Positions 1-64,000 of a stretch of DNA of 64,000 nucleotides are shown piece by piece (within the stretch, counting starts at the first letter, position 1; every line of letters begins with the position of its first letter). A model generated the notes under the pieces. It was not told where the DNA came from. It ran no database searches and saw only the letters and a program-made list of their open reading frames with translations. Origin of the DNA: a virus; the IMG/VR virus record IMGVR_UViG_3300029305_002985, positions 68,092-132,091 of that record. The stretch is one strand, 5' to 3'. The position numbers were made by a program, and so were the translations under genes.

Positions 1-384
1 AAGGTCAAGTTTGTAGGTGTCCGCACCGATGCGGAAAGTGATGAGTTTTCCGCTATTGACCACAACAATGTCCTCTGCGTTGAGTGTCGGCAACATCTCC
101 GCTACTGCCTTTATGATGCCCTCTTTCGTGGGGTCATCCTTTTTCACACGCTCTCTCTGCGTTTTCGGTTTATACTCCGCGCGGGCTTGGTGTACTGTTG
201 CGGTTACGCGGTTTTCCTTTGCCTTTTGGCACAGGGCTTCCTGTTCGGCATTGACCTCATACCCCTCGTCCTCAAGCCACATTTGGATTGCTTCGCGTTG
301 GGTCAGCCCCAACATCTTGCGGTATGTGGCTATGGTGTTATCGGGGATATTGACGCGCTTGCCACCTTTGAGTTCATAAAGCAT
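1..384 (-). CDS. hypothetical early protein, possibly DNA-binding (start codon at 384-382; C-terminus lies beyond the window start)
   Basis: Minus-strand ORF MLYELKGGKRVNIPDNTIATYRKMLGLTQREAIQMWLED... with RBS AAGGAAGGAG about 8 nt upstream of the ATG. It is absent from the ORF track because no stop falls inside the window. Its promoter region overlaps the GTTCACAA repeats. Confidence 0.5.
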   Translation of the reverse strand, partial: MLYELKGGKRVNIPDNTIATYRKMLGLTQREAIQMWLEDEGYEVNAEQEALCQKAKENRVTATVHQARAEYKPKTQRERVKKDDPTKEGIIKAVAEMLPTLNAEDIVVVNSGKLITFRIGADTYKLDL

Positions 385-404
385 ATCGGTATTCGCTCCT
401 TCCT

Positions 405-478
405 TTTTATTACATATATATTATACCATAAAGTTGTGAACACCGTATGAACAAATTGTGAACATTTTGTGAACTTTA
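405..478 (-). promoter_or_regulatory. promoter (TGgTATAAT extended -10) overlapped by four GTTCACAA direct repeats at about 11-bp spacing
   Basis: Minus strand reads aagTTCACAAaatgTTCACAAtttgTTCATAcggtgTTCACAActttatggTATAAT. Repeats start near 434, 446, 457 and 468. Confidence 0.45.
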
Positions 479-481
479 TGG

Positions 482-505
482 GGAGGGGGCTTATAGCCCC
501 CTCAT
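482..505 (-). terminator. GC-rich hairpin downstream of the 507-854 gene
   Basis: gagggggc-ttat-agccccctc inverted repeat immediately after the stop codon (minus strand). No clear U-tract. Confidence 0.35.
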
Positions 506-506
506 A

Positions 507-854
507 TTAGGCGAGGGAGAAAGTGGAAACTTTCTTTTCCACCGACTTGATGACCTCACCGCTTGCGACCATCTTGCCAAGCATAGCGGTCACCTTTTGA
601 ACGGTGATGTCGGGGTAATCTGCGACCAGTGCCTTATGCACCTCGCTTGCGCGCTTGCCACCGTTTGCAAGCACCTCGGAGATTGCGATGAAATACTTTT
701 CATCGGCTTCGGCTTTCTTTGCGTTTGCGCTACCGCGCTTTGCATCTGCCTGTGCGATTTTCTTTTCGCACCACGCGACCACCTCGGCATCGTTCGCCAT
801 AGCGGAGATAATGCGGTTGAGAATGTCTTTGGAAGTAACCTTTTCGTTTGCCAT
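507..854 (-). CDS. hypothetical early protein, 115 aa; paralog of the 1404-1754 gene
   Basis: ORF with RBS GAAAGGAAAGG 9 nt upstream of the ATG. Shares ...DEK(Y/F)F.AI..VLA.G.KRA.EV..AL..D.TIQKVTAML.KMVA..V.K.VEKKVSTF.L with the protein at 1404-1754. Confidence 0.7.
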   Translation of the reverse strand: MANEKVTSKDILNRIISAMANDAEVVAWCEKKIAQADAKRGSANAKKAEADEKYFIAISEVLANGGKRASEVHKALVADYPDITVQKVTAMLGKMVASGEVIKSVEKKVSTFSLA

Positions 855-939
855 AGTGTTGTACCTTTCCTTTCATAGATAGAAGATTGATTTGTGGATT
901 GCGGTTTGGGAGAGCCGTACGCTCTCTCCCTCTCTGCTC

Positions 940-1003
940 TTATATTATACCATACTTTGAGCCGTTTGTCAAGGGGTTTTTGAAAAGTTTTTCAAATTTT
1001 TTT
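940..1003 (-). promoter_or_regulatory. early promoter, P1 type: UP-like palindrome TTGAAAA-N-TTTTCAA, -35 TTGACA, 17-nt spacer, TGgTATAAT
   Basis: Reverse complement reads ccTTGACAaacggctcaaagtatggTATAATataag. The -35 is at 967-972 and the -10 at 944-949. A stem-loop (GGGAGAGAGCGTACGGCTCTCCC) lies in the 5' UTR. Confidence 0.6.
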
Positions 1004-1189
1004 TCGCACCGCCTTGCGCTTGCGCTCTCTGTCTTGGTACATTTATATTATACCACAAACGGACGCGGATTGCAAGAGCAATACTGCACAAAATTTAGGT
1101 TGTTTTGTGGGAATTTTTTGTGCAAAATGCCGAGCGAGGTTTGCGCGGAAAAAGTTAGGTAAGGCTAACACCACGCGCAAATCGGCTCT

Positions 1190-1262
1190 GGAGCGACCGC
1201 TCCAGAGCCGGCAAATAAAAAAGGCGCGAGCCGTCGCTCACGCCTTTCCCGCGCGGTTGTGA
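1190..1262 (-). terminator. tandem rho-independent terminators downstream of the 1404 gene
   Basis: Minus-strand hairpins GCCGGCTCTGGAGCGGTCGCTCCAGAGCCG and GGCGTGAGCGACGGCTCGCGCC, the second followed by TTTTTTATTTGCC. Confidence 0.55.
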
Positions 1263-1403
1263 TGGCGTGATAGCCACCACGATAGACGGAGCAGGGGGTT
1301 TCACCCTCACACTCTCTCCCGGTGGCCGCCGTCGCGGTCGGGGGCGATTTCCTTTTTAATCTATCCGTCTATGTAGAGGGGCTTACGCCCCTCTGTGGGT
1401 GGA

Positions 1404-1754
1404 TTACTCGGCATCCTCACCCTCGCCATCAACCCCAAAGTTGAGGGCGAAAGTGGACACCTTCTTCTCCACGGTCTTGGTTACGCGCTTTGCCGCAACC
1501 ATCTTGGTGAGCATAGCCGTGACCTTCTGAATGGTCAGACCATCCATATCCTTTGCAAGCGCATTGAATACCTCGGTGGCGCGCTTGCCCTTGCCATCCG
1601 CGAGAACATCCGCAATCGCGTCAAAGAACTTCTCGTCCTCTGCGTTCTTCTTGGAGTTGGCGGAAATCGCCTTCTTCTCCAACTTTGCGATGCGCTCCTC
1701 GCAGAACTTGATGAGGTCATCGTGACCGCCGATTTCCTCGAACACGGAAATCAT
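1404..1754 (-). CDS. hypothetical early protein, 116 aa, paralog of 507-854. A probable N-terminal extension runs to the ATG at 1808 through an in-frame TAG at 1775-1773.
   Basis: ORF MISVFEEIGGHDD.... Upstream in frame: ATG(1808) GCT ACT GTT GTA AAG GCA AAG GCA CCC ACT TAG AAG GAG CAG TTC GGC AAG ATG(1754). The ATG at 1808 has the same RBS geometry as the paralog (AAAAGGAAGG + 9 nt). Confidence 0.6.
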   Translation of the reverse strand: MISVFEEIGGHDDLIKFCEERIAKLEKKAISANSKKNAEDEKFFDAIADVLADGKGKRATEVFNALAKDMDGLTIQKVTAMLTKMVAAKRVTKTVEKKVSTFALNFGVDGEGEDAE

Positions 1755-1865
1755 CTTGCCGAACTGCTCCTTCTAAGTGGGTGCCTTTGCCTTTACAACA
1801 GTAGCCATAGTAGTGTACCTTCCTTTTCTTATTTTTTTTATTGTCAGCGGCTCTCGCCTTACTGC

Positions 1866-1935
1866 TCTTATATTATACCACATTCCGTGGGGTTTGTCAA
1901 GAGGTTTTGCGAAAAATTTTTATTTTTTTCGCGCC
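1866..1935 (-). promoter_or_regulatory. early promoter P1 type (TTGACA-17-TGgTATAAT)
   Basis: Reverse complement ccTCTTGACAaaccccacggaatgTGgTATAAT. The -35 is at 1895-1900 and the -10 at 1872-1877. An A/T-rich UP-like segment lies upstream. Confidence 0.6.
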
Positions 1936-1953
1936 CTTTGTGGGGGAGAGGGA

Positions 1954-2721
1954 TTAACCCTCTCCCTTGATGGTGAATTTGATACCGCTATCGTTGGGGA
2001 GTTTGCGCTTGTTGGTATAGGGGAAGATATGCTCCTCGCCATCTGCGGAAACTACCTTAAACTCGCGCATAAGGTTGCGCGGAATGGAGCGATATACCTT
2101 GTAGTCGGTGTTCCACTCTGCGCCATTGATGATACAATAGTGCAGAATATCCAACTCAATCTCGGCATCCGCAAGGGCGGTGTGCGCTTCATCAAACTCT
2201 GCGTTCTGCGAGAGGAAACGATATACACTCTCTGCGGTGGTGGCAAAATTGCCACTTTCGGTGAACAGTTTATGCTTTTCGCAAAACTCTTGGTATGCGG
2301 TTTGGAAAGCGATAAACTTGTGGACATATCCGCGAATATCGTGGATTTTCACATTATCAAGCGGATTTGGGGTATGATGCCACTCGGCATTGAACGCGAA
2401 TACGCGCTTGTCAAAGTCGCTATTGAACGCATAGGCATCAGTAATGCCGAACTGTTCAATATCACTTGCGACCTTTGCCGCTACCCATTCCCATTTATGC
2501 TTGGTCATAAGGCGGTTAGCAAGCATATCCTCATAGCGCGCTCTCTTGTCCGCATAATATGCGGTGGAAAAGAGCATCATATTGTTCCATACATCGGTGA
2601 CGATATAGGAACGCTTTGCGACTATAACCTCTCGCTCGGTGTCAAACACACAGTAGCCGAGGTCATAGCAGAACGGCTTTTCAAGATTAGCCGTTTCGGT
2701 GTCAAAGACCATAATGTTCAT
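1954..2721 (-). CDS. DEDDh-family 3'-5' exonuclease (DnaQ/RNase T-like; comparable to T4 DexA-type phage exonucleases)
   Basis: N-terminal Exo I motif MVFDTETANL (D-x-E), central acidic motifs, and C-terminal Exo III motif HTALADAEIEL (H-x4-D). RBS GAGAGGAAA. 255 aa. Confidence 0.75.
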   Translation of the reverse strand: MNIMVFDTETANLEKPFCYDLGYCVFDTEREVIVAKRSYIVTDVWNNMMLFSTAYYADKRARYEDMLANRLMTKHKWEWVAAKVASDIEQFGITDAYAFNSDFDKRVFAFNAEWHHTPNPLDNVKIHDIRGYVHKFIAFQTAYQEFCEKHKLFTESGNFATTAESVYRFLSQNAEFDEAHTALADAEIELDILHYCIINGAEWNTDYKVYRSIPRNLMREFKVVSADGEEHIFPYTNKRKLPNDSGIKFTIKGEG

Positions 2722-2777
2722 CGGGGGTGTTTTCCTCTCTTTCTACCATAGGGGGTAGCCCTCGCTCCCCACTCGGT

Positions 2778-2850
2778 ACTTATATTATACCACATCTTGT
2801 GGCTTTTGTCAAGGGGTTTTTCAAAAGTTTTTTGAAAAATTTTTTCGAGC
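2778..2850 (-). promoter_or_regulatory. early promoter P1 type (TTGACA-17-TGgTATAAT) with UP-like TTGAAAA/TTTTCAA element
   Basis: -35 at 2807-2812 and -10 at 2784-2789 (reverse complement). Same cassette as at 940-1003. Confidence 0.6.
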
Positions 2851-2905
2851 CTTGCAAGGTGGCTTTTTCAAACGAAGCACGAAGCAACTACCGAAGCCCT
2901 CGCCC

Positions 2906-2990
2906 CTTGACATTTATAATTATACCACAAATGCGGGAAAATTGCAATAGGCAAATTGCACAAAGTTTTGCACAAAAATTTGTGCAAATT
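2906..2990 (-). promoter_or_regulatory. second upstream promoter P2 type (TTGCAA-17-TGgTATAAT) plus TTGCACAAAGTTTT motif and palindrome TTGCACAAAAATTTGTGCAA
   Basis: -10 at 2920-2925 and -35 at 2943-2948 (reverse complement). Motif at 2957-2970, 9-bp-arm palindrome at 2969-2988. Confidence 0.5.
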
Positions 2991-2995
2991 ACCAC

Positions 2996-3062
2996 TTGAC
3001 AGGCAAAACGGCTCGTGGCGCAGGACCACGAGCCGGCAAAAAGAGGGCGATTACTCGCCCTC
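2996..3062 (-). terminator. tandem rho-independent terminators downstream of the 3051 gene
   Basis: Minus strand: GAGGGCG-AGTAAT-CGCCCTC followed by TTTTT, then GGCTCGTGG-TCCTGCGC-CACGAGCC followed by GTTTTGCC. Confidence 0.65.
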
Positions 3063-3272
3063 AATTTCCTTCCAGTACTCCTCTTCCTCTTCGTTGGAGT
3101 TGATGTCAAGATAGACAATGTCGTCTTCTGCCGTAACCTCGCCAACCGTGCGGTAGTAGGCATCAATTTCATCTGTATCATTGTTGGGAACAAGGACAAT
3201 ATTGTTACCTTTTCCTTCTCCCATCAATTTGGTGAAAAACGCGTGCATCTCTTTTACAGTATAAACTTTCAT
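3051..3272 (-). CDS. hypothetical acidic early protein, 73 aa
   Basis: ORF with RBS AAGGAGA. Co-transcribed with the AbrB-like gene upstream, since no promoter lies between them. Confidence 0.55.
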   Translation of the reverse strand: MKVYTVKEMHAFFTKLMGEGKGNNIVLVPNNDTDEIDAYYRTVGEVTAEDDIVYLDINSNEEEEEYWKEIEGE

Positions 3273-3316
3273 TTTTCATTCTCCTTTATGTTTTTATGTA
3301 GAGGGCGTTTCCGCCC

Positions 3317-3790
3317 TCAATCATCCTCGTTGCGGATGGCATACTCTGCCGTGCGCACCATTGCGCGCACAAGTTTACTGTCTGCATCTTTGGGGAGAAC
3401 AAGGTATGCGATGGGTTGACATTGGTCACGGATGGGCACGACATAGTGGTCACCAATCTCCATTGCGCTCGTTGCGCAAGTTTCGAGGTGTTTGGGGAAA
3501 GAAGGGTTGTTTCGTCTGTTGACGAACAACAGTTCATCACTCTCGTTATAGAGAGCCACCGCATCTTCGCCAAACTCCATAGCCGCGCTACCATACAGTG
3601 CTTTGAGAATGGATTTGATGTTCTTTTCCTCGGTCACCATATGCTTCTTGAAGCAGACATACTTGCCATCCTCGCTCATATAGATTTCAAGGGGGTCGCC
3701 CTCGCGGATATGGAAATTTCTGCGGATTTCCTTAGGGATAACCACGCGACCGAGGTCATCAATTCTGCGAACAATTCCAGTTGCTTTCAT
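3317..3790 (-). CDS. AbrB/SpoVT-family transcription regulator (N-terminal swapped-hairpin domain plus C-terminal extension)
   Basis: N-terminus MKATGIVRRIDDLGRVVIPKEIRRNFHIREGDPLEIY is the canonical AbrB/MazE/SpoVT DNA-binding motif. 157 aa. Confidence 0.75.
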   Translation of the reverse strand: MKATGIVRRIDDLGRVVIPKEIRRNFHIREGDPLEIYMSEDGKYVCFKKHMVTEEKNIKSILKALYGSAAMEFGEDAVALYNESDELLFVNRRNNPSFPKHLETCATSAMEIGDHYVVPIRDQCQPIAYLVLPKDADSKLVRAMVRTAEYAIRNEDD

Positions 3791-3829
3791 AGTAAATACC
3801 TTCCTTTATGTTGTTATGTATGAGGGGCA

Positions 3830-4291
3830 TTAAAGCCCCTCTTTGATAAGGCGGAACAGGTCAAACAGACCATCGGCATCAACCGCGATACCGCCATTGT
3901 TCACCCACTCTCTGCGGTTGCGCTCCTCATCATCGACAAGGAAGCCGAAGCCCTCTGCCACGGTATATTTGGGAGTGCCGTATGCGAGAATGTGGATTTC
4001 GTCAAACTCAACCGAGGGCAGGTGCTTTGCCAACCACTTGCGCTTGACCTCTGCGACCTCTGCGTTATAGGCATCGGTTGCGTTCTTGGCAAGCCACGAG
4101 AGGACACAGACCTTAACCCCTTGCTTGCGGAGAGCGTTGATATAGCGCGCCATCGTAGCCATATGCACCATCGGCTTGGCTTGCGCGTAGGGGGTTGCGA
4201 TGTGGTTTTCAAGCATTTCGCGCCAACCCTCAACCGCGTAGAGGTCAGCGAAAGTTCCGTCCATATCAAGGTAAATGCGGATTTCGTTCAT
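3830..4291 (-). CDS. HAD-superfamily hydrolase, 5'(3')-deoxyribonucleotidase-like
   Basis: Motif I IYLDMDGTFADL (DxDGT) at the N-terminus. Size and pattern resemble NT5C-type nucleotidases. 153 aa. Confidence 0.6.
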   Translation of the reverse strand: MNEIRIYLDMDGTFADLYAVEGWREMLENHIATPYAQAKPMVHMATMARYINALRKQGVKVCVLSWLAKNATDAYNAEVAEVKRKWLAKHLPSVEFDEIHILAYGTPKYTVAEGFGFLVDDEERNRREWVNNGGIAVDADGLFDLFRLIKEGL

Positions 4292-4315
4292 AGTATGTTC
4301 TCCTTTTCCTTTGGT

Positions 4316-4390
4316 ACTTATATTATACCATACTTTTGGTGGTTTGTCAAGAGGGTTTTCAAAAAAAGTTGCAATCTTTTTTCAAGCAAG
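4316..4390 (-). promoter_or_regulatory. early promoter P1 type (TTGACA-17-TGgTATAAT)
   Basis: -35 at 4345-4350 and -10 at 4322-4327 (reverse complement). Confidence 0.6.
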
Positions 4391-4450
4391 GGTCTGTTTC
4401 TGTTCACTACCCTTCGCGCGTTTGGGTTTCTGTGTCCTTCCTCTCCCCTC

Positions 4451-4520
4451 TTGACATACTAATTATACCACATTCACGGGATTTTGTCAACAGTCAAGTT
4501 GCACAAAGTTTCGCGCGGAA
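4451..4520 (-). promoter_or_regulatory. upstream P2-type promoter plus GTTGCACAAAGTTT motif
   Basis: Reverse complement TTGACA...TGgTATAAT followed by TAGTATGTCAAG. Motif at 4498-4513. Confidence 0.45.
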
Positions 4521-4540
4521 AATGACCGAGGTTTGGTGAT

Positions 4541-4598
4541 AATGCACAAAACGGCACGCGGCGAGCGCCCGCGTGCCGAGCGAAAGAAAGGGCGCGGA
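4541..4598 (-). terminator. tandem terminators downstream of the 4599 gene
   Basis: Minus strand GGACGCGGAGTAATCCGCGCCC followed by TTTCTTTC, then GGCACGCGGGCGCTCGCCGCGTGCC followed by GTTTTGTGC. Confidence 0.55.
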
Positions 4599-4826
4599 TT
4601 ACTCCGCGTCCTCTTCTTCTACCTGTATTACTGCTTCTGTGGAAAAATCGCTCTCCACGGAATTGTGATACATATTTAACTTGCCCTCATTGTAGAGCAT
4701 CATCACTGCATCTTTAAGGGAGCATTCTTCTTCTTCTGCGCACTCTTGCACGAGTTGGCTTTGTTCCTCATCAAGATAACAAGTGTAAGTTACTGTTGCT
4801 TCAACAGTTACCGCAAATCTTGCCAT
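4599..4826 (-). CDS. hypothetical acidic early protein, 75 aa
   Basis: ORF with RBS AAAGGAGAAAAAAC. Preceded by the conserved hairpin-ACATAAAAACATAAAGGAG leader. Confidence 0.55.
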   Translation of the reverse strand: MARFAVTVEATVTYTCYLDEEQSQLVQECAEEEECSLKDAVMMLYNEGKLNMYHNSVESDFSTEAVIQVEEEDAE

Positions 4827-4878
4827 TGTTTTTTCTCCTTTATGTTTTTATGTATCGGCGTGGATTGCTCCGCGCCGA

Positions 4879-5214
4879 TTAAAGAGCCATCATAAAATTC
4901 CACCACCAAACCATCCAGCCGATGAACAAAAGAAAACCTATAATAAGGAAAACACCTCGGCATAAATTTCTTTGGTTCTTTTTTATCTTATATTGCTTCA
5001 TCTTTTGCTCATAATCTTTAAGAGCCGCTTCCCACAATTCTTTGCTTTCATAGTGTCGTGGATAGGGATAGCTGGGTCTAGAAAAGTCTGCGGCTAAATA
5101 TTCCCAACACCAACCAGTTACGACAACAAATATAATTGTGCAAAATAACATCAAGATTGCCATAATTTTTACCCCCAAATCATAATGATAAGATTGTATG
5201 CGTTCATCACCCAC
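4879..5214 (-). CDS. small membrane protein (2 TM). An alternative start at 5163 (MAILMLF...) is coupled to the upstream stop.
   Basis: Hydrophobic segments ILMLFCTIIFVVVTGW and VFLIIGFLLFIGWMVWWW. TAAAAATTATG overlap with the upstream gene. Confidence 0.5.
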   Translation of the reverse strand: MGDERIQSYHYDLGVKIMAILMLFCTIIFVVVTGWCWEYLAADFSRPSYPYPRHYESKELWEAALKDYEQKMKQYKIKKNQRNLCRGVFLIIGFLLFIGWMVWWWNFMMAL

Positions 5215-5420
5215 AGTGCCACATTAAGCACCACCAAGTTGATGCGCCTTGCTTGCCAACAAAATGCCGTTGCGATGGTCGCGCCGATGAAGAACGGAAT
5301 TGTCGCGTTCACGCCACAGATAACCAACACCGCGCAAAGCACATAGATAAGTGCGGTGATGTCGGTCACATCAAAGCGGTATGCGCGGTTGAGTTCAAAG
5401 TAGTTCTTAAATGCACGCAT
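5169..5420 (-). CDS. small membrane protein, 83 aa, 2-3 TM
   Basis: Segments ALIYVLCAVLVICGV and FFIGATIATAFCW. RBS GAGGTG. Its start overlaps the end of the 5407 gene. Confidence 0.55.
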   Translation of the reverse strand: MRAFKNYFELNRAYRFDVTDITALIYVLCAVLVICGVNATIPFFIGATIATAFCWQARRINLVVLNVALWVMNAYNLIIMIWG

Positions 5421-5589
5421 CTTCTAACACCTCGTTTCCATCGCTTTCAAAGATTGCGGCGGTTGTGAAGCCCCAACCGCAACCGCATCTGTAATAACTT
5501 ATTCTCTTGATAGTCCAACCATTTTCTTCATATTCGGTTTCAAAGAGTTTAGGTTGCGCGGTGCTACCGCAGTTAGGACACTTTACCAT
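5407..5589 (-). CDS. zinc-ribbon protein, 60 aa
   Basis: CPNCG ... CGCGWG four-Cys arrangement. Confidence 0.5.
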   Translation of the reverse strand: MVKCPNCGSTAQPKLFETEYEENGWTIKRISYYRCGCGWGFTTAAIFESDGNEVLEDACI

Positions 5590-5590
5590 T

Positions 5591-5776
5591 TTATAACTCT
5601 CCTAACTTGATAACAGAAATAATCACAAAGTCTGTTACCATATTCTCTTTGCTATTATAGTGGTCGGGCAAAGCGGCAAGCCACTCCGCAAGGTCGCGTT
5701 CGTGCCAGATAAAATTATTGCAATCGACCTCAAAGCGGTCAAGACTTGCGGAATAAAGTGTTGCAAGATAGGTCAT
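5591..5776 (-). CDS. hypothetical protein, 61 aa (start MTYLATLYS)
   Basis: The ORF-track upstream extension overlaps the promoter -10 (ATGTGGTATAAT), so the true start is the ATG at 5776, after RBS GAGAGGAGAACATAAAA. Confidence 0.5.
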   Translation of the reverse strand: MTYLATLYSASLDRFEVDCNNFIWHERDLAEWLAALPDHYNSKENMVTDFVIISVIKLGEL

Positions 5777-5802
5777 TTTTATGTTCTCCTCTCTCTTGGT
5801 AT

Positions 5803-5862
5803 TATTATTATACCACATTTGATTGAGTTTGTCAAGGGGTTTTATAAATTTTTTTGGAAGGT
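5803..5862 (-). promoter_or_regulatory. early promoter P1 type (TTGACA-17-TGgTATAAT) for the 5776-to-4879 operon
   Basis: -35 at 5830-5835 and -10 at 5807-5812 (reverse complement). Confidence 0.6.
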
Positions 5863-5896
5863 CTTATCTCCTAGAGCGTACCACGCACTTCCTCCC

Positions 5897-5965
5897 CTTG
5901 ACAATAATATTATATCACATTTGCAGGAAATAGTCAATAGTCAAAATCACCAAAGTTTCGCTCGC
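5897..5965 (-). promoter_or_regulatory. upstream P2-type promoter plus motif variant TCACCAAAGTTT
   Basis: Same cassette family as 2906-2990. CTTGACAATAATATTATATCAC. Confidence 0.4.
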
Positions 5966-5995
5966 AAAAATGGCGGCAACTGGTTAAATTGCACA

Positions 5996-6030
5996 AAACG
6001 GAGCGCGCCGACCCTGCGCGCTCCGCTCGG
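5996..6030 (-). terminator. rho-independent terminator downstream of the 6145 gene
   Basis: Minus strand GGAGCGCGCAGGGTCGGCGCGCTCC followed by GTTTTGTGCAA. Confidence 0.55.
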
Positions 6031-6144
6031 AACTTTAGGCAAAAATAAAAAAGCCTAGACACGAGAAATTCGGTCTAGAAATTGTGGAAGAGGTCTACTT
6101 CGCGGAAAACCGACGCTCGCACGATCGCTTGCGCCGTCCAGCGA

Positions 6145-6444
6145 TTACTGGAAGTGTTTAATCACATCTTGTGCATTGTATTCATTTTCGTCTTTCTCCA
6201 AGATAATAATTGTTCTTTCAATTTCGGCACAGTTGCCTAAATTTTGGATGGTTGAAATAACTTTCGAAATCTCTTCCGCACAATCATTTTTTGTCCCGTC
6301 AGAATGGAAGAGTAGCCGCGCGGACTCTTTGCAAAATAACGCGTGAACCGCGAAATCCGTGGCGGCAACTGCCTCCCACTCAAGAGGGACAAGAGAAGAC
6401 TCAAAAGGTGTTAGCACAAGAGCGTGGATTAAATGATACTCCAT
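6145..6444 (-). CDS. hypothetical early protein, 99 aa
   Basis: ORF with RBS AAAAGGAGG. Promoter TTGACA-17-TATAAT directly upstream at 6450-6508. Confidence 0.6.
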   Translation of the reverse strand: MEYHLIHALVLTPFESSLVPLEWEAVAATDFAVHALFCKESARLLFHSDGTKNDCAEEISKVISTIQNLGNCAEIERTIIILEKDENEYNAQDVIKHFQ

Positions 6445-6449
6445 CGCTT

Positions 6450-6508
6450 TGACCTCCTTTTATCTCTTTGTATTATTATTATAATATAAATTTTTCAAAA
6501 TGTCAAAT
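6450..6508 (-). promoter_or_regulatory. promoter TTGACA-17-TATAAT
   Basis: Reverse complement atTTGACAttttgaaaaatttatatTATAATaataatacaaagagataaaaggagg. Confidence 0.6.
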
Positions 6509-6509
6509 G

Positions 6510-6549
6510 CGGCAGACCTAGGTTTTTCTTCCTTGACCTAGGTCTGCCG
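6510..6549 (-). terminator. 14-bp perfect-stem hairpin (terminator for the 6683-6557 operon)
   Basis: gcggcagacctagg-N14-cctaggtctgccgc. On the minus strand it is followed by ATTTGACATTTTG. Confidence 0.55.
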
Positions 6550-6556
6550 CACTTTC

Positions 6557-6661
6557 AAAATTCATCGTAGTGTTCAGCCGCATCTTTCTCATCCTTTGGG
6601 ATAGCGCCCCAAAAGATGCCAAGCACCGCCGCAAAAATAAAGATTACCGCGATTTCCATAG
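6557..6661 (-). CDS. 34-aa hydrophobic membrane peptide
   Basis: MEIAVIFIFAAVLGIFWGAIPKDEKDAAEHYDEF with RBS GGAGAAAACT. Below the ORF-track size cutoff. Confidence 0.4.
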
Positions 6662-6682
6662 TTTTCTCCTTTTGAAGGGCGA

Positions 6683-7189
6683 TTACTCGCCCTTCTGCAA
6701 TTTAAGATATTCTTTTACCATTTCGGCAACATCTACCGAACTACCGCGCGTTTGTGCCATTCTGATTTTTTCTTCAAAGGGGTGCGCCTTGCGCCATTCA
6801 AGTGCAATTTGCTCTTGTTCAAGATTGTAAGCAATACATTGTTCGTATTCTTCTTCAAAGTTGAGTTCACGGAAGCGGTCTGTCAAGGTGTCATTTTTGG
6901 TTTCACAAGTGACAATGTTGATGCTTGCCCACACCATTATCACAAAGCAAGCGACCGCGCCAACCGCGAAGCGCCAATCCCAATAGGTGTCTGCCAAACA
7001 AGCGAAAGTGAGGGTTGCGATGAACAAAGGCAACCAAAGGTACAAGCAAAAGTGTTGAAGCCACTCGTTGCGGTTAATGGCTTTTTCAGTCTGCTGGTCA
7101 ACCTCTTTTGCAAAAGCCTTTTCCTCATTGTCAAAGCCATTGGTGTTGGGGTTAAAGGTCTTGTAGGTGAAGCAACGAGAGAGTGTCAT
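6683..7189 (-). CDS. membrane protein, 168 aa, 2 TM
   Basis: Segments LYLWLPLFIATLTFACL and AVGAVACFVIMVWASINIV. Confidence 0.6.
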   Translation of the reverse strand: MTLSRCFTYKTFNPNTNGFDNEEKAFAKEVDQQTEKAINRNEWLQHFCLYLWLPLFIATLTFACLADTYWDWRFAVGAVACFVIMVWASINIVTCETKNDTLTDRFRELNFEEEYEQCIAYNLEQEQIALEWRKAHPFEEKIRMAQTRGSSVDVAEMVKEYLKLQKGE

Positions 7190-7262
7190 TGTTCTGTTCT
7201 CCTTTTGATGTAGTGTTCAAGAAGGGCTCTGTATCTGTTGCTCCGTCACTGGCGGAATGTTT

Positions 7263-7360
7263 GTGTCATCCCCTCTTGACACTTATATTATATCATAAAT
7301 GCAGGATTTCGTCAATAGGCAAGTTGCACAAACTTTTGGCGCGGAAATTGTGCAAGGTGC
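7263..7360 (-). promoter_or_regulatory. P2-type promoter (TTGACG-17-TGaTATAAT) with upstream GTTGCACAAACTTTTGG motif and inverted partner ATTGTGCAAGG
   Basis: Reverse complement cctaTTGACGaaatcctgcatttatgaTATAATataagtgtcaag. Motif at 7324-7340. Confidence 0.5.
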
Positions 7361-7376
7361 TAGGCTACAGTAAAAT

Positions 7377-7430
7377 CGCGCCGTGGCAAACGGTCACGGC
7401 GCGGCGAGAGTTTCCTCTCAACCGCGCCGC
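7377..7430 (-). terminator. tandem hairpins downstream of the 7435 gene
   Basis: gcgccgtg-gcaaacggt-cacggcgc and gcggcg...cgccgc. On the minus strand they are followed by GATTTTACTG. Confidence 0.45.
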
Positions 7431-7434
7431 GCGC

Positions 7435-7746
7435 TTAATTCATTTTGAAGATGGGGTCAATGTCAATCGGCACAGGGCAGTTCTCTCCATAGCACTCAAT
7501 GGTGATGGAGTAGCGCTTCGTGCGCCAAAATTCGCGGTTCCACGGCTTGTAGTAGACAACCATAGAGATTTTGTGCTTGCTTCGGTTGTGGTCGATGGGA
7601 CAGACTTTTTCAGCAAAACTGCACACCTGCTCGTTTGCGCCCTTGCGCTTTTTGAGTATTTCGATGGCTTTAGCTCGTGCCGTGGTGAAATCGGTGAAGG
7701 CGCGCTTTTCGTGATGGTAGTTGACCATAAATACAGACATTTTCAT
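7435..7746 (-). CDS. hypothetical protein, 103 aa, third gene of the MazF-like operon
   Basis: ORF 17 nt downstream of the MazF-like gene, with RBS AAAAGGAGAACATAACA. Confidence 0.55.
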   Translation of the reverse strand: MKMSVFMVNYHHEKRAFTDFTTARAKAIEILKKRKGANEQVCSFAEKVCPIDHNRSKHKISMVVYYKPWNREFWRTKRYSITIECYGENCPVPIDIDPIFKMN

Positions 7747-7762
7747 TGTTATGTTCTCCTTT

Positions 7763-8110
7763 TCAAAATAGATTGAGTTGAATTTTGAGCGCTTTGCTTA
7801 CTCTTGCCATTTCCTCGGCGGTGGCTTCGCCCATATACTTGGACAGTCGGCACTTGTCAATGGTGCGGACTTGCTCACAGAGGATAGTGCCTTTGATGGC
7901 GCGTCCCTCAATGGGATAGAGGGTTGCGTGGGTGGGAATAGGTTTCTTGACTTGGGAGGTTATGGAGCAAACCGTGACCGTGGTGCTTCGCGCGTTGTTA
8001 ATGTCATTTGACACAATCAATACAGGGCGCAAACCGCCTTGCTCGCTACCCCTTGCAGGGGAGAGGTCAGCGTAGAAAATCTGACCTCTCTTGATAGGGT
8101 TATTCATCAT
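7763..8110 (-). CDS. PemK/MazF-family endoribonuclease toxin homolog, about 115 aa
   Basis: MMNNPIKRGQIFYADLSPARGSEQGGLRPVLIVSNDINNARSTTVTVCSITS...ATLYPIEGRAIKGTILCEQVRTIDKCRL matches the MazF/PemK/Kid fold motifs. Start taken as the ATG at 8110; the longer ORF-track extension is unlikely. Confidence 0.7.
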   Translation of the reverse strand: MMNNPIKRGQIFYADLSPARGSEQGGLRPVLIVSNDINNARSTTVTVCSITSQVKKPIPTHATLYPIEGRAIKGTILCEQVRTIDKCRLSKYMGEATAEEMARVSKALKIQLNLF

Positions 8111-8321
8111 AGTCAAACCCCTCAACCACCTTGCGCTCGGTATGCGCCTCACAGTGGTACATAACCTCACCCGTCCAACGATTGACCACATCGCACACAT
8201 CGGCGTGTCCGCAATCCACACGGATATAGCCGTATGCTTTTGCATCGTCAAGTTCCTCAAAGTCCGCCTTGTGCTTGCCATCAAGCAGTACCATAAGGTC
8301 GCAGGTTTCAATGTTCATCAT
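8100..8321 (-). CDS. Cys/His-rich 73-aa protein overlapping the MazF-like start by 11 nt; candidate non-canonical antitoxin
   Basis: Overlap geometry typical of antitoxin-toxin pairs. Motif DCGHADVCDV...YHCEAH. No MazE/AbrB-like fold is recognisable. Confidence 0.5.
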   Translation of the reverse strand: MMNIETCDLMVLLDGKHKADFEELDDAKAYGYIRVDCGHADVCDVVNRWTGEVMYHCEAHTERKVVEGFDYDE

Positions 8322-8364
8322 AATATGTTCTCCTTTTCTTGTCGGGGTCTTACCCCTTTGACAC

Positions 8365-8440
8365 TTATATTATACCACATTTGTGGCAGTTTGTCAAGGG
8401 GTTTTTCAAACTTTCTTTGAAAAATTTTTTATCAACAGTG
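8365..8440 (-). promoter_or_regulatory. early promoter P1 type (TTGACA-17-TGgTATAAT) with UP-like palindrome
   Basis: -35 at 8392-8397 and -10 at 8369-8374 (reverse complement). Confidence 0.6.
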
Positions 8441-8496
8441 AGTGGGGTTTGTTCCATTACCTTGCAAGTACCCCATATTCTTTTACTTCCTGTCCC

Positions 8497-8580
8497 CTTG
8501 ACACTTATATTATATCACATTTTCGGGATAAATGCAATAGGCAGAATAGACAAAGTTTCGCACAAGTTTTTGTGCAAAAT
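8497..8580 (-). promoter_or_regulatory. upstream P2-type promoter plus GACAAAGTTTCG motif and palindrome GCACAAGTTTTTGTGC
   Basis: CTTGACACTTATATTATATCAC. Palindrome at 8559-8576. Confidence 0.45.
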
Positions 8581-8594
8581 GCTAGCCCACCCAC

Positions 8595-8648
8595 AAAACG
8601 GCTCGGCGCGACCCACGCCGAGCCGCTGAACAAAGAAAGGTTGGGCTT
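8595..8648 (-). terminator. tandem rho-independent terminators downstream of the 8647 gene
   Basis: Minus strand GGTTGGGCATAAGCCCAACC followed by TTTCTTTGTT, then GGCTCGGCGTGGGTCGCGCCGAGCC followed by GTTTTGTG. Confidence 0.6.
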
Positions 8649-8925
8649 ATGCCCAACCCCTCTCTTTTTTAATTTGTTCGTAGCGCTCTGCCTTTTCGCG
8701 CTCGATTTTTTCTTTATCATACACGCGACACTTGATGCCCGTGTAGCCATACTTTTTGAGGTCTGCGCCGCTCCAATAGCGCTTTGCGCATATCTTCTTG
8801 ACGCCTTCCATTTGGTAGTGGCTCTTGTTCTCACAGTATGCCGCTATGCTCGGCACTTCAATGATTGCGCTGACCGCGCGATAGCCTTTGTCGCTTACGA
8901 GAGTGACCTGAATTTGTTTGCTCAT
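8647..8925 (-). CDS. hypothetical basic protein, 92 aa
   Basis: ORF in an ATGA-overlapped operon with the 8922-9116 gene. Confidence 0.55.
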   Translation of the reverse strand: MSKQIQVTLVSDKGYRAVSAIIEVPSIAAYCENKSHYQMEGVKKICAKRYWSGADLKKYGYTGIKCRVYDKEKIEREKAERYEQIKKERGWA

Positions 8926-9116
8926 TTGTTCTTACCTCTCTTTCTCTTTTTGTATGCCTTATAGATGGCACGACCGATGGGGATTGCAAGCATTGGGGAG
9001 AAGATTGCGCAGACCGCAATGGTGAGTTTTTCATCCCACGCATATTGGTCATCAATCAAAATGCAAATCCAAGTGTTAAGGAGTATCCAACCGAGAATAA
9101 TTGCAAGTGCTATCAT
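8922..9116 (-). CDS. small membrane protein, 64 aa, 2 TM
   Basis: Segments IALAIILGWILLNTWICILI and AVCAIFSPMLAIPIG, with a basic tail. Confidence 0.55.
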   Translation of the reverse strand: MIALAIILGWILLNTWICILIDDQYAWDEKLTIAVCAIFSPMLAIPIGRAIYKAYKKRKRGKNK

Positions 9117-9130
9117 CTTATGTACCTCTC

Positions 9131-9200
9131 TTTCTGTACTTTTATTATATCATATTTGCTTGCTCTTATCAATAGGCATTATGCACAAAGTTTTGGGGCG
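9131..9200 (-). promoter_or_regulatory. promoter TTGATA-17-TGaTATAAT plus TTATGCACAAAGTTTTGGGG motif
   Basis: Reverse complement cctaTTGATAagagcaagcaaatatgaTATAATaaaagtacag. Confidence 0.5.
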
Positions 9201-9207
9201 GGACTTG

Positions 9208-9516
9208 TCAACAATAGACAAGTCCCATATCGCGCCAGCGCAACACGCTGATTTGATTGCACGCGCGCCCGACTTCCAGCGCTTCGCGCTTCGTTGCTAC
9301 GCGGTGGCTTTTGTCGATATAGTAAACACCTTCGCTGAACCAAACACCGCAGTTGCCGCTATATGCCTTTACTGCATTGATGGCTTCGCGTGCGGTGCGG
9401 CACTCGATGCCCTCGGTGGCTACTTGGTAGCCTGTCTTATGGGTGATGCACTTGCCGCCTTTAAGCGTCAAGCCGTCATTGTCACGCAGTTTGAGAATGG
9501 TGCGAATGTTAATCAT
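9208..9516 (-). CDS. hypothetical protein, 102 aa (start MINIRTILKL)
   Basis: ATG at 9516 preceded by GGTTTACAGTT. The longer ORF-track version runs into the upstream promoter. Confidence 0.5.
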   Translation of the reverse strand: MINIRTILKLRDNDGLTLKGGKCITHKTGYQVATEGIECRTAREAINAVKAYSGNCGVWFSEGVYYIDKSHRVATKREALEVGRACNQISVLRWRDMGLVYC

Positions 9517-9559
9517 AACTGTAAACCTCTTGTATGTATTCAGTAGGGGTTGTACTTCC

Positions 9560-9626
9560 CCCTTCTGTACCTTAATTATACCACACTTTGCACCTTTTGT
9601 CAATAGACAAGTTGCACAAAGTTGAG
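9560..9626 (-). promoter_or_regulatory. promoter TTGACA-17-TGgTATAAT plus GTTGCACAAAGTT motif
   Basis: Reverse complement tctaTTGACAaaaggtgcaaagtgTGgTATAATtaagg. Confidence 0.55.
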
Positions 9627-9642
9627 GTTGGGGTTTTGGTTA

Positions 9643-9810
9643 TTATCCCCAAACCTCTGCTTCTGCTTGCGCGGCAGTGGTGTAAACAGTGGTGGCAAGC
9701 ACGCGCCCGTTGTTTGCTTGTGCGAACTCTTGTGCCGCGGCTTCAGTGGTGAACATAGCAAGAAGGTCAGCCTCAAACTCGGTGTTTTCCCATACTGCGT
9801 AGATAGTCAT
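9643..9810 (-). CDS. hypothetical 55-aa protein
   Basis: MTIYAVWENTEFEADLLAMFTTEAAAQEFAQANNGRVLATTVYTTAAQAEAEVWG with RBS GAGAGG. Below the ORF-track cutoff. Confidence 0.45.
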   Translation of the reverse strand: MTIYAVWENTEFEADLLAMFTTEAAAQEFAQANNGRVLATTVYTTAAQAEAEVWG

Positions 9811-9845
9811 TTTTTGTACCTCTCATTTATGTATTTGGAAGGTCT

Positions 9846-9900
9846 TTCCCCTTCCTTCTGTAATAATTATACTACTTTTTGCCTCATTTGTCAAGCCTTT
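9846..9900 (-). promoter_or_regulatory. promoter TTGACA-17-TATAAT
   Basis: Reverse complement ggcTTGACAaatgaggcaaaaagtagTATAATtattacagaaggaagg. Confidence 0.55.
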
Positions 9901-10018
9901 TTCAGGATTTTTTCTTCGTCATTTTGCACAAAATTTCGCGCGATTTTTATTTGATAGTTGTGCATTCTGCCCAACATAGGGCCCGCGCGGCCGCACACGA
10001 AAGCACAAGGCACTGTGC

Positions 10019-10336
10019 TTAATCAGCACAGTACCCTCTGCGATAGTTATTATTTATTGCGGTGAAGAGGAAGTGCGGCAGCCGCTCAATGCGAAAGTGT
10101 CTCTTCACTTGCCCCACAGTAGGACAGTACATAGTGATGATTTCCTCTTGTTGATTGCGGATAATCATCACACCAGTGGAAGTGAGATAGAGAGTGACAG
10201 CCTCGCGCCATTCTCTTCTATCCTCTTCTTTGATAGTCATCACTGTTCTACCAAAGCCAACCTCTGTGGCAATTCTTGCATACCTGTCAAGCCTGTCTTG
10301 CTCCATGTGTTTTGTAAGAGTTACTCTCATCATCAT
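10019..10336 (-). CDS. hypothetical protein, about 105 aa (start MMMRVTL)
   Basis: ATG at 10336 lies 5 nt after RBS GAGGTGA. It is co-transcribed with the 10347-10508 gene (10-nt gap). Confidence 0.5.
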   Translation of the reverse strand: MMMRVTLTKHMEQDRLDRYARIATEVGFGRTVMTIKEEDRREWREAVTLYLTSTGVMIIRNQQEEIITMYCPTVGQVKRHFRIERLPHFLFTAINNNYRRGYCAD

Positions 10337-10346
10337 GGCGCTCACC

Positions 10347-10508
10347 TCACGCGTTCAGCGCCTTAAGAATTTCTCTGCGCTCTGCTTCAAGTTCGCGGCG
10401 TCTGTTCCAGTTCTCGTTCCACTTGTTGTAAGCATCGCACATCTCGATTGCCCACAGTTCGTTCTCGATTGCTTCAAGTCTTGCTTCCATCTTTGCTCTG
10501 TCCATCAT
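10347..10508 (-). CDS. 53-aa coiled-coil-like protein
   Basis: MMDRAKMEARLEAIENELWAIEMCDAYNKWNENWNRRRELEAERREILKALNA with RBS AAAAGAGGTAAAG. Confidence 0.45.
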   Translation of the reverse strand: MMDRAKMEARLEAIENELWAIEMCDAYNKWNENWNRRRELEAERREILKALNA

Positions 10509-10555
10509 TGTTCTTTACCTCTTTTTATGTATTTGGAAGGGGTCTCTCTCCCTCT

Positions 10556-10645
10556 TTCCATAATTATTATACCACATTGGGTGGCTCTTGTCAAGTGGCA
10601 AGATGCACAAACTTTTCATTGTTTGTTCGTGCATCTTGCACAAGG
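10556..10645 (-). promoter_or_regulatory. promoter TTGACA-17-TGgTATAAT plus imperfect inverted pair of the GCACAAAC motif
   Basis: Reverse complement ccacTTGACAagagccacccaatgTGgTATAAT. ATGCACAAAC...GTTCGTGCAT at 10604-10640. Confidence 0.5.
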
Positions 10646-10661
10646 TTTATTAATCCTCGTA

Positions 10662-10787
10662 CTTGTAAAGGAATGCGCCGTGCTTGCGCGTTTCCACTTG
10701 CATCTCTTGCTTGCTCATACCCATACAACACACTTTGTGTCCATCCCCAAACACGAACCAGTACCACTTCTTTGCCATTTTAATTTA
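10662..10787 (-). CDS. 41-aa peptide
   Basis: MAKKWYWFVFGDGHKVCCMGMSKQEMQVETRKHGAFLYKYED with RBS GAGAGG. Confidence 0.35.
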
Positions 10788-10814
10788 CCTCTCTTGTATG
10801 TATTTTTGAGGTTG

Positions 10815-10870
10815 GGCTCTTGCCCTTCCTTCTGTAATTATTATACCATAAAAGCAGGTGTTTGTCAATA
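10815..10870 (-). promoter_or_regulatory. promoter TTGACA-17-TGgTATAAT
   Basis: Reverse complement cctaTTGACAaacacctgcttttatggTATAATaattacagaagg. Confidence 0.55.
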
Positions 10871-10899
10871 GGTTTTTTGAAATATTTTTATTGTTTACA

Positions 10900-10985
10900 A
10901 TTTGTTCACAATTTCAGGATTAACATAAAGTTTACAAATTATTAACAATTCGTTCACAAATTATTTACAAATTGTTTACAATTTA
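10900..10985. repeat. array of seven 11-bp-periodic direct repeats GTT(T/C/A)ACAA(A/T)TT; iteron- or operator-like
   Basis: TTTACAA/TTCACAA/TTAACAA units start at 10904, 10915, 10931, 10942, 10954, 10965 and 10976. Same core as the array at 430-478 but in opposite orientation. Confidence 0.6.
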
Positions 10986-11018
10986 AAAACCGCACCGCGC
11001 CGGGTGTTCGCGGTGCGG
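10985..11018 (-). terminator. rho-independent terminator, minus orientation
   Basis: Stem ccgcaccgcg/cgcggtgcgg with 9-nt loop, flanked by AAAAA at 10985-10989 (TTTTT on the minus strand). Confidence 0.6.
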
Positions 11019-11224
11019 CGATCGATTTAATGGGGCGTGTCTACACACCATTCGCGCGTATTTTTTTGGCCTGACTACACAGTAATCTCTCTCTATTAAC
11101 CGGGGGTGGTTTATGGGAAAAAATTTTTTCTCGTTGTGGAAAATGGCTTTTCCTCGTACACCCACCCTCCAAATCTTTTTTCAATTTAGGAAAACGAAAA
11201 CCCCCATCCTTCCCCTCATCTCGA

Positions 11225-11260
11225 TAAAAAAAAGCGAGACACGCTTGCGCGTATCTCGCC
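11225..11260 (-). terminator. rho-independent terminator for the lipase gene
   Basis: Minus strand GCGAGATACGCGCAAGCGTGTCTCGC followed by TTTTTTTTATCGAG. Confidence 0.65.
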
Positions 11261-11273
11261 TCGGTCGTTAAGG

Positions 11274-12026
11274 TTAATCATCTAACCCCATTTCAATTCT
11301 CAATACAACCCCATCTTCACTTTCATCAAAAGCCTTTAAACTTTTTACCATCTCGCTTTGATAATGCGGCCACACAGCCACAATCTCTCTCGCAGCTTTC
11401 GTATCTCTAAATCCACTCTTTATCCACTGCCATAATGCCGCAAATGGCTTCCACTTGCCGCCTATCTTAACCATCTCTCCAACATGGCAGAAACCAAATG
11501 CACGAGGCGGCATATGGGTCACGATATCCGCGCGGTTGCGGAAGACTCTAAAATTCTTCCATCTCTCTTGCAATTCATCCTTAACCCAAAATCCTGAATA
11601 AATGCGCGGCCCTTCAAAACTAATCCCCCAGCAGGTGCCGCGAATATCGGGGCGATGGAACCAGATACACTCATGCGCGAATGCGGCAAGGGCGCCGCCG
11701 TGACTATACCCAATCACCACGATCTTTTGCCACTTATACTCCAAATCAGTGAGGCTCTTGGTTTCCGTAATCTTCTTAATGATGATGTCCTCAACTTCTT
11801 TCCATGCGGCAAGGAAACCCCCGTGCACTCTATAGGGAATCTTCATGTCTTTATAAGGCTTGCGCCAATAGCTGAAGTTGCGGCGCCAATCAACATCTCC
11901 ATTGCTACCCTCAAAATAGATATAAAGCGCGCGGCCGTCCTCGACGAACGCATAGTTTACATGATTGCCACACTCTTGATATTTGACATCATAAGCGCAA
12001 TTTCTGAATAATTTTTCAAAGGTCAT
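11274..12026 (-). CDS. class-3 (fungal-type) lipase / alpha-beta hydrolase
   Basis: Nucleophile-elbow motif VVIGYSHGGALAAF (GxSxG) within a lipase_3-like arrangement. RBS AAAGGAGA. Standard code, no in-frame TAG. 250 aa. Confidence 0.65.
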   Translation of the reverse strand: MTFEKLFRNCAYDVKYQECGNHVNYAFVEDGRALYIYFEGSNGDVDWRRNFSYWRKPYKDMKIPYRVHGGFLAAWKEVEDIIIKKITETKSLTDLEYKWQKIVVIGYSHGGALAAFAHECIWFHRPDIRGTCWGISFEGPRIYSGFWVKDELQERWKNFRVFRNRADIVTHMPPRAFGFCHVGEMVKIGGKWKPFAALWQWIKSGFRDTKAAREIVAVWPHYQSEMVKSLKAFDESEDGVVLRIEMGLDD

Positions 12027-12121
12027 AATAAAATTCTCCTTTCATTATATTTTCCCTTTAAATATATAAAAATGGCGGCAATCCAATTAATTAAATTTGC
12101 CCTCAATGCGGCTGCCGCGTC

Positions 12122-12150
12122 TTGACTTCCGCAAAATTTTTTATTACACT
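12122..12150 (+). promoter_or_regulatory. candidate plus-strand promoter TTGACT-17-TACACT at the head of the late block
   Basis: cTTGACTtccgcaaaattttttatTACACT. Weak -10. Confidence 0.3.
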
Positions 12151-12184
12151 TTCTATATAGAAGAACTAGTGAAAGGAGCCTTAA

Positions 12185-13354
12185 ATGGACGAATATTTAG
12201 ATGATCTCTTGCCCGATGATGTAGACGAAGTGGCTCCTGAAACGGAACAAGAGATACTTGAAGAAAAAATGGCGGCGATCGATGCTCCATTAAAGTTAGA
12301 CTATAAACTAACTGACATTAATGATCGCGTCGCTCTTGTAGATAAAATAATTGCGGCGACCCCTAAGGAGAAATTAACCAACAGATACCTGGAGTATCTT
12401 GGCGACTATATTATGTAGGCAATCACCAAAGAAGAGCGCAAACAGCATCTATTCATGACAGACAATCGCCGCGTTACAATTGACAAGCGTGAGACCTCGC
12501 TTGAAGGTCTAATCGAGAAATTTGAGAACGGCGCCGATGGCATCTATAATATGATGACCAATGATAAAAATATTATCATGACGCCAAAAGTAGAGATTAC
12601 TGAACAGGATATTGCGGAGGTACCAGGTCTACGCGAATTGCGCGAAGCCATTAATGTCGTAGAGCAATAGTATAAGGCGGCAACCGGCAAACGCAAATAT
12701 GCATTAAAGAAACAGCTAATAGAAATGAGGCGCGACCAGTATGTGCTTAAAGGAATGTTTAAGCAGACAACAAAGGCGGCGCCTTGTTCGCGTGGAATCA
12801 ACAAAGTTGACCTTTGGGAAGAGCGTTGGATTGATGCAGCGGGCGAGCCATAGAGTAAAGGTCTAGTTACATTTTTTAATCCTGACCATGTGGCGGCGAT
12901 CCTGCGAAATTACAACGGTTTAAAATTAGAAACTGCGGGCCAATATTGGAATGACTTTTTTTATTTGATATAGGACTTTGATGGATTAATTCACAGAGCA
13001 TTAAAATATCAATAGCCGCTTCTTTGGGATTTAATGCAAATGAAGTTCCAAGGTAAGCAAAACATAGAAATTGCGGCCGCCCTTAAAGAGAAACATGGCA
13101 AGTCTTATACGCCAGAATATATCTCTTAGTTATGGGGGAAGAAAATTCCGAAGCTTATTTCTGAGCAAGAGAAGAATGATTATTTAATTCAATATTACTC
13201 CACGATTGCGCCGGAGAAAGCAAAGTGGAAGAAATGTTCAAAATGTGGACAAATTAAATTAGCTCATAATAGATTTTTTTCAAAGAATAATACCTCCAAA
13301 GATGGGTGGTACAGCCAGTGCAAATGCTGTAGAAATTCTAAAGGAAGGAGCTGA
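12185..13354 (+). CDS. hypothetical protein, about 389 aa, acidic N-terminus and C-terminal Cys-rich zinc-ribbon; first gene containing sense TAG codons
   Basis: ORF-track fragments 12185-12418 and 12455-12670 are in the same frame, as is everything up to the TGA at 13352-13354. In-frame TAGs at 12416, 12668, 12851, 12971, 13010 and 13127. C-terminus CSKCGQIKLAHNRFF...DGWYSQCKCC. Confidence 0.55.
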
Positions 13355-13359
13355 TTATT

Positions 13360-14589
13360 ATGGCTCAAACATATTGTGAAAAATGTAAACATACTATGGA
13401 TGAAGCTAACTTCTATACATATAAAGATGGTAGTAAAACCGAGCTATGTAAGAAGTGCCTTACAATGCACATAGATATGTTTAATCCTGAAACCTTTATG
13501 TGGGTTTTGGAAAAAATGGACGTGCCCTATGTCCCCGCGGAATGGGACTCGTTGCGCGATAAAGATATTGAAAAGAAAGGTATTAAGGCGACTGCTAGCG
13601 CGGTGTTCGGTAAATACCTGTCTAAAATGAAACTTAAACAATGGAAAGAATACGGATGGGCGGACACCGAGAGACTTCAAGCGGAGAGTGCGGAAAAGGC
13701 GGCGATCCGTGCAGAAGAGTAGGCAGCTAAAGACGCCTATTACTAGGAACAGCTGGATGCAGGCGCTATTAGTGAAGCGCAATACAAGACGCTAGTGAGC
13801 GGCAAGACGCAGCTCGACCGCGCTTATAATCAAGTTGCCACTGGACAGTATTTAGGAAATGATAATCCTTATAATGAAAACTTTTTTATGAACGAGTCAG
13901 AGCTCGCGGATCCGGGAGCTGAGCTGACGCAAGAAGATAAGGTTTACCTTGCTATGAAGTGGGGTCGCCTTTATAAGCCCGGTGAGTGGGTTGAACTTGA
14001 GCGCATGTATACGGAAATGACAAATTCGTTTGATATTCAAGATGCTGACTCTGAGGCAACACTGATTTTACTTTGCAAAACTAACTTAAAACAAAATCAA
14101 GCTATCGACTCTGGCGATATTGAAGGCTTCCAGAAATTATCTAAAGTCTCTGAATCTTTGCGTAAGACCGCTAAATTTACTGCGGCCCAGAACAAAGAAG
14201 CAAAAGGAGACTTCGTTGACTCTGTAGGTGAGCTTATCCGCCTTTGCGAAACAGAGGGCTTCATTCCTCGTTTCTGCACAGATATTCCACAGGATAAAGT
14301 AGATCTTACTCTCGCTGACCAAAAGGAATATATCCGTAAGCTTGTAACGCAAGACCTGGGCTTTGGCCAACAGATCGAAGATGCTATTAAGAAGATTCAG
14401 ATCCAAAAGGAAATGAATGAGGCGGCAGACCGTGCGCGCGAAGAAGCGGGCGATAACTATATTGATCCTATTGATGAAATAGATGATGAGGATATGGCAG
14501 CATTCTTTGAAGAGAAGGCTGCGCAAAGCGATCAAGATGAGTCGCTGTTTAAGGACGGTGATAAATCCTTATGGCCTTAGCAGACTTAA
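13360..14589 (+). CDS. putative DNA-packaging / small-terminase-like protein with N-terminal zinc ribbon, about 409 aa
   Basis: CEKCKH...CKKC at the N-terminus. The TAA at 14587-14589 overlaps the terminase ATG (TAATG). In-frame TAGs at 13720, 13747 and 14578. Functional assignment rests on position only. Confidence 0.4.
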
Positions 14590-16310
14590 TGGAATTGTCC
14601 CAATCTAAGGGGCAAAAGAAAATTGGATTATCAGAAGAACGCGTTAGGGCGGCGTTGCCAGTAGTGCGGCAATACGTCGCCTATTGGCGCGAGTATCCTG
14701 ATATGTTTGTGGAATTTTTGTGCGGCGATAATAAAGAAAACTTTTAGCTGTTTTTCTATCAGCGCCTATTCTTGCGCGCCGTTATGCGCCATAGATATGC
14801 GTATGCAACTTTCCCCCGTGCTTACTCTAAATCATTCTTATCAGTGCTTGTGTTAATGTTGCGCTGTGTGCTTTATCCTGGGTCTAAGTTATTCGTAACG
14901 ACTGGTGGTAAGGAACAGGCGGCAGGCATTGCTAAAGAAAAATCAGACGAGCTTTGTAAACTTATTCCAGGTTTGGCAAATGAGCTAGACTTGACAAGAG
15001 GTAAAACTAAAACTAGTAAAGATAATATTGAGCTTATTTTTAAAAATGGATCTAAGCTAGATATCATGGCGGCAAGGCAGTCTTCGCGTGGTCGTCGTGC
15101 AACAGGCGGTCTAATGGAGGAATGTATCCTTATCGATCAAACGCTATTGAATGAAGTTATTATTCCTACAATGAACGTTGACCGTAGATTGGCGGACGGC
15201 ACATGGCAGGAAAAAGAAACAGTTAATAAATCGCAGATTTATGTCACTACCGCGGGTTGGAAAAACAGTTTTGCTTATGAGAAACTTATTCAATTGCTTA
15301 TTCAGTCTATTATCGACCCGAGTGAAGCGATTGTTATGGGCGGCTCTTGGCGCGTTCCGGTTATGGAGAAGCTGCTTAAAAAGTCATTCATTGAAGAACT
15401 TAAGCTCGATGGAACTTATAACGATAGCTCCTTCGCGCGTGAGTATGAATCAGAATGGAGCGGCGATGCGGAGAACGCATACTTCTCAGCTGAAAAGTTT
15501 GATAAACATAGACAGCTATTGCAGCCTGAATACTAGTATAGCGAGCGTAGCTCTAAGAGCGCATATTATGTACTAGGCGTCGACGTAGGTCGTAAGGGTT
15601 GTACCACAGAGTGTGTCGTTATTAAGGTGACGCCGCAGGCCCAGGGTTCGGCGCTTAAGACTATCGTTAACATCTATACCTGGGACGAAGAGCACTTTGA
15701 GCAGCAGGCTATTAACCTTAAGCGCTTGTTCTACAAGTATCGTGCGCGCGCTATTGCGATTGACGCCAACGGTCTTGGTATTGGTCTTATTGACTTCATG
15801 GTGAAGAATCAAACCGATCCAGAAACAAATGAATTGCTCCCAAATTTTGGAGTTGAGAATGATGATGAAGGATTTTATAAAAAATATAAGGACGGAGACA
15901 CCGAAATAGATGCTATGTATCTAATCAAGGCCAATGCGCCCATTAACACCGAGGCGCACACCTACGTGCAGACTCAGCTTAGTAGTGGCAGAATTAAGTT
16001 CTTGATTGATGAGAACCAGGCTAAGGTTAAGTTAATGAGCACAAAGATGGGTTAGTCTATGGATAACAGCAAACGAGCTGATTATCTGATGCCCTTTACA
16101 CAGACGACTATTCTGCGTGAGCAGATGCTGAATCTTGTAGAAGAGAACGAGGGTGTTAATATTATCCTTAAGCAATCTTCTCGTAGTATCAAGAAGGATA
16201 AATTCTCCGCTTTTGAATATGGCTTATATTATGTAAAGCAAGATGAAGATAGAAAGCGCAAGAAGAAAAAGCGTAATATTAGTGAGATGATGTTTTTCAC
16301 TTCTAACTAA
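14589..16310 (+). CDS. terL: terminase large subunit, about 573 aa
   Basis: Fragments 14589-, 14772-15536, 15627-16055 and 16059-16310 are all in frame 0 and separated only by TAGs at 14745, 15534 and 16056. N-terminal ATPase region; C-terminal RNase-H-like nuclease motif YVLGVDVGRKG...AIAIDANGLGIG. Confidence 0.8.
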
Positions 16311-16385
16311 AAATTTTTAAGGACATTTTTGATAAATATGATTAACTTAATTTTTATATATATACAGTGAAGGAGGATTGGTATA

Positions 16386-16742
16386 ATGAGAGCTTCTAGA
16401 GGCGAGATAAAAGTCGCAGAGATACTCACTGAAGCCGGTTTGTCTTTTACCGAAGAATATTCTTTCCCGGACTTGTTAGGTCATACCGGACGCCCGCTCC
16501 GCTTTGATTTTGCTGTGTTCGATGATGATGGTGAACTTGATTTCTTAATTGAATACCAAGGTATCCAGCATTACGAGCCCAAGTCAAAATTCGGCGGCAT
16601 AGCAGGTTTACGCCAACAGCAGTATTATGATATGCAAAAACGCGAATATTGTAAGAAACATGGAATCATCCTTGTTGCAATACCTTACTTTGACGATCCG
16701 CGCCTAAACTATGACTACATAATGCATGCGGCCGGCTATTAA
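16386..16742 (+). CDS. DUF559/Vsr-like PD-(D/E)xK endonuclease; free-standing homing-endonuclease-like gene
   Basis: RPLRFDFAVFDDDGELDFLIEYQGIQHY...K resembles the E-x-D/Q-G-x-H core of Vsr/DUF559 nucleases. No TAG codon. RBS GAAGGAGG. Inserted between terL and portal. Confidence 0.55.
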   Translation: MRASRGEIKVAEILTEAGLSFTEEYSFPDLLGHTGRPLRFDFAVFDDDGELDFLIEYQGIQHYEPKSKFGGIAGLRQQQYYDMQKREYCKKHGIILVAIPYFDDPRLNYDYIMHAAGY

Positions 16743-16852
16743 GTTTAGTATGAGTTGACTTGACCGAAAATTTTTCGTATAATAAGAGAGAAAGAAAAGA
16801 GGTGCATATCTTGATCAATCGAAGAGAAGAGATTAAAGCAAAGGGTTTTAAA

Positions 16853-18391
16853 ATGACTCTTTCTAATAGCACCACAGATGCTGCTGAGCGTTCTATGACC
16901 GATTTTTCAAAAATTAAAGTCGGTTTGAAAACTTTAGAGGACGCGGTTATTGAGTTAGGTGATTATCGCAAAGCTAATCCGCGTCTCTCTGATAAAGCTG
17001 CTATTCTTCAAGCCATTAATAATAACGATATTGTGACAATGAGAGAGGTTTCCGCCTTTTTCTATCGCATCAGTGGTATTTATTCAAGACTTGTTAAGCA
17101 CTTGAGTAATTTCTATCGTTACGATTGGTTGCTTACCCCTTTTGTTCCTGAGTCAACTAAAATGACTCCAGAACGAATTATTGAGCAAACTAATCGTGGT
17201 CTTAATGCCCTTGATGAATTTCAAGTAAAAAGATATTTCGGCCGAGTGGCGCGAGAGGTCTTAATTAAGGGTTGCTACTATGGATATCGTATCCAGAATG
17301 GCGATTCTTATCAAGTTCAAGAGCTTCCGCAAAACTATTGCCGCAGTAGATTTAGCGTTAAAGGTAAGCCAGCAGTTGAGTTCCACATGAAGTTTTTTGA
17401 TGATCATTTTAAAGATGGTGAGCAAAAAATTAATGTGTTGAACTTATTCCCTAAAGAGTTTAGACAAGGCTACATTAAATATAAAAATGGAGAGTTGCCG
17501 CCTGCTTTTAAGGGAGATACTTCTGGCTGGTATTTATTAGATATTAATAGCACCGTAAAGTTTAATATTGGCGGCGTTGACTATCCATTATTTATGTCAG
17601 TTATTCCTCATATTATTGACTTGGATGCGGCACAAGATTTGGATAGAAAAAAGATGCAGCAAAAATTGTTAAAGATTATTATTCAAAAAATGCCACTCGA
17701 TAAGAATGGCGATTTAGTATTTGATGTTGACGAAGCGCAGGAATTGCATAATAATGCGGTTAAGATGCTAGGTAAGGCCATCGGTATTGATGTGCTTACT
17801 ACTTTTGCAGAAGTAGATGTTGCGGACTTAGCTGATAAGTCAAGCGTAACTTCTATTGATGAACTTGAGAAAGTAGAGCGCACAGTTTATAACGAATCAG
17901 GTACTGCTCAAAACTTATTCAACACAGATGGTAATATCGCTCTTGAAAAATCTATTCTTGACGATGAGGCAAGTTTGTATGATTTGATTTTACAATTCCA
18001 AGACTTTTTAAACGAGCTATTGGAACCCTTTAACAAGAACCCTAAGAAATTTTATCTTAGAGCACAAATTCTACCAACTACTATTTATAATTATAAAGAT
18101 ATGTCTAAATTATATAAAGAACATACTCAGCTTGGATATTCTAAGATGCTGCCGCAGGTGGCGCTTGGACAATCTCAAAGCACGATCTTGGCAACCGCTA
18201 AGTTTGAAAATGAGATTCTTGATTTGGTCAATGTCTTTATTCCCCCTATGTCTTCGAATACAATGAACTCTGATTCGTTGAAAAATCGCGGCAAGGGGTC
18301 AGATGGTGAAGAGAAGAAGGCAGGTCGTAAGGAAAAAGCTGACGACGAAAAATCAGAAAAGACCATCAAAAACAAAGAAAGTATGAACTAA
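16853..18391 (+). CDS. portal protein (by position, size and acidic C-terminus), about 512 aa
   Basis: Continuous ORF, no TAG, directly after terL. Start chosen at ATG 16853 (MTLSNS); the ORF-track version begins at an upstream TTG. Confidence 0.6.
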   Translation: MTLSNSTTDAAERSMTDFSKIKVGLKTLEDAVIELGDYRKANPRLSDKAAILQAINNNDIVTMREVSAFFYRISGIYSRLVKHLSNFYRYDWLLTPFVPESTKMTPERIIEQTNRGLNALDEFQVKRYFGRVAREVLIKGCYYGYRIQNGDSYQVQELPQNYCRSRFSVKGKPAVEFHMKFFDDHFKDGEQKINVLNLFPKEFRQGYIKYKNGELPPAFKGDTSGWYLLDINSTVKFNIGGVDYPLFMSVIPHIIDLDAAQDLDRKKMQQKLLKIIIQKMPLDKNGDLVFDVDEAQELHNNAVKMLGKAIGIDVLTTFAEVDVADLADKSSVTSIDELEKVERTVYNESGTAQNLFNTDGNIALEKSILDDEASLYDLILQFQDFLNELLEPFNKNPKKFYLRAQILPTTIYNYKDMSKLYKEHTQLGYSKMLPQVALGQSQSTILATAKFENEILDLVNVFIPPMSSNTMNSDSLKNRGKGSDGEEKKAGRKEKADDEKSEKTIKNKESMN

Positions 18392-18406
18392 GGAGAGGAG
18401 AAACCG

Positions 18407-19816
18407 ATGAATAAATCAGTTCAAACGATAAACTCTCCAGAGTTTATCAATTTACAACCCTTAGATATCAACCCATTAATGAGCGCTTGTGAGATTAAAG
18501 TTCTTTATGTAGGCGGCAACCGCAATGGTTCCTTTATTACAAAAGAAGTTGCAACCGATATGGCCAAGACTCTTCGTGGTGCGCCTATTGTAGGTTATTA
18601 CCGCAAAGATGTTGAAGATTTTGGTGATCACGGTCAACGCGTAATCATCGATGGTGATGGTATCAAATTCGAGTGCTTAACCGTTCCTTATGGTTTTGTA
18701 GCACCCGATGCCAAAGTTTGGTTCCAAGAATTTGAAGATACCAATGACTTTGGCGAAAAAACTGTGAGAGAATATCTAATGACTACTGGTTTCTTGTGGA
18801 CGGGTCAGTTCCCGGAGTGCAAGTCGGCAGTAGAGGGCGAAGGCAAGCCGCACTCTATGGAGCTTGATGAAGCATCTTTGGATGGACACTGGGCTAGAGA
18901 TACCAAAGGCATGGATTTCTTTATTATAAATGACGCAACATTTTCGAAGCTGTGCATTCTTGGCACCGATGTGGAACCTTGTTTCGAAGGTTCAAGCGTG
19001 AAGGCTCCTGAAGTTAGCGCGTCTTTTGCTAAGGTAGATGATGCCTTTAAGCAAACATTATTTAGCATGATGCGAGATTTACAATTCGCATTACAAGGAG
19101 GTCAGCAAATGGACGACACAACTATCGTAGTTGAGACTCCTGTTGTAGATCCTGCGGCCGAGCCTGTGACTGAGCCAGCAACGGAACCCGTTGCAGAACC
19201 AGCTACTGAGCCAGTGGCAGAACCTGCGCAAGAGCCCACTACAGACGATGGTCAGGGCGCCCCTGCTGCAATCGAGGATCCTGTTCCCGCAGAGCCTGCA
19301 CAAGAGCCTGCTGAGCCTCAGGACCCCGTGACTGAGCCCGCCGCAGAGCCTGCAACAGAACCTGTTGTTGAGCCTACCGCAGAGCCAGTTGCCGAGCCTG
19401 CTCCTCAAGAGCCTGATCAATATGCGCAGTTAGAGGCTGCTCATGCTGAACTTCAAGCTCAGTATGACGAGCTTTCTGCTCAATTTACTGCCCTTCAGGC
19501 AACCAACGAGTCGCTTACCGCGCAAATCGCTGGTTTAACAGAGTATCGCGCTCGCATCGAAAATGCAGAAAAGGACGCAATGATTAAAAAGTTCTACATG
19601 TTGTCTGACGAAGACAAGCAAGATATTGTGGCAAACAAGGCACAATACACTGTAGAAGAAATTGAAGAAAAGCTTTCTGTGCTTTGCTTCAGAAAACAAG
19701 TTAGCTTTGGCAAAGAGCCTGAGCAACAGCCTGTTGTTACCTTTAATCTTGGTGACTTGGGCGCTTCTCAACCCGCATGGCTTTCTGCGGTTGAAAATTA
19801 TAAGAAAAATAATTAA
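18407..19816 (+). CDS. scaffolding protein (possibly with an N-terminal prohead-protease-like domain), proline-rich EP(A/V)TEP(A/V) repeats and C-terminal coiled coil
   Basis: Tandem repeats EPVTEPATEPVAEPATEPVAEP in the middle. The C-terminus QLEAAHAELQAQYDELSAQFTALQATNESL is heptad-like. Sits between portal and capsid. Confidence 0.55.
   Translation: MNKSVQTINSPEFINLQPLDINPLMSACEIKVLYVGGNRNGSFITKEVATDMAKTLRGAPIVGYYRKDVEDFGDHGQRVIIDGDGIKFECLTVPYGFVAPDAKVWFQEFEDTNDFGEKTVREYLMTTGFLWTGQFPECKSAVEGEGKPHSMELDEASLDGHWARDTKGMDFFIINDATFSKLCILGTDVEPCFEGSSVKAPEVSASFAKVDDAFKQTLFSMMRDLQFALQGGQQMDDTTIVVETPVVDPAAEPVTEPATEPVAEPATEPVAEPAQEPTTDDGQGAPAAIEDPVPAEPAQEPAEPQDPVTEPAAEPATEPVVEPTAEPVAEPAPQEPDQYAQLEAAHAELQAQYDELSAQFTALQATNESLTAQIAGLTEYRARIENAEKDAMIKKFYMLSDEDKQDIVANKAQYTVEEIEEKLSVLCFRKQVSFGKEPEQQPVVTFNLGDLGASQPAWLSAVENYKKNN
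19140..19410 (+). repeat. tandem 12/15-nt repeats encoding the (T/A)EP(V/A) linker
   Basis: Repeated gagcc(t/a)g(t/c)(g/t)... units seen directly in the sequence. Confidence 0.5.
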
Positions 19817-19830
19817 GGAGGACTTAAGAA

Positions 19831-20337
19831 ATGGCTTTAATTAAGCGTATCGGTTATGGTCAGGTTGAGCCTAACCACCTTTCCGCTCAAAGAAATGGTC
19901 AAGTTTACGGTCAGCTTCCTGCTGCTGCAGACATTGAGGTTCTTGAGAATGGTCAGTTCGTAAAGTATAACTATGCTGAAGGTGTTTGTGACTTCGCAGG
20001 CGCCGGCGAGTGGATGCTCGTTCTTAATGAAGTAAAATTATATGACAGCTTCTGGAGAGAGTCTTACAAGGACTTCGCTATGAAGAAAGCTGATTATAAC
20101 AAGGGTGTTATGACTCCCCGTGTTATGAAGACTATGCCTGGTGACATCTTCACTACTAACTGCATTGCTGGCAGCGAGACTGATGCTGGCGTTGAGATCG
20201 CAGTTAAGGATGTGCTTGGCATCAACGCTAAGGGCTATCTTGAGAAGGATGCCGCTGGCGATATCCAATTCCAAGTTGTAAAAGTATACACTATGCCTGA
20301 CGGCCAACCCGGCGTTAAGGTTATGCGTATTAAGTAA
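19831..20337 (+). CDS. hypothetical head protein (decoration or auxiliary), 168 aa
   Basis: TAG-free ORF with RBS AAGGAGG, immediately upstream of the major capsid gene. Confidence 0.45.
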   Translation: MALIKRIGYGQVEPNHLSAQRNGQVYGQLPAAADIEVLENGQFVKYNYAEGVCDFAGAGEWMLVLNEVKLYDSFWRESYKDFAMKKADYNKGVMTPRVMKTMPGDIFTTNCIAGSETDAGVEIAVKDVLGINAKGYLEKDAAGDIQFQVVKVYTMPDGQPGVKVMRIK

Positions 20338-20354
20338 TAAAGGAGGACTGAATA

Positions 20355-21410
20355 ATGGCACTTGATAGAGCAAATCTTCACACATTAGGTAAGACTCTTG
20401 CCAGAGCTAAGGCCTCTGCACCTACTGCTTACTCTTTTGGTGAGAATAAATACAGCTATGCTGATCTTGACGGCACTTTCCGTCAGGAGTTAAATGAGCT
20501 CGTTGGCACTTATGCGCTTTACCGCGCTAATAAGAACGCTATGTTCGAGCTTTTCGAGGAAGTTATCACTGATGTGCTTCCTATTAAGGTTATGGAGCAA
20601 TATGGCGCTTTCGCTGAAATTAAGTCTTATCGTCAAGGCGAGCGTCCTGTGTTCGTTCAAAAGATCACTGAGGCTTCTAAGCGTCGTGCTAAGCAATTCG
20701 TGACTAAGGTTGGTCTTGCTGGCCGTTACGAAATCTTCAAGCTTGATGGTCGTAGCTACGAAGTAACAACTTCTGCTTACGGCGCTGCTTGCCAGATTTC
20801 TATCGAGGAGTTCCTTGATGGCCGCATTGACTTCGCTACTCTTCTTGACATCATGCTTGAGGGCTTTGATGAGGCTATTTACCGTGAGATCGCTGCTGCT
20901 CTGATCGGTTCGGTTGAGTCTCTTCAAGCTGGCAACAAGTTCGTTGGTTCTAGCTTCATCGAGGAAGAAATGGACGAGCTTCTTGCAGTTGCTGATGCTT
21001 ATGGTAGCGGTCGTTCAACAATCTACTGCACATTCGAATTCGCTTCTCAAATGCTTCCTGAGAACGGTTGGGTTTCTGACTCCATGAAGGATCAGGTCTG
21101 GGCAAATGGTTACCTTGCTAACTACAAGAACCACCAGGTTATCGTTCTTCGTCAGTCTTACACCGACACTGATAACCTTCACAAGGTGATCGATCCTTCT
21201 TACGCTTGGATTATTCCTGGCGGCGCTGAGAAGCCGATCAAGATCGCTTTCGAGGGTGACACTCTTATGAAGGAAATTGAGAGCCAGGATGACTGGTCTC
21301 GCGACCTTCAAATGTACAAGAAGATCGGCGTTGCCGCAATCGTGTACAACGACATCTGCGTATATCAAAACACATCTCTTAAGATGGATCGCGACGTAGA
21401 CGGCGAATAA
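20355..21410 (+). CDS. major capsid protein (HK97-fold size class), 351 aa
   Basis: TAG-free, strong RBS AAAGGAGG, followed by a strong terminator. Position is after the scaffold gene. Confidence 0.65.
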   Translation: MALDRANLHTLGKTLARAKASAPTAYSFGENKYSYADLDGTFRQELNELVGTYALYRANKNAMFELFEEVITDVLPIKVMEQYGAFAEIKSYRQGERPVFVQKITEASKRRAKQFVTKVGLAGRYEIFKLDGRSYEVTTSAYGAACQISIEEFLDGRIDFATLLDIMLEGFDEAIYREIAAALIGSVESLQAGNKFVGSSFIEEEMDELLAVADAYGSGRSTIYCTFEFASQMLPENGWVSDSMKDQVWANGYLANYKNHQVIVLRQSYTDTDNLHKVIDPSYAWIIPGGAEKPIKIAFEGDTLMKEIESQDDWSRDLQMYKKIGVAAIVYNDICVYQNTSLKMDRDVDGE

Positions 21411-21431
21411 TTAAACAGTAAACATATTTAA

Positions 21432-21465
21432 GGGAGGAAGGAAGGTGGGTCCTTCCTCCCTTTCC
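21432..21465 (+). terminator. rho-independent terminator after the capsid gene
   Basis: gggaggaagg-aaggtgggt-ccttcctccc followed by tttcc. Confidence 0.6.
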
Positions 21466-21505
21466 AAAACCAACCCACAAAATGGAGATAAAAGGAGATT
21501 ATAAT

Positions 21506-22114
21506 ATGATGACTAATAATAAAATGGTCAAAGTTACCAACCGTAGCAATAGCTTAGTAGGATATCACATCCCTGAGTTGCATGTAAAGAGACGCTTCGC
21601 ACCTAATGAGACAAAGACTCTCGCTGTTGATGAGATTTATGCTCTTCACGCACAAAAAGGCGGCAAAGCTTTAATTAAGAATCACTTGGTCCTTGATGAT
21701 CAAGATCTGGTCAATGAGTTGATTTATAATGTTCAGCCTGAGTATTACTATACTGCTGCCGAAGTGCAAGCACTTCTACTTCATGGCTCTAACGATCAGT
21801 TGCTCGACGCTCTTGACTTTGCTCCAGAAGGAGTTGTTGAGATGATTAAAAATGAGGCTGTTAAGTCTAAACTTAATGATGTACGCAAGCGTGAGATCAT
21901 TATGGAAAAGACTGGCTTTAATGTAACTAAGGCTATTGAAGCAAATGCGGAAAGTGAGAAGGTTGTTGTAGCACCCACAGGCCGTCGCGCGGCTCCTGTT
22001 AGCGCAGCACCTAAGTATGCTACTCTCTCTGCTTCAGAACCAGAAGCTGCTTCTGAGGCTCCAGCAAGACGCACTGCTGCACCTCGCTACTCGGTAAATG
22101 TAAAAAATAATTAA
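21506..22114 (+). CDS. hypothetical structural protein, about 202 aa
   Basis: Start MMTNNKMVKV after RBS AAAAGGAG. TAG-free. Confidence 0.5.
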   Translation: MMTNNKMVKVTNRSNSLVGYHIPELHVKRRFAPNETKTLAVDEIYALHAQKGGKALIKNHLVLDDQDLVNELIYNVQPEYYYTAAEVQALLLHGSNDQLLDALDFAPEGVVEMIKNEAVKSKLNDVRKREIIMEKTGFNVTKAIEANAESEKVVVAPTGRRAAPVSAAPKYATLSASEPEAASEAPARRTAAPRYSVNVKNN

Positions 22115-22138
22115 GAAAAGAATGAGAGGTAAGGGCCC

Positions 22139-23032
22139 ATGAACATAGTAATAAAGGCAGGTTCTGCCTCATTAACATAGTTTAGTTCTAATTTATCTTA
22201 TTCTTTAGAAGATATTAAAGTATATTCTGATAAAGAGATTACGAGTGTTAAATTAATAGCAGATAATCTTCCATATCCTTGTGAAGTAATAGACACTAAA
22301 ACTACTTTAGGAGATTTTGCTATTTATACGCTTGATGCTACAATTGCAATTGCTGAAAATAATTATATTGTTAGTTTTACAATGGAAGATGATACTACTG
22401 TATCATTATCTACAGCAATTCATTTAAGACAAGCATTTAGCAATAGTGACTTATAGGATGAACATACTGCTTTACTTGTTATAGATCGCACTATTCAAAT
22501 CATCCCTAATTAGGTAACTCTTGTTGCAGAAGATCATCTGTCATAGCAAATTCGTTTTAAGATTAGAAAAAGATATGATAATATTTCTTTTTTAGATAGC
22601 AGCTCAAAATATGTTTATATTGATTATATTCCTGCAAATTGGGAAATAGTAAAACAAGAGCTTGCAGAAGTAGCAACAGAAGAACAAAAGGAAATATTAA
22701 AAAATTTGTCTTTTATTCACAGTGCGGTTAGTATTGAAGATAATACTGATACTGATTATTCTTATATTCGTTGGGATGTGCCTTATTTAGCAACTTGTAA
22801 AGCAGGAACTCTCACAATCGCTCTTTCTATTGCAACAGCAAATACAGATTATTTATGGCAAACGACACCTGCTCATTTAACGGTATAGCCTAATATTGGT
22901 TTGCGTAAAAACAAAGGTAATATTAATGTTAGTACAATTAATGATCTTGATGCACGAATTTCTGCTTTAGAGCACATCTTCTCTGGAGAAGAGGACTCGC
23001 CTACCGTCGTTATTAAAGGAGGCGACTTATAA
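22139..23032 (+). CDS. hypothetical structural protein, about 297 aa with multiple sense TAGs
   Basis: Frame 2 is continuous from ATG 22139 (RBS GAGAGG) to TAA 23030-23032. The ORF-track fragment 22706-22888 lies inside it. Confidence 0.5.
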
Positions 23033-23490
23033 TGACAGAACTAAGCACTATTTATGAAGTTTTTTTAAGTAAGATTACAGATGATATGTATCTAGAACTT
23101 ACAAAAGATGAAACCTATAATATGATTTTTGATATTTTTAGAAACTCGTTGCACTGGTTTGAGTTTCCTCGTTTTGACCTATATTCTTTTAGTGAAGAGC
23201 TTGGATCATATCCCATTACACTGAGTCACGAAGAAATCAATATTATTGCGAATTATATGATTGTTGAATGGATTAATCAACAACTTGCAAGCATTGAGTT
23301 AGTGCGTATGAAATATAGTGGAAGTGACTTTAAGTTTACTTCACAAGCTAACCATATGCATAAACTCACTAATCTGCAAAAGGAATATGAGCGCAAAGGG
23401 TTTCATTTACAGCGCCTATACAAAAGGCGCAAAGCTGATGCTAATGGCATCATGAGATCGACATTTGGTTCTATTATGGATCCTAAGTAA
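23032..23490 (+). CDS. hypothetical protein (head-tail connector candidate), 152 aa
   Basis: ATG overlaps the previous TAA (TAATG). TAG-free. Confidence 0.5.
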   Translation: MTELSTIYEVFLSKITDDMYLELTKDETYNMIFDIFRNSLHWFEFPRFDLYSFSEELGSYPITLSHEEINIIANYMIVEWINQQLASIELVRMKYSGSDFKFTSQANHMHKLTNLQKEYERKGFHLQRLYKRRKADANGIMRSTFGSIMDPK

Positions 23491-23500
23491 GGAGGCCATT

Positions 23501-23824
23501 ATGGAGCTAATGAAATATAATCTATATGTTTCTACCGAGGGATTAGAGAAGCATCTTATGCGTCTGACAAACCAGATTTATAAGTTGCTTCCTAGTCGTG
23601 AGGAAGGTCTTGATTGGGAAAGACCTTTGGAGGCAATTATTGAAGAACTTGCGGGGCTTAATCGCCTTATGGAAAATAAATGCGAAGAAAGTTTTTTACC
23701 GCTTTGTTCAAAACTTGAAGGATTGTTTACGCTGACAAAAGACACAGATTTTCTGTTATTTAGAAGCACAATCTTTAAATGCTTAGGCTTGATGGGAGAT
23801 ATTAATAATTATGTCAAGTCTTGA
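23501..23824 (+). CDS. hypothetical protein, 107 aa
   Basis: RBS TAAGGAGG 6 nt upstream. Ends with TGA. Confidence 0.5.
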   Translation: MELMKYNLYVSTEGLEKHLMRLTNQIYKLLPSREEGLDWERPLEAIIEELAGLNRLMENKCEESFLPLCSKLEGLFTLTKDTDFLLFRSTIFKCLGLMGDINNYVKS

Positions 23825-24812
23825 TAATCTTAAAGCTCGTGTAAATTATCGCGGCGGCTCAGCTATAGAAAGAATGAAGTAGGATAAACTCCGTGGTCTA
23901 CACCAGGCGCTTCATTATTCATATCAGGCTGAAACTGCAGTACTGGCAGATGGCCGCGCGTTTAAATGCTTAATCAACCCCAATAAGATAAGCATGGAGC
24001 TTGATGACAAAATGTTATCTATTCCTTTTGAAGATATATGTGTCAACTGGGATAGATCAGAATCGCGCAAGAAAGAAAAAGAGCAAATTGGAGTTAAAGT
24101 TGGAGATACTATTGTATGGCAAGAAAACGGCACGCACTGGCTCGTTTATATGTAGTATTTGCAGGAAGATGCGTATTTCCGCGGTTTAATGCGTCAATGT
24201 GATACCGAAGTTTCCGTTAATGGAAAGTCATACTGGGTCTATTTGAAAGGACCGAGTGAGAAGGGTATTAATTGGCAAAAAACTAACAATTTTGTTTTTA
24301 ATAAATTGAATTATACCTTGGAAATGTATATTTCAAAAGATTAGAATACAAATGAGTTCTTTCAGCGATTTAAAAAATTAAAAGTTTAGGGAAAACCCTG
24401 GGAAGTGCAAGCAGTAGACTCAATTACTACTGAGGGCATTATCGCGGTTTACCTAAAAGAAGATTATACTAATGAATTTGAAGACACTACTGAAGAGCCA
24501 TTGCCGCCTGAAGAAGAAACTCCGGTAACTCCGGAAGAGCTTACTCCAGAGCCAATGCTGTTTAGAATGCGCCGCGTAGAGCCTTAGATTATTGGTCCCG
24601 CAGAAGTTCATGCGTTTGATGTGGTCAACTATTCAATAGAGGGCATTACTGGCGGAACATGGTCTTTAAGTAATAAGCGCGCACGCATTGCCGCAGTTAG
24701 TGAGTCTTCAGTGGAAATAGAGATTACCACTGGTAAAAGTGGTTCGGTAACATTAATTTACACTATTGACGGAATGGAGATTAAACATAATATCTCTATT
24801 CTATCATTATGA
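23811..24812 (+). CDS. hypothetical structural protein with C-terminal Ig-like (Big_2-like) domain, about 333 aa
   Basis: Fragments 24159-, 24405- and 24621-24812 share frame 0 with the ATG at 23811. The C-terminus EVHAFDVVNYSIEGITGGTWSLSN...VTLIYTIDGMEIKHNISI is Ig-like. Confidence 0.5.
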
Positions 24813-24830
24813 GATAAAAGGAGTTAAGTT

Positions 24831-25406
24831 ATGAAGAGAGATTTGGTTATGACTAGACCTTTGACTTCATCATTCTTATCATGCGAAAAAGATACTGAAA
24901 CTATTCTAAGAAAACTTTTTATTGAAAGTAGACCTTATAGCGATATACTAAAGCGTCTTTTGGTTGTGCAAAGCAAAGATTGCTTAGACGAGGATAAGTA
25001 TAATGAAAAAATTAAAGAGTATTCTGTCGCACGATTAGTAGATGAAGGATATATCTTTTTAAAGCCTATACTTTATTTTAAAGAGCATGAAAAAATTAAA
25101 TCTTATCTTTTATTACATTTTGATGATTTCTCTCCAGATTACAATAATCCAGAGTTTAGAGATTGCGAAGTAAGATTTGATATTATTTGTCATGCTGATC
25201 AATGGGATTTAAAAGATTATCAACAAAGACCTTTAAAAATAGTTGGATATATTGATGGCTTATTAAATAAAACCAAGCTTTCAGGTATCGGCACCCTGTA
25301 GTTTAAATCTTGTTATTAGACTACAATTAATGAAACTATATCAGGATATACGCTGGTGTATGAGGCAACTCATGGCAGCGATGATCAAATTCCCGCAGAT
25401 GAATAA
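24831..25406 (+). CDS. hypothetical protein, about 191 aa (reads through the TAG at 25299)
   Basis: RBS AAAAGGAG. Frame 0 continues to the TAA at 25404-25406. Confidence 0.45.
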
Positions 25407-26157
25407 TGAGTTGCTTTTACTCTCAGGCAATGATATTCCTTTTATTGAAGCCGGTTTAACTATTCATCCTTTAACAATGCGAGAAATTGCATTGTTAGGA
25501 GAAGAAGCATTTTTTACCGGTTGTGAATTATTGAAGTTTTCAAAAGATATACTATCAATTGAGGACAAAGTTAATTTATCGAATTATAGTGATTTTCAAA
25601 TATTAATGTCAATAATGAGTGATAATAGTGTTGCGATGCAAAATAATGTATCCTCAGCTCGAATGGTGCTTGACTTACTATTTCCATTATACACTGTTAC
25701 TATTTCTCCTTTTGGAATTATATGTTCTTAGAATGATGAGGTTTGCGGTGCAATTACAGAGTCTAACTTTGATGCATTTAAACAATTAATAAAAAAGGTT
25801 TTTTGCTTAGAAAAAACCTCCTAGTCTCAAGAGTATGATCCAACTGGTGAATTAGCAAAAAAGATTGCAGATAAGTTTAAGAAAAGAAAACAATAGCTTG
25901 CCGAGCTTAAACAAAAGCCTGAAAAGGTTGCAATCTTAAGTAGATATATTTCGATTTTAGCAGTGGGAGAGCATAAGGATATTAATAACCTTATGAATTA
26001 CACTGTTTATCAATTATTTGATGAATTCCAGCGCTTCGAATTGAAGCTTGCCTATGATATGAATCTTAAGGCGCGGCTGGCTGGAGCCAAAGATGTTAAA
26101 GAGCCTGAGGATTGGATGAAAGATATCCATGACGGCTCAATTCAAAATAAAAATTAA
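25399..26157 (+). CDS. hypothetical protein, about 252 aa (alternative start 25330)
   Basis: Frame 1. Fragments 25330-25731 and 25963-26157 are joined through TAGs. Overlaps the previous gene by 8 to 77 nt. Confidence 0.45.
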
Positions 26158-26172
26158 GGAGGACAACACTTT

Positions 26173-27108
26173 ATGCAATTCGGTATTCGCGAAATTTGTG
26201 ATGTTGTTTTTAAGGCTAAAAATGCCGGCTCTCTTGGTTCTTTTAATTATGTTGCAGGTCAGCCTGTTCTTTACATCGACAGCGCTAAGACTTCTACCAT
26301 GGAGGGCGCCGCTACCACTGTTTATGCTCAGGGTGGTAAGGGCAATGCGCGTTTAATTGCTTGGGAAGGTGAGAGAACTCTTACTTTCACAGTTGAAGAT
26401 GCGCTTCTTTCTGAGCTTGGTTTCGCAATTCTTTCTGGTGCTGGCATTCTTAAGGCTGGCGCAGGCAAGACTGTTTATGTTCATACTACTGCTACTCAAG
26501 TAGTTGGCACAGACGGCACTATTGATTTAACGGATGCTCTTGGAGCAAATGAAAAGATCGACGACAACTCTCCTGTCTTTGCAATGGTAATGAGCCAAGG
26601 TTCTATTGAATCTATGCTTAGTGGACTTGAGGTTGATGCAACAGGTAAGAAGCTTACTGGTGCAATTAAAGCTGGTACGGTTAACGGAGAGGAAGTTGCA
26701 AATATTTATGCAGGTAAAACTGTGTTTGTTGATTTCTATGTTGCTAAGACCGAGGGCGTTACAGAGATGAGCATTGACATGGAGAACTTTGCTGGTTACT
26801 ACTATGTTGAAGCATCTACTCTTTTCCGTCGTCAATCTGATGGTAAAGATCTTCCTGCCGAGCTTATCTTCCCCAATGTTAAGATTCAGTCTAACTTTAC
26901 CTTTACGATGGCAGCAACTGGCGACCCTTCTACTTTCACCTTCACAATGGATGCTATGCCTGGCTATACTCGTTTCGACCGCACTAAGAAAGTGCTTTGC
27001 GTAATGCAGGTTGTTGACGAGAGTGCCGCTACCGCAGATGATGAAGTTGATTCAACTAGCACAACTGCTGATGGTGAACTTAAGTATCCTATCGTTGATG
27101 CTGACTAA
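26173..27108 (+). CDS. major tail (tube) protein, 311 aa
   Basis: TAG-free, strong RBS AAGGAGG, followed by a terminator. Located upstream of the chaperone-like genes and the tape measure. Confidence 0.55.
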   Translation: MQFGIREICDVVFKAKNAGSLGSFNYVAGQPVLYIDSAKTSTMEGAATTVYAQGGKGNARLIAWEGERTLTFTVEDALLSELGFAILSGAGILKAGAGKTVYVHTTATQVVGTDGTIDLTDALGANEKIDDNSPVFAMVMSQGSIESMLSGLEVDATGKKLTGAIKAGTVNGEEVANIYAGKTVFVDFYVAKTEGVTEMSIDMENFAGYYYVEASTLFRRQSDGKDLPAELIFPNVKIQSNFTFTMAATGDPSTFTFTMDAMPGYTRFDRTKKVLCVMQVVDESAATADDEVDSTSTTADGELKYPIVDAD

Positions 27109-27122
27109 TAATTTCAATAATA

Positions 27123-27150
27123 AAAAGGAAGGCTTCGGCCTTCCTTTTTA
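27123..27150 (+). terminator. rho-independent terminator after the major tail gene
   Basis: ggaaggc-ttcg-gccttcc followed by tttttat. Confidence 0.6.
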
Positions 27151-27164
27151 TATAGGAGGTTTAT

Positions 27165-28169
27165 ATGCATACAAATATTGCTAAGACACTTACAAAAACG
27201 ATTGTAGAAGAGCATCCCGCGTTATTTATGGCGGAGTTCAAAAGCATATTAGAGCCATTAAAAAATTCTTTGGAGGTATATTGTAGAGAAGTTTCTCAAT
27301 TAAGGGATTAGTTAAGTCAATATCCTATACAAACAGCATAGCCATAGAAACATGATAAGGAAAGTTATCAAGCTCGTGCGATCGAAGTGCGCGACATTAG
27401 AAATAAAATTAAAGAAGCTAGTTTTGATATACGCAGAATGTTATTAGATGGATATAAATTAATTTAGTTGACAAGAGAAGTATTAACAGGATAGCAAATA
27501 GATTATTAGATTGGTTTTGAACTAGGACGCGGAAAAAATAAAAAGTTTTATAATGGTAAGACCTCCATGGAAGAAATTCTTAAAAATGCAAAAATTAGTT
27601 TAGCCGCAACCCAAAAAGGAGGAACTCTAGATTATGTATTAAAGGTTGCAAATAAAACAACTTTAATTGCTTAGGGTATTACAGTGACAGAAGCTAATTC
27701 TGATCAAACTAATTTATTATCAAGAATTAAGGTTTACAGTCAAAGAAGCCATATGAAACTTAATAATGGACATATTTATGAAATTTATGCAAATTTTGAT
27801 AAAAATGGTAATTATTCTCCTAGTACGCAATAGCTGCGTCATATGGCAAAGACAGTGCTGTCAAACACAGATAAGTTTTATCATAAAGGCGATATTGATT
27901 TAACACAGATAAAAGGCTTATTGGGTTCAAATCCTTCTATTGTAAATTTTTCAAGTATTTTTTTAGCGGTATAGGCTTTATATAAAATTATTAAAGATCT
28001 ATGTGATATGAAGATTTCAGAGACAGAGGCTTACGCAATGTTACAAAGTTTCTTTCATTTTGATCAAAAAATTGGAGATGTTAGTCAAGATGTTGTAAAA
28101 ATGGCGGTAGATGAAATTAAAACCTTATTTAAGAATTTGCCAAATAACTATTATATTAATACGACTTGA
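27165..28169 (+). CDS. hypothetical protein between tail tube and tape measure, about 334 aa, many sense TAGs
   Basis: Frame 0 is continuous from ATG 27165 (RBS TAGGAGG) to TGA 28167-28169. Confidence 0.45.
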
Positions 28170-28194
28170 CTTTTTAAAAATTTTCCTATATAAT
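28166..28194 (+). promoter_or_regulatory. internal sigmaA-type promoter TTGACT-17-TATAAT
   Basis: TTGACTttttaaaaattttcctaTATAAT, overlapping the stop of the previous gene. Confidence 0.5.
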
Positions 28195-28238
28195 ATAATT
28201 AGTAATCTAAATAAGAGATAAAAGGAGATAAATTAAAT

Positions 28239-28772
28239 ATGAAATTTTCTGATTTTAATTTAAAACTTGACACTTCTTATAATACTTTTGAAATTGGTCC
28301 TAATCAAGAAGTACAAGTATTAAAGTATCTTCCTATTGAAGATAAAAATGATTTGATTCAAATTACTCTTCAAAATAGTGAAGAAAATGGTCTTTATAAT
28401 TTACTATTAGTAGATATGTATTTCCATTTGTATATTGTATATATGTATACAGATATTGAATTTACAGATGAAGAAAAAGATGACGCGCCAAAGCTCTATG
28501 ATATTCTTTGGAGCACAGGAGTTATGAGTGCCGTTTTAAATGCTATGAATGAAGAAGAATATAATACTCTTTTCGGGATGCTTCAAGATACTATTGAGGA
28601 TAGAAAACAATATAAAAATACTATTGCTTCTGTTATTAATGGTTTTATTGAGAATATGCCTGTCAACGCAGAGGATGCAGCAGAGATTATTAAGAAATTC
28701 GATCCTGAACAATTCCAGCAAGTGATTCAGTTCGCGCAAGCTGCTAACGGCGGCCGCCCTATTGAGGGTTGA
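28239..28772 (+). CDS. tail assembly chaperone-like acidic protein, 177 aa
   Basis: Acidic ORF with no TAG, immediately upstream of the tape measure gene. RBS AAAAGGAG. Confidence 0.45.
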   Translation: MKFSDFNLKLDTSYNTFEIGPNQEVQVLKYLPIEDKNDLIQITLQNSEENGLYNLLLVDMYFHLYIVYMYTDIEFTDEEKDDAPKLYDILWSTGVMSAVLNAMNEEEYNTLFGMLQDTIEDRKQYKNTIASVINGFIENMPVNAEDAAEIIKKFDPEQFQQVIQFAQAANGGRPIEG

Positions 28773-28800
28773 GAAAACGAGGCCAATTTAAATTAATCGA

Positions 28801-28850
28801 AATACCCTTATCTTTATATTATATTAAGGTAAGGGTATTTTTATTTTTAC
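28801..28850 (+). terminator. terminator- or attenuator-like hairpin between the chaperone and tape measure genes
   Basis: Arms aataccctta / taagggtatt (10 bp) with a 19-nt loop, followed by tttatttttac. Confidence 0.4.
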
Positions 28851-28881
28851 CCTGAAATGAGAGAAAAGGAGGAAATAATAA

Positions 28882-31800
28882 ATGGCTAAACAAGGAAATA
28901 TTAAATTTGGTGTTTCTTTTGACATTGATTAGAAAAGATTGACTGAATTAAAAACTTCCTTATCAAAATTATCTTCTATTAGTCAATTTGATTTAATTAA
29001 ACCAGATAAAGATATTGCTGATTTAAGACGTATTCAAGACACTGCGAAACAAGTTGGAGTAGCTTTATAGTCAAGTTTTAATAAAGATTTAGGAACTTAT
29101 AATATCTAGACTTTTAGAAATAATTTAACTGCATCGAATTTAGATATTGCCACTATTGGTAAGACATTTGCTTAGGCAGGAGAAAAAGGAAATATTGCTT
29201 TTAGAAATATGATTTAGGCTATTTCTAAAACCAAATTTGAACTTAAAGAGTCTCATGGTATCCTTGATAAAATGAGAGAAACTTTAACCAATACCTTACG
29301 ATGGACTATTGCTTCAAAAGCAATTAATAGTGTAACTGGCTCAATTCAAAAAGCTTGGGGTTTTACAAAGCAACTAGATGCTTCTTTAACAGATATTATG
29401 ATTGTTACAGGAAAAAGCTCTAGCGAAATGGAAAAGTTTGCAAAACAGGCAAACAAAGCTGCTAAGGCTATTGGTGGCACGACAAAAGAATACACTGATG
29501 CAGCATTGATTTATTATCAATAGGGTTTAAATGATCAAGAGGTGGCTGCAAGAACAGAAACCACTGTAAAAGTTGCAAATATTACAGACCAGGGCACAAA
29601 AGAAGTCTCTGAACAATTGACAGCTGTATGGAATGGTTATAAAGTATCTGCTCAAGAAGCGGAGAGCTATATTGATAAACTTGCCGCTGTTGCATCTACC
29701 ACTGCCGCAGACCTGGAAGAATTGTCTACTGGTATGAGCAGAGTTGCGTCCGCCGCAAATATTATGGGCGTTGATATTGACCAATTAAATGCTCAACTTG
29801 CTACTATTGTATCTGTTACAAGAGAAGCTCCTGAATCTATTGGTACAGCACTTAAAACAGTTTATGCTCGTATGAGTGATATTGAAGCAGGTATTGATTC
29901 TGAAACCACTCTTGGTGAATATACTTCTCAAATGGCAGAAATGGGTATTAATGTACTCAATGCCCAAGGCAATCTAAGAGATATGGGCGATGTAGTTGAA
30001 GAAATTGGTGGTAAATGGAACACTTTAAATCGTGAATAGTAGGTTTCTTTGGCTCAGTCTATTGCAGGTACAAGACAGTATTCTCGTATGATGGCCTTAT
30101 TTGATAATTGGGATATGTATTAGGAGGCTCTTACTACTTCATAGTCTTCTATTGGTACTGTAGCTTAGCAAAACAGTATTTATATGGATTCATTAGATGC
30201 AAAACTAGAAAGCTTAACTGCTAGTGCAGAAAAGCTTTATATGCAACTATTTGATTCAGATAGTTTTAAATCTTTAATTGAAACAGTTGCCACATTAGTT
30301 GATGGTATTAGTAGTTTTGTAGAAGGATTAGGTGGAGGCGGGAATTTATTATTAATGCTTACCCCGTTATTAACTAATTTATTTAGTAAAACTATTGGTC
30401 AAGGACTTTCTTCTACCCTAATAAATTTAGTAAATGCTAAAACGCGAGCTCAAGAAATGTCTGCCAGCCTCATTGAAATGAGGTCTTTGCTTAAAGACAT
30501 AGGGGATGGAACTGAAATTGATCCTTTATCAGTAAAATTTTTAAAGATTTAGGAACATTTAAAAACGCTTTATTAGCAAGGAATGCTAACAAAAGAAGAA
30601 TTTGAATAGCTTAGTAACACTGCATCAACAGCAATAGACGACGCAAATCAAGCGTCTGCGTTAAGAGCTGAGCGATAGAATATTGATAGCAAAGTTGCTG
30701 TAGGAGGCGGACTTTCATTAGAAGCAATTGCTCAAGAAAGAGACGCAGGAAATCTTGAAAAAGTTGCAACAATGCAACGAGACTATGCAACTGAAGTTGA
30801 CGCAAAAACAACTATGTTTGAAGATACCTATCAACATTATAATGAAGACTTGGCACAAATTGATTCAACCGATACTGAACAAATAAAAAAATATATTGAT
30901 CAATTACGACAAGAAATTGAAAATGTTGGTGTTATTTCTGATGAGGACGAGGCACAAATTGAAGCTAGCTTATAGGCGGCAGAGCAAGAGCTAGAAATCA
31001 TGAATAAAAAGAAAAATGCTTTAAAAGAAATTCAAGAGTTACAAGCATAGAATAGGCAAATTGCTGAAGATGCAGGCACTTATGATCCTAATGAAATGGA
31101 TGCAAGTACTGCTGGATTATTAGAAGCTAATGGTCAAAGAATATAGGCATTACAACAAGAAGCAGATAGTTATGGTGATCTTGAAAAAAGAGGAACCTAG
31201 GCTATTTTACGCATTGAAGGCGCAAATGGTCGAGCTCTTAAAGGAATAGAGACAGGTAGTAAAAGAGTTAAGGCTGCAGCTAAACAAGCAGGATCAGGAT
31301 TAGAATCTGAATTGGATAAACGAAGCAAAAATGCTGTTAATAAAATAGAAAAAAATTTTAATAAATTAGATTTAGCTTCGTCAATTAAAACATTTACTAA
31401 TGTAGCCGGCGCGGCAATGGGAGTAATTTCTGCTTTTCAAACTTTAAAGGGTATTGGCAATATTTGGGATAACGATGATCTAACAACAGGTGAAAAAGTT
31501 ACTTAGACATTTACAACTATTCTTTCTACTGCGCTAATGCTTATTCCTACTTTAACCAGTGTTATTGGAGGTTTGGTCGGAAAAGCAAAAGCAATGGTTG
31601 CAAGCGCTGCAGCAGCCGCCGCCGATGCAGCTGCGACTGGTACAGCAACAGGTGCCACTCTGTCTTTTGGTGCGGCATTGTGGGCTACTATTTGGCCTAT
31701 TTTAGCAGTAGTTGCGGCAATCGGCGCCTTAGTTGCTATTGTTGCATTAGTAGCTTATGCATTAGATGCAGATTCGCGCGCAGCCAAAGAAGCAGCAGAA

Positions 31801-34800
31801 ACTGCCAAAGGATTAGAAGAAAGCTATAAAAATGTGCAAAAAGCATATGAAGATTTAAAGAAATCTTTATCAGAATATGACGAAGCTCAAAAAGCTTTGG
31901 ATGAGATGACCAAGGGCACCAAAGAATGGGAGGAGGCCTTATAGGCTGCCAACCAACAGGTTTTAGATTTGCTAACTAAATATCCTGAACTAGTAGAGTA
32001 TGTAACACGCACTAGCGATGGTAGATTGCAAATTTCTGAAGAGGGACAAGAAAAAGTTTTAGCAAAGGCTGAGGGCGCTGTTGCAACTGCGGGGTTAATG
32101 AGCACCCTTGGTAAGGTAAGAGCCACTGGTAAATAGTTGACATCCGATGTTACAGATGTAATTCGTGAGAATAATATGCAATATACTGCCTCAGATGGAT
32201 CATTGTATTAGGTGGGTACAGCTTAGTTAGAGGGTATTGTCAAAAAGCTATCGGAAGAGGGGCTGACTTTAAGCGGGCTTGACGCCGCAGGTATTCAGAA
32301 ATTATTAAGTGAGAAACTTAATATTTCTATTGACAGTATTTTTGCAGCAAGCCTAGACAAGGCGAGTGAGGAAATAGACAAAATGTCTATGGCACTAGAA
32401 CAAAATACAGATGCTTTACGATTATCTTTTGAAGAAACTGCTAAAGATTATTATGAGTCTCAGGGCCATGATTTAGGACCTAATGCTGCGGCAGTAACGC
32501 GTGCAATGAGTACCACTATTACAGAAGATAAAATTTCTCAAAAAATAGATGATATGGACTGGAAAATGGATGATGATGCTTTCCATGAGGAGTATGCTAA
32601 ATACATGGTTGAAACAGGATAGTGGCAATCATATAGCAATATTGATGATGAGCTTGGTTCAGGTGCGTTTACTTATGTAGATGCAAAAGGAGAAACACAC
32701 AGTGGAGAATCTATTAGCGATGATATTATTATGACCGCAGTGGCATCTCATCAACTCATGAAAGATTCTGAATCTGACTTAGAAAGTGTTATTGCTGCTG
32801 TAGGAGAGCTAGCAGCAATGAGTGGCGGCAACAAGGAATTAGAATTTGCTTTGACTAATTTATCTGGCAGCCAAGGAGAAAAAGTAGATTTGTCTGCAAT
32901 GACATAGGACGAAGTTACTGCATTTCAAAATATGGATCTTTCTAAGGTTGACTATAAAGCATTAGGGTATGATAGTCTTGAAGAATTAGAAAAAACTCGT
33001 CAAGCATCAATAGATGCATATAATACTGCTTTAAATACTTATACTGATGGTTTATCTGAAACAGCAAAAGGTGCATTTAATGAATTGCTAGCTGGTGAAG
33101 ACGACCAGGGTGGCTTAAAAGATCATGTTAATTAGCTAACTTTGTAGCAAAAGCAAAAGTTTGCAAAAATGTATCAACAAATGTTTGATGCAGCAGGGAA
33201 AGATGGGCTTGATAACTTTAATAAAGTTCTAATAAGCGCAGGAGAAAAATCTGATGAATTAATTAATTTATTAACAACAGAAACATTTGATTGGGCAAGC
33301 GATGATATTCAAGATGATTTATAGGCTAAATTAGACGAGGCTAATATTGAATTACCAGAAGGCTTTAATTTTGATGAATTAGTTGAGTCAATGCGTGTTT
33401 TAAATGGTATTGATACTAGCTTTAATCTTGCTAAAACACAAGAAAGTATTGCTCAAATTTAGGGCTTAGTAGGTTCTTTAAATCAGCAAGGAGATACTAT
33501 TTCTGCAGAAGACTATGAAGCTCTTGGAGATGAAGCGCAAAGCTATTTTACTCAAATGGCTGATGGTACATATATGCTTACTGAGTCCGTAACAGGATTT
33601 TCTAAAGCTATGAAAGAGTATTCTAAAAATAAAGCACTAAGAGAATTAGAAGAAGAAGCAAAATAGTTGAAAAAATAGGAAACTGATCTCGGCGCACTGG
33701 CAAAGTTAACCACAGTCGGGACAGTAACAACAGCAAAATCTGCGGCAGCGGCTTACCAAGATGCCTATAACGCGTATTTTGATGCTGGAGATGATCAAAC
33801 AGAGACAACCAATAAAAAAGTTATTAAAGATTGGCTACTTGGAAATAGCTCATCGGCATATGCTTTTAAACAAAATACCAATAATAAATTAGCCGATGGA
33901 AAAACTTTTGCATCATTAACTGATGAAGAATGGGAAGAATATATTAATAAAAGATTTTATTAGCTTGGTGGTAATACTATTGAAATTTATGATGATTATG
34001 AGTTTTCAACTAATGGACATGATATAACGTAGTTAGATCTTAATGACACCAATGAAGATGGAATAGATATTTTAGCAGAGGTTTCCAAAGAAAAAGGATA
34101 CGCTGCCGATAGAACAGCCACCGGTTAGCGATTTGCAAATTCATCTACTTTAGGCTAGATTAACAGTAATTTATAGATACTTAAAAATTTAGACTCTTCT
34201 ACTCTGGAAGAATTAGGGTTTAAACCCAGTGAAATTGAAGATTATATAAAACAACTTTCTACGATTTCGAGTAAAGGCGGCGCCCTTGATGCAAATGATG
34301 TTACCACAGTTAATAATATTGCTAAGATTTTTAGTGATATTTCTTTTGACGCTATTAATACCGAAAGTTTTACCGAAGGAATCTTAAATACCTTGAAACA
34401 AGCTAGTTCAGAAGAAGAGTTGGCTGCTTGGAAAGAAGACTTTCTTAAAAAATTTGGATATACAAGCTTAGAGGCGCTAGAAAGTGATACTACCGCAGTC
34501 GCCACCGCAATTAAGGCAGCATTTAATGATACCTTATTGCCATTGGTAGTAGCTAAAAATCATACTGAAGAGTTATTGAAAAACTATGAGTCTCAACTTG
34601 AAGCTATTGAAAAAATCAATTCAGAATATGAACATATGAACTCTTTGCTTGAGCATCAACGTACTTTAATTGAATTAACCGCAGGCGAAGATGCTTACTC
34701 TGAGCTAGCTGATCTTTATGAGAGTTAGGTTTCTGCAGTAGAGGCATAGCTCCAAAACTCTGCAAAATCTGTTTCCTATTGGCAAAATGAAATGACTGCG

Positions 34801-36345
34801 GCAATCGCATCTGGAGACTCTGCTCTTTATGAAGCCGCAAAAGCTAACTGGGAAAGTGCAACCTCTTCGTATTATGACCAAATGTCTCAAAAAATTGAAT
34901 TACTGAAAGAACAGTATTTAAATTCAATTAATGAAATCTTTGATGAACAAGAAAAACTCTGGGGTGATGGAAAGAGTTTGAATTATATTGAAAGTCAGTG
35001 GGATATGATTCAAAAACGCGGCGATCAATATCTTGATCCCGTTAATGCGGCATTTGAAAAGCAAAAGGTTGAAAACAAGTTTGATACCGCAATTAATGAA
35101 ACTCAAAGTCTTACAGCTCAAAAGCGATTAAGAGATTTAATGAATGATGAGTTAGCGTTGCTTGAAGACAAAGATAAGTTAAGCGAATATGACTTAAAAC
35201 GCGCGGAAGCCCGTCTTGAAGTGGAAAAAGCTTAGATTGCTTTGGAAGAAGCTAGAGCTAATAAGTCTAAGATGCGCTTAATGCGTGGCGTGGACGGTAC
35301 TTATAGCTATCAATATGTTGCAGATGTTGATAATATTGCTAAAGCGCAAGAAACCCTTAATAAGGCTCAACAAGATTTGTATAATCTTGACACCGATGAA
35401 TATAAAGCAAATCTTGAGACTGCTTTAGAGTATTACCAAGAATATAAAGAGAAGTTGCTTGAGATTAATCAGATTACAAATCAAGATGAAAGAAATGCTT
35501 AGTTGGCATTATTAAAAGAGGAATATATTGGTGAAAATGGCTTATTAACCAATCTTCTTGGAGATAATGATGAAATTAAAGCTAATCTTGCTTCTTCTTT
35601 TGGTGACTCAATGGTGTTGCTTGGAGAGGACTTCGGTTTGCTTGGAGATGCGGTTGATGCAACTACTAGTAGCTTAGCTGATTTTATTGAAAACATGGAT
35701 TTAAGTTCTCTTGAATCTGAATTGAATAATTTAACCACTCCCTGGGAAGAAATTAATGCAGCTACTGTAGAATGGACAACTTCTCTTGAAAATGCAAAAG
35801 CTACTGTAGAAGAAATCGCCGCAGCCATGAGCACGGCCACTTGGGGTAGTACAAATGGTTTAACCGCTACCACCGGCTGGGATGGAGAAAAGGTAGGTAC
35901 TGAAATTGCTACCTCTCTTAAAGATTTACTTACTTCTCTTACATGGACGCAAAATGCAGAAACTGGTGAATGGGGATGGACTGCTCCTGCAAGTGCGGCA
36001 ACAGGTATGTATACTGGTGAATGGGGCGACGAAGGAAAGCTTGCTATTCTTCATGAAAAAGAGCTCGTCCTTAATAAAATGGACACTGAGAATATTCTTG
36101 CAGCAGTTGATTTAGTAAGACGCATTTCAAACGCACTTTCTTCTTCAATGTTAGCAAATACGCTTGCAGATATTGAAGCAACCTATGCAGAAACATTTGA
36201 TAATTCTGAGAGCGAAGTGCTTGAACAGAATGTTCATATCACTGCAGAGTTCCCGAATGCAACGGATAAGAATGAAATTGAAGCGGCGTTCGATGAACTT
36301 ATCAATCTAGCCACTTAGAAAATTTACGAGAACAAGCGTAAATAA
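28882..36345 (+). CDS. tail tape measure protein, about 2,487 aa, with more than 50 sense TAG codons
   Basis: Thirteen ORF-track fragments from 29272 to 36318 share frame 1 with the ATG at 28882 (RBS AAAGGAGG). Gaps contain only TAG. Conserved tape-measure core ...ALKTVYARMSDIEAG...GKWNTLNRE(TAG)(TAG)VSLAQSIAGTRQYSRMMALFDNWDMY. Hydrophobic stretch at 31537-31760. Ends at TAA 36343-36345. Confidence 0.8.
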
Positions 36346-36356
36346 TCTAATTCTAT

Positions 36357-36390
36357 GGCGGCGATCAGATAATGATCGCCGCCCTTTAGA
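36357..36390 (+). terminator. hairpin terminator after the tape measure gene
   Basis: ggcggcgatc-agataat-gatcgccgcc followed by ctttag. Confidence 0.45.
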
Positions 36391-36393
36391 AGC

Positions 36394-36422
36394 TTGACTT
36401 TTGACAAAAAACAAAATATAAT
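36394..36422 (+). promoter_or_regulatory. sigmaA-type promoter TTGACT-17-TATAAT
   Basis: TTGACTtttgacaaaaaacaaaaTATAAT. Confidence 0.5.
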
Positions 36423-36453
36423 ATATAAAAAGAGATAAAAGGAGGTTGGATAA

Positions 36454-39400
36454 ATGGGCAATTTAGCCAACAAAATGCTTGAGGCGATGGGTATTATTGC
36501 AGATGCAGCCGCCGCAAGTTAGAATTTTGATAGAACTGTCTAGGCTCAAGTTATTAGTGTTAATTAGCAAGATGCTACAGAGTATGTTGTATCATATAAT
36601 GGTGCAAACTATTCCGCAAAAGGAGCAACTGGTTATACAGTGCAAAGCATTGTATGGGTAACTGTGCCAGGTAATGATTTTGGACAAAAGTTATAGATCA
36701 TTGGTTTATCTTCATCTATTGATGCATCTACTTAGATATTAAAGAGTAGCGAAAATGAATTTGAAACTATAACTTCAAATTTAGCATAGTTAAATTCTCA
36801 ATAGTCTTGGAGTGGTAATAATATTGTTTTATATGAAAGATAGGCTGGAAGAGACAATCCAACAACAGATTTATTGGGGCTAACAGACGGAGAAAGAATT
36901 ACTAATGCAATTAATAGCTCTCTTTATTTTGAAATTGGTACAACTATTACTACCACATTTTCTAATTATACTGGAGAGGAAAACTTTGGTATTAGATGTA
37001 CATTTAATAGTCTTTCTATTGGTAACGATGGGGTGATAACACTAGATATAAATGATTTCTCTGGCAATCCTTATTATTTGATTGGAGAGCCTTAGAAAAA
37101 AGTATTTTCTATTTCTGACGCAATTGAAGGATTAGAATTATTAAAAATTGAATTATTCTTTGAGAATATTCCTGCAGGAAGTTCGATTACTTTTAATTCT
37201 TTTACTTTTTATGGCTGTCGCATGGTTGACCGCAAAGATGGTCTTGAAGCAGTTATGCGTTTTGTAAACGGATCAGATAATATTATCATCCCTTTAGAGG
37301 GAAAGGAATTAGGCGAGGTCGATAATTTAATATTTGAGACAGTTTTGCGTAAAGATGGTATCTTAATTAAAAATGAAACAGAGCTTAATAGCTATAATTA
37401 TCAATGGTATTTAAAGACCCTAGAAGATAGCGCAGCGTTAAGATTGTTGGCTCCTGATTGGTCTGAAGCAGCTTTCTGCGGAACTACTGTTGATTGGGAT
37501 CTAGATAGTGAGAAAAAGAAGATTAAATAGTATAAAGGCGTTGATTCAGTTGTTTATATGCCTACAAAAATTATTGAATCATAGATATATGATAAAGTAA
37601 TTAAGGCAGAAGGCGACTCTGAGCGTATACAGGCCTTTCCTGATAATTCAACTGAGAATTTAGTCTATTATAGCAAGGAAACTAAGCAATATTATAAGGG
37701 TGGCGCAAATGGTGAATATATTTTAACTAATCTATATTCTCTTGCAAACGACTCTAATATTACTAAACTTGGGGTCTCTTGCGGAGATGGAGAAACTGCA
37801 TTATTTAAACCAGGAAATAATGTTGAAGCTATTATACTTAGCAGTGACATAGTATGGAACAATGTTGTTCGCCCTAGCCCAGAAAGAACTCGTGAAACAG
37901 TATATCTGCAATATTTAACTAATGCAGTTTTTTATTTAAAGCCAGGTAGTAGCACAATCAATACCTTACATAGCTATATAAAATCATTTCGGGTAATTAA
38001 AAAAGGTTGGGCAGAGTAGATTGCATCAAAACCAAATTAGTTAAAGATTAAAGCTGATGCGTTTTTTATGCCTAAGAGCTTTTTACAATGTAAAGTATCT
38101 CATAAAATAAATTCGACAAATGCGAAAACAGAAGAAGAAATAATTACCAATAGTTCTAGTAGTTATAAAATTGATTTTCAAATTGGAGATATTTATAGAG
38201 GCACTGGAGAAAATAAGGATAAATGGTATTAGTCATTGGCTTTTGGAGTTAAAGAAGGTTATGAGTGGCCAACAGATATACTACAATATGCTTGGTATAA
38301 AAATGACGAATTACAAAAAACCTAGTCTGGCGCAAGTAACGGCTCCACTTATCGTTCAATTACAATTGTAGTGCCTGCTGATCATAATGACACTTGGAAA
38401 GGTGAGATCTATACTGATACGAATTTCTTTGTTGTTAGTCATGAAACTACTATTAATTCGCGCCCGGCACCATAGGATGCAGAATCAAATACTTTAATAG
38501 TAGATTTAGTTGGACAATCTTTGTTTTTAATTAAAGAAGATGGAACGTGGCCCAACAATCAAGCTCCTTCACATACTATTACCGCTTATTTAACTTATCA
38601 TGATCAAACTGGTAATATTAGTTTTCCTACGGCAGACGAGTGTGAGTTTAAATGGTATCTAGGAGTGGGCGAAAATAAAGTCTAGCTACAAGCTATAAAT
38701 AATAATGAAATGAGTAATGAGGGAACAGGTGCAGCAATTAAAAGCGCCTTGGGGAATAGCGCTTTTAAAGAAATTAAAATTACAGGTAATGTCTTAGAGT
38801 TTGTAGCAAAATCCCCTTATTTATCTACTTATATTGAAAATTTAATTACTTGTGATGTTACTTATAGTTTTACGAAAGATGGTGAAACATAGGAAGTTAT
38901 TGGACACGGACAATATGATCCTTCCTTTGTTAAAAATGGTTAGGCCGGAACCAATGGTACCAATTTCTTATGTAGATTTACAATGAATGGCGGTGCGAGT
39001 TTTCCAGAATATTTAAAATCTGGCTCAATTAATACTACAAATTTAACAGCACTGGTTAAAAATGTAGTTAATAATAGCATTGTAGAGCCCTCTAAAATTA
39101 CTTATTTTTATGAAAATAACTAGAAAATTAATGAAGGTGAATAGGCTCCTGATTTTTCAGATATTAATAATCATAAAGTTCTTTACGCAACTTATGAAGC
39201 AGCAGGTGACCCATCTTCGACTTATTATACTTCTATTCCAATTATTAAACTTCAAGGTGACACAACTATCATAGAACCAACCACTTCTTTACAAGTAGTG
39301 TTTGGATAGTCTGGGCGTCTTGCAAGTGGACTGCCTATTACAATCACTTTAGGTTCAGGATCAAGTACTATTGGAGTAAAACCTTGGGAAGGGAAATATT

Positions 39401-41829
39401 TAAAAGCTACTTAGGAAGAGTCTGTTATTACTATTTCTTTGAAAGATACTTTTGAAAAGTATAACGGTGATATTCCTTATGAAACTTTAATTCTTTAGGA
39501 CGGAACAAGAATTCCTATTCTTCTTTCTTCTAATCGTTTTGAATACACCGCAATTAATGGCTGGGATGGCACAAGTATTAAGATAGATGAAACTAATGAT
39601 ACTGTATTAGCGCCGACAGCTGGTTTTGGTCAAAAAGAAAATGACAATAGTTTTACAGGTGTAATGCTAGGTAGTATTGTTCCTACCGGCACCAACTCTA
39701 GCGAGATCATAGTAAAATGCGATCGATTAAAAGATAATAAGACAATGATTATTGACGGAAAGGAAGAATCTGCTCAAAGTCTTGAGAAAAATAAGTTTTA
39801 TTTAGACTAGTCCGATATAGCTGAAAGTAGATCTGAAGGTCAATACTATGTAATTAGAGGCACTGGTAACAATGCTTATTTTGAAAAGTCCTTGCCGCCA
39901 AATTTTACAGGCATTCTTGGAATGAATCATGGCAATACTACATTCTCTCTTGATTCAAAGACAGGTAGTTTGTTTGCAAAAGGGCATATTGAGGCAACTA
40001 GCGGCAAGATTGGCGGAGTTGAAATTGAAAAAGTTGTTGCAGCTGCCAATCCTAATTTATTGTTAAATTCAAATATTGAAATTAATAGTACCTAGTATGA
40101 ATTAGCTCGTTTTAAATTGGCTGAGAATATTTAGGAAGGAGAGAGATGTACTCTTTCTGTTTGCTTAACTATTCCAAGTGATTCTAAAAAAACTTAGATT
40201 TTGGTGTATAATAGCGGAAGCTCGACAAGCATGGGAGAGTAGGCACATATTTAGATTGGTTCTAATAAAGGAGAAAAACGAGTATATAGTAAAACCTTTG
40301 ATTGGGTTGTTGGTGAAAGTAATAATTCAGCTTTATATTTATGGATGTTTCCAAGTAATGAATCCGCAGAAACTATTTTCCATTGGGCTAAATTAGAACG
40401 AGGAGAAGTTGCTACTGATTGGCGACCAGCTAATGGAGACTTTTTAGAAAAAAACCTTATTGAAAATGAAAATATAAAATTGGTAAATTGCGAAAGAGAA
40501 GGAACAATACAAAGTCAAAATATTAATATTAAAGCTGGATCTGTTAGTGGAAGTAATACATCGGCGATTATTTTAGGAACATTTCCTGCAGGAAATTACA
40601 CTTTTAACTTAAAATCAATTATTGATCAATAGTGGATTGCAAATCATAGAATTATTATTTCTTCTAAACCAGAATGGGTTGAAGAATGGGTAGCACCAGA
40701 AAGTCCTATAGAAGGAGAAGAATTAGCAGCAGAACTAGCAGGGAAGTTTATCAAAAATACTACTTATGCGGGAAGTAATTATGTTGGAGGAGATGGCTAC
40801 TACACTAGAAAAAATTTCCCTTGGCGCTTTACTATGAGCGAATCTTTCACTATTGGAATTGTTATTTTAAATGAATATACTAGAAGTAATAGTATTTAGT
40901 TTTAGAATGTAAAACTTGAGTCTGGGAGCTGGCTTACAAAATGGACAGATTTTAACGATTCTTTAGTTAGCTCTAATATAAATACATCAAACTATTCTTG
41001 GAAGTTTTCTCCTTCTAGTGGTATGTTTATGTGGGATGGTGCGCAAGGTATTATTTCTGCGACCGATCCAACTGGCAACGCAGTGTTTAGTATTACTAAA
41101 GAAAAAGGATTATATATGCGCGGTAACGGTATCTTTACTGGTGAAATTCATGCTGACCAAGGCGGAAAGATTGGTGGATTTACAATTAACCCAGACAAGT
41201 GGCTAGAATATAAATCTAATGATTCAACAGCCGGGTGCGGAATGGGAGTCAGTGGTCAGGCTTACGCATTTTGGGCAGGAGCTTATACTGGCAATACCCC
41301 CGGAGAAAACTCAAAATTTAGAGTTGGTCATGATGGAAAATTTTATGCTGAGGAAGGAATTTTTGGACCCTGGACCTTATCTAAAGAAGGATTAACAGGA
41401 ACTGATTTTAAAGTCGGGGCAAATGGATTATATATAGGTAAAAAATCTACTGGATATTTTTAGTTTGCAGATGGCAAATTTTCATTTTATAAAGAAGGAG
41501 AAGGTTCATCGATTAATGCAGAAATATATCAAGAAGAGCAGGGGGCTGGATGGTATTTATCTGGATTTGGTTTTAAGAATATCAATGGTGGCTTTACACT
41601 TAACAACGCTAGTATACTCATACAAGATGCTTCAGGTAATATTGAATTAAAAAACGGAAAAGTATCTGCGAAAGAAGTTCAAGGTATTTTATATTCTAGC
41701 GATGGTACTAGAGGCCATAAAACTACTACTTTTACCATGAACTATATGGCTACTGCAGTAAATGGGTATACATTATATATAGAAATTAAAGATGGGCTAA
41801 TAACAAACATATACACAAGAGATACTTAA
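36454..41829 (+). CDS. giant tail protein, about 1,790 aa; probable fusion of distal-tail and host-specificity/fibre regions
   Basis: Frame 1 is continuous from ATG 36454 (RBS AAAAGGAGG) to TAA 41827-41829, interrupted only by TAGs. Fragments 36874-, 37222-, 38710-, 39892-, 40345- and 41023- are all in this frame. Internal motif HWAKLERGEVATDWRPANGDF near 40390-40450 is a hallmark of Gram-positive phage tail-fibre or minor structural proteins. Confidence 0.6.
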
Positions 41830-41871
41830 TTTAAGGACAAATTAAATTAATCCATAACCCATAATTTTCAT

Positions 41872-41915
41872 ATAACTATAGGTTGAAGAACCAAAAATTC
41901 TCAACCTATAGTTAT
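41872..41915 (+). terminator. perfect 15-bp inverted repeat with 14-nt loop
   Basis: ataactataggttga-agaaccaaaaattc-tcaacctatagttat followed by tctta. Confidence 0.4.
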
Positions 41916-41940
41916 TCTTATAGATAGGAGGTTACACAAA

Positions 41941-42279
41941 ATGATCATACAGAAAAACGCAGAATTTTTCAAGCGTATGAACACTCCTACTGTATCAAAA
42001 CCATTTTCGAATTCATCGGCAGATACTTTAGCAGTCCAAATTAGCGGCGACTTCTCAGATGGTAAATTTCACATCGAAGGAAGAAATAACCCTAAGGGCG
42101 ACTGGGTATCACTTGCGGCAATTGATCTCAGCGACTTTTCTCCGGTCCGCGGCGGCTTTACTAAGTCTGGCATGTATGAGCTAGGCATTGTAGGCATTAG
42201 AGAGATTAGAGCGCGCATTGAGTCAGTGAGCGGAAATGTGTCAATATTCGGACAAATGATTAGCACGGAGGAGACTTAA
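41941..42279 (+). CDS. hypothetical tail protein, 112 aa
   Basis: RBS TAGGAGG. TAG-free. Confidence 0.5.
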   Translation: MIIQKNAEFFKRMNTPTVSKPFSNSSADTLAVQISGDFSDGKFHIEGRNNPKGDWVSLAAIDLSDFSPVRGGFTKSGMYELGIVGIREIRARIESVSGNVSIFGQMISTEET

Positions 42280-42280
42280 T

Positions 42281-43183
42281 ATGGCAATAGATATTATTGC
42301 AAGAGGTCTCGCTACATCGCTACTTGGTTCGAATGGAAAAATCGCTTCGAACAAAATGCCGACAGTGGAAGGAACTAGCGAACTAACAGGATTTTTCCCA
42401 ATTGGTAAACTAACTGATCCTTCTTTAATTGAAGGCAAGACTTCTGAAGAGATTTTGCTTATGATGCTTTTCGGCGTAGTAAGCCCCACCCTTACTGCTC
42501 CAAGTTTAAGCATTGAGTTAAGCACAAAAACACCTTTAATCATCGGGCGCGAAGCGACTCTCGAAGGCGCATTGGTGTTCGATCGAGGAAGAATTGACCC
42601 AGCCTATGGAACAAGCGGCTACCGCGCCGGTCTTCCAATTTCCTTTTCAATTGCAGATGAGTTAATTGAAACGAGCAATACTACTTATAATTTTAAATTT
42701 TCATTCACACCCACCGCGTCTGAAAATTTCGTTGGCTACAGCGTTTCGTATAGCGAAGGCGAGCAGCCTTTAAATAGTATTGGGCAAAACTTTAACTCCC
42801 CACTACCTGCAGGTATAATCGGCAATCAGCTATCGATCGCCGCAACTTACCCTATCTATTGCGATGAAGGCAAAGAGATAGAATTTGAATGGTTTGAGGA
42901 CGAAGATGGCGAAGGATATGCAGCTTTGTTTGCAACAGAGGCAACGGGAGAAAGATAGTCTTTCTCGGTATCTAATGATCTTAAGGTGATAGGCGTTAAA
43001 ACCTTTGATGACTTAGCTCAATAGTGGAACTGGCTTGGAGGAGAAACCGCGGAGGTATCATTAACATATTTTGATACAACCACAGTTACAGGAGAATCTC
43101 TTGGAGAGACAACAGATTACACTTTATACACGCATAACTATCTCGAAGTAGGAGCGCGTGAATTACGCATTTATGTTGAGTAA
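42281..43183 (+). CDS. hypothetical tail protein, about 300 aa
   Basis: Frame continues through TAGs at 42956 and 43019 to TAA 43181-43183. Confidence 0.5.
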
Positions 43184-43194
43184 GGAGGCCGCGT

Positions 43195-43704
43195 ATGGCA
43201 AGATATAAAGGTATATTTAAAACCTCGAATAATTACGAGCCATAGGTTGCCGGACCTTTTGACGCGAGAATGCTCGTATAGCTCAAGTCTGATTTGACTA
43301 CTAAAGCAACTTGGGCACAAACTGACGGCAGCGTATGGACGTATGCGGGAATGATTGTGGCGGTCGCCGCAGATACTCCCGAAAACAATGGCGTTTATAT
43401 GCTATTGGTGAAGGATTATTCTATTGAAAGCAATTGGCGTAAGTTTGCCGATATAATTGATGTAGAAGACCTTCAAAGACAAATTGATAGTATTGAATTA
43501 ACTGGCGGCGGCAGCCTCGATGTAGAGGTTGAGACAGAAGCTGAACTTCCTGCCACTGGTGATGAAAATACAACTTATTATGTAAAAAATGACAAAAGTA
43601 TCCAGCGTTGGGATGAAGAAGCCCAGGATTATATTTCCTATGGTGGAGCTCCCGCAGTGGATATAACAATTATAAATGGAGGAAATGCAAATGGCACAGA
43701 TTAA
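43195..43704 (+). CDS. hypothetical tail protein, about 169 aa
   Basis: RBS TAAGGAGG. TAGs near 43243 and 43279 are read as sense. Confidence 0.5.
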
Positions 43705-45100
43705 TACGAGAATTGTATTAAGAAATGACACTAAGGCCAATTGGGAGTTAGTAAAAGATACTGCTACTCTTAAGGTTGGCGAAATGGGCATTGAAACCGA
43801 TACTGGTTTATTTAAAATTGGTAAGCAAAAGGTAAATGCAGAGGGCGTGCTTCAGTTTGAAGCAGACGGCAAAACCCCTGTTCTCTGCACTTGGGCCGAG
43901 CTTTCCTATGCTAATGATCTTTCTACTGTAACCAATGGTGTTCAAGTTATTGATGGTACTGTCGAAGATCTTGAAGACGGCGTTGTTGTGGGCGATATGG
44001 CAATCGTTCGCTCCGTGATCAATGGTGACATCAAATCTCACACTGCTTACGTGTGGAATGGCACTGCATGGGCAGCAATGGATGGTAATTATTCCGCTGC
44101 AAATGTATTCCTTCCCTCTGAGATTGTACTCGCAGGTGATTATGGCCAGGTGTATGATACTGCTGATAAGAAATATTATGACATCACAAGTCTTGGCAAC
44201 TATCGCAAGGGCGATGTGATTGATGCTGGTACATCTATCGAGGATGTATTCTCTGCCTTATTCACCAAGGAAATTTCTACTGATCTTCAAAATACTAAGC
44301 CTAGCACTTCGATCACTGCTACTAAGAATACTTATCTCTTAGTTGGCGCCAATTCTACTGCACAGACTGTAACTCTTTCTCTTAGCAAAGGCGCTTATGA
44401 CAATGGTTATGGTTATGTCGCTAGTAAGAATGAGACTGGTATCGAAGCCGGCACAAAGGCTGTTACTGTTGTGACTAACGACGGTACTGGCGCAGAGGCT
44501 TCTAAATATTATGTAAATGGTGTGGAGCAATCTGGCAACACCTACTCCGTTGCTTCTACTAAGAAGACAACGGCTCCTTCTGCTGAAACTATTAAGGCTA
44601 AGATTTCTTATGTGAACTGCGGCCACCCCGTATCTAACCTTAAGAATATCTATCCTGCTCAGAAATACGCTGATGGCACTACTGATGAAGCAAGCGCAAC
44701 CCTGAACATGTGGTATTATCCTATTTACCAGGGCTTCACTTATGCTGATGATGCAGTTGCTGATCATGCAAATGTTACAGCTAGTAAATTACAGGCTCTT
44801 GGCGCACCTCAGTCTGGTAGTACAAATACTAATGCTACTATTACTGGCTCTACTGCTTACAATAAGACAAAGATGACCAAGGCTGTTGCTAAGAAGGCTT
44901 GGAGACAATATTACATCGCATATCCTAAAACTTATGGCTACACAATGAGTAAGGCAAAGGATGCTAACAACATTGACTGCACTGTAAGAGAGGCTGCTGA
45001 TGTTACCATGACTTTCAATGGCGTAGATGTTGTCTACAAGGTTTACTACATTCACAATGGTTCTGACTATGGTACAACTACCATTACTTGGACAATGTAA
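43691..45100 (+). CDS. tail fibre / receptor-binding protein 1, conserved N-terminal fibre anchor domain, about 469 aa
   Basis: N-terminus MAQINTRIVLRNDTKANWELVKDTATLKVGEMGIETDTGLFKIGKQK matches the conserved N-terminal fold shared by Gram-positive phage fibres and hyaluronidase-type fibres (ETDTG...K.GDG). TAG-free. Confidence 0.6.
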   Translation: MAQINTRIVLRNDTKANWELVKDTATLKVGEMGIETDTGLFKIGKQKVNAEGVLQFEADGKTPVLCTWAELSYANDLSTVTNGVQVIDGTVEDLEDGVVVGDMAIVRSVINGDIKSHTAYVWNGTAWAAMDGNYSAANVFLPSEIVLAGDYGQVYDTADKKYYDITSLGNYRKGDVIDAGTSIEDVFSALFTKEISTDLQNTKPSTSITATKNTYLLVGANSTAQTVTLSLSKGAYDNGYGYVASKNETGIEAGTKAVTVVTNDGTGAEASKYYVNGVEQSGNTYSVASTKKTTAPSAETIKAKISYVNCGHPVSNLKNIYPAQKYADGTTDEASATLNMWYYPIYQGFTYADDAVADHANVTASKLQALGAPQSGSTNTNATITGSTAYNKTKMTKAVAKKAWRQYYIAYPKTYGYTMSKAKDANNIDCTVREAADVTMTFNGVDVVYKVYYIHNGSDYGTTTITWTM

Positions 45101-45116
45101 TAAGGAGGAATGAATT

Positions 45117-47822
45117 ATGGCTACAATGAATGAAAATTTCTTTTCTGAATTACTGAGTCCTAAGGCCGCGAAATGGTCTGCGGGCGTTGCGTTTGACCGC
45201 TCTAATGGACTTCCTCTTGATCAATGGTCAGTATTCCAGACCAAGGCTGATGCTTAGGCTTATCTTTCTAACAGTAAAGCATATCCTGGTCAAGTAATTG
45301 CTTATGCAGAAACAGACGGTTCTATGACCGCTTGTGTGCTCAGCCAAAATGCTGAAGGCACTGCTTTAACACTTAAGCAAATTGGCATTATTCCTAGCGG
45401 CGATGCTAAGACTATTGAAGTTACTGCTGATGGTCAAATTAGCATCTACGGCTTTGGTGATGCTACCACTGGTTACCTCCCTCGTAAAGCTGAAGATGGT
45501 ACTCTTGAGTGGGTTCCGATCTCCGCTGTTGTACAAGGTGACGGTAATAAAATTACTACTCTCACAAGCTCTGATAATTCTGTAATCATTGAGAAAACTA
45601 CTGATACAGATACGAGTCTTGTTTACGACCTTAAGGTTGTTCACCCTGATGTTCCTGAGTATGCTATTAAGAAAGATGAGCGTACAGAGGGCGCGACTGA
45701 GACTAAGTATCACTTAACAAAAGATGGTGCAAATGTTGATGTTGAAATCGTTGTTCCTGATGCTTATAATGATACCGCACTTGCTGGTAGAGTTAAGACT
45801 CTTGAGGATGCAGGTTATCAAACCGCCACCGATGTAAATAATGCAATTACTACAGGTATTGCAAACAAGGCTGATAAAGCTACCACCCTCGCTGGCTATG
45901 GCATTACTGATGCCTATACAAAAGAAGAGGTTAATACTGAGCTTGCTAAGAAAGCTGCTCAAACTGATCTTGAAGCACTTTAGGGAAGAGTTGACGCCTT
46001 CTTAACCGGCACGGGCACAGAAGCTGCTCTTGATTCACTTCAGGAGTTAATTAATTACATTAACACCCATGACGATGTTGAGATTAGCACTTTAATTGCT
46101 GATCTTGATGCTCTTGAGGCAAAAGTTGATACTGGCGACCAAAAGGTTAGCGAGTATGTAACCGCTGCTATTGACGCTCTTAAGATTGGTGATTATGCTA
46201 AGGCTGCAGACCTCACTACTCTCGCAGGTAGAGTTAAGACTCTTGAGGAGAAACCTTTCGATACTTATGCCACTAAATCTTAGGTAGAAGCTGTCGATGG
46301 TAAGTTCGCAAACTATACCACAACTACAGACCTTAATACCGCCCTTGCTGGTAAGGTCGATGATGCTGATTTAGCAAATTACTACACTAAGGGCGAGGTT
46401 GACGGCAAGAATTACGCTGTTGCGGCAACAACTCTTGCGGGCTATGGTATTACCGATGCCTATACCAAAACTGAGATTGATAACAAGGGCTATGCAGTGG
46501 CTTCTGAAGTTGAAGACACTTATGCAACCAAGCAAGAAATTGCTGATGCAGGTTACGCAGTTGCTGAAACTGTAAACGGTGAACTTGCTAAGAAGCTCGA
46601 AAAAGTTACTATCGCTCATACCTCTGAGAATGTTGATGAAGGTGTAACTTATAGCGAAGATGGCAAGACTGCTAATGTAGTTGTTGACACTTACGCAAAG
46701 AGCGAAGTTTATACAAAGGGCGAGACCGATACTGCTATTACAAATAAGATTAAGGAGTTTACCGGCGGCGAGTCTGCTGCAGACGTGCTTCTTGCTCTTA
46801 GCGATTATAAGAAAGCCAATGACACCGAGATCTATGGCGCAGAAAAGGTTGCTTCTTGGACTGACAATGAAGGCAAATATACTCCTGACTACACCAAGGA
46901 CAGCCGCATTGATGCGAATGACGCTGCTATTAAGGCAAACGCCAAAGCTGTCAATGATCTTGCGGTTCTTGTTGGTACTCTTGGCGAAACCTCTGAGACT
47001 ACTCTTGCTGGCAAGATTGGTGCTCTTGAGGCTCACGATGCCGCTCATGCAATTGAGTTTAACACATTAAGCGGCACTGTTGGTCAACAGACCAAAGATA
47101 TCGCGGCAAACGCAGCTGCTATTAATACTATCAACACTGTTGATCTTCCTGCTCTTACTGCTGCTATTCAAGCAGAAGAAAATGCTCGCAAGGCCGCAAT
47201 CGGCGCTCCTTCTAGTGAGGGCGTTGCCGCAACCGGTGTTTATGCAGCTATTGAGGCTGTTGCCGATACGATTGACTTTACTCCTTATGCTACTAATGCA
47301 AGAGTAGATGCGATCTATAAGGTTGAAGGAGAAACTAAGTCTGGCGTTCTTGCTGACGCAGTTGTTGACATTGCGACAAATAAGGTTGCTCTTGATGTTC
47401 TCAATGGTGTAACCGCTGATAGCACTGGCGACACTGGTAAGTCCGTAAGAACAATTGCTGCCGAAGAAACCGCGAAGATTGTAGCTGGCGCCGATCCAAA
47501 CTATGATACTCTTAAAGAGATCGCCGATTTCATTAAGAATGATATCTCTGGCGCAGCTGGCTTAACTAATACAGTTAATGCTCATACCTCTATCCTTGCT
47601 GGTATTGGCGAGAGCAACGAGCATAAGACGGTTACTGCTTATGTAGCTGACTATGTAGGCGATCAGCTTGCAACCGTTGTTCAACCCAAGGCTTCTACTG
47701 AGGTTACTGTCGCTACTGATGGTACTCTCGGACTTGGCGAAGTAAGCACTGATAAGCTTGTTCAAGGTAGTCTTGAACTTGTTCTCAATGGCGGTAGCGC
47801 CAGCACTGGCGTACAAGCCTAA
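45117..47822 (+). CDS. fibrous tail fibre protein with internal repeats (AGYGITDAYTK x2, LAGRVKTLEE x2), about 901 aa
   Basis: Frame 0 is continuous from ATG 45117 (RBS TAAGGAGG) through fragments 45324- and 46497-47822. Sequence is Ala/Thr/Asp-rich and fibrous. Confidence 0.55.
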
Positions 47823-47836
47823 TAAATAAAAACCTA

Positions 47837-47866
47837 GAACAGGGCTCTCTGCTCTGAGCCCTGTTC
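47837..47866 (+). terminator. 11-bp stem hairpin after the fibre gene
   Basis: gaacagggctc-tctgctct-gagccctgttc. No U-tract. Confidence 0.35.
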
Positions 47867-47922
47867 CACTTAAAGCGGCGTTTGCCGCGTGAAATTTTAA
47901 TAATTAAAAGGAGATTTTAATT

Positions 47923-49944
47923 ATGGCTGAAAAAATTCTTAATACAAGAATTCAACTTAAATATGACACATTGTCTAATTGGCAAGGTAGTGCGTTTAAT
48001 GGTAACGATCCCACAAAATATTTAAAAGCTGGCGAAGTTGCTATTGTAACCCTTGCTCCTAACGCTGAAACTAATCCCACTGCAACCGCAAATCAGCATC
48101 CTTTGTTGATGAAGGTTGGTACTGGCTCTCACAAGTTTGATGCACTTCCTTGGGTATCGGGCCTTGCTGCTGATGTTTATGCTTGGGCTAAGAAAGCAAC
48201 TCCTGATTGGGCCGACTTCCCTGCACTTCCTATTGAAGTAGTTGATGAAGGTACGGGTAAATTTGTAACAGACTTTACTTATGTAAACAATAAACTTACA
48301 ATTACTCGCGCAGATGCAGTTAATAGTTTAACACCTACTGATGATGATATTGTAATTCTTACAGTTGATAAAACTACTGGTGATATAACTATTGATGGCA
48401 AACATAAAGAATACAATAAAGCGGGTACTACAACTGATACAGATAGCAATTTAACTACTGCAGGTCAAGAAATCACTGTAAAAATTCCTAAGCTTTCTGT
48501 TGATAAATATGGTCATACTGAGTTTAATGGTGAAACTACTCACACAATTAAGCTTCCTGGCGAAATTGCCGTTGGCGATGGCGATATTACCATTGAAGCA
48601 GGCAAAGGTCTTACTACTGGCGGTACTTTCAATGTAAATCAAGATACTGATAGCACCATTACGCTTAATCACCAAGATGCACCCACAACAGGCAATGCAG
48701 CAGTGGTAAAAACTGGCGGCACTGGTCGTACTTATGTGACTGAAGTTCTTGTTGATGATATGGGCCACATTGCAGGAGTTAAGACTGCTACTGAATCTGA
48801 TCAAGATCTTGGCGACTATAAGACCAAGCAGGCCGAAAAAAGTGGAACTCTTACTGGCGCAGAGGTTCTTGGTACTTGGAGTCAAAATGCTAATGGTGAA
48901 GTAACCATTACTTCTCGTATATTAACAGCAGCGGATCTCGGTCTTGATACTGTTATGCACTTTATTGGCGCTTATGCCACAGCTCCCACAAAAGCTTTTG
49001 CTGGCACCGCTAATGAAAGAGCATTGGCAAATGGTGATGTATATTTAAATACTGCGAATGCCACTGAATATGTTTATAGCGGTGGTAAATGGGTAGAGCT
49101 TGGTAATGAAAGTGCTGCTGGTAGCCATGCATTGAAAACTGTTACTATTACTGGTACTGACGGTCTTGAAGGTGGCGGCGACCTTTCCGCTAATCGTCAA
49201 ATTAAACACGCCGTTCCTACCGGTGCCATAGAAGGAAAAACAACACCTAATACTGCACAAACTCCTGCACATGGTGAAACCTTTAATATTCCGGTAGTTA
49301 AAACTGATAAGTTTGGTCATATCATTGAAAAAACAACTACAACTGTAAAAATTCCCGATCTTCCTACTCCCGCAGATATTGGTGCGGTTGAATCCGTTTC
49401 GTTTGAAGCAGGTATCGTTGTTACAAAGGATGCTGATGACGCTCCAACAATTCCCGGATTTAAACTTACTGTTGATGGCGAGGACTAGCTTGTCGAGATG
49501 CGAGCTGGTAATGGCGTAACAATTTCGGCGGATAATGCAAACACTGCTGATAATGATGCCGCCTCTTGGTTGCAAGTTGGACTTGATATTGATTTTGTAG
49601 ATGGAGCGAGTCTACGTGAACCAGAAAGCGCCCCTGCAGAATCTGGAAGTTACGAAGGCCTCGGAGCACGCTATGGTGTAAATATTGGTAACGAAACTTT
49701 GTTTGGTGTAGCAGATAGCGACACGCTTTCGGCAGCTGGCGGTTGGGATGTTGATGCGTATGGTAGAAATCTTATTTCTTTTGAGATTAAAGATAAAGCA
49801 GTTACTACTGCAAAAATCGCAGACCACGCAGTTGGCGCACATTAGACAAAGGCTTGCGTCGATTATAAAAACGAAGATGGCACTATTCCTGAGGATGCGG
49901 AAGTTTGGGTATTCAATTGCGGAAGTGCTACTGTAAACGTTTAA
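47923..49944 (+). CDS. tail fibre / receptor-binding protein 2 (paralogous N-terminal anchor domain), about 673 aa
   Basis: N-terminus MAEKILNTRIQLKYDTLSNWQGS...LKAGEVAIVT...MKVGTGSHKFDALPW. Fragments 47923- and 49498- share frame 1 and end at TAA 49942-49944. Confidence 0.55.
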
Positions 49945-50006
49945 TCTAATAAATAATGCGATAGGCCTAGGTTAAGCTGCTTCACCTGGGTCCCGCGCCT
50001 AAAGAC

Positions 50007-50035
50007 TTGACAAAAGTCAAAACTTTTCATACAAT
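50007..50035 (+). promoter_or_regulatory. sigmaA-type promoter TTGACA-17-TACAAT followed by a 9-bp stem hairpin (50049-50075) in the leader
   Basis: TTGACAaaagtcaaaacttttcaTACAAT, then ggttgggcc-tggaatgat-ggcccaacc. Confidence 0.45.
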
Positions 50036-50120
50036 TAAATAAGAGACGGGTTGGGCCTGGAATGATGGCCCAACCTAGTCCCCGAAAATTTGGAATGATA
50101 ATTTTAAAGGAGGACATGAT

Positions 50121-52004
50121 ATGTCTAACAAAGAGTTAAAGACTCGCATTTAGATGAAGAATGATACCCCTGAACATTGGGATACCGCATCCCAAAATGG
50201 TTTTATTCCTCTTCTTGGCGAGCCTATTTTTTATAGAGATAATAATGATACTGTGTATGGTGTTAAACTTGGTGATGGAAAAAATACCCCAAATGATTTA
50301 CCATTTTTACATGGTATGATTTCTGAAAATAATACTACAGTTTTAACAAATCAAGATTTACAAATATTATTTGCTCAAGAAGGATCAAAGTTTCTTAAAT
50401 CAAGTGAATTTTCTACAGCTGGGGCAGGAGAAGAATTTATTTCATTAGTAGATTTAAATGTTAATAAAACCTATTCTGCTTTTGGTCAATTTGGAGAATT
50501 TGGCTTATTATTTTATAATGATGGAGAATGGTAGCTCCCGTATGGTCATTTTTCTTCTAAATGGGATGATGAATCTCAAGATATGGTTGAAGTAAAAACT
50601 ACTTGGATTACTGAAGTTAAAACAGATTTATATGAGGGCATTAGAGTACCTTGTCTTCAGACTTCTTGGGAAAATGGTATATTACAAGTATTAGATCAAG
50701 AGTCTATGACTTTATATCCAGTCGCAACAAAAAAAGACTTGGAAAACTTAGATATTAATCTCCCTATTGAAGGAAACGGTACTAACACTGTTCAAAAGAA
50801 TTATTCTCATACTCTTACTGGCGATGCTAATGCTATTTTTGGCAAAGGTACTACTACAGTAGCTGGCTCTGGTAACTTACTTGCTGGACATCAAGGTTCA
50901 AAAAATATTACTGGTTCTGGCAATATTGTGGTTGGCAATGGTGGTACCGATTATTTAAGACGCGGTGAATCAGGAGAGTCTATTGGTAACTTAATGATTG
51001 GTAGCAGCCTTGATGTAACTGGTTCTTATAACCTTATTGATGGTTCTTTGCATCTTGTTAAAGGTACTTACAATATCATTAGTGGTAAAAATCATGAAAT
51101 TGAAGGTAATTATAATGTAATCACTGGCACTGGTGAGTTTGCAGATGTTAAAACTAAAGTAAAGGGCAAAGCGAATTTCGTATCTGGTGACTTCTCTAAT
51201 TCTTCTATTGTTGGTAATTATAATAGTATTATTAATGGCGGCGGTGATAACATTATTACTGGTGATGATCCAGAGGCAGGCGCAGATAAGGCCCAGCATA
51301 ATATGATTATTGGTAGTACAACTACTATTACTAATTCTGAGAACTGTTTATCTCTTGGTCGTTTAAATACAATTAATAATCATAATCGTTCTGTATTAAT
51401 GGGATTGGGATTAACTGCAACAAGAGATAATCAATTAATTATTGGTAGTTATAATGATGAAAGTAAAACAGGTGGCATTCTTGTTGTTGGTAGTGGTTCT
51501 ACTGATGAACATAAAAATGCTATGATTGTATATAAAGAAGGCACTGTAACAATTGGTAGCGATCCTATTGGCGATATGGATGTTGCTACTAAACATTATG
51601 TTGATTAGAAGCATATTTATGCTACTGATGCAGATATTAATAGTTTGTTTGATGTAGAAATTAGCTTTGATGTCTTATATTGCACTGACAGAGTTGAATA
51701 TTCTGTTCCCTCTAAGGGCACTAATTGGGGAGGTGGAAATGGGGTAGTTCGTTTAAGTCTTGGCTCTGGAGTTGCCGTTGATAATAATCAATGGAAAGCA
51801 ACTTTATATGGTTATGGCTATGGAGACGGAGTCTATGGCCCGGTTGTATCTACTATTTCTAGAGGCGGAGTTGCGGAAATTGATTTTGAAGAAAAATATG
51901 ATATTTCTACTGATGCTTCTGGCTATGTTTGTTATGCAGTAGTTGAATTCTCTATTAATGGTGTCCAATACACAGAAACAACAGATGCTGTATATTATCC
52001 ATAA
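50121..52004 (+). CDS. tail fibre / receptor-binding protein 3 with beta-helix-like (G)xYNxIxG repeats, about 627 aa
   Basis: N-terminus MSNKELKTRIQMKNDTPEHWDTA...GVKLGDGKNTPNDLPFL. Repeats GSYNLIDG, GTYNIISG, GNYNVITG, GNYNSIING. Fragments 50154-, 50583- and 51645- are in frame 0. Confidence 0.55.
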
Positions 52005-52017
52005 GGAGGTTTGAAAT

Positions 52018-52281
52018 ATGGCTTTACCAAATGAATTAAAAATGAAAGTCAATATTGACGACTCTCTCCGAGCGGATAGTACTAAAATTACTGAAGGCAA
52101 GATGATTGAAGGCAGTGATAAATTAGTTGATATGAATGTGCTTGCTGCTTATGATAAAGCACTTAAGGGTTCGGGTTTAGGAGAAAGTTTTGATACCTTA
52201 AAAGAAATCTAGACAAAGCTTGAAAATATCGCAACAGAGGATGATATTGATAGTTTATTTACTCAAGAGGAGGTGCAATAA
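52018..52281 (+). CDS. small hypothetical protein, about 87 aa
   Basis: Frame 1 reads through the TAG at 52210 to TAA 52279-52281, which overlaps the next ATG. Confidence 0.4.
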
Positions 52282-55046
52282 TGAGCACTACTAATGAAAA
52301 ATTAATCAATCTTGGTCTTTTATCTCATTATGATGAAAAGATTAAAGATTATATTGATACTGCTGATAATGCAGTAAAAGAAGAAATTGAAAATATTGAG
52401 CTTAAAGTATTTACGCCTAGCGTTGCGGCAAACGGTGATCTTTCCTGGAGCTTAGGTTCTGTTGTTGATGGAACTACCCCTGCGACTTAGAATATTAAGG
52501 GTCCTCAAGGCGATGACGGCACAAATGCTACTATTACTGGTGCAACTGCCACGGTAGATGCAAATGTTGGTACACCTAATGTTACAGTTACTCTTGGCGG
52601 AACCGAGTCTGCTCGCACTTTTAATTTTGCTTTTAAAAATTTAAAAGGTGCGCCAGGCGGGGATGGTAATGATGGTGAAGACGGAGCAGATGGCCGTGGC
52701 ATCCAATCAATCGCTAAAACTCAAACAGTTGGCTTGGTTGATACTTATACTATTACTTATACGGATAATACAACTTCTACATTTACAGTGACAAATGGTG
52801 AGGATGGGAAAGATGCAGACGGAGGTACTGGCGCTACTTATGACCTTATCCTTGGCACAGAAGGTAACGAAGCAGGTAAGCTTATTCTTGTTGGTAGTGA
52901 CGGCAGTAGAGATATTGTTGAATTACCTGGTGATATTTCACAAGGAGAAGCTGAAGGCACATTAACTTCTGGTGTAAATACACAAGCCATCTCCCAAGGT
53001 TCTACCGCTATGGGCGTTGATGTAACTGCAGGCTCTAAAGCATTCTATATTGAGGCTATTGAGCATAATGCGGAAACTAAAACTGGTAAGATTTATCTAA
53101 AGACCACTAATGTTTTAGCGCCAGCGTTAGAGTCAGAGTATATTGCCGGAGCGCACGCTACTTCTGGAGACGGATTTTATCTTAGAGATCTTGAAGTTAA
53201 TATACCATATACATATGTTTCTAACAGTTATGGTTCGGGCATTTTGTTATATGATGGCACATCAATTACTACAACTCCGCAAGTAGATGAATGGTGGTTA
53301 GAGACGGCAGAAAATGTTTATTGGGTTTTTGATACAGTTTAGCTATATAAAAAAGCTATTCTTGGAACAGGTACTACATATGCAAATTTTGCTGATACAG
53401 AAGGATATGCTGAAGACGATGAGTTTTCTATTATTCGTTCTACGATAGTTCCTAATGCAAATGGCACAGAACATGTTGCTCACTATGGTTTTGCAGGTAC
53501 TATTACTGCTGTTGAGGGTAATGTAATTAGTTATTCTTGCACTGTAAAAGGCGGTAATAATCGTTCTAAAACTTTTAATACTGCTGATTTCTGGGCAACT
53601 TGTCCTACAGGAACGAACCGCGCCGTTTGGGCAGATTGTATTTTTTGGGTGCCAAAGAAGCCAAAAGTAGGTTTTACCATTGCTAAATCCGCTTGGGCTA
53701 TTGTTGATGGCCCAATAGATCTCGTAGTAAGTGGCAATGTAATAACTAATAATAGTGAAATTAATATTTGGGAAATTTATGACTTAGAAACAGATAATTC
53801 GGTGGTTCTTTTAGATCCATATATGCTTTTTTCATTAAATGAGTTAGATATATCTAAAGTATATGGCATTCGCACTGATGCCGGCAACTCTAATGGCTCA
53901 TTGAAATATCAAACAACAGAATTGTTCCAAGGCACAAATGTCTTTGGTGACACTAACTATGGTTCAGCGGGGTCTGCTTTCTTAGCAGGTGGAGGAAATG
54001 CTGCAGGTGGTGACGGCGCTACTTTATTTGGTACTCGTAACCGTGGTGTTTATGGAAATATTATTTCAGGTGGCGATAACTTTTCTAATGGTTTACACTC
54101 TATAATTTTAGGTCGTTTCTGTTCTAATTTGGGTAGTTATAATGTTATCACTAACTTAAATAATGATATTAAATTTAGCTCCATTGATGATAAAGCTAAT
54201 TTCCTTGCTGGACAGGACAATATTATTAGCGGCGGCAGCGCTTCCTTTGGTGGCGGCAAAGCTAATAAAATTCAAGGTAATTAGAATATATTTGGCGGCT
54301 GGAAAAATGTTTTTACCGGTAATTATAATATTGCAAGTGGTGCCCAAAATAAGTTATATGGAACTAGCAGCGCTATTTTTGGTGAGTTTAATAATATTGG
54401 TTATCAAGATAATGGCAATCTTGGTACAGCATTTACTGCAGTTCTCCTTAGTGGCACTTGGTTAAAGGCAGGAGCTAATTATCAAACCGTTTTAGGCAAA
54501 TATAATGCAGCTACAACAAGCCCCTTTGTTATTGGATGGGGTTCTGGTGATGCAGCTGCGTAGCGCGCTAATATTTTTGAAGTTACAACAAATGGTCGCA
54601 TTATTACTTCTGCTGCTTCTGCTACTTATATTGCAGGTAAGAATAATACTATTACAGCTGGTGGAAATATAGGCATTTTTGGACACGACAATAAAGTTAA
54701 TGCCTCTAATAAAACAATGATTATTGGTAGTAACAATACTGTTAATCAAGGACATGAATACACATTAGTATCTGGCCGATATTTAACCACCACAAAAGGC
54801 TATCAAACAGTATTAGGTATTTCCAATGATGCCACCGCAACTGATGATGATGTTGTTGTGGTAGGAGGCGGTAATTTTGAAGCACCAGGTAGTGCGAATA
54901 GAAAAGAAAGAAATATCTTTACTATTCCTAGAACAAGTGTTCAAGCTACAAATAGTGACGGAAAATGGTATTCTAAGCCCTCTAAATCTTCTGATGCAAT
55001 TACCTATGGTTATTTACAAGAGGCCTTATTGAACGGAGCGTGGTAA
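52281..55046 (+). CDS. collagen-like-repeat tail fibre, about 921 aa
   Basis: G-X-Y tracts [17 protein letters not shown]...[19 protein letters not shown] near the N-terminus. C-terminal NxIxG repeats paralogous to those at 50121-52004. Fragments 52734-, 53649- and 54717-55046 are in frame 0. Confidence 0.55.
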
Positions 55047-55047
55047 T

Positions 55048-57369
55048 ATGGGAACATATTTTACTAATGAAACACTAGACGCACTTTGGGTGCGTCTAGT
55101 GAATGCAACAGAAAAATTGATAAGCTCTACCCCCTCCACAAATAAGGTTATTTTAGAAGAAACAAATATGGAGCCCTTATATATTGATGAGTGGGGAACT
55201 GCTTATAATTATTACTCTCCAGATGCAGATATTTTTGATTAGAATTTAGTTATTCTTCTTAATGGGGCGCAATATAATGTATATCTTCCTTCTGAAGATT
55301 TTATACCAGGTTCTTCAATGAATATTGTTAGTAATCTATATTACGGTGAACTTAATGCAGCAGGACATTATTTATATGTTGAAGATTATGCTACCACTGT
55401 TGAAATCTATGTGGAGGCTAGTAACGATATCCCTTCTTTAAGCAATACGGGTATTAAAGGTATTCACGATGCTCTTCTTTCTCACTATAATCTTTCTCAC
55501 GAAAATACTCCCACCACACCTGGTGATTATATGAAAGGAATAGCAGTCGCGGCGAGATATAAAAAATATGGAACAGAAGAGCCCGATATGTTATGGAGCC
55601 TTGAACAAATTGTAGAAGAGCTTGAAGGAACTAGTTCTGAGTTACCAATATTTACTTTAGATGAAACATTGTCTTTAACTGCTTCAGAAGGGTTTGTTTA
55701 TTATGGTGATCTTTATTTAACTTTATATAAGGATGGGGAATATTTTGGTAGTATTTTTGGTGCAGACGGCACTGTTCCTTTTGATTTTTTAAATACTGGC
55801 TCTTGGGTTGATTAGCCACCGCCTACTTTTTCGACCGGTACTTATTATGCCACAATAGGCTGGTATAGCGATGAAGGTTATACTCAATATAATAGTGCTA
55901 AATCAAACGAAATTTATATTGCTGATGTTCCGACAAGATATAGAGTTGTTTTAAATACTAATGGTGATTATTCTTTAACTCCTTCTACTGGCGATGCTAC
56001 TTTGGTTTTGTATGATATTACAACACAAGAATCTCAAACTATAATATCTGCAGGCCCAGTTGGAAGTGGAAATTTGTCTGAATATATGATAACAGGACAT
56101 CAATATTATGTTGAAGTTAATTCGATATCGGCAGATCCTGATTATGGGACTTATAGAAGTGAAACCATTACGTATTCAGGGCCAGCTATCACTGTTACTT
56201 TATCGCAAGATGGTATCGCTTCAAGCAATATAACTACAGATCCAGACTGGTATCTATACAATGCAGAGACAGATGAATTGATTCATACTGTAAATGCTTC
56301 ACTCTCTCCAGTGGATTTTTCTTCTCATATGACTCCTGGCAATCAATATTATGTAATAGTACAGGATATTCAAAGTAATACAATTACTTATTCAGGAAAT
56401 GGTGGGGAAGAACCAGAACTGGCGGTTTCAGTCACATTAAATAGCTCAGGTATTGCTACTGTAATTTACACTGGCTTTACTCCTGCGTCTGCCAATGATG
56501 TTTATTGGACATTATATAATGAGGCAGGAGAGTATTTAGTATATGATTCGACGTATGATGATTCTATATATACTCATGATTTCTCTTCTTATATGACAAA
56601 CGGTGCTTTATATAAAGTAGGGGTTTCTGCCTATACTCAAAGTATTGATAGTACCATAGATGGCTCAAGCGATTATGTGGAATATCTTAGTAGCGACGTC
56701 TTCGATGCTTGGATTTCCGCCACTCTATCTAAAACATAGCTAAGCGATGATATTAGATTTAATGTAAATTATAGTTATTCTTCATCTGATTTATATATAG
56801 AAGGTGCACTTGTCACACTATTTAATGATACTCTTAGCGAAACAGTTGTCTCTGATTGGCGCGCGCCAACAAATGGTAACACTCCAGATATCGCTTCTTT
56901 TGCTTTCTTAGCTACAGATTTACATACTGATTATGCTTATGATAATCATTATATATTAACTGTTACTACATATGAAAATATACCCGCTGATGTTATTTGG
57001 AATACTACTTCAATTGAGTTTACTTGGCCTTTTGGGCAGGGCGGAGGAGGATCTACTACGCCAAGTTATTCCGGTAATCCTGATGCCTCAATGACAACAG
57101 ATGGTTATATCTATGTTTCAAACTATTCAACAGAAGAATATAATGGATCGGACGCAATAGTTTATGCCTCCTGGAGTGATGTTGATGGAGGCTCTCAAAC
57201 TGAAACTGAATTGGGAAGTCTTTCTTATGGATACGTAATGTTATCTGATGGAGTATATTTTGAAGGGGAACCTTATATGAGTGAAGTCTCCTATTCTATT
57301 GTGATTAGAGATCCAAATGATGAAACCAATAGTACAGCGGAAGTAAGAGTTACAAAACCTCTTGATTAA
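55048..57369 (+). CDS. tail-associated protein with three tandem repeats of about 80 aa, about 773 aa
   Basis: Repeats LYDITTQESQTIISAGPVGSGNLSEYMITGHQYYVEVNSI / WYLYNAETDELIHTVNASLSPVDFSSHMTPGNQYYVIVQDI / YWTLYNEAGEYLVYDSTYDDSIYTHDFSSYMTNGALYKVGVSA. Fragments 55048-, 55318-, 56002- and 57091- are in frame 1. Confidence 0.5.
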
Positions 57370-57372
57370 TAA

Positions 57373-57402
57373 AAAGGCGGCAAACAATTGCCGCCTTTCT
57401 TC
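57373..57402 (+). terminator. rho-independent terminator
   Basis: aggcggcaa-acaa-ttgccgcct followed by ttcttcc. Confidence 0.6.
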
Positions 57403-57493
57403 CATAAGGACAACTTTATATAATCCTCTTAATCTAATTTTTATATTATAATGTGAAACGATAATAACCTTTAGAAAGGAGGAGTAAATCTAA

Positions 57494-58017
57494 TGACATC
57501 ACTTTTAACAACATATACTATTACAACTGTTGTATTAGTTTTATGTGTATGCATTCCTATGATTATTAAGGGAGTGACATGGATTGTTAATCTTATTAAG
57601 AAACATAAATCCAATTAGCAAGAAGCTTTTGAAGCAGGTTATGAAGCCGCAGAAGAAGATGAAGCAATAGAAGAACGCTTTTGTGAAGGCGAAGAGTTTA
57701 TGCAAAAACTTGAAAAGCGTGAAACGGATTTGGAATAGATTATGAAAGATTAGCAAGAATAGATTGGGCTTTTGCGCCAAGAGATTAAGAATTTGTCTGA
57801 GTCTGACAATTTAAATATTAAACACGATATAAAGAAAGCTTGGGTTAGAGTGGTTTAGCTCGGCCATTCTATTGACTACCAAGATTTAGAAGTGTTAAAT
57901 GCACGCTTTGCTATCTATGCTGCACGAGGCGGCAATAGTTGGGCAAAAACAATGATGGAAGAAATCAACAAAAGGGCTACAATTACTAGCCCATATAATC
58001 AAGAGCAGGATAAATAA
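57494..58017 (+). CDS. membrane-anchored coiled-coil protein, about 174 aa
   Basis: N-terminal TM segment TTVVLVLCVCIPMIIKGVTWIVNLI followed by an acidic, coiled-coil-like region. Sense TAGs present. Confidence 0.45.
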
Positions 58018-58059
58018 TTCCTGCTCTTATTTTAAATTTGAGATAAAAGGAGTGAAATT

Positions 58060-58776
58060 ATGGGAAATTATAATATACTTACAATCGCTAGAATAGCGGG
58101 AGGTCAATATATCGAATTATTTAACAAAGACGGCGTGGAAATTGGTGACCGTGTGAATAAAGATAGATAGATAAAAATATATGACCCTCAATCTTTACAT
58201 AAATTTACTGCAAAATGGTATTCCTTATCATTAAGTTCAGCTCCATTAAAAGATGAAAAAACACTAAGCTATATTTTAGATCTAGGCGGACATACTGTAT
58301 TAGAGGGAGAAGGAAAATATTTACCTTTACTTTATAATCCAGAAGTAACTGATTTAAAATGGAATTATGTAGATACTGTTACCGCAACTTTGGGTGGGCA
58401 ATACCCTATTGTTACAAGAAATGGCGTATAGAAGTATAGAACTTTTACTTTAGGTGGAATGATTTCTTAGGATTTAGATATGCCTTTTGAAATGTTTGAT
58501 GGATATCAATTTTTAAGCGAGTCTGAATTAGCCGAAATTAAGGCAGCAGGGGGTACTGATCTTTTTATAGATCAAGTATTTAAAAATAGAGTAACTGAAT
58601 GGCTTCAAAACGGTTAGCCTAAAATTTTTATTTCAGAGCAAGAAGGCGCAATGAAAGTGGCATTATCAAACTTCTCTTGGACAGGAAATAAAACTTTAGG
58701 CAGATATAATTACACATTTTCTTGCACTGCAACCGAGGTTGAGGCATTGCCGCCATATGAGGAGATTACGCCATGA
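58060..58776 (+). CDS. distal-tail-protein (Dit)-like structural protein, about 238 aa
   Basis: RBS AAAAGGAG. Frame 1 runs to TGA 58774-58776. The call rests on size and on its position immediately upstream of a Tal-like gene. Confidence 0.35.
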
Positions 58777-61163
58777 GCTTACAAGATCTATATAATTATC
58801 CTATTCGAGAGCATTATGTAAAACTTAATGTTCTCGATAAAGAAGGATATATGTTAGGCGAAATTACTGGCCGCGCAACAAGTGGAAGCATTAATGTAAA
58901 TGGAGATTCTTCAGTTAGACGAACAGGAAGTTTATCATTAGTAGCAGACAAATAGATTTCTAATATTACGGCTATTGACAATCTTATTTCTATTGAAAAA
59001 CAGGTTGCTGTTAGCATTGGTTTAAAAAATTTTACAAATGAGTCAATAACCTCACCACTTATTATGACGGATATTAATTTTATTATATCTCGCAGACGAG
59101 GAGAGGGTAGAGCTCAAAACTCTTCTAAGTTTGGAGCCAATATTAATAATGATGGTGAAGGCAATATTGAGCAAGATATTTGGCATATGTCTGGAACTGA
59201 TACCGTAGACATTTTTATATAGACTAATAACAAGATAAAAATTTCAGATATTCAATGTATTTCGTAGGGCAATAATATTGATTTATCGGATAAAGTAGAT
59301 ACAACCATTAGTCCTCTTATTGGATAGGGTAATATAGTGGGTTCTTTTGCGGTTGAGGCAGAAAATATTCAACAATGCGAAAAACGATCTTCAACAGAGT
59401 TTGTAATTACTCCAGAAGATGGGAAAATAGGAACTCAAAGTTTATATCGAATTCCAAATGCATCTACTAAATTTATATTAAAAGCAAAGATTTATATTAA
59501 TCAAGAAGATTTGCCAATAACTAGAGCAGAAGAAATTGTTTGGTTCAAACAAGGTTAGTTTGTTATCAGCGGAGCTTCTGTTGCTCATAATACAAATGGT
59601 ATTAATATTTCTGTAAACCTTAAAGATAAAATGGCATTATTAAATGGAGATTGCGGTGGCACTTTTTCTATTGGTTTAGTTCATTCTCCAATTTATGAAG
59701 AAGCAGAAGACGGATCCATTGCTAAAAGTTATCCTTTAATTTCAGAATTAATTCGCACTGTTGTAAAAGAATATGGTGGCATTCCGGCAAGTAAAATTAT
59801 TATACGAGATATTCCTAATCAAATAGATAATATGGTTCATTGGAGCGGCAGTTATCCTATTTATGGCGAAGAACGAGGAGAGTCTTTAAAAACGCTGCTA
59901 CTTACATCAGCAATCCCTCCAACACAAGGCTATGATACCTTTACATATGGAGACTCTATTGGATATCAATATACTGATTTTACTTATCCTACTGAATCTG
60001 AGCTATCTTCTAATGCAGGTGAAACCGTAGTATCGGTTTTAGATAAAATTAAAAGTATGCTAGGTAATTACGAATATTTCTTTGATCTTAATGGTAATTT
60101 TGTATTTTAGCAAATAGAAAATTATATCAATGCAGGCTCAGCAGAGGACACTATTCCAAACGCCATCGCTAATAATGGAAGTATTGATTATTTAGCAACC
60201 TATCCAGAAATAAATAGTATTTATGATTTTGGTGATAATGAGTTAACAACTGTATTTAATAATAATCCTAAATATGAAAGTATTAAAAATGATATTTGCG
60301 TTTGGGGAATGAAAGGTAGTAATAAACAAGCAATACAATATCATCTTGTTATTGATGATATTCCCACTTTTACATCGGTCACTAAAAATGATGTGGCTTT
60401 TTATCAAGATCCATATGATGCAACGGTTTGGCGAGTAAGAAAAGGCAATCCTAAGGCTACTGATACACTTGGTCAGCTACCAATAAATGATTATCGTACT
60501 TATATGTATTATAATTATTTGCAAGAAGGAGAAAAGTCTCTATATGCTATTTATGGTAAAGAGCTTGAAGAAAATTGGCCTAGAATCTATGATTTACGAG
60601 AAGGTCAATTTAAAATTGAAAGCTATCAAGATAGTAAAATCTTTTTGAATAATATGCCTTATTTCTTTGAAATTATTGACCCAAAAGTAGATGGAGAAGT
60701 AAGTGTTTTAGAAGGTATTAAAGTATCCAATATCGGCCGCAGATAGAAAGTCATTAATGATGATAAAGTTAATATCTTGTTAACCCCCATGCCACCCAAT
60801 TGGCTATATATTCCTGCTGGTCAAAGCTCTACTGCTGCAGAAAGAGCAAAAGCAATTAGAGAAGGTAAAAATTTTATTTAGGTGCCAACTCAACTAGCCC
60901 AGCATATTACGTTAGGGGCGGCAACAAACTCTGCCTATGATACTATCCGTGCAATGTTGCATGAGACAATAAGTTATAACGAAAGTGTTAGCATTACAAC
61001 TGTGCCGATTTATCATTTAGAGCCTAATAAGATGGTGCAAGCCAAGGATCCTGATATTCATATTGAGGATAGAACCAATTATTTAATTAAAAGTTTTAAT
61101 ATTCCTCTTGACTCTAAAGGGACTATGACATTACAGTGTACAAAGGCTGTTTCAAGAATATAA
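58773..61163 (+). CDS. Tal / baseplate-hub-like minor structural protein, about 796 aa
   Basis: N-terminus MSLQDLYNYPIREHYVKLNVLDKEGYMLGEITGRATSGSINVNGDSSVRRTGSLSL resembles Sipho_tail / prophage-tail N-terminal domains. Fragments 58773-, 59337-, 59631-, 60309- and 60882-61163 are in frame 0. Confidence 0.5.
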
Positions 61164-61165
61164 TA

Positions 61166-61200
61166 AAAAGACCGCGGCGTCCGCGGTCTTTTCTTTTTTA
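61166..61200 (+). terminator. strong rho-independent terminator
   Basis: aagaccgcgg-cgtc-cgcggtctt followed by ttcttttttat. Confidence 0.7.
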
Positions 61201-61257
61201 TTACACCTGAATTAACTAAAATAAGCAAATTTTCCTTCAAAATACCATTTTCGATTT

Positions 61258-61284
61258 CCTCATCATCTTGATGAGGATTTTTTA
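61258..61284 (+). terminator. second terminator hairpin
   Basis: cctcatca-tct-tgatgagg followed by attttttag. Confidence 0.5.
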
Positions 61285-61400
61285 GTTCTCCTGCTAAATT
61301 TACAAACTTTAATAAAAGTTAGGTAAATTTTAATTAAAGTTATTTATTTAATTTTCATATAATATTGCCAAAGTAAAAATCCAAAAGAAAAGGAGATATT

Positions 61401-61865
61401 ATGATGTATAACAACTTCCCCCAGACGCCTCCGTATTATTATGGATACGGATATCAACAATATGCGCGCCCAATAACTACTTAGGAAAATGCGGCAGGGT
61501 CTACCCCAACGCAGCCTCAGACTCCAATTTATGCGCCTCAACCTGGACCCGCGCAAAACTTTATTAAAGGTCGTCCAGTGGTTTCAATCGACGAAGCTCG
61601 CGCAAGTCAGATTGATTTAGATGGTTCGCTTTATGTATTCCCCGACCTTGGCAATAAGAGAATTTACACAAAGCAAATTAATCTTGATGGCACTGCCGCT
61701 TTTAATGTATTCACTCTTGAAAAAGAAGCGGAAACCTAGCCTGAACAACCTAAGGTAGACTATGTCACTAAAGACGAGTTAGCAATAATTTTAGACTAGT
61801 TTAAACAGTCTTTAGCGGCTCCAAAAGCAACTCCAAGCAAGTCATCCGCGCCAATTAATTTTTAA
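61401..61865 (+). CDS. hypothetical Tyr/Gln/Pro-rich protein, about 154 aa
   Basis: MMYNNFPQTPPYYYGYGYQQYARP.... Three sense TAGs. RBS AAAAGGAG. Confidence 0.45.
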
Positions 61866-61881
61866 GTAAAGGAGATTAACT

Positions 61882-62130
61882 ATGCCTTATAATGTAAATC
61901 CAATGGAATTAATTATGCAAATTAAGCAAGGCAAAAACCCTCAAGAATTAATGCTTGGCATTCTTGAGACTGGCGCCTCGCAAAACCCTATTTATGCTAA
62001 TCTCTTGCAGCTCGCGAAAGACGGCCGCACCGCCGATATCGAAGCCTTTGCGCGCAATGTAGCAAAAGAAAAGGGCATTGATTTTGATAAAGAATTTAGT
62101 AGGTTCAAAAAGCAGTATTTTGGCCTCTAA
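61882..62130 (+). CDS. hypothetical protein, 82 aa
   Basis: TAG-free. RBS TAAAGGAG. Confidence 0.5.
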   Translation: MPYNVNPMELIMQIKQGKNPQELMLGILETGASQNPIYANLLQLAKDGRTADIEAFARNVAKEKGIDFDKEFSRFKKQYFGL

Positions 62131-62162
62131 TTCTAAATAAATTATAAAGGAGGACATATAAT

Positions 62163-62960
62163 ATGTTCAGTACTTCTAATGGATATTCTTTATCCGACAT
62201 CGCTGCTGTAACTGGCAGCAACAACCGTAATGGCGGCTTCGGCGACGGCGATTACTGGTGGATCATTCTTCTTTTCCTCTTTGCTGGCAACGGCAACTGG
62301 GGATGGGGCGGCAATGGCGGCGGCCAAGGTGGCTCCACAGTCCGCGAAGAAATCTCTTATGGCTTTGATATGAATGGTATCGAAAACGGTATCCGCGGTA
62401 TTCAGCAAGGCCTCTGCGATGGCTTCTACGCAGCTAACACTGGTATGCTTAACGGCTTCTCTGGTGTTCAATCTACTTTATGTCAAGGATTCGCAGGCGT
62501 CAACGCTGCCATTACTGCTGACACTGTTGCTACAACTGGCGGTATCCATGACTTAAGCACACAGCTCGCTCAGTGCTGCTGCGATAATAAGTATGCTTTG
62601 GCTACTGGTTTCGCAGACATTAACTACAATCTTGCAACACAGAGCTGCGCAACTCAACGCGCTGTTGCTGACGCTTCTCGCGATATTATCGCTAGCAACG
62701 AAGCGGGTGTTCGCTCTATCCTTGACTTCTTAACTCAAGACAAGATTGCTACTCTTACTGCAGAGAATCAATCTCTCAAGTTCGCTGCTTCTCAGGCTAG
62801 CCAAAATGCTTTCATTACTGCTAACCAAGACGCGCAAACTGCTGAGTTAATTCGTCGTCTCAGCACGCCATGCCCAGTTCCTGCGTATGTTGTGCCCAAC
62901 CCTAACTGCTGCTACGGTGTGACTTACACTCCTGGCTGCGGCACTTCTTGCAGCTTCTAA
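62163..62960 (+). CDS. Gly/Trp-rich N-terminus, internally repeated, Cys-rich C-terminus protein, 265 aa
   Basis: DYWWIILLFLFAGNGNWGWGGNGGGQGG. Repeats NGIRGIQQGLCDGF / NGFSGVQSTLCQGF. C-terminus PNPNCCYGVTYTPGCGTSCSF. TAG-free. RBS AAAGGAGG. Confidence 0.5.
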   Translation: MFSTSNGYSLSDIAAVTGSNNRNGGFGDGDYWWIILLFLFAGNGNWGWGGNGGGQGGSTVREEISYGFDMNGIENGIRGIQQGLCDGFYAANTGMLNGFSGVQSTLCQGFAGVNAAITADTVATTGGIHDLSTQLAQCCCDNKYALATGFADINYNLATQSCATQRAVADASRDIIASNEAGVRSILDFLTQDKIATLTAENQSLKFAASQASQNAFITANQDAQTAELIRRLSTPCPVPAYVVPNPNCCYGVTYTPGCGTSCSF

Positions 62961-62988
62961 TTAACGAAGAATGGAGGCTTGAAAAAGA

Positions 62989-63408
62989 ATGGAATTAATT
63001 GCTAATGCAGTTCAGACAGTGGCGGCAACCGCCAATGTGCAATTTACTGACGAAGTAGTTAGTGGTTGCAATTCGATTCTCCATAGAGCCGGAAGTGGTC
63101 TTGTGACCTTGCGCGGTATTACTAACTAGTGCCGCGCAAGATTTAAGGCTTTCTTTAGCGGCAACATTGCAATTCCTGAGGGCGGCACAGTAGAGCCTAT
63201 CTCTTTAGCTATTGCTCTTAATGGAGAAGCTATCGCATCAACAACAATGATTCAGACTCCGGCCGCAGTTGGCGAATTTGCTAATGTGGCAAGCGCCGTA
63301 TATATCGACGTTCCCGCCGGATGCTGCATCACCGTAAGCGTGCGCAACACCAGTCCCGATGATATTGATGTGCAAAACGCAAACTTAATTATTGAAAGGG
63401 TGGCGTAA
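62989..63408 (+). CDS. hypothetical protein, about 139 aa, one sense TAG at 63124
   Basis: Frame 1 from ATG 62989 to TAA 63406-63408. Confidence 0.45.
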
Positions 63409-63410
63409 TT

Positions 63411-64000
63411 ATGGAAAAGTTAAAGCAAATGAAAGAGGCTCTCGTTGGATGCGTTGAGGGCCAAGTGTTCGGAAATCTTAAGGATGTCGACGCAAAAGAA
63501 CTCGGCGAAGCTATGGATATGATTAAAGACTTATCCGAGGCTATCTACTATTGCACAATAACAGAGGCAATGGAGGGTGAGAAACATGGCGAAAAATCAG
63601 GTAAAGGCCAGCATGGGATGATGTACTACAAAGAGAGTATGACTCCTATGTACCACTATCCTTACCCAGTAGAATATTATGATCCCAGATACAGAACTAA
63701 TTATTCTATGTATGAGCGCGGCAACCAAGGCGGAAATGGCGATAGTGGTTCCCGCCACTATCAAGACGGTATGATGGATTATACCATGTATGAAAGCGGC
63801 AATGCAGGGACTGGTCATGCACAGGCTATGCGCGGCTATCGTGATGGTATGGTGATTCAGCCTATGGAGCGCGATCCTAAAGAAGGACGCAGTGGCGAGC
63901 GCCGCAGAATGTATATGAGTGGTAAGGGCATGAAAGATAAGACTTCTCAGATGAAAGAGCTTGAAGCTTATATGCAAGAGCTTACTTCTGATATGACTGA
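63411..64000 (+). CDS. hypothetical Met/Tyr/Gly-rich protein (3' end beyond the window)
   Basis: MEKLKQMKEALVGCVEGQ...MMYYKESMTPMYHYPYPVEYYDPRYR.... No stop codon before the window end. Confidence 0.45.
   Translation, partial: MEKLKQMKEALVGCVEGQVFGNLKDVDAKELGEAMDMIKDLSEAIYYCTITEAMEGEKHGEKSGKGQHGMMYYKESMTPMYHYPYPVEYYDPRYRTNYSMYERGNQGGNGDSGSRHYQDGMMDYTMYESGNAGTGHAQAMRGYRDGMVIQPMERDPKEGRSGERRRMYMSGKGMKDKTSQMKELEAYMQELTSDMT

What the first reader, a model, noticed from the sequence alone, without database searches (positions are those of the whole stretch)
430..10985. Two arrays of 11-bp-periodic GTT(C/T)ACAA direct repeats in opposite orientation, near each end of the early region
Four copies at 434-475 overlap the promoter of the 1-384 gene. 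Seven copies (TTTACAA/TTCACAA/TTAACAA) lie at 10904-10982, ending at a terminator and the boundary with the recoded half. The 11-bp phasing places the sites on one face of the helix, as in iterons or cooperative repressor operators. The arrays could be replication-origin iterons. They could also be binding sites for a lysis-lysogeny or early-late switch regulator, with autoregulation of the 1-384 gene suggested by the array overlapping its promoter.
Basis: seen in the sequence. Interest (0 to 1): 0.6.

Follow-up and report, generated by a model that had tools for sequence, protein, structure and literature searches.

The report
Pho-box-like repeat arrays at phage promoters
Two clusters of an 8-base motif repeated every 11 bases sit at two early promoters of a gut phage and look like docking sites for a host phosphate-starvation regulator, not like a replication origin.

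Summary
Array 1 (434-474, minus strand) has four boxes. Array 2 (10893-10981, plus strand) has eight, not seven. All boxes are GTT(C/T/A)ACAA-like with an 11-bp period. No shuffle of the window gives three phased boxes, and no other such site exists in the 64 kb.

Both arrays are conserved in close relatives, and the box cores vary less than the spacers. Array 1 occupies -60 to -22 on the coding strand of a promoter that keeps an extended -10 (TGgTATAAT) but has no -35. At least 15 sibling early promoters have a perfect TTGACA. Array 2 lies at -60 to -148, inverted, upstream of the first consensus early promoter.

Motif, period and box number (4 and 8) match the Firmicutes PHO box: four TT(A/T/C)ACA repeats with 11-bp periodicity. 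Array 1's geometry matches it too. The same arrays lie directly upstream of PstS-family genes in a gut Clostridia MAG and two Acholeplasmatales MAGs, and at sigma-70 promoters of unrelated phages.

Best reading: binding sites for a host PhoP-like OmpR/PhoB-family response regulator. It would activate the -35-less promoter and modulate, probably repress, the main early promoter. The binder is not shown. The iteron/origin reading finds no support, and autoregulation by the 1-384 product is unsupported.

The parts
434..474 (-). Array 1: four 11-bp-phased boxes. On the minus strand it reads GTTCACAAaatGTTCACAAtttGTTCATACggtGTTCACAA. The TTCACA cores lie at about -60/-55, -49/-44, -38/-33 (TTCATA) and -27/-22 from the inferred start site.
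   Evidence: Conserved in L329-L336.
420..428 (-). Extended -10 element TGgTATAAT of the promoter of the 1-384 gene. There is no -35 hexamer: the expected position reads ATACGG.
   Evidence: family D12. Compared with the sibling promoters.
1..384 (-). 5' part (127 of about 139-140 codons) of the first gene driven by the array-1 promoter. In relatives it is followed by two small zinc-ribbon-like genes and a terminator.
483..503 (.). GC-rich hairpin (GAGGGGGC-ttata-GCCCCCTC) between the stop of gene 507-854 and array 1. It marks the upstream edge of the promoter region.
   Evidence: I24. Conserved.
10893..10911 (+). Array 2, promoter-proximal pair: GTTTACAAtttGTTCACAA. It lies at about -60 to -78 from the inferred start of the first early promoter, with the boxes on the template strand.
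   Evidence: Conserved in L337-L340 and L342.
10919..10981 (+). Array 2, distal block of six boxes at exact 11-bp spacing (ATTAACAT, GTTTACAA, ATTAACAA, GTTCACAA, ATTTACAA, GTTTACAA). A weak 22-bp super-period is present. The block lies at about -86 to -148.
10840..10868 (-). First (most upstream) early promoter: TTGACA, 17 nt, TGgTATAAT, 12 of 12 consensus matches. It drives the leftward early operon that starts with a 42-codon gene at 10651-10779.
10990..11018 (.). Hairpin terminator abutting array 2. On the minus strand it is followed by TTTTTAAATT. It ends leftward transcription coming from the lipase-like gene and the non-coding region.
   Evidence: Conserved.

Best explanation
The two arrays are clusters of binding sites for one transcription regulator that binds head-to-tail direct repeats on one face of the helix. 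The regulator is most likely a host response regulator of the OmpR/PhoB family with PhoP-like (phosphate-starvation) specificity. At array 1, four boxes take the place of the -35 element on the coding strand of a promoter that keeps only an extended -10. A bound tetramer would recruit RNA polymerase, so the 139-aa gene and the small genes behind it would be switched on when the regulator is active. At array 2, eight boxes in the inverse orientation lie upstream of the perfect-consensus first early promoter. Occupancy there would modulate the main early operon, most plausibly damping it. Shown here: the anatomy, its conservation, the constraint on box cores, and the occurrence of the same architecture at PstS-family genes and at promoters of unrelated phages. 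Inferred: the identity of the binder, the sign of the effect at each promoter, and the link to phosphate.
For: (1) Eleven of the 12 boxes fit TT(A/T/C)ACA, one is TTCATA, and the period is 11 bp. [quoted passage not shown] Here the numbers are 4 and 8. (2) Promoter anatomy: at least 15 early promoters in 1-10900 are TTGACA-17-TGnTATAAT. The array-1 promoter has the same -10 but no -35, and the boxes span -60 to -22 on the coding strand. (3) In 120 bacterial loci that carry three phased TTYACAA boxes, the only three PstS-family ORFs (PBP_like_2) lie 60-80 bp downstream of the array in the same orientation. These are a gut Clostridia MAG (L328) and two Acholeplasmatales MAGs (L303, L317). In L328 the last box ends 7-8 nt before TATAAT, as in array 1. 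(4) Unrelated phages carry the same boxes at sigma-70 promoters. L110 has six boxes, 8 nt and TATAAT, without a -35. L126, L014 and L117 have three boxes abutting TTGACA-17-TATAAT. This argues for a factor shared by hosts. (5) Conservation: array 1 is kept in relatives whose gene product is 80-98% identical, and array 2 in relatives with 66-91% identical lipase. Core hexamers vary in 2 of 72 columns and spacers in 13 of 73 (Fisher p=0.005). (6) No OmpR-type, Rex, initiator or ParB domain was found in 34 window proteins, which is compatible with a host-encoded binder. (7) Precedent: cyanophage genes, including non-metabolic ones, are controlled by host PhoBR through Pho boxes (PMC10976474). OmpR/PhoB regulators act as tandem dimers, tetramers or hexamers and as dual activator/repressors (PMC11825685).
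Against: No binding or expression data exist. The host is unknown, so its PhoPR system and its own Pho boxes could not be examined. Array 2 does not have the activated-promoter geometry: it is inverted and upstream of an intact -35. Some relatives carry about 30 boxes (L036), far more than known Pho promoters. The genes behind array 1 have no evident link to phosphate. The half-site is also that of the Rex operator TTGTGAA-N4-TTCACAA (PMC2883068), and WalR/ResD-type regulators are recalled to have similar hexamers. Most family members lack arrays, including the closest by terminase. The cyanophage study itself warns that Pho-box prediction in phage genomes is unreliable. About 30 early proteins of unknown function could include a phage-encoded binder.
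Confidence: 0.5

Rival explanations
1. A phage-encoded early protein binds both arrays and acts as a temporal switch in the manner of phi29 p4. It would activate the -35-less array-1 promoter and lock or repress the consensus first early promoter. This possibly brackets and shuts down the 10-kb early region.
For: The arrays sit near the two ends of the early region and point outwards. A similar pair about 8.8 kb apart is present in one relative (L070: 24-52 and about 8861-8930). One promoter lacks a -35 and the other is perfect consensus, the situation in which p4 activates A3 and represses A2c (as cited in PMC11825685). Many early proteins have no assignable function. The large arrays in L036 suit an abundant phage protein.
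Against: The same boxes occur at promoters of phages with no detectable protein similarity and upstream of bacterial PstS-family genes. The only DNA-binding-like early proteins are the AbrB/MazE-type 3317-3790 and the weak winged-helix paralogues 507-854 and 1404-1754. These are also present in relatives without arrays. The 1-384 family shows no recognisable DNA-binding fold.
Confidence: 0.25
2. The arrays are iterons of a replication origin, with or without a distant enhancer as in P4 ori/crr. They would be bound by a phage initiator encoded outside the window.
For: There are multiple AT-rich direct repeats with a weak 22-bp super-period. The cumulative GC-skew minimum is at 11-12 kb, next to array 2. 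Relatives have convergent arrays (L036, L045, L128). Relatives also have palindromes built from the same half-site near the direct arrays. Direct repeats plus inverted half-sites is the classic pattern of iteron initiators (from memory). The P4 type I iteron TGTTCACC is recalled to resemble the box.
Against: The skew minimum coincides with the switch of coding strand. There is no initiator, helicase-loader or DnaA-box cluster nearby. Array 1 is placed to the base pair as a -35 substitute, and that placement is conserved. Arrays are absent in many relatives. Identical arrays occur at pstS promoters and at ordinary phage promoters.
Confidence: 0.1
3. The boxes are half-sites of the redox repressor Rex. 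The arrays would recruit or titrate host Rex.
For: The Rex operator is TTGTGAA-W4-TTCACAA, which has the same 7-mer and the same 11-bp centre-to-centre spacing (PMC2883068). Nine perfect Rex-type palindromes occur in 1.4 Mb of family loci, some next to direct arrays. Examples are TTGTTAAAAATTTAACAA in L066/L111 and TTGTGAAATTTTTCACAA in L036.
Against: The window has no Rex-type palindrome. Rex is a symmetric dimer that needs inverted half-sites, whereas all boxes here are direct. The variable third base (C/T/A) fits the PHO-box degeneracy. PstS-family genes, not fermentation genes, follow such direct arrays in bacteria.
Confidence: 0.05
4. The arrays are not protein-specific sites. They would be phased A/T tracts giving curved upstream DNA, or a packaging or partition site.
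For: The spacers are A/T tracts phased at 11 bp. Array 2 lies upstream of a strong promoter and 3.6 kb from the terminase gene.
Against: The conserved part is the non-A-tract core TTNACA, while the spacers drift. Array 1 replaces a -35. No ParA/ParB or small-terminase neighbour was found.
Confidence: 0.05

Closest known systems
Firmicutes PHO box (PhoP~P core binding region of Bacillus subtilis Pho-regulon promoters)
   Same: Hexamer TT(A/T/C)ACA, 11-bp periodicity, direct repeats and an even number of boxes (4 and 8). In array 1 the boxes lie on the coding strand from about -60 to -22 in place of a -35. The same arrays precede PstS-family genes in Firmicutes MAGs.
   Different: It is located in a phage early region, and the downstream genes are unrelated to phosphate. 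The boxes have conserved flanks (G before, A after). Array 2 is inverted and upstream of an intact consensus promoter. Binding by PhoP has not been tested.
Host PhoBR control of cyanophage genes through Pho boxes (P-SSM2 pstS; S-PM2d genes)
   Same: A lytic phage places host response-regulator boxes at its own promoters, so that phage genes respond to the host's phosphate status. Regulated genes include hypothetical and replication genes.
   Different: The box consensus differs (cyanobacterial PyTTAAPyPyT/A). The host phylum and phage lineage differ: here a TAG-recoded phage with Firmicutes-type promoters. No phosphate-acquisition gene is involved here.
phi29 protein p4 switch (activation of the -35-less A3 promoter, repression of consensus A2c)
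   Same: One factor bound upstream could have opposite effects on a promoter that lacks a -35 and on one with a strong -35. That is exactly the contrast between the array-1 and array-2 promoters.
   Different: p4 is phage-encoded and binds inverted repeats as a dimer or tetramer. No p4-like protein was found here.
Rex operator (ROP) TTGTGAA-N4-TTCACAA
   Same: Identical 7-bp half-site and identical 11-bp centre spacing. True palindromic versions occur in relatives of this phage.
   Different: The Rex site is an inverted repeat bound by a symmetric dimer. The window's arrays are strictly direct repeats of 4 and 8 units.
Iterons of theta replicons and P4 ori/crr; 11-bp iterons of R1 parC
   Same: Tandem direct repeats in helical phase, two separated clusters, and (for parC) repeats flanking a promoter.
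   Different: No initiator or partition gene lies nearby, and there are no DnaA boxes or a defined unwinding element. The unit is 11 bp rather than 17-22 bp. The arrays are dispensable in many relatives, and identical arrays occur at ordinary promoters elsewhere.

Membership tests
PHO box / OmpR-PhoB-family response-regulator site | Direct repeats of a conserved hexamer TT(A/T/C)ACA or close variant | tested here: met
   Eleven of 12 boxes match exactly and one is TTCATA. Consensus as cited in PMC11870197.
PHO box / OmpR-PhoB-family response-regulator site | 11-bp periodicity (6 conserved plus about 5 variable bases), placing the sites on one helix face | tested here: met
   All spacings are 11 bp except one 15-bp step inside array 2. 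Spacers vary while cores do not.
PHO box / OmpR-PhoB-family response-regulator site | Even number of boxes, typically four (two to eight functional) | tested here: met
   Array 1 has four boxes. Array 2 has eight (2+6) (PMC11870197).
PHO box / OmpR-PhoB-family response-regulator site | For activated promoters: boxes on the coding strand at about -20 to -60, substituting for the -35. This position is recalled from the B. subtilis literature and was not re-read here. | tested here: met
   Met for array 1 only: cores at -60 to -22, no -35, extended -10 kept. The same geometry is seen at a Clostridia pstS promoter (L328) and in phage L110. Array 2 does not meet this feature: it is inverted, at -60 to -148, upstream of an intact -35.
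PHO box / OmpR-PhoB-family response-regulator site | The same box precedes genuine Pho-regulon genes in the host lineage | tested here: inconclusive
   PstS-family genes follow such arrays in one Clostridia and two Acholeplasmatales MAGs. The phage's own host is unknown.
PHO box / OmpR-PhoB-family response-regulator site | Bound by phosphorylated PhoP, with transcription responding to phosphate limitation | not testable with these tools
   Needs gel shift or footprinting and reporter or RNA-seq experiments.
Replication-origin iterons | Adjacent to or inside an initiator gene, or bound by a cognate initiator | tested here: not met
   No initiator-like Pfam domain in 34 window proteins, including all early ones. 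The rest of the genome lies outside the window.
Replication-origin iterons | Associated DnaA boxes or an AT-rich unwinding element, and a strand-compositional switch not explained by transcription | tested here: not met
   DnaA boxes number 18 against 17 expected, with none clustered. The skew minimum coincides with the coding-strand switch.
Replication-origin iterons | Conserved at the corresponding place in related replicons | tested here: inconclusive
   Present in the close clade and some distant relatives. Absent from many others (L341).
Rex operator | 18-bp inverted repeat TTGTGAA-N4-TTCACAA | tested here: not met
   No palindrome with two or fewer genuine mismatches exists in the window, and the arrays are direct repeats. 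Palindromes exist only in relatives.
Autoregulatory operator of the 1-384 product (ribbon-helix-helix or similar) | The gene product has a recognisable DNA-binding fold and co-occurs with the array | tested here: not met
   No Pfam or PHROG hit. The AlphaFold model (pLDDT 75) has no PDB match with E below 1. Homologues at 43-58% identity have array-free promoters.

The most novel reading that the evidence does not exclude
The arrays form a nutrient-gated early switch that is widespread in gut Firmicutes phages. Active host PhoP (or a phage mimic) would bind outward-facing arrays at both ends of the early region. It would silence the consensus early promoter and turn on a -35-less promoter, coupling infection progress to host phosphate status. 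That progress includes the move towards the sigma-factor-driven, TAG-recoded late genes. In relatives with about 30 boxes the arrays would also act as a sink that titrates the regulator away from the host Pho regulon.
Probability: 0.15. Interest if true: 0.75.

Novelty: new member of a known kind. Interest (0 to 1): 0.5.

Why it matters
If the boxes are bound by a host PhoP-like regulator, this recoded gut phage and several unrelated gut phages read the host's phosphate status at their early promoters. That behaviour has so far been documented mainly for marine cyanophages. It would give a concrete, testable handle on how infection programmes of uncultured Firmicutes phages respond to nutrient state. 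Testing needs only a 40-bp promoter and one purified regulator. The box also provides a search pattern for finding such promoters in metagenomic phage genomes. Finally, the result removes a false lead: these repeats should not be annotated as an origin of replication.

Tried and rejected
- **Known phages:** megablast of 1-12000 against deposited phages gave no match.
- **RNA genes:** there are no tRNAs and no Rfam family in the window.
- **More distant homologues of the 1-384 gene:** at 43-58% identity there is no array, only ordinary promoters. Closer relatives then showed full conservation.
- **Closest terminase relatives (L129-L144):** they have no 11-bp-periodic arrays at my threshold.
- **DnaA-box idea:** the unit tTGTTCACA resembles TTATCCACA in 7 of 9 positions, but I rejected it. 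The conserved core is TTNACAA and DnaA boxes are not enriched.
- **Rex idea:** rejected for this window because it has no palindromes.
- **LexA, Spo0A and LytTR-type sites:** considered from memory and dismissed on motif or spacing.
- **Ribbon-helix-helix guess for the 1-384 product:** not borne out by structure search.
- **Winged-helix paralogue 507-854:** no PDB sequence match and only a sub-threshold MCM_C hit.
- **A rightward Pho-type promoter out of array 2:** no -10 element lies at the required distance.
- **Eder et al. 1999:** an attempt to read it directly failed because the paper is not held. The -20 to -60 coding-strand rule therefore rests on memory plus the secondary citation.


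Full report
**What is in the sequence**

Array 1 lies at 434-474. On the minus strand it reads GTTCACAA-aat-GTTCACAA-ttt-GTTCATAC-ggt-GTTCACAA, with starts exactly 11 bp apart. There is a pair at 10893 and 10904. After a 15-bp step there are six boxes at 10919, 10930, 10941, 10952, 10963 and 10974.

Eight of the ten exact GTTYACAA matches in the 64 kb are in the arrays. An 11-bp self-similarity scan flags only these two places. A chain of six exact TT[ACT]ACA at 11-bp spacing is observed, whereas none of 500 shuffles reaches three. Even sequence simulated with the local AT-rich composition never reaches four. A weight matrix built from the 12 units finds no other two-unit site in the window. 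The motif is therefore not AT-rich background.

**Setting**

Positions 1-10900 form an early region of about 25 small genes, all on the minus strand. It is driven by at least 15 near-identical promoters of the form TTGACA-17-TGnTATAAT. Identifiable products are:
- an exonuclease-like protein;
- an AbrB/MazE-type protein;
- a nucleotidase-like protein;
- a MazF-like toxin.

From 12185 rightwards the genes are on the plus strand and use TAG as a sense codon. These include a sigma-factor-like protein, the large terminase, the portal protein and very large structural proteins.

The cumulative GC-skew minimum at 11-12 kb coincides with this change of coding strand. It therefore says nothing independent about an origin.

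**Position relative to promoters**

The 1-384 gene has the family's extended -10 (TGgTATAAT, 428-420) but no -35. The four boxes occupy about -60 to -22 on the coding strand.

Array 2 is upstream of the first and perfectly consensus early promoter (-35 at 10868-10863, -10 at 10845-10840). It spans about -60 to -148 with the boxes on the template strand, and it abuts a terminator hairpin at 10990-11018.

**Conservation**

The 1-384 product belongs to a 139-140-aa family with no annotation.
- In contigs that encode 80-98% identical proteins, array 1 is present with the same four boxes and the same distance to the -10.
- In contigs with a 66-91% identical lipase-like neighbour, array 2 is present with all eight boxes, including the 15-bp step. 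One relative at 70% identity (L341) lacks it.
- Across these sequences the core hexamers vary in 2 of 72 columns and the spacers in 13 of 73 (Fisher p=0.005).
- More distant homologues of the 1-384 gene (43-58% identity) have ordinary TTGACA promoters instead.
- Most of 80 loci recovered with the terminase lack arrays.
- Several distant relatives have degenerate or much larger arrays at the early/late junction, some convergent. L036 has about 30 boxes.

The arrays are thus a conserved but clade-specific addition, not a universal feature of the phage family.

**What the boxes resemble**

[quoted passage not shown] Streptomyces PhoP binds 11-nt direct repeat units cooperatively on one face of the helix (PMC2275107). 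The present boxes fit that hexamer in 11 of 12 cases, have the same period, and number four and eight.

From memory of the B. subtilis literature, which I could not re-read, activated Pho promoters carry the boxes on the coding strand from about -20 to -60 in place of a -35. That is the anatomy of array 1.

**An independent test in bacterial genomes**

The only three PstS-family ORFs in those loci lie immediately downstream of the array in the same orientation. One is in a human-gut Clostridia MAG and two are in Acholeplasmatales MAGs.

In the Clostridia locus there are six phased boxes, and the last box ends 7-8 nt before TATAAT, as in array 1. Since PstS genes make up well under 0.1% of genes, this is a strong enrichment.

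**Other phages**

The same viral scan found the boxes at promoters of phages with no detectable protein similarity to this one.
- L110 has six boxes, then 8 nt, then TATAAT, with no -35.
- L126, L014 and L117 have three boxes abutting TTGACA-17-TATAAT.
- L052 and L087 have six boxes in a divergent intergenic region.

Recurrence in unrelated phages and at bacterial pstS promoters points to a factor supplied by the hosts rather than by this phage.

**Phage-encoded candidates**

Pfam scans of 34 window proteins, including all early ones, show no OmpR-type, Rex, initiator or ParB domain. The 1-384 family gives an AlphaFold model of moderate confidence (pLDDT 75) with no PDB fold match below E=1. 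The winged-helix-like paralogues 507-854 and 1404-1754 are also present in relatives without arrays.

Autoregulation by the 1-384 product is therefore unsupported. A phage-encoded binder among the many unannotated early proteins cannot be excluded.

**Mechanism proposed**

A PhoP-like response regulator would bind the four boxes of array 1 as tandem dimers and recruit RNA polymerase to a promoter that lacks a -35. OmpR/PhoB regulators are known to activate as tandem dimers, tetramers or hexamers, and to repress from upstream sites (PMC11825685). In relatives the transcription unit behind array 1 is the 139-aa gene plus two small zinc-ribbon-like genes, followed by a terminator.

At array 2 the same factor, bound upstream of a perfect promoter in the inverse orientation, would most plausibly damp early transcription. 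The phi29 p4 case is the closest mechanistic analogy: it activates a -35-less promoter and represses a consensus one. The direction of the effect at array 2 is inference only.

Cyanophages provide the precedent for phage promoters read by host PhoBR, including promoters of non-metabolic genes. The same study cautions that predicted Pho boxes need experimental confirmation (PMC10976474).

**Rivals**

- **Origin iterons.** This finds no positive support. There is no initiator and no DnaA-box cluster, the skew is confounded, and the arrays are dispensable in relatives. It conflicts with the exact promoter placement of array 1.
- **Rex.** It shares the half-site and the spacing (PMC2883068), and perfect Rex-type palindromes are enriched in relatives. 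The window has none, and its arrays are direct repeats that a symmetric dimer should not bind.
- **Curved-DNA or packaging readings.** These do not explain why the non-A-tract core is the conserved part.

**Verdict**

The feature is real and conserved. It is best filed as a Pho-box-type array of response-regulator sites at two phage early promoters. That makes it a new member of a known kind of regulation, found in a TAG-recoded phage with Firmicutes-type promoters.

I put about 0.8 on [quoted passage not shown]. I put about 0.5 on "the regulator is a host PhoP-like OmpR/PhoB-family protein".

Noticed in passing
window 900-10900 (e.g. 944-972, 1872-1900, 2784-2812, 4322-4350, 4462-4490, 5807-5835, 8369-8397, 9575-9603, 10566-10594): At least 15 near-perfect TTGACA-17-TGnTATAAT promoters drive the minus-strand early genes. 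They fall into two classes by upstream element. One has GGGGTTTTTGAAAAGTTTTTCAAA-like A/T blocks. The other has a conserved GGCAAGTTGCACAAAGTTT motif (11 copies), sometimes as a palindrome (2966-2988).
   Followed up: partly
window 11021-11230: A non-coding element of about 200 nt lies between two terminators. Its sequence is conserved in relatives that differ elsewhere (L002, L130, L337-L342), including ones without arrays. It has no Rfam match, no tRNA and no convincing ORF. The fold z-score is -4, but that stretch includes the two terminator hairpins.
   Followed up: partly
window 12185-61163: The late genes use TAG as a sense codon: 6 in the sigma-like gene, 42 in a 2487-codon ORF at 28882-36345, and 34 in a 1791-codon ORF at 36454-41829. 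No suppressor tRNA is found anywhere in the 64 kb. The early region and the lipase-like gene 11274-12026 have no in-frame TAG.
   Followed up: partly
L066 9873, 10135, 10156; L111 7183, 7445, 7466; L036 2927 and 5640; L139 4020: Relatives carry perfect Rex-type palindromes (TTGTTAAAAATTTAACAA, TTGTGAAATTTTTCACAA) in the long non-coding early/late junction. There are nine in 1.4 Mb, against about 0-3 for other spacings. Convergent pairs with a 7-bp spacer are also frequent (10). This suggests host redox-regulator sites in this phage family.
   Followed up: partly
window 507-854 and 1404-1754; L005 4249-5089 and 5427-6420: There is a tandem duplication of a gene pair: a roughly 115-aa protein with a winged-helix-like C-terminus followed by a roughly 139-aa protein. 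In the window the second copy of the 139-aa partner seems to be missing, because 855-1400 has two promoters and no ORF.
   Followed up: no
window 7763-8095 and 3317-3790: A MazF/PemK-type toxin gene and an AbrB/MazE-type gene both lie in the early region, but 4 kb apart rather than as an adjacent toxin-antitoxin pair. A 73-codon ORF (8100-8321) directly upstream of the toxin gene may be the real partner.
   Followed up: no
L220 and L286 (one Lachnospiraceae MAG); L235 ('Candidatus Enterocola' MAG): In a Lachnospiraceae MAG, three phased TTCACAA boxes are enclosed by an inverted repeat (GGGGTCAGACCCC ... GGTCTGACCCC) at two separate loci, like a small repeated element. L235 is clearly a contig of a relative of this phage (portal and terminase at 52-59% identity) binned into a bacterial MAG. 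It carries a convergent array.
   Followed up: no
L334 10917-11794 (downstream of the array-1 operon in a close relative): An ORF-free stretch of about 880 bp follows the terminator of the array-1 operon. It holds repeated TTTGTGCA motifs and several long GC-rich inverted repeats. The corresponding region of this phage lies just outside the window.
   Followed up: no
L036 2990-3010, 5585-5605, 6990-7015; L066 9640-9980: A recurring CTTTA-N6-TAAAG-like motif (e.g. cactttaccatactaaag) precedes the palindromes and arrays in relatives' junction regions. It may be a promoter for the phage sigma factor. It was not looked for in the window.
   Followed up: no

What the first reader, a model, noticed from the sequence alone, without database searches (positions are those of the whole stretch)
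900..10870. Highly repetitive insulated transcription-unit cassette between nearly every early gene
At least ten intergenic regions on the minus strand share one architecture. In order: a stop codon; one or two rho-independent terminators whose U-tract merges into TTTTGTGC; a conserved AAACTTTGTGCAA motif (plus-strand TTGCACAAAGTTT, at least eight copies, often a 9-bp-arm palindrome such as TTGCACAAAAATTTGTGCAA at 2969-2988); a P2 promoter (TTGNNN-17-TGnTATAAT followed by ATAAGTGTCAAG); about 50 nt further on, a P1 promoter with an upstream palindromic TTGAAAA-N-TTTTCAA UP-like element and a perfect TTGACA-17-TGgTATAAT; a 5' UTR that usually begins with a GC stem-loop; and a strong GGAGG-type RBS. 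Such dense, near-identical strong promoters plus terminators imply that each early gene is an individually regulated unit. The TTGCACAAAGTTT palindrome is a candidate site for a phage regulator. Candidates are the AbrB-like protein at 3317-3790 or the HTH-like protein at 1-384. This regulator could convert immediate-early expression from P1 into delayed-early expression from P2.
Basis: seen in the sequence. Interest (0 to 1): 0.6.

Follow-up and report, generated by a model that had tools for sequence, protein, structure and literature searches.

The report
Repeated early promoter-terminator cassettes in phage
The early region of this gut phage is split into about 14 short transcription units by repeated strong host-type promoters and hairpin terminators, as in other lytic phages; one promoter class carries a conserved upstream box (TTTGTGCAA) that also occurs in hundreds of related phage promoters and in some host promoters.

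Summary
The repeats are real and far beyond chance. All 12 perfect TTGACA-17-TATAAT sites in the 64-kb window lie on the minus strand between 944 and 10868 (about 0.001 expected). 14 of 15 TTTGTGCA copies lie in the same region.

Only 5 intergenic regions carry the full cassette (double terminator, box promoter, then UP-type promoter). Promoters sit at 13 of 24 gene junctions, and the quoted consensus strings are exact only twice.

There are two promoter families:
- Class 1 has an A/T-tract, often dyad, upstream element, then AAAACCCC and perfect hexamers.
- Class 2 has a TTTGTGCAA box fixed 9 bp upstream of an often imperfect -35.

The box is not specific to this phage. It occurs in register in at least 100 viral-contig stretches (a scrambled control gave 1), in the published relative phAss-1, and upstream of host genes in Oscillospiraceae/Clostridia MAGs. 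The closest relatives keep the box but have no AbrB-like gene at the syntenic position.

This is a Firmicutes-phage counterpart of T4 PeSL cassettes and the SPO1 host-takeover module. Interest is moderate.

The parts
10983..11026 (-). Hairpin terminator upstream of the early array
   Evidence: -22.4 kcal/mol, z -3.4, followed by UUUUU
10840..10868 (-). Class 1 promoter, first early unit (gene 10778-10650)
   Evidence: 12/12 match, TG extension, AAAAAACCTA upstream
10566..10615 (-). Class 2 promoter (10566-10594) with box at 10603-10615; further TTGTGCA copy at 10636-10648
9866..9936 (-). Promoter 9866-9894 with the box displaced to 30 nt upstream of the -35 (9924-9936)
9575..9624 (-). Class 2 promoter with box 9612-9624
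9144..9193 (-). Class 2 promoter (-35 TTGATA) with box 9181-9193
8322..8662 (-). Full cassette: double terminator 8592-8662; inverted-repeat boxes 8556-8576; class 2 promoter 8509-8537 (-35 TTGCAT); class 1 promoter 8369-8397; 5' hairpin; ribosome-binding site
7190..7434 (-). Terminators 7368-7434; inverted half-site 7347-7354; box 7324-7336; class 2 promoter 7287-7315. No class 1 promoter
6478..6562 (-). Terminator 6508-6562 directly followed by a third promoter type (6478-6506) that resembles the plus-strand late promoters
5777..6130 (-). Full cassette: terminators 5992-6130 (tail TTTTGTGCAA); degenerate box; class 2 promoter 5909-5937 (-35 TTGACT); class 1 promoter 5807-5835
4292..4612 (-). 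Full cassette: double terminator 4543-4612 (tail TTTTGTGCA); box 4499-4511; class 2 promoter 4462-4490; class 1 promoter 4322-4350
2722..3066 (-). Full cassette: double terminator 3000-3066; three boxes 2956-2988 including the 20-bp palindrome 2969-2988; class 2 promoter 2919-2947 (-35 TTGCAA); dyad A/T element; class 1 promoter 2784-2812
1872..1900 (-). Class 1 promoter of gene 1808-1404
855..1262 (-). Full cassette: double terminator 1183-1262; boxes 1117-1124 (inverted) and 1084-1096; class 2 promoter 1047-1075 (-35 TTGCAA); dyad A/T element; class 1 promoter 944-972
3317..3790 (-).
   Evidence: PF04014, 1.3e-9; TIGR01439, 9.7e-13. Absent from the syntenic position in L306 and L033

Best explanation
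The minus strand from 1 to about 11000 is the early, host-takeover-type region of a large siphovirus-like phage that reads TAG as a sense codon and infects Clostridia (Oscillospirales-type hosts). The phage is distantly related to phAss-1.

Shown from sequence:
- The 25 small genes form about 14 units. Each starts with one or two near-consensus promoters of the host primary-sigma type (extended -10). Most end in one or two GC hairpin terminators.
- The promoters fall into two families. Class 1 has phased A/T tracts, often a dyad TTTTSAAAAA-N-TTTTS'AAAAA, then AAAACCCC and a perfect TTGACAAA-N14-TGGTATAAT. Class 2 has a TTTGTGCAA box at -52 to -44, a conserved TTGcCTA linker, an often imperfect -35 and a conserved TTTCCCG spacer.
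- In five regions class 2 lies 102-143 bp upstream of class 1.

Inferred:
- Host RNA polymerase fires all these promoters right after infection, and the terminators insulate the units from one another.
- Class 1 is constitutively maximal.
- Class 2 depends partly on a factor already present in the uninfected host that contacts the box on a fixed helical face. This could be the alpha C-terminal domain of the polymerase or a host activator. It would give the same genes a second, host-state-dependent input.
- The 5' hairpins and strong ribosome-binding sites raise mRNA stability and translation.
- The 60-150-bp near-identical cassettes also act as homology patches for gene shuffling between related phages.
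For: Promoter and terminator counts against chance.

Two families and cassette alignment.

Fixed register of the box relative to the -10 hexamer (-39 in 214 cases, -40 in 65) across 1776 extended -10 sites in fetched loci.

Weaker -35 in box promoters (58% against 83% perfect, p 3e-10; in the window 3/9 against 7/7, p 0.011).

Box outside this phage:
- At least 100 viral stretches against 1 for a scrambled control.
- phAss-1 at 130804, 132858 and 134861.
- Host promoters of a LacI-family gene in 31 MAG species, with an unconserved upstream flank.
- Host promoters of ACP, RimM, substrate-binding and secreted-protein genes.

Strong-promoter density is 0.82 per kb in phage loci against 0.067 per kb in chromosomal loci.

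The same class 1/class 2 arrays and tandem order occur in the closest relatives.

Gene insertions and deletions relative to L306/L033 fall at cassette borders. For example, AbrB-like gene + g3272 + terminators + P2 is inserted between g4291 and the P1 of g2721.

The dyad symmetry of the class 1 upstream element is kept through G/C swaps (34 of 38, p 1.5e-7).
Against: - No transcription data exist. Start sites, promoter strength, termination efficiency and timing are all inferred.
- The second hairpins have only a 4-U tail, so termination may be partial.
- The factor that binds the box is unidentified.
- The box is not A/T-rich like known UP elements. In 225 kb of chromosomal sequence it occurred only at the LacI-family promoter, so it is not a general host promoter feature.
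- Many box-bearing loci share early genes with this phage (g2721 in 83 loci, g4291 in 84). A conserved phage factor therefore cannot be excluded.
- The host occurrences were found with an exact pattern, which inflates apparent conservation.
- The promoter statistics treat related sequences as independent.
Confidence: 0.7

Rival explanations
1. The TTTGTGCAA/TTGCACAAA box is the operator of a phage-encoded regulator (the AbrB-like protein at 3317-3790, the protein at 1-384, or the paralogs at 854-507 and 1808-1404). This regulator switches expression between P1 and P2 during infection.
For: - Box arrangements look like operators: the 20-bp palindrome at 2969-2988, inverted copies at 8556-8576, 7347-7354/7324-7336 and 1117-1124/1084-1096, and extra copies one helical turn upstream.
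- An AbrB/SpoVT-domain protein is encoded in the region.
- Many box-bearing loci share early genes with this phage.
Against: - The box occurs in register at host chromosomal promoters in many species, with no phage genes nearby.
- The AbrB-like gene is found in only 20 of about 316 fetched loci. It is missing from the syntenic slot in the two closest relatives, which still have box promoters.
- Box promoters have weaker -35 hexamers, which is the signature of an activating site.
- The protein at 1-384 has no detectable DNA-binding family.
Confidence: 0.2
2. The cassettes matter mainly as recombination modules, like the PeSL elements of T4-type phages. Conserved promoter-terminator units flank small accessory genes and mediate their insertion, deletion and exchange. 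The conserved flanks, including the box, persist because recombination homogenises them. This does not exclude the best explanation.
For: - Near-identical 60-150-bp cassettes recur over 11 kb.
- Relatives differ by whole-gene insertions and deletions that begin and end at cassette elements.
- The same promoter families occur in many contigs that carry different genes.
- PeSL precedent: PMC2839356 and PMC4122927.
Against: - Homogenisation within phages does not explain conservation of the box at single-copy host promoters.
- It does not explain the fixed register of the box to the -35, or its link with weaker -35 hexamers.
- No recombination junctions or mini-circles can be observed from sequence.
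Confidence: 0.3
3. The box has no function of its own. It is sequence that travelled along when one ancestral promoter, possibly captured from a host gene, was duplicated many times.
For: Class 2 promoters are similar over their whole length, including the spacer (TTTCCCG) and the initial transcribed region. Host and phage versions also share the TTGCCTA linker.
Against: - In 31 host species the sequence upstream of the box has diverged while the box has not.
- Across phages the spacer and flanks vary while the box and its register persist.
- A scrambled box placed before the same linker is found once, against at least 100 times for the real box.
Confidence: 0.1

Closest known systems
PeSL (promoter-early stem-loop) cassettes of T4-type phages (Arbiol et al. 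2010, PMC2839356; Comeau et al. 2014, PMC4122927)
   Same: Small repeated intergenic units that combine a strong host sigma-70-type early promoter, an A/T-rich upstream region and a GC stem-loop terminator. They are concentrated among small accessory genes. Gene gain and loss between relatives occurs at the cassettes.
   Different: The phage here is from a different lineage and host phylum: a siphovirus-like, TAG-recoded phage of Clostridia. The stem-loops lie upstream of the promoter as separate, often double, terminators rather than inside it. There are two promoter families in tandem, and one has a specific non-A/T box also found at host promoters. Recombination and mini-circles are not shown.
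SPO1 host-takeover module (Stewart et al. 1998, as cited in PMC6873191 and PMC10531801)
   Same: About 12 kb holding 24-26 small early genes in multiple operons. The promoters and ribosome-binding sites are typical of very highly expressed genes and are recognised by host sigma-A. The window has 25 genes in about 14 units over 11 kb.
   Different: No homologous genes were detected (PHROG and Pfam give no SPO1 families). Location in a terminal redundancy cannot be judged from the window. SPO1 has no reported equivalent of the TTTGTGCAA box. The phage here is not Herelleviridae: its capsid protein is related to those of phAss-1, EF1 and SPbeta-like phages.
UP elements and upstream activator sites of bacterial promoters (own knowledge: Ross and Gourse UP element; Class I/II activators)
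   Same: Class 1 promoters have phased A-tracts from -40 to -60, like UP elements. The class 2 box sits at -52 to -44 in a fixed register and goes with weaker -35 hexamers, as expected of a recruiting element.
   Different: The box is not A/T-rich and does not match the UP consensus. No known regulator motif was matched: not cre, CodY, Rex or the Spo0A box (comparison by eye, not a test). The binding protein is unknown.
phi29 early promoters carrying host Spo0A boxes (own knowledge: Meijer et al. 2005)
   Same: This is a precedent for a lytic Firmicute phage that places binding sites for a host regulator at its early promoters, so that infection follows host physiology.
   Different: The box sequence differs from the 0A box (TGTCGAA). 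The box here looks activating rather than repressing. Nothing has been shown experimentally.

Membership tests
Primary-sigma (sigma-70/sigma-A) promoter with extended -10 | -35 TTGACA, 17+/-1 bp spacer, -10 TATAAT | tested here: met
   12 sites match 12/12 and 7 more match at least 10/12. All lie on the coding strand upstream of genes.
Primary-sigma (sigma-70/sigma-A) promoter with extended -10 | TG at -15/-14 (typical of Firmicutes) | tested here: met
   17 of the 19 class 1 and class 2 promoters, counting 6506 and 9894, have the TG.
Primary-sigma (sigma-70/sigma-A) promoter with extended -10 | Transcription initiates 6-8 nt downstream of the -10 | not testable with these tools
   No transcriptome or in vitro data.
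Intrinsic (rho-independent) terminator | GC-rich hairpin directly followed by a U-tract | tested here: met
   The first hairpins have 5-8 U-rich tails, -22 to -51 kcal/mol, z down to -8.7. The second hairpins have only a UUUUG tail, so their efficiency is uncertain.
UP element | A/T-rich, phased A-tracts between -40 and -60 | tested here: met
   Met for class 1: AAAAATTTTTCAAAAAACTTTTGAAAAACCCC and similar. The consensus over about 1300 promoters of related loci shows the same.
UP element | Same definition applied to the class 2 box | tested here: not met
   TTTGTGCAAnTTGcCTA is not A/T-rich.
PeSL cassette (T4-type phages) | [quoted passage not shown] | tested here: met
PeSL cassette (T4-type phages) | Cassettes are sites of gene exchange or mini-circle formation | tested here: inconclusive
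   Insertions and deletions relative to L306/L033 coincide with cassette borders, but only two relatives were compared and no junctions were observed.
PeSL cassette (T4-type phages) | Belongs to the T4-like myovirus lineage | tested here: not met
   Capsid and portal proteins are related to phAss-1, Enterococcus EF1 and SPbeta-like phages.
SPO1-type host-takeover module | Cluster of small early genes in many operons with very strong sigma-A promoters and ribosome-binding sites | tested here: met
SPO1-type host-takeover module | Located in the terminal redundancy; genes homologous to SPO1 gp37-60 | tested here: not met
   No homology to any annotated PHROG or Pfam family apart from the AbrB/MazE, MazF, nucleotidase-like and exonuclease-like matches. 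Terminal location cannot be tested in this window.
AbrB/SpoVT-type regulator acting on the box | N-terminal swapped-hairpin AbrB domain | tested here: met
   PF04014 at 1.3e-9; TIGR01439 at 9.7e-13
AbrB/SpoVT-type regulator acting on the box | Regulator co-occurs with its operator | tested here: not met
   Box promoters occur in host chromosomes and in the closest relatives, which have no AbrB-like gene at the syntenic slot. The gene was seen in 20 of about 316 loci, although the flanks are short.
AbrB/SpoVT-type regulator acting on the box | Specific binding to TTTGTGCAA | not testable with these tools
   Needs gel-shift or footprinting.

The most novel reading that the evidence does not exclude
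The TTTGTGCAA-N-TTGnCTA box is the recognition element of an undescribed upstream promoter system of Oscillospirales-type Clostridia, either a host activator or an unusual polymerase contact. A very large clade of uncultivated gut and rumen phages, many of them TAG-recoded, has copied it into hundreds of early promoters. Part of early transcription would then be tied to host physiological state, while box-less UP-type promoters fire unconditionally. The same cassettes would also serve as portable recombination modules that spread takeover genes across the clade.
Probability: 0.3. Interest if true: 0.6.

Novelty: new variant of a known kind. Interest (0 to 1): 0.4.

Why it matters
Dense arrays of strong host-type promoters with terminators are the expected design of a lytic phage's takeover region, so the basic finding is ordinary. 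Three things add value.

- It gives a concrete regulatory map for a group of TAG-recoded gut phages. Neither the published genome record nor the paper annotates any promoter.
- It defines two promoter families, supported by about 1500 examples, that could serve as strong portable promoters for Oscillospiraceae and other Clostridia that lack genetic tools.
- It points to a specific 9-bp box shared by phage early promoters and a few host promoters. This is a testable handle on an unknown host transcription factor or polymerase contact in bacteria that are hard to study.

Tried and rejected
- Megablast of the early region against deposited phages found nothing. Distant blastn found only the AbrB-domain segment.
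- An Rfam scan of 1-13000 at E up to 1 gave only two chance-level hits. No known RNA family explains the leaders or the structured 1258-1403 segment.
- Full-text search for the motif strings found only unrelated primer matches, and none for the 13-mers. Searches for promoters in recoded gut phages found no description.
- PDB sequence searches for g854 and g384 found nothing.
- Single-sequence AlphaFold models were weak (pLDDT 66 and 58). The Foldseek search with the g384 model gave no match at E below 0.8. The 'HTH-like' label for 1-384 could therefore be neither confirmed nor refuted; its N-terminus is predicted strand-helix-helix.
- I considered whether the host LacI-family regulator itself binds the box and rejected it. 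Its promoter already has a canonical palindrome (TGAAAACGnTTnA) over the -35, and the box also precedes unrelated genes.
- By eye, the box does not match CRP/FNR, Rex, CodY, Spo0A or Spx-type motifs. These are recollections, not tests.
- The first 50 kb of phAss-1 has no array. Its array lies at 119-135 kb.
- AAAACCCCTTGACAAA, with 16 fixed bases, is too short for a collection scan to be informative.

Full report
Context. The window comes from a large phage. With the standard code the plus strand from 12 to 64 kb is broken into short ORFs. If TAG is read as sense it yields ORFs of up to 2487 and 1791 aa. Portal and capsid proteins are recognisable. The capsid protein is 45% identical to that of phAss-1, a 136-kb TAG-recoded human-gut phage predicted to infect Eubacteriales. 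It is more distantly related to Enterococcus EF1-like and SPbeta-like phages (PMC10607447). The finding concerns the oppositely oriented block on the minus strand from 1 to about 11000. This block is richer in G+C (44-50% against 32-37% in much of the late region). It encodes 25 small proteins, all ending in TAA or TGA. Few have recognisable families: a SpoVT/AbrB/MazE-domain protein, a MazF/PemK toxin, a nucleotidase-like protein and an exonuclease-like protein.

Noticed in passing
window 12000-64000 (+), e.g. 28882-36345 and 36454-41829: TAG is used as a sense codon in the late and structural genes: ORFs of 2487 and 1791 aa appear only when TAG is read through. No tRNA gene, suppressor or other, lies in the window. 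Early genes end only in TAA or TGA.
   Followed up: partly
window 1808-1404 (-), TAG at about 1775-1773: An early gene driven by a class 1 promoter has an in-frame TAG at codon 12. The TAG lies inside the region homologous to its paralog 854-507 (50% identity). Full-length product would therefore need TAG read-through already in the early phase. An AAGGAG and an ATG 18 codons downstream could allow re-initiation.
   Followed up: partly
window 434-474 and 10891-10985: Arrays of 11-bp-period repeats with core TTGTRAAC lie in opposite orientation at the two ends of the early region; 8 of the 10 copies in the window are in these arrays. The array at 434-474 takes the place of a -35 in front of the TGGTATAAT of gene 384-1. 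It looks like an operator or activator array, or iterons, and its motif differs from the TTTGTGCAA box.
   Followed up: partly
window 6478-6506 (-); 28166, 36394, 50007, 16755 (+): A third promoter type has TTGACW, an A/T-rich near-palindromic spacer and TATAAT without the TG, often followed by the leader AAGAGATAAAAGGAGG. It occurs in front of late plus-strand genes and once inside the early region. The same type is repeated in phAss-1 at 119-126 kb.
   Followed up: partly
window, ends of most early genes (e.g. 3043-3062, 4593-4608, 8639-8658, 6676-6690): The stop codon often sits in the loop of a GC hairpin (GAGTAATC, CATAAG and similar). Internal genes are preceded by a conserved leader TACATAAAAACATAAAGGAG (near 3290, 3825 and 4850).
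   Followed up: no
window 7763-8110 and 8100-8321 (-); 3317-3790 (-): A MazF/PemK-type toxin gene (Pfam 2e-30) overlaps an upstream 73-aa gene that could encode its antitoxin. A separate SpoVT/AbrB/MazE-domain protein is encoded 4 kb away. So this is toxin-antitoxin-like content in a phage early region.
   Followed up: partly
window 1258-1403 (-): A 146-nt non-coding stretch after gene 1808-1404 folds into a long-range stem enclosing smaller hairpins (-60.9 kcal/mol, z -4.0). It has no Rfam match and is not conserved in the fetched loci.
   Followed up: partly
L314 (JAZNAJ010000257.1), L229, L039 and other fetched loci: In other phage contigs, box promoters often fire straight into a GC hairpin a few bases after the start site. 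In L314 two box promoters converge on one hairpin about 90 bp apart. Their purpose is unknown; short RNAs or insulators are possibilities.
   Followed up: no
genome loci L217-L319 (e.g. L224, L233, L253): A LacI-family regulator gene in many Oscillospiraceae/Clostridia MAGs has a very conserved promoter. It combines the TTTGTGCAA box, a -35 overlapping a cre-like palindrome (TGAAAACGnTTnA), and TATTAT.
   Followed up: partly

What the first reader, a model, noticed from the sequence alone, without database searches (positions are those of the whole stretch)
1404..1808. One early gene (paralog pair member) carries an in-frame TAG at codon 12 between a canonical RBS-ATG and the downstream ORF
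The 507-854 gene starts at an ATG placed 9 nt after GAAAGGAAAGG. Its paralog at 1404-1754 has an identically placed ATG at 1808 (AAAAGGAAGG + 9 nt). This is followed by MATVVKAKAPT-TAG-KEQFGK-M(1754)ISVFEE..., all in frame. Either the gene is translated only from the internal Met19 before the code switch and as an N-extended isoform after TAG becomes sense, giving two temporal isoforms, or it is a recent nonsense mutation. It is the only TAG-dependent reading in the standard-code early block.
Basis: seen in the sequence. Interest (0 to 1): 0.7.

Follow-up and report, generated by a model that had tools for sequence, protein, structure and literature searches.

The report
Amber codon in an early phage gene
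In a gut phage that reads the stop codon TAG as glutamine in its late genes, one early regulator-like gene carries a single TAG exactly where its relatives have a glutamine codon, most likely a recent tolerated one-base change rather than an evolved timing switch.

Summary
On the minus strand, an ATG at 1808 lies 9 nt after AAAAGGAAGG. It opens a frame that hits TAG at codon 12 (1775-1773) and continues through Met19 (1754) to the TAA at 1404.

The 18-codon extension is real coding sequence. About 85 orthologues carry it (MAT[IV]VKAKAPTQKEQF...). In every other genotype checked at DNA level (about ten), codon 12 is CAG (Gln).

The phage reads TAG as Gln in late genes:
- There are 150 in-frame TAGs in the late genes.
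- Where relatives differ at those sites, they mostly have CAG or CAA.
- No gene ends in TAG.

Non-late genes avoid TAG: 1 of 223 Gln-type codons, against 23% in late genes.

The TAG allele occurs in one clone only, in contigs 99.99-100% identical from at least 7 samples. The nearest CAG relative differs at 16 of 405 nt, with pN/pS of about 0.1.

Best reading: a recent C-to-T change that is synonymous under code 15. It is tolerated through suppression, possible restart at Met19 and a paralogue.

The two-isoform timer idea is not excluded. A second strain has TAG at codon 13, but that allele is not conserved either.

This is a new instance of a known phenomenon, of modest interest.

The parts
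1870..1900 (-). Host-type (sigma-A/sigma-70 consensus, extended -10) promoter of the P2 gene: TTGACAA-N13-TGGTATAATAT
   Evidence: It matches the pattern exactly. It is one of 12 such sites, all on the minus strand between 942 and 10868, against 0.01 expected by chance. It scores 12 of 12 hexamer matches with a TG extension.
1818..1827 (-). Shine-Dalgarno AAAAGGAAGG, 9 nt upstream of the ancestral start
   Evidence: Read directly. The sequence is conserved in all orthologous loci. Duplex energy with the anti-SD is -10.1 kcal/mol, against a gene mean of -11.2 +/- 2.4.
1404..1808 (-). Full-length P2 gene: 134 codons if TAG is read as Gln, plus the TAA stop. It encodes an early winged-helix-like protein.
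   Evidence: About 85 orthologues of 127-139 aa start at this ATG. The AF2 model has residues 1-11 disordered, helix 12-26, helix 30-71 and a wHTH at 77-122. Foldseek matches Fur, PerR, BlaI and MarR DNA-binding domains at marginal E-values.
1773..1775 (-). In-frame TAG, codon 12. It is derived from CAG (Gln) by one C-to-T transition.
   Evidence: This codon is CAG in L008-L018, L024-L028, L032 and L035. It is TAG only in the window and its clonal copies L001-L007.
1773..1808 (-). 11-codon mini-ORF (MATVVKAKAPT-stop), which is what standard-code translation from the ancestral start would give
   Evidence: Sequence. The consequence is inferred.
1767..1772 (-). AAGGAG (codons 13-14, Lys-Glu), immediately after the TAG and 12 nt before the Met19 ATG. 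It is a possible Shine-Dalgarno for restart.
   Evidence: Sequence. Duplex energy is -10.4 kcal/mol. The motif is ancestral, because it is present in the CAG-bearing L011, L015 and L025-L028.
1752..1754 (-). Met19 ATG, the start of the 116-aa product called under the standard code
   Evidence: This Met is present only in part of the family; others have Ile, Phe and other residues here.
1282..1372 (-). Degenerate tRNA-like element 3' of P2, in the same transcription unit as far as can be judged
   Evidence: It has a 9-bp acceptor-like stem, a T-arm-like hairpin and an inner CCGCGACGGCGG hairpin. Relatives carry ARAGORN-called aberrant tRNAs in the same slot.
1211..1244 (-). Terminator-like hairpin GGCGTGAGCGACGGCTCGCGCC followed by T6
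   Evidence: Sequence. It is conserved in L013. The simple terminator scan did not report it.
507..854 (-). Paralogue P1 (115 aa), 50% identical to P2, with no TAG and its own consensus promoter at 972-942

Best explanation
P2 (1808-1404, minus strand) is an early gene driven by a host-type promoter. It encodes a roughly 134-residue winged-helix-like protein, probably DNA-binding.

In this one phage clone, codon 12 has changed from CAG to TAG by a single C-to-T transition. That codon is Gln in all relatives and sits at the first turn of helix 1. The phage decodes TAG as Gln in its late genes, so the change is synonymous once amber suppression is active and a stop before that.

Inferred consequence:
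- Early in infection, ribosomes starting at ATG1808 terminate after 11 codons.
- Some of them may restart at ATG1754, which lies 18 nt downstream with AAGGAG 12 nt before it. That would give a 116-residue protein lacking the basic tail and half of helix 1.
- The full 134-residue protein is made only when the suppressor is available.

I consider this a recent, tolerated spill-over of the CAG-to-TAG drift that is under way in the late genes. Suppression, possible restart and the paralogue P1 would buffer it. I do not consider it an evolved timing device.

Shown:
- the sequence;
- the ancestral state CAG;
- conservation of the extension;
- TAG = Gln at codon level;
- TAG avoidance in non-late genes;
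- clonality of the allele.

Inferred:
- the timing of suppression;
- restart at Met19;
- neutrality or mild cost of the change.
For: 1. The extension is ancestral coding sequence. About 85 orthologues carry MAT[IV]VKAKAPTQKEQF. T11 and K13 are at least 90% conserved even across the P1-type paralogues. The paralogue alignment crosses the TAG.

2. Codon 12 is CAG in every other DNA-verified genotype.

3. TAG is read as Gln.
- There are 150 in-frame TAGs in 22 of 36 late genes.
- Where the window and L021 differ at a TAG, L021 has CAG in 3 of 3 cases.
- Against L019, Gln codons account for 6 of 14 and 9 of 17 non-TAG partners. No other codon partners more than twice in either direction; the commonest is GAA, twice.
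- No gene ends in TAG: 0 of 59 in the window and 0 of 30 outside it.
- The distant relative Phass-1 is a published code-15 phage with tRNA-Sup-CTA genes (PMC10607447).

4. CAG-to-TAG turnover is ongoing. The sigma-factor gene has 6 TAGs here, 3 or 4 in relatives about 98% identical in protein, and is polymorphic at codon 162.

5. The allele is confined to one clone. L001-L007 are 99.99-100% identical to the window over up to 11.7 kb. The closest CAG alleles differ at 16-21 of 405 nt, with pN/pS of 0.09-0.13.

6. Buffers exist.
- An ancestral AAGGAG-N12-ATG lies downstream of the TAG.
- Paralogue P1 is 50% identical.
- In L011 the two paralogues have merged into a single hybrid gene, so two copies are not essential.
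Against: - TAG is strongly avoided in non-late genes: 1 of 65 Gln-type codons in the window's early block against 150 of 652 in late genes (Fisher p = 3.5e-6), and 0 of 158 in further non-late genes. A TAG here should therefore carry a cost, yet the clone was assembled from at least 7 samples.
- A second, independent TAG lies at the adjacent codon 13 of the same gene in another strain, L024. Only one other early-gene TAG turned up in about 38,000 aligned early codons of relatives. That clustering hints at something specific to this spot. However, P2 was sampled roughly ten times more deeply than other early genes, and the comparison with the P1-type paralogue (2 of about 85 sequences against 0 of about 90) is not significant.
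- No suppressor tRNA gene was found in the roughly 84 kb of this roughly 138-kb genome that I could reach. Its existence and timing are inferred.
Confidence: 0.6

Rival explanations
1. Evolved translational timer with two isoforms. The amber codon near the start of an early-transcribed regulator delays the full-length protein until the phage's suppressor is active. Before that, restart at Met19 yields a shorter protein with a different or antagonistic activity.
For: - The gene has a perfect host-type promoter, while the rest of the early block excludes TAG.
- An independent TAG lies at the neighbouring codon 13 in L024.
- The skipped segment is highly conserved, and helix 1 begins exactly at codon 12, so the short and long forms should differ in function.
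- Met19 has an SD-like AAGGAG of normal strength.
- Borges et al. proposed the same logic for an in-frame-stop homing endonuclease inside an early gene.
Against: - The TAG is found in one clone only. Every other DNA-verified genotype and about 85 protein variants have Gln.
- The L024 allele is a singleton on a 1-kb contig and replaces a nearly invariant Lys. Suppression would not restore that residue.
- Met19 and the AAGGAG predate the TAG and are not conserved across the family.
- The sampling-matched comparison with P1 is not significant.
Confidence: 0.15
2. Loss or reduction of function in progress. The TAG is a plain nonsense mutation in a dispensable, redundant gene (paralogue P1 covers the function), and the gene is at the start of decay.
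For: - Paralogue redundancy exists.
- L011 carries a single P2/P1 hybrid instead of two genes.
- L024 has TAG at a nearly invariant Lys.
- A relative has TGG-to-TAG in another early gene, which code 15 would not repair.
Against: - There is no other lesion, and pN/pS is 0.09-0.13 against the nearest alleles.
- The mutation hits exactly a Gln codon, which is the one case where code-15 reading restores the ancestral protein.
- P2-type genes are retained at full length in nearly all relatives.
Confidence: 0.15
3. Mis-assigned start. The real gene begins at Met19, and the upstream ATG...TAG stretch is untranslated leader that happens to be in frame. This is the explanation Borges et al. gave for single in-frame stops in integrase genes.
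For: Standard-code gene callers annotate the 116-aa form. Borges et al. found that such cases in integrases were start-prediction artefacts.
Against: - Orthologues start at the upstream ATG with the same SD, and they conserve the 18 residues.
- Many orthologues lack a Met at position 19.
- The paralogue alignment spans the site.
Confidence: 0.02
4. Sequencing or assembly error in the window.
For: None found.
Against: The sequence is identical in 7 loci from JGI, ENA and Logan assemblies of at least 7 samples.
Confidence: 0.01

Closest known systems
Code-15 (TAG to Gln) alternatively coded gut phages with standard-code early genes (Borges et al. bioRxiv 10.1101/2021.08.26.457843; Peters et al. 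PMC9523058; Phass-1 group, Babkin et al. PMC10607447)
   Same: - In-frame TAGs are concentrated in late and structural genes.
- Early and replication genes are compatible with the standard code.
- TAG is not used as a terminator.
- TAG aligns with Gln.
- The genome is about 135-138 kb, and the portal is 42% identical to that of Phass-1.
   Different: Here one early gene with a host-type promoter carries a TAG inside conserved coding sequence. That is an exception to the early/late partition. The published single in-frame stops in early-type genes (integrases) were attributed to wrong start calls, which is not the case here. No suppressor tRNA has yet been located for this phage.
Termination-reinitiation (translational restart) after an early nonsense codon, as classically seen for amber mutants of lacI and T4 rIIB (from my own knowledge)
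   Same: A stop codon is followed within 18 nt by an in-frame ATG that has an SD-like AAGGAG. This is the geometry that allows restart and an N-terminally truncated product.
   Different: Restart is only inferred here. The restart signals are ordinary ancestral codons (Lys-Glu...Met) and were not selected for this role.
Programmed stop-codon readthrough that generates two protein forms (for example the Q-beta A1 protein or MuLV Gag-Pol; from my own knowledge)
   Same: One mRNA could yield a product that stops at the stop codon and a product that reads through it.
   Different: - Those stops are conserved and lie at the end of a functional ORF, so readthrough gives C-terminal extensions.
- This TAG is not conserved and lies at codon 12.
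- Readthrough here would depend on a phage-wide code change, not on local context.
Small winged-helix DNA-binding regulators (DNA-binding domains of Fur/PerR/Zur, BlaI/MecI, MarR, ArsR)
   Same: The predicted fold of residues about 60-122 superposes on these domains at 1.3-2.5 A over 60-66 residues. There is a weak Pfam hit to the MCM_C wHTH.
   Different: There is no significant sequence-family membership. The N-terminal half is two long helices with no metal-binding or dimerisation domain of those families. The function is untested.

Membership tests
Code-15 (TAG to Gln) recoded phage | Many in-frame TAG codons inside long, otherwise intact ORFs for essential phage proteins | tested here: met
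   There are 150 in-frame TAGs in 22 of 36 late genes, for example 42 in the 2487-codon ORF at 28882-36345 and 6 in the sigma-factor-like gene.
Code-15 (TAG to Gln) recoded phage | TAG positions correspond to Gln in homologues | tested here: met
   Codon-level DNA comparison gave:
- window against L021: TAG pairs with CAG in 3 of 3 differing sites;
- window TAG against L019: CAA or CAG in 6 of 14 cases;
- L019 TAG against window: CAA or CAG in 9 of 17 cases;
- P2 codon 12 is CAG in all other DNA-verified orthologues.

The protein-level tally was discarded, because some database proteins had been translated with TAG = Q.
Code-15 (TAG to Gln) recoded phage | TAG not used as a terminator | tested here: met
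   TAG ends 0 of 59 complete window genes (48 TAA, 11 TGA). It also ends 0 of 30 further genes in L001 and L038.
Code-15 (TAG to Gln) recoded phage | Phage-encoded amber suppressor tRNA (anticodon CTA) | tested here: inconclusive
   ARAGORN finds no tRNA in the window, L001-L004, L038 or L039. Together these cover about 84 kb of a roughly 138-kb genome. The tRNA-like elements next to P2 do not have a CTA anticodon. The rest of the genome could not be reached.
Code-15 (TAG to Gln) recoded phage | Early and replication genes readable in the host's standard code | tested here: met
   In-frame TAG makes up 1 of 65 Gln-type codons (TAG + CAG + CAA) in the window's early block. It makes up 0 of 69 in the genes beyond the window start and 0 of 89 in the replication module.
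Programmed readthrough or isoform-generating stop codon | The stop codon is conserved among relatives | tested here: not met
   TAG at codon 12 occurs only in one clone. About 10 other genotypes have CAG.
Programmed readthrough or isoform-generating stop codon | Both products are demonstrably made and functional | not testable with these tools
   This needs Ribo-seq, proteomics or reporter assays.
Termination-reinitiation | An in-frame start codon close downstream of the stop, preceded by an SD-like sequence | tested here: met
   The ATG lies 18 nt after the TAG, and AAGGAG lies 12 nt upstream of that ATG. Anti-SD duplex energy is -10.4 kcal/mol against a gene mean of -11.2. The 12-nt spacing is at the long end of what this phage uses.
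Termination-reinitiation | Restart product observed | not testable with these tools
   No expression data are available.
Winged helix-turn-helix DNA-binding proteins | Three-helix bundle plus beta-hairpin wing | tested here: met
   The AF2 model (pLDDT 78.7) has H77-85, H93-105, E109-114 and E117-122. The top Foldseek PDB hits are all wHTH regulators, with probability 1.0 but E of at least 2.9e-3.
Winged helix-turn-helix DNA-binding proteins | Significant match to a curated sequence family | tested here: not met
   Pfam gives nothing for P2. For P1 it gives only MCM_C at 18.8 bits, below the 27-bit cut-off.
SPbeta-like / Phass-like large siphophage group | Shared structural-module proteins (YonG, YonD, YonB domains; portal) | tested here: met
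   Precomputed Pfam YonG_N, YonD_N and YonB hits fall on the orthologous late genes of L019 to L021. The portal is 42% identical to Phass-1 and 31% to the roughly 140-kb Enterococcus phages.

The most novel reading that the evidence does not exclude
An amber codon placed in the first dozen codons of an early regulator acts as a translational clock. The mRNA is made at once from a host promoter. The full-length wHTH protein appears only when the phage's TAG-to-Gln suppression switches on, and a restart product from Met19 acts beforehand. The device would have arisen more than once: codon 12 in this clone and codon 13 in the strain of L024.
Probability: 0.13. Interest if true: 0.6.

Novelty: new member of a known kind. 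Interest (0 to 1): 0.3.

Why it matters
Stop-codon recoding in phages is thought to separate early from late translation, but the timing has hardly been tested. This gene could serve as a natural reporter for it.

- It is transcribed from a consensus host promoter.
- Its full-length product needs TAG to be read as Gln.
- It has near-identical CAG alleles to serve as controls.

Measuring when the 134-residue and 116-residue forms appear would show when suppression becomes effective. It would also show whether TAG avoidance in early genes reflects real early termination.

As it stands, this is one tolerated SNP in one clone. It is a useful example, not a new mechanism.

The case also gives a practical warning. 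Protein databases mix table-11 and table-15 translations of these phages, so a 'Q' in a database protein may itself be a TAG.

Tried and rejected
- blastn of the early region, and tblastn of P2, against INPHARED phages found nothing.
- A pattern-based search of IMG/VR with P2 found nothing.
- A DNA-pattern scan of the JGI metagenome collection for the conserved N-terminal codons gave only two true orthologues, both CAG-AAG.
- The protein-level tally of residues opposite late-gene TAGs was abandoned. Searches showed that some database proteins were translated with TAG = Q. I replaced it with codon-level DNA comparison.
- The search for the amber suppressor tRNA failed in the window, 8.6 kb beyond its start and about 10 kb beyond its end.
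- The aberrant tRNA-like genes beside P2 were considered as suppressors and rejected on their anticodon loops.
- Rfam gave no significant hit in the early block.
- The +4 nucleotide context of TAG showed no informative bias.
- Other short family members that might hide TAGs turned out to be contig-edge fragments: P0055 (L040) by its DNA and P0287 by its sequence.
- The 158-aa 'longer' forms (P0200, P0202) start at an ATG inside the -10 promoter box and are gene-calling artefacts.

Full report
**1. The observation**

The minus strand of the window reads as follows:
- TTGACAAACCCCACGGAATGTGGTATAATAT, the promoter, at 1900-1870.
- AAAAGGAAGG at 1827-1818, then a 9-nt spacer.
- ATG at 1808, then GCT ACT GTT GTA AAG GCA AAG GCA CCC ACT.
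- TAG at 1775-1773, then AAG GAG CAG TTC GGC AAG.
- ATG at 1754, continuing to TAA at 1406-1404.

The paralogue at 854-507 has the same layout: GAAAGGAAAGG, 9 nt, ATG. Every detail in the finding is correct.

Of 24 genes in the minus-strand block 1-12026, this is the only one with an in-frame TAG.

The exact 116-aa product that starts at Met19 is recorded on 23 contigs. Seven loci from JGI, ENA and Logan assemblies of at least 7 samples all show the identical upstream ATG and TAG. It is therefore not a sequencing error.

**2. What kind of genome this is**

The plus strand from 12185 to the window's end holds the late genes:
- a sigma-factor-like gene;
- the portal;
- orthologues of SPbeta YonG, YonD and YonB;
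- ORFs of 2487 and 1791 codons.

Twenty-two of the 36 late genes contain in-frame TAGs, 150 in all. That is 23% of TAG + CAG + CAA codons.

I first tallied the residues that face TAG in database homologues. I then found that the database had translated some of these contigs with TAG = Q ('translates_to_query: no'), so that tally is circular and I discarded it.

The valid evidence is at codon level:
- Between the window and L021 (96-98% protein identity), all three sites where one has TAG and the other does not are TAG against CAG.
- Against the more distant 134-kb genome (L019), window TAGs face CAA or CAG in 6 of 14 cases.
- L019 TAGs face window CAA or CAG in 9 of 17 cases.
- No other codon is a partner more than twice in either direction; the commonest is GAA, twice.

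No gene ends in TAG: 0 of 59 in the window and 0 of 30 in flanking loci.

The portal is 42% identical to that of Phass-1. That phage is a published 136-kb 'code 15 clade' phage with three tRNA-Sup-CTA genes (PMC10607447).

TAG = Gln is therefore well supported for this phage. I could not find its suppressor tRNA in the roughly 84 kb within reach.

**3. Early against late**

Twelve matches to TTGACAA-N13-TGGTATAATAT occur in the window, against 0.01 expected by chance. All lie on the minus strand between 942 and 10868. One lies directly upstream of P2. The block is therefore transcribed by the host polymerase, and calling it 'early' is a reasonable inference.

| Gene set | In-frame TAG / Gln-type codons (TAG + CAG + CAA) |
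|---|---|
| Window early block | 1 of 65 |
| Late genes | 150 of 652 |
| Non-late genes beyond the window start (L001) | 0 of 69 |
| Replication module beyond the window end (L038) | 0 of 89 |

The early-against-late difference gives Fisher p = 3.5e-6. So TAG is selected against wherever genes must be read before the code switch. P2 is the single exception in about 7,300 non-late codons of this genome.

**4. Is the 18-codon extension real?**

Yes. A profile search returned 77 clusters.
- The P2-type orthologues (127-139 aa) all begin MAT[IV]VKAKAPTQKEQF..., with Q exactly at the TAG position.
- T11 and K13 are at least 90% conserved, even across the P1-type paralogues.
- BLASTP between the window's own two paralogues aligns T11-TAG-K13 with T7-S8-K9.

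Because database Qs can hide TAGs, I fetched the DNA. L008-L018, L024-L028, L032 and L035 represent about ten distinct genotypes, from 77% up to about 96% nucleotide identity to the window. All have the same SD, the same ATG, and CAG at codon 12. The window's TAG is thus one C-to-T transition from an otherwise invariant CAG.

The AlphaFold model, built on a 41-sequence alignment (pLDDT 78.7), shows:
- residues 1-11 disordered;
- helix 1 at 12-26, which begins at the TAG/Gln codon;
- a long helix at 30-71;
- a winged helix-turn-helix at 77-122.

Foldseek matches the DNA-binding domains of Fur, PerR, Zur, BlaI and MarR, though at marginal E-values. A product that starts at Met19 would lack the basic tail and half of helix 1.

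**5. How old and how widespread is the allele?**

All TAG-bearing contigs are 99.99-100% identical to the window over up to 11.7 kb. This is one clone.

The closest CAG alleles (P0204; L025-L028) differ at 16-21 of 405 nt. They show pN/pS of 0.09-0.13 and no other lesion.

CAG-to-TAG turnover is visibly active in this lineage. The sigma-factor gene has 6 TAGs here and 3 or 4 in relatives about 98% identical in protein, with a polymorphism at codon 162 between L021 and L022.

**6. Other TAGs in early genes of relatives**

Scanning about 38,000 aligned early-gene codons in 23 loci found two further events:
- L024 is a 1-kb JGI contig whose product is called from Met15. It has CAG at codon 12 but TAG at codon 13, which is AAG (Lys) everywhere else.
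- The 134-kb genome (L008, L009, L019) has TAG where the window has TGG (Trp), at codon 52 of the membrane protein encoded at 6683-7189.

Two of the three known events therefore fall on adjacent codons of P2. This is suggestive, but P2 was sampled much more deeply than other genes. At matched depth the count is 2 of about 85 P2-type sequences against 0 of about 90 P1-type sequences, which is not significant.

Neither of these two extra TAGs replaces Gln, so code-15 reading would not restore the ancestral residue. That fits sporadic, tolerated nonsense mutations better than a designed feature.

**7. Mechanism**

Shown: the gene has a host-type promoter and a conserved SD and ATG, with a TAG at a Gln codon.

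Inferred:
- Before suppression is effective, translation from ATG1808 stops after 11 codons.
- The ATG at 1754 lies 18 nt beyond the stop, and AAGGAG lies 12 nt upstream of it.
- The anti-SD duplex energy is -10.4 kcal/mol, against -10.1 for the main start and -11.2 +/- 2.4 for all genes.
- Restart giving a 116-aa protein is therefore plausible.
- After suppression, the ancestral 134-aa protein is made.

These restart signals are ordinary ancestral codons. They are present in CAG-bearing relatives, and Met19 is absent from much of the family. Nothing indicates adaptation for restart.

**8. Verdict**

The most economical explanation (about 0.6) is a recent CAG-to-TAG substitution that is synonymous in code 15. 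It has leaked into an early gene, and it is tolerated because three things apply:
- suppression restores exactly the ancestral protein;
- a restart may supply a truncated form;
- a paralogue exists (in L011 the two paralogues have even fused into one gene).

| Reading | Probability |
|---|---|
| Recent tolerated CAG-to-TAG substitution | about 0.6 |
| Evolved timer or isoform switch | about 0.15 |
| Incipient gene loss | about 0.15 |
| Wrong start call | refuted |
| Sequencing error | refuted |

In kind, this is a new instance within the known phenomenon of phage stop-codon recoding (Borges et al.). Its main value is as a natural reporter for when the code switch happens.

Noticed in passing
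window 1372-1282 (-); L024 840-911; L015 10427-10498; L008 10430-10501; L010 528-614; L028 2960-3046; L013 ~1490-1575: Aberrant tRNA-like genes sit immediately 3' of the P2 gene in many strains.
- Some are 72-nt cloverleaves with a 6-nt anticodon loop (UUCGUU or GUAGGA).
- Others are 87-91-nt forms in which a CCGCGACGGCGG hairpin replaces the anticodon arm.

Acceptor stems differ by compensatory changes while the T arm is conserved. The slot is empty in L025 and L027. None has a CTA anticodon. Function is unknown.
   Followed up: partly
L024 433-435 (codon 13 of the P2 orthologue): A second, independent in-frame TAG in the same gene, one codon downstream of the window's TAG. It replaces a nearly invariant AAG (Lys). 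It is a singleton on a 1,034-bp JGI contig.
   Followed up: partly
L008 5464-5970, L009 2222-2728, L019 3656-4162 (orthologue of window 6683-7189, -): A related 134-kb phage has TAG at codon 52 of an early membrane protein, where the window has TGG (Trp) and L015 has CTT. This early-gene amber codon would become Trp-to-Gln under code 15.
   Followed up: partly
L011 9945-10316 (product P0003): One strain has a single 123-aa hybrid gene, with a P2-type N-terminal two-thirds and a P1-type C-terminus, in place of the two paralogues and the spacer between them. This is evidently a deletion by recombination between the paralogues.
   Followed up: partly
window 16386-21410, 23032-23824, 26173-27108, 28239-28772, 41941-42279, 43691-45100, 61882-62960 (+): A subset of late genes is completely free of TAG, although each has 1-28 CAG/CAA codons. 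They include the portal, YonD-like and YonB-like proteins and a virion structural protein. Neighbouring genes have up to half of their Gln positions as TAG, so recoding is patchy within the late block.
   Followed up: no
window 12185-13354 (+): The first plus-strand gene is a sigma-factor-like protein (phrog_5767, E = 3e-44) with 6 in-frame TAGs. If it drives late transcription, its own synthesis depends on amber suppression, which would place the code switch upstream of the transcriptional switch.
   Followed up: no
window 1118-10643, e.g. 2956-2987, 7324-7355: The 8-mer TTGTGCAA (and its complement TTGCACAA) occurs 15 times against 4.3 +/- 2.0 expected. Thirteen copies lie in the early block, clustered beside the host-type promoters. 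They are candidate operator sites for a phage regulator, possibly the wHTH P1/P2 proteins or the AbrB/MazE-like protein.
   Followed up: partly
window 3317-3790 (-) and 7763-8245 (-): The early block encodes a protein with a MazE/AbrB-type domain (E = 1.3e-9) and a PemK/MazF-like toxin homologue (E = 5e-30). They lie 4 kb apart rather than as an adjacent pair.
   Followed up: no
database proteins P0078, P0086 (loci L019-L023): The large protein collection holds some of these phage proteins translated with TAG = Gln ('translates_to_query: no'), alongside table-11 calls of the same phages. A Q in a database homologue can therefore itself be a TAG. This invalidated my first residue tally.
   Followed up: yes
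L038 12741-20798: Just beyond the window's end the genome turns to a minus-strand replication and nucleotide-metabolism module: dUTPase, NrdD with its activase, guanylate kinase and a PolC-like DNA polymerase III alpha. It has no in-frame TAG.
   Followed up: partly

What the first reader, a model, noticed from the sequence alone, without database searches (positions are those of the whole stretch)
7435..8321. MazF/PemK-like endoribonuclease in a three-gene early operon with a non-canonical Cys/His-rich upstream partner
The toxin homolog (7763-8110) lacks a recognisable MazE/PemI/AbrB-fold antitoxin. Instead, an 11-nt overlapping upstream gene (8100-8321) encodes a 73-aa protein with DCGH...CD...YHCEAH spacing, suggestive of metal binding. 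A third unknown gene (7435-7746) follows 17 nt downstream. The only swapped-hairpin AbrB/MazE-like protein nearby is encoded separately at 3317-3790. A phage early-region MazF could shut off host translation, cleave host defence transcripts, or be neutralised by a new type of antitoxin. The pairing appears unusual and may be novel.
Basis: partly seen in the sequence, partly recalled or inferred. Interest (0 to 1): 0.6.

Follow-up and report, generated by a model that had tools for sequence, protein, structure and literature searches.

The report
Phage MazF toxin with novel partner
A gut phage that reads the TAG stop codon as an amino acid carries, in its early genes, an intact MazF RNA-cutting toxin. 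The toxin gene is coupled to a small acidic protein of a previously undescribed family, which is most likely its inhibitor and is not a metal-binding protein.

Summary
Three minus-strand genes lie between a perfect sigma-70 promoter (8397-8369) and a strong hairpin (7437-7387): 73 aa (8100-8321), MazF (7763-8110) and 103 aa (7435-7746). The MazF is genuine (Pfam PF02452, E 2e-30) and 50% identical to B. cereus MazF. It keeps the catalytic Arg28 and Thr51.

The 73-aa protein defines a family of about 148 sequence clusters with no Pfam, PHROG, NCBIfam or PADLOC match. All examined members come from phage contigs, up to about 138 kb, that share this early-region gene order.
- Its Cys and His residues are not conserved, so the metal-binding idea is rejected. 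They are Leu, Thr/Val and Phe in most members.
- The gene sits directly upstream of MazF in 14 of 17 distinct contexts, down to 25% identity, while the flanking genes change.
- Against a strict pairing, alleles of the two genes reshuffle, and each gene occasionally occurs alone.

The 103-aa gene is specific to the closer relatives and is not a core part. The nearby "AbrB-like" 157-aa protein is a SpoVT-type regulator.

Best reading (confidence about 0.55): a toxin-antitoxin-like cassette with a new inhibitor family that lacks a DNA-binding domain. No binding or activity was tested.

The parts
8402..8421 (-). A/T-rich palindromic element (TTCAAAGAAAGTTTGAAAAA) directly upstream of the -35 box. 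It is either an UP-element-like sequence or an operator.
   Evidence: One search finds 2 matches in the window at up to 3 mismatches, against 0.16 expected by chance. The other match is at 2817-2836, upstream of another early promoter. The same element precedes the 73-aa gene homologue in L071 and a promoter in L002. Its function was not tested.
8369..8397 (-). Sigma-70/SigA-type promoter of the operon (TTGACA-17-TATAAT, with TG before the -10).
   Evidence: scores it 12 of 12 matches. It is one of 12 perfect promoters on the minus strand of 1-11 kb.
8100..8321 (-). 73-aa acidic protein ("A"; pI 4.5, net charge about -11). It is the founding member here of an undescribed family and the putative MazF inhibitor.
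   Evidence: Pfam, PHROG, PADLOC and NCBIfam give no significant match. The family has 148 clusters. AlphaFold2 with 118 sequences gives pLDDT 91, with strands at 9-13, 16-21, 42-47 and 53-58, a helix at 24-36 and a tail at 59-73 of pLDDT about 60. The gene lies directly upstream of MazF in 14 of 17 distinct contexts. dN/dS is 0.10-0.30.
7763..8110 (-). MazF/PemK endoribonuclease homologue (115 aa, pI 9.7). It is translationally coupled to the upstream gene by an 11-nt overlap.
   Evidence: PF02452 scores E 2.1e-30. It is 50% identical to B. cereus MazF 7bxy. Arg28 and Thr51 align with the catalytic Arg25 and Thr48 (PMC7354611). The GSEQGGxRPV motif and Thr51 are invariant in 12 phage orthologues.
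7435..7746 (-). 103-aa basic protein (pI 9.5) of unknown function. It is the third gene of the unit, is specific to the closer relatives, and is not part of the conserved pair.
   Evidence: It has 11 homologous clusters only. It is present in the close clade and L069 but absent from L067, L072-L078, L079 and L080. It has no family or PDB match. dN/dS is 0.07-0.36.
7387..7437 (-). GC-rich hairpin at the end of the operon. It overlaps the stop codon of the 103-aa gene and is a probable terminator or 3' stabiliser.
   Evidence: One search gives -39.4 kcal/mol and z = -3.55, with 1 of 200 shuffles folding as well. The U-tract is weak, so the terminator scan did not call it. The next promoter lies at 7315-7287.

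Best explanation
The conserved unit is a two-gene cassette of the toxin-antitoxin type, carried in the early region of a TAG-recoded Clostridia-type siphophage distantly related to Phass-1.

How it most likely works:
- A strong host-RNA-polymerase promoter drives the small acidic protein A and, coupled to it by overlapping stop and start codons, a catalytically competent MazF endoribonuclease.
- A is most likely a direct protein inhibitor of this MazF. It would be a single-domain antitoxin with no DNA-binding module, so the operon is not autoregulated.
- A would act on the conserved RNA-binding and catalytic groove rather than on allele-specific surfaces. Its floppy acidic tail may contribute, but this is uncertain.
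- MazF, once in excess or freed from A, would cut host and/or phage RNA during infection. The purpose could be host shut-off, temporal control or exclusion of competing phages.

What is shown: the gene architecture, MazF family membership with catalytic residues, the predicted fold of A, purifying selection, and conserved adjacency across deep divergence.

What is inferred: A-MazF binding, inhibition, and the role of the cassette in infection.

The 103-aa gene is a passenger specific to the closer relatives.
For: 1. Architecture. The genes overlap by 11, 8 or 4 nt in the close clade. In the distant clade a 22-26 nt gap carries a strong ribosome-binding site. Charges are opposite, pI 4.5 against 9.7.
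2. Conserved adjacency. The pair stays adjacent from 100% down to 25% identity of A, while the neighbours change. At least six different downstream genes and several upstream genes were seen.
3. Independent anchor. In 80 related loci fetched through the 102-aa gene, both genes are rare and they co-occur adjacently (Fisher p = 0.018).
4. Alternative partner. In L230 a different 96-aa ORF fills the same promoter-ORF-hairpin-RBS-MazF slot. This argues that the slot itself is functionally tied to MazF.
5. MazF looks active. Arg28 and Thr51 are present and invariant in all orthologues.
7. All genes are under purifying selection.
8. There is precedent for non-canonical phage proteins that bind MazF, namely AimX and YosL (PMC10769878).
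Against: - No binding or neutralisation was tested. A complex prediction was not possible.
- A and MazF alleles reshuffle. Window against L012 gives A 93% and MazF 63%. Window against L069 gives A 40% and MazF 92%. L074 against L076 gives A 100% and MazF 53%. This is unlike tightly co-evolving cognate pairs.
- A occurs without an adjacent MazF in L002, L081/L082 and L071.
- One related phage has MazF with its own promoter and no A within 2.5-5 kb (L156/L291).
- Most phage MazF homologues elsewhere have no evident upstream partner.
- All A-bearing contigs share the same early-region gene order, which suggests one phage lineage. Adjacency may therefore be partly inherited synteny.
- The Dmd resemblance is weak, and Foldseek finds nothing significant in the PDB.
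- In the distant clade the tail codons also form an RNA hairpin, so the tail sequence is not purely under protein constraint.
Confidence: 0.55

Rival explanations
1. A and MazF are functionally independent early genes that are neighbours by inherited gene order. MazF would be a solo phage endoribonuclease for host shut-off that needs no antitoxin in a lytic cycle. A would do something else, for example neutralise a host defence such as the host's own MazF, in the manner of T4 Dmd or phi3T AimX/YosL.
For: - A is found without MazF in L002, L081/L082 and possibly L262. MazF is found without A in L156/L291.
- Alleles of the two genes reshuffle freely.
- Solo MazF-like genes are common in phages.
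- Every A-bearing contig examined shares the same early-region gene order, which suggests a single phage lineage.
- The fold of A is closest, though weakly, to a phage anti-toxin that targets host nucleases.
Against: - Stop and start codons overlap in five allelic variants, which indicates coupled translation.
- Adjacency survives heavy turnover of the flanking genes and divergence to 25% identity.
- The two genes co-occur significantly in an independently anchored sample (p = 0.018).
- A second, different small ORF occupies the same slot before MazF in L230.
Confidence: 0.25
2. A is a positive partner of MazF rather than an inhibitor. It could be a specificity or targeting subunit, or a chaperone.
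For: - Conserved coupling and co-occurrence fit this reading as well.
- In the window's lineage A diverges less than MazF. For example, A is 93% and MazF 63% between the window and L012. Antitoxins usually evolve faster than their toxins, so this is atypical for an antitoxin.
Against: - MazF family enzymes are autonomous homodimers in every solved case matched here.
- A strongly acidic partner facing a basic RNA-binding protein fits competition with RNA better.
- MazF exists without A in L156.
Confidence: 0.1
3. The real antitoxin is another protein. One candidate is the downstream 103-aa protein, in reverse gene order as in HigBA. The other is the AbrB-fold 157-aa protein at 3317-3790 acting in trans.
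For: - The 103-aa gene is co-transcribed and under purifying selection.
- The 157-aa protein has a swapped-hairpin N-terminal domain that matches PF04014 (E 1.3e-9). An AbrB-domain protein of 142-157 aa was present in every related locus whose fetched DNA reached that part of the early region.
Against: - The 103-aa protein is basic like MazF (pI 9.5). It is absent from most lineages that keep A-MazF.
- The 157-aa protein is best matched by SpoVT (PDB 2ro5/2w1t at E 2e-18; the N-terminal part of TIGR02851 at E 8e-22). It carries a roughly 100-aa C-terminal domain, which marks it as a transcription regulator.
- The antitoxins of the closest solved MazFs, the Bacillus and Staphylococcus type, are RHH proteins rather than AbrB. 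This rests on my own knowledge of the 4ME7 structure.
Confidence: 0.05
4. The 73-aa protein is a Cys/His metal-binding, zinc-type protein, and that site is central to its function.
For: The window protein has 4 Cys and 4 His. C7, C43, H56 and C57 are kept within the closest clade, roughly 11-15 clusters.
Against: - Across 118 members these positions are Leu (105 of 118), Thr/Val/Ala, Glu and Phe. C37 and H39 vary even within the close clade.
- In the model, residues 43 and 57 are cross-strand neighbours in the beta3-beta4 hairpin, and residue 7 lies just before beta1. The substitution pattern therefore looks like core packing.
- No zinc-ribbon or metal-site family matches.
Confidence: 0.04

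Closest known systems
Bacillus/Staphylococcus-type MazEF (EndoA-EndoAI; PDB 4ME7, 4MDX, 7BXY, 4MZM)
   Same: The toxin is a full-length homologue: 50% identical to B. cereus MazF, with the catalytic Arg and Thr and the GSEQGGxRPV loop. The upstream small acidic gene is coupled to the toxin gene, which is the classic type II order.
   Different: The upstream protein is not an RHH or AbrB MazE. It has no sequence match. Its predicted core is beta-beta-alpha-beta-beta. It has no DNA-binding domain, and it lacks the MxxxYxEM helix motif that MazE, AimX and YosL use (PMC10769878; compared by eye). The operon sits behind a constitutive-looking phage early promoter, not an autoregulated one.
T4 Dmd, a phage-encoded antitoxin of RnlA/LsoA (PDB 5HY3)
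   Different: Sequence identity is only 8%, and Foldseek does not recover the match. Dmd targets host HEPN toxins and is not encoded next to a toxin. Here the partner is a phage-encoded MazF. Homology is not established.
phi3T/SPbeta AimX and YosL, phage proteins that bind and inactivate host MazF
   Same: They set a precedent that phages of Firmicutes encode non-canonical proteins that neutralise a Bacillus-type MazF (PMC10769878).
   Different: AimX and YosL mimic the C-terminal helix of MazE and act on the host's MazF. A shows no such similarity and is paired with the phage's own MazF.
PHROG 1936, 'MazF-like growth inhibitor' of phages
   Same: The window MazF belongs to it (E 3e-31). Such genes occur in 103 INPHARED records.
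   Different: In the examples inspected (Perkons, FP_Brigit, NatCom_42228) no antitoxin is annotated, and in 78 of 80 IMG/VR loci the A family is absent. The A-MazF cassette was seen only in contigs that share this early-region gene order. A is absent from INPHARED.

Membership tests
PemK/MazF toxin (PF02452) | Full-length profile match above the curated threshold | tested here: met
   105.6 bits against a cut-off of 23.1, covering residues 7-112 on profile positions 1-109 of 109. Full-length alignments to solved MazF/EndoA chains score E about 1e-24.
PemK/MazF toxin (PF02452) | Catalytic Arg (Arg25) and Thr (Thr48) of Bacillus MazF | tested here: met
   Arg28 and Thr51 align to them. Both are invariant in 12 phage orthologues. 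Their roles are taken from PMC7354611.
PemK/MazF toxin (PF02452) | Sequence-specific endoribonuclease activity and toxicity | not testable with these tools
   The UACAU motif is not significantly avoided in sense strands (Markov z = -1.7 in the late region). The specificity is unknown.
Type II toxin-antitoxin module | Small partner gene immediately upstream on the same strand and co-translated | tested here: met
   The genes overlap by 11 nt in the window and by 4-11 nt in five alleles of the close clade. The distant clade has a 22-26 nt gap with a ribosome-binding site.
Type II toxin-antitoxin module | Partner and toxin co-occur across genomes | tested here: met
   They are adjacent in 14 of 17 distinct A contexts. 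The independently anchored sample gives Fisher p = 0.018. Exceptions exist in both directions.
Type II toxin-antitoxin module | Antitoxin binds and neutralises the toxin | not testable with these tools
No multimer tool was available.
Type II toxin-antitoxin module | Antitoxin carries a DNA-binding domain and autoregulates the operon | tested here: not met
   There is no HTH, RHH, AbrB or Phd match. The protein has pI 4.5. The promoter is a consensus early promoter.
MazE / AbrB swapped-hairpin or RHH antitoxins | Sequence or fold match of the 73-aa protein | tested here: not met
T4 Dmd-like phage antitoxin | Shared fold and homology | tested here: inconclusive
Cys/His metal-binding (zinc) small protein | Conserved set of ligand residues | tested here: not met
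   Only H17 is conserved (115 of 118). C7 is Leu in 105, C43 is Thr/Val/Ala, H56 is Glu and C57 is Phe.
SpoVT/AbrB transcription regulators (the 157-aa protein at 3317-3790) | N-terminal swapped-hairpin domain matching SpoVT | tested here: met
   PDB 2ro5 and 2w1t score E about 2e-18. TIGR02851 residues 1-54 score E 8e-22, and TIGR01439 is above its cut-off. The C-terminal domain was not analysed.

The most novel reading that the evidence does not exclude
The A family is a new class of generalist MazF inhibitor. It would be a single-domain, Dmd-like protein that plugs the conserved catalytic groove and so tolerates MazF alleles only 53-63% identical. This would let these TAG-recoded phages do two things with one protein: keep their own MazF weapon in check, and disarm the host's chromosomal MazEF abortive-infection response. 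It would also explain why A persists in relatives that have lost MazF.
Probability: 0.2. Interest if true: 0.7.

Novelty: new variant of a known kind. Interest (0 to 1): 0.5.

Why it matters
- If A neutralises MazF, it adds a structurally new antitoxin class to one of the best-studied toxin families. This class has no DNA-binding domain and is, so far, seen only in phages.
- It would also give a handle on why many phages carry MazF-like "growth inhibitor" genes, whose role in infection has not been tested.
- A broad-specificity MazF inhibitor would be a useful tool, and an example of phage counter-defence against MazEF.
- The setting is a clade of uncultured Clostridia phages that read TAG as sense. 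It links toxin biology to a group whose early takeover programme is unknown.
- If A is unrelated to MazF, the finding reduces to an ordinary solo phage MazF next to an uncharacterised gene.

Tried and rejected
- AlphaFold2 with the 13-sequence alignment gave pLDDT 48.7 and was discarded. The 118-sequence alignment fixed this.
- Foldseek against the PDB found no match with E <= 0.001.
- Foldseek against BFVD found only uncharacterised small phage proteins, with best E 6.5e-3.
- The afdb50 library was unavailable.
- DNA searches of INPHARED with the locus and the late region found nothing. tblastn with two A-family members also found nothing.
- The genome-contig scan with MazF returned only relatives of 35-60% identity, mostly about 45% and mostly cyanobacteria, Acidobacteria and Bacteroidota. 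It was uninformative about origin.
- Large repeat proteins hit by the A profile (P0031, P0035, P0039) belong to unrelated repeat families and were judged spurious.
- I tested whether the 103-aa protein is a paralogue of A. hhalign gave probability 2% and E 0.024, so this was rejected as unsupported.
- I tested whether the 96-aa L230 protein is homologous to A. hhalign gave E 0.057, so this is not established.
- Avoidance of the Bacillus MazF motif UACAU in phage sense strands was not significant.
- The portal-anchored sample could not reach the cassette within the 10-kb flank limit and gave no information.
- The wide alignment A2 was too divergent for pattern scans.
- Rfam found no RNA family in the window.

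Full report
**1. The observation**

The minus strand of 7435-8321 carries three ORFs exactly as described.
- The 73-aa gene runs 8100-8321.
- The 115-aa gene runs 7763-8110. Its ATG overlaps the first gene by 11 nt (gactATGATGAATAAccc).
- The 103-aa gene runs 7435-7746. It starts 16 nt after the stop of the second gene and has its own AAGGAG ribosome-binding site.

A perfect TTGACA-17-TATAAT promoter with an extended -10 lies at 8397-8369. A GC-rich hairpin of -39.4 kcal/mol (z = -3.55) spans 7437-7387. The next consensus promoter is at 7315-7287. The three genes therefore form one transcription unit.

**2. The setting**

- The minus-strand region 1-11 kb holds 12 perfect sigma-70 promoters. 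That is the look of a phage early region read by host RNA polymerase.
- The plus-strand genes from about 12 kb onward give long ORFs only if TAG is read as sense. Examples are 28882-36345 (2487 aa) and 36454-41829 (1791 aa).
- The window contains no tRNA gene.
- The portal-like protein at 16760-18391 is 42% identical to that of Phage Phass-1. Phass-1 is a 136-kb TAG-recoded gut phage with a predicted Clostridia host (PMC10607447).
- The exact trio proteins occur on 21 metagenomic contigs of up to 138,670 bp.
- No INPHARED record matches the locus at the DNA level.

**3. The toxin**

- The 115-aa protein is an unambiguous MazF/PemK. Pfam PF02452 scores E 2.1e-30 over its full length, and PHROG 1936 scores E 3e-31.
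- It is 50% identical to B. cereus MazF.
- Arg28 and Thr51 align with Arg25 and Thr48, the residues shown by mutation to be needed for catalysis in Bacillus MazFs (PMC7354611).
- These residues and the GSEQGGxRPV loop are invariant in 12 orthologues from related phages.
- dN/dS is 0.09-0.39.

**4. The 73-aa partner (A)**

- It matches nothing in Pfam, PHROGs, PADLOC, NCBIfam or PDB sequences.
- A single-sequence search found 13 close clusters.
- A profile search of 1.84 billion representatives, followed by a second word-indexed search, widened the family to 148 clusters of 66-82 aa.
- Invariant positions are A19, G51 and E52. Near-invariant positions are D8, G15, H17, D20, A27, N47 and T50.
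- The Cys and His residues that prompted the metal-binding idea are not family features. C7 is Leu in 105 of 118 members, C43 is Thr/Val/Ala, H56 is Glu, C57 is Phe and H60 is Lys. C37 and H39 vary even among the closest relatives.
- With 118 sequences AlphaFold2 gives a confident model (pLDDT 91). Strands lie at 9-13, 16-21, 42-47 and 53-58, a helix at 24-36, and a low-confidence acidic tail at 59-73.
- Residues 43 and 57 are cross-strand neighbours in the model, so the Cys residues look like core substitutions.
- Foldseek finds nothing significant in the PDB and only uncharacterised small phage proteins in BFVD.

**5. Is A tied to MazF?**

Evidence for:
- The protein is acidic (pI 4.5) against a basic MazF (pI 9.7).
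- Stop and start codons overlap by 11, 8 or 4 nt in five close alleles. In the distant clade a 22-26 nt spacer carries a strong ribosome-binding site.
- A sits directly upstream of MazF in 14 of 17 distinct genomic contexts, down to 25% identity.
- The downstream neighbour changes across those contexts. It is the 103-aa gene, or genes of 133, 142, 100 or 87 aa, or a nucleoside deoxyribosyltransferase. The upstream neighbours change too.
- An unbiased sample was anchored on the unrelated 102-aa gene, taking 80 IMG/VR loci with 5 kb on each side. It gave both genes in 2 loci, A only in 3, MazF only in 2 and neither in 73 (Fisher p = 0.018).
- One of the "MazF-only" loci (L230) has a different 96-aa ORF in the same slot. 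It has the same promoter, the same hairpin over the stop codon and the same ribosome-binding site arrangement. It shares only a TTGEV motif with A.

Evidence against:
- Alleles reshuffle. Window against L012 gives A 93% and MazF 63%. Window against L069 gives A 40% and MazF 92%. L074 against L076 gives identical A and MazF 53%.
- A stands alone in L002 (with its own terminator), in L081/L082 (the L074 arrangement minus MazF) and in L071 (MazF 0.9 kb away).
- L156 has MazF behind its own promoter with no A nearby.
- All A-bearing contigs share the same early-region gene order, which suggests one lineage. Inherited gene order therefore contributes to the adjacency.

**6. The other two candidates**

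- The 103-aa gene has only 11 homologous clusters and is basic (pI 9.5). It is missing from most lineages that keep A-MazF. It is a passenger specific to the closer relatives, and its function is unknown.
- A suspected similarity between the 103-aa protein and A was not significant.
- The 157-aa protein at 3317-3790 has an AbrB-type N-terminal domain. Its best matches are SpoVT (PDB 2ro5/2w1t at E 2e-18; TIGR02851 N-terminal region at E 8e-22). It carries a further domain of about 100 aa, so it is a phage SpoVT/AbrB-like regulator rather than a MazE.

**7. Mechanism**

The best-supported reading (about 0.55) is a toxin-antitoxin-type cassette. A would be a direct inhibitor of the phage's own MazF, lacking a DNA-binding domain and made in step with the toxin from an early promoter. 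Allele shuffling then implies that A recognises the conserved groove of MazF rather than variable surfaces.

Binding, inhibition and the role in infection (host shut-off, timing or exclusion of other phages) are inferences. The main rival (about 0.25) is that the two genes are independent neighbours, with A perhaps aimed at a host defence. A motif-avoidance test for the Bacillus UACAU site was not significant.

**8. Comparison and novelty**

- Phage MazF-like genes are already catalogued. PHROG 1936 covers them, and 103 INPHARED records and 154 IMG/VR places carry one. Most have no recognisable antitoxin. A MazF without MazE is therefore not unusual in a phage.
- What is new is the A family and its conserved coupling to MazF in this lineage.
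- Non-canonical phage proteins that bind MazF are known (AimX and YosL; PMC10769878). Phage single-domain anti-toxins are also known (Dmd; PMC8266594). A shares sequence with none of them.
- I rate this a new variant of a known kind, with interest 0.5.

Noticed in passing
window 12100-64000 (+ strand), e.g. 28882-36345 and 36454-41829: The late genes are interrupted by in-frame TAG codons. Reading TAG as sense roughly doubles the total length of ORFs of at least 200 aa (8,573 to 18,672 aa) and yields ORFs of 2487 and 1791 aa. The early minus-strand genes, including the trio, are open in the standard code. The window has no tRNA gene.
   Followed up: partly
window 1-11000 (- strand): Twelve perfect TTGACA-17-TATAAT promoters, most with an extended -10 TG, punctuate the early region. 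Overall 41 promoter-like sites were found against 18.9 expected.
   Followed up: partly
window 8402-8421 and 2817-2836 (- strand); also L071 and L002: The A/T-rich palindrome TTCAAAGAAAGTTTGAAAAA sits immediately upstream of the -35 box of two early promoters (2 matches against 0.16 expected). It recurs before the A homologue in L071. It may be an UP element or an operator, possibly for the SpoVT-like protein.
   Followed up: partly
L072:4197-4222, L074:4198-4226, L077, L079, L080, L081:2697-2722, L230:5691-5710: In the distant clade an RNA hairpin straddles the stop codon of the A gene, with the stop in the loop, just before the ribosome-binding site of the next gene. Four different arm sequences all pair: GGTAGAGCC/GGCTCTACC, GGGTGGCGGA/TCCGCCCC, GTGGATAGA/TCTATCCAC and GAGGGCGA/TCGCCCTC. 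It is present even where MazF is missing (L081). It may be an intra-operon attenuator or an RNA stabiliser.
   Followed up: partly
L230:5411-5701: A 96-aa ORF occupies the A slot before a MazF in a 130-kb related contig. It is not detectably homologous to A, sharing only a TTGEV motif. It may be an alternative MazF partner.
   Followed up: partly
window 3317-3790 (- strand): A phage-encoded SpoVT/AbrB-like regulator of 157 aa. An AbrB-domain protein of 142-157 aa is present in every related locus whose fetched DNA reached that part of the early region. It hints at a spore-forming Clostridia host.
   Followed up: partly
window 16760-18391 (+ strand): The portal-like protein is 42% identical to Phage Phass-1 (OQ749652) and about 31% identical to 134-142 kb Enterococcus siphophages. 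This places the window in a Phass-like group.
   Followed up: partly
window 11274-12026 (- strand) and 43676-45100 (+ strand): The window encodes a class-3 lipase domain protein (PF01764, E 2.4e-12). It also encodes a protein with an Mtd_N (major tropism determinant N-terminal) domain, which suggests a receptor-binding protein.
   Followed up: no
protein P0033 (121 aa; metagenomic): One A-family member carries a C-terminal Cys-rich extension (CPRC...CECGC) that looks like a zinc ribbon. This is a domain fusion, not the ancestral state.
   Followed up: no
L071:932-1705: In one related phage MazF follows a DUF8033 gene and is overlapped by a 45-aa basic ORF. The A homologue sits 0.9 kb downstream behind its own promoter.
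   Followed up: no
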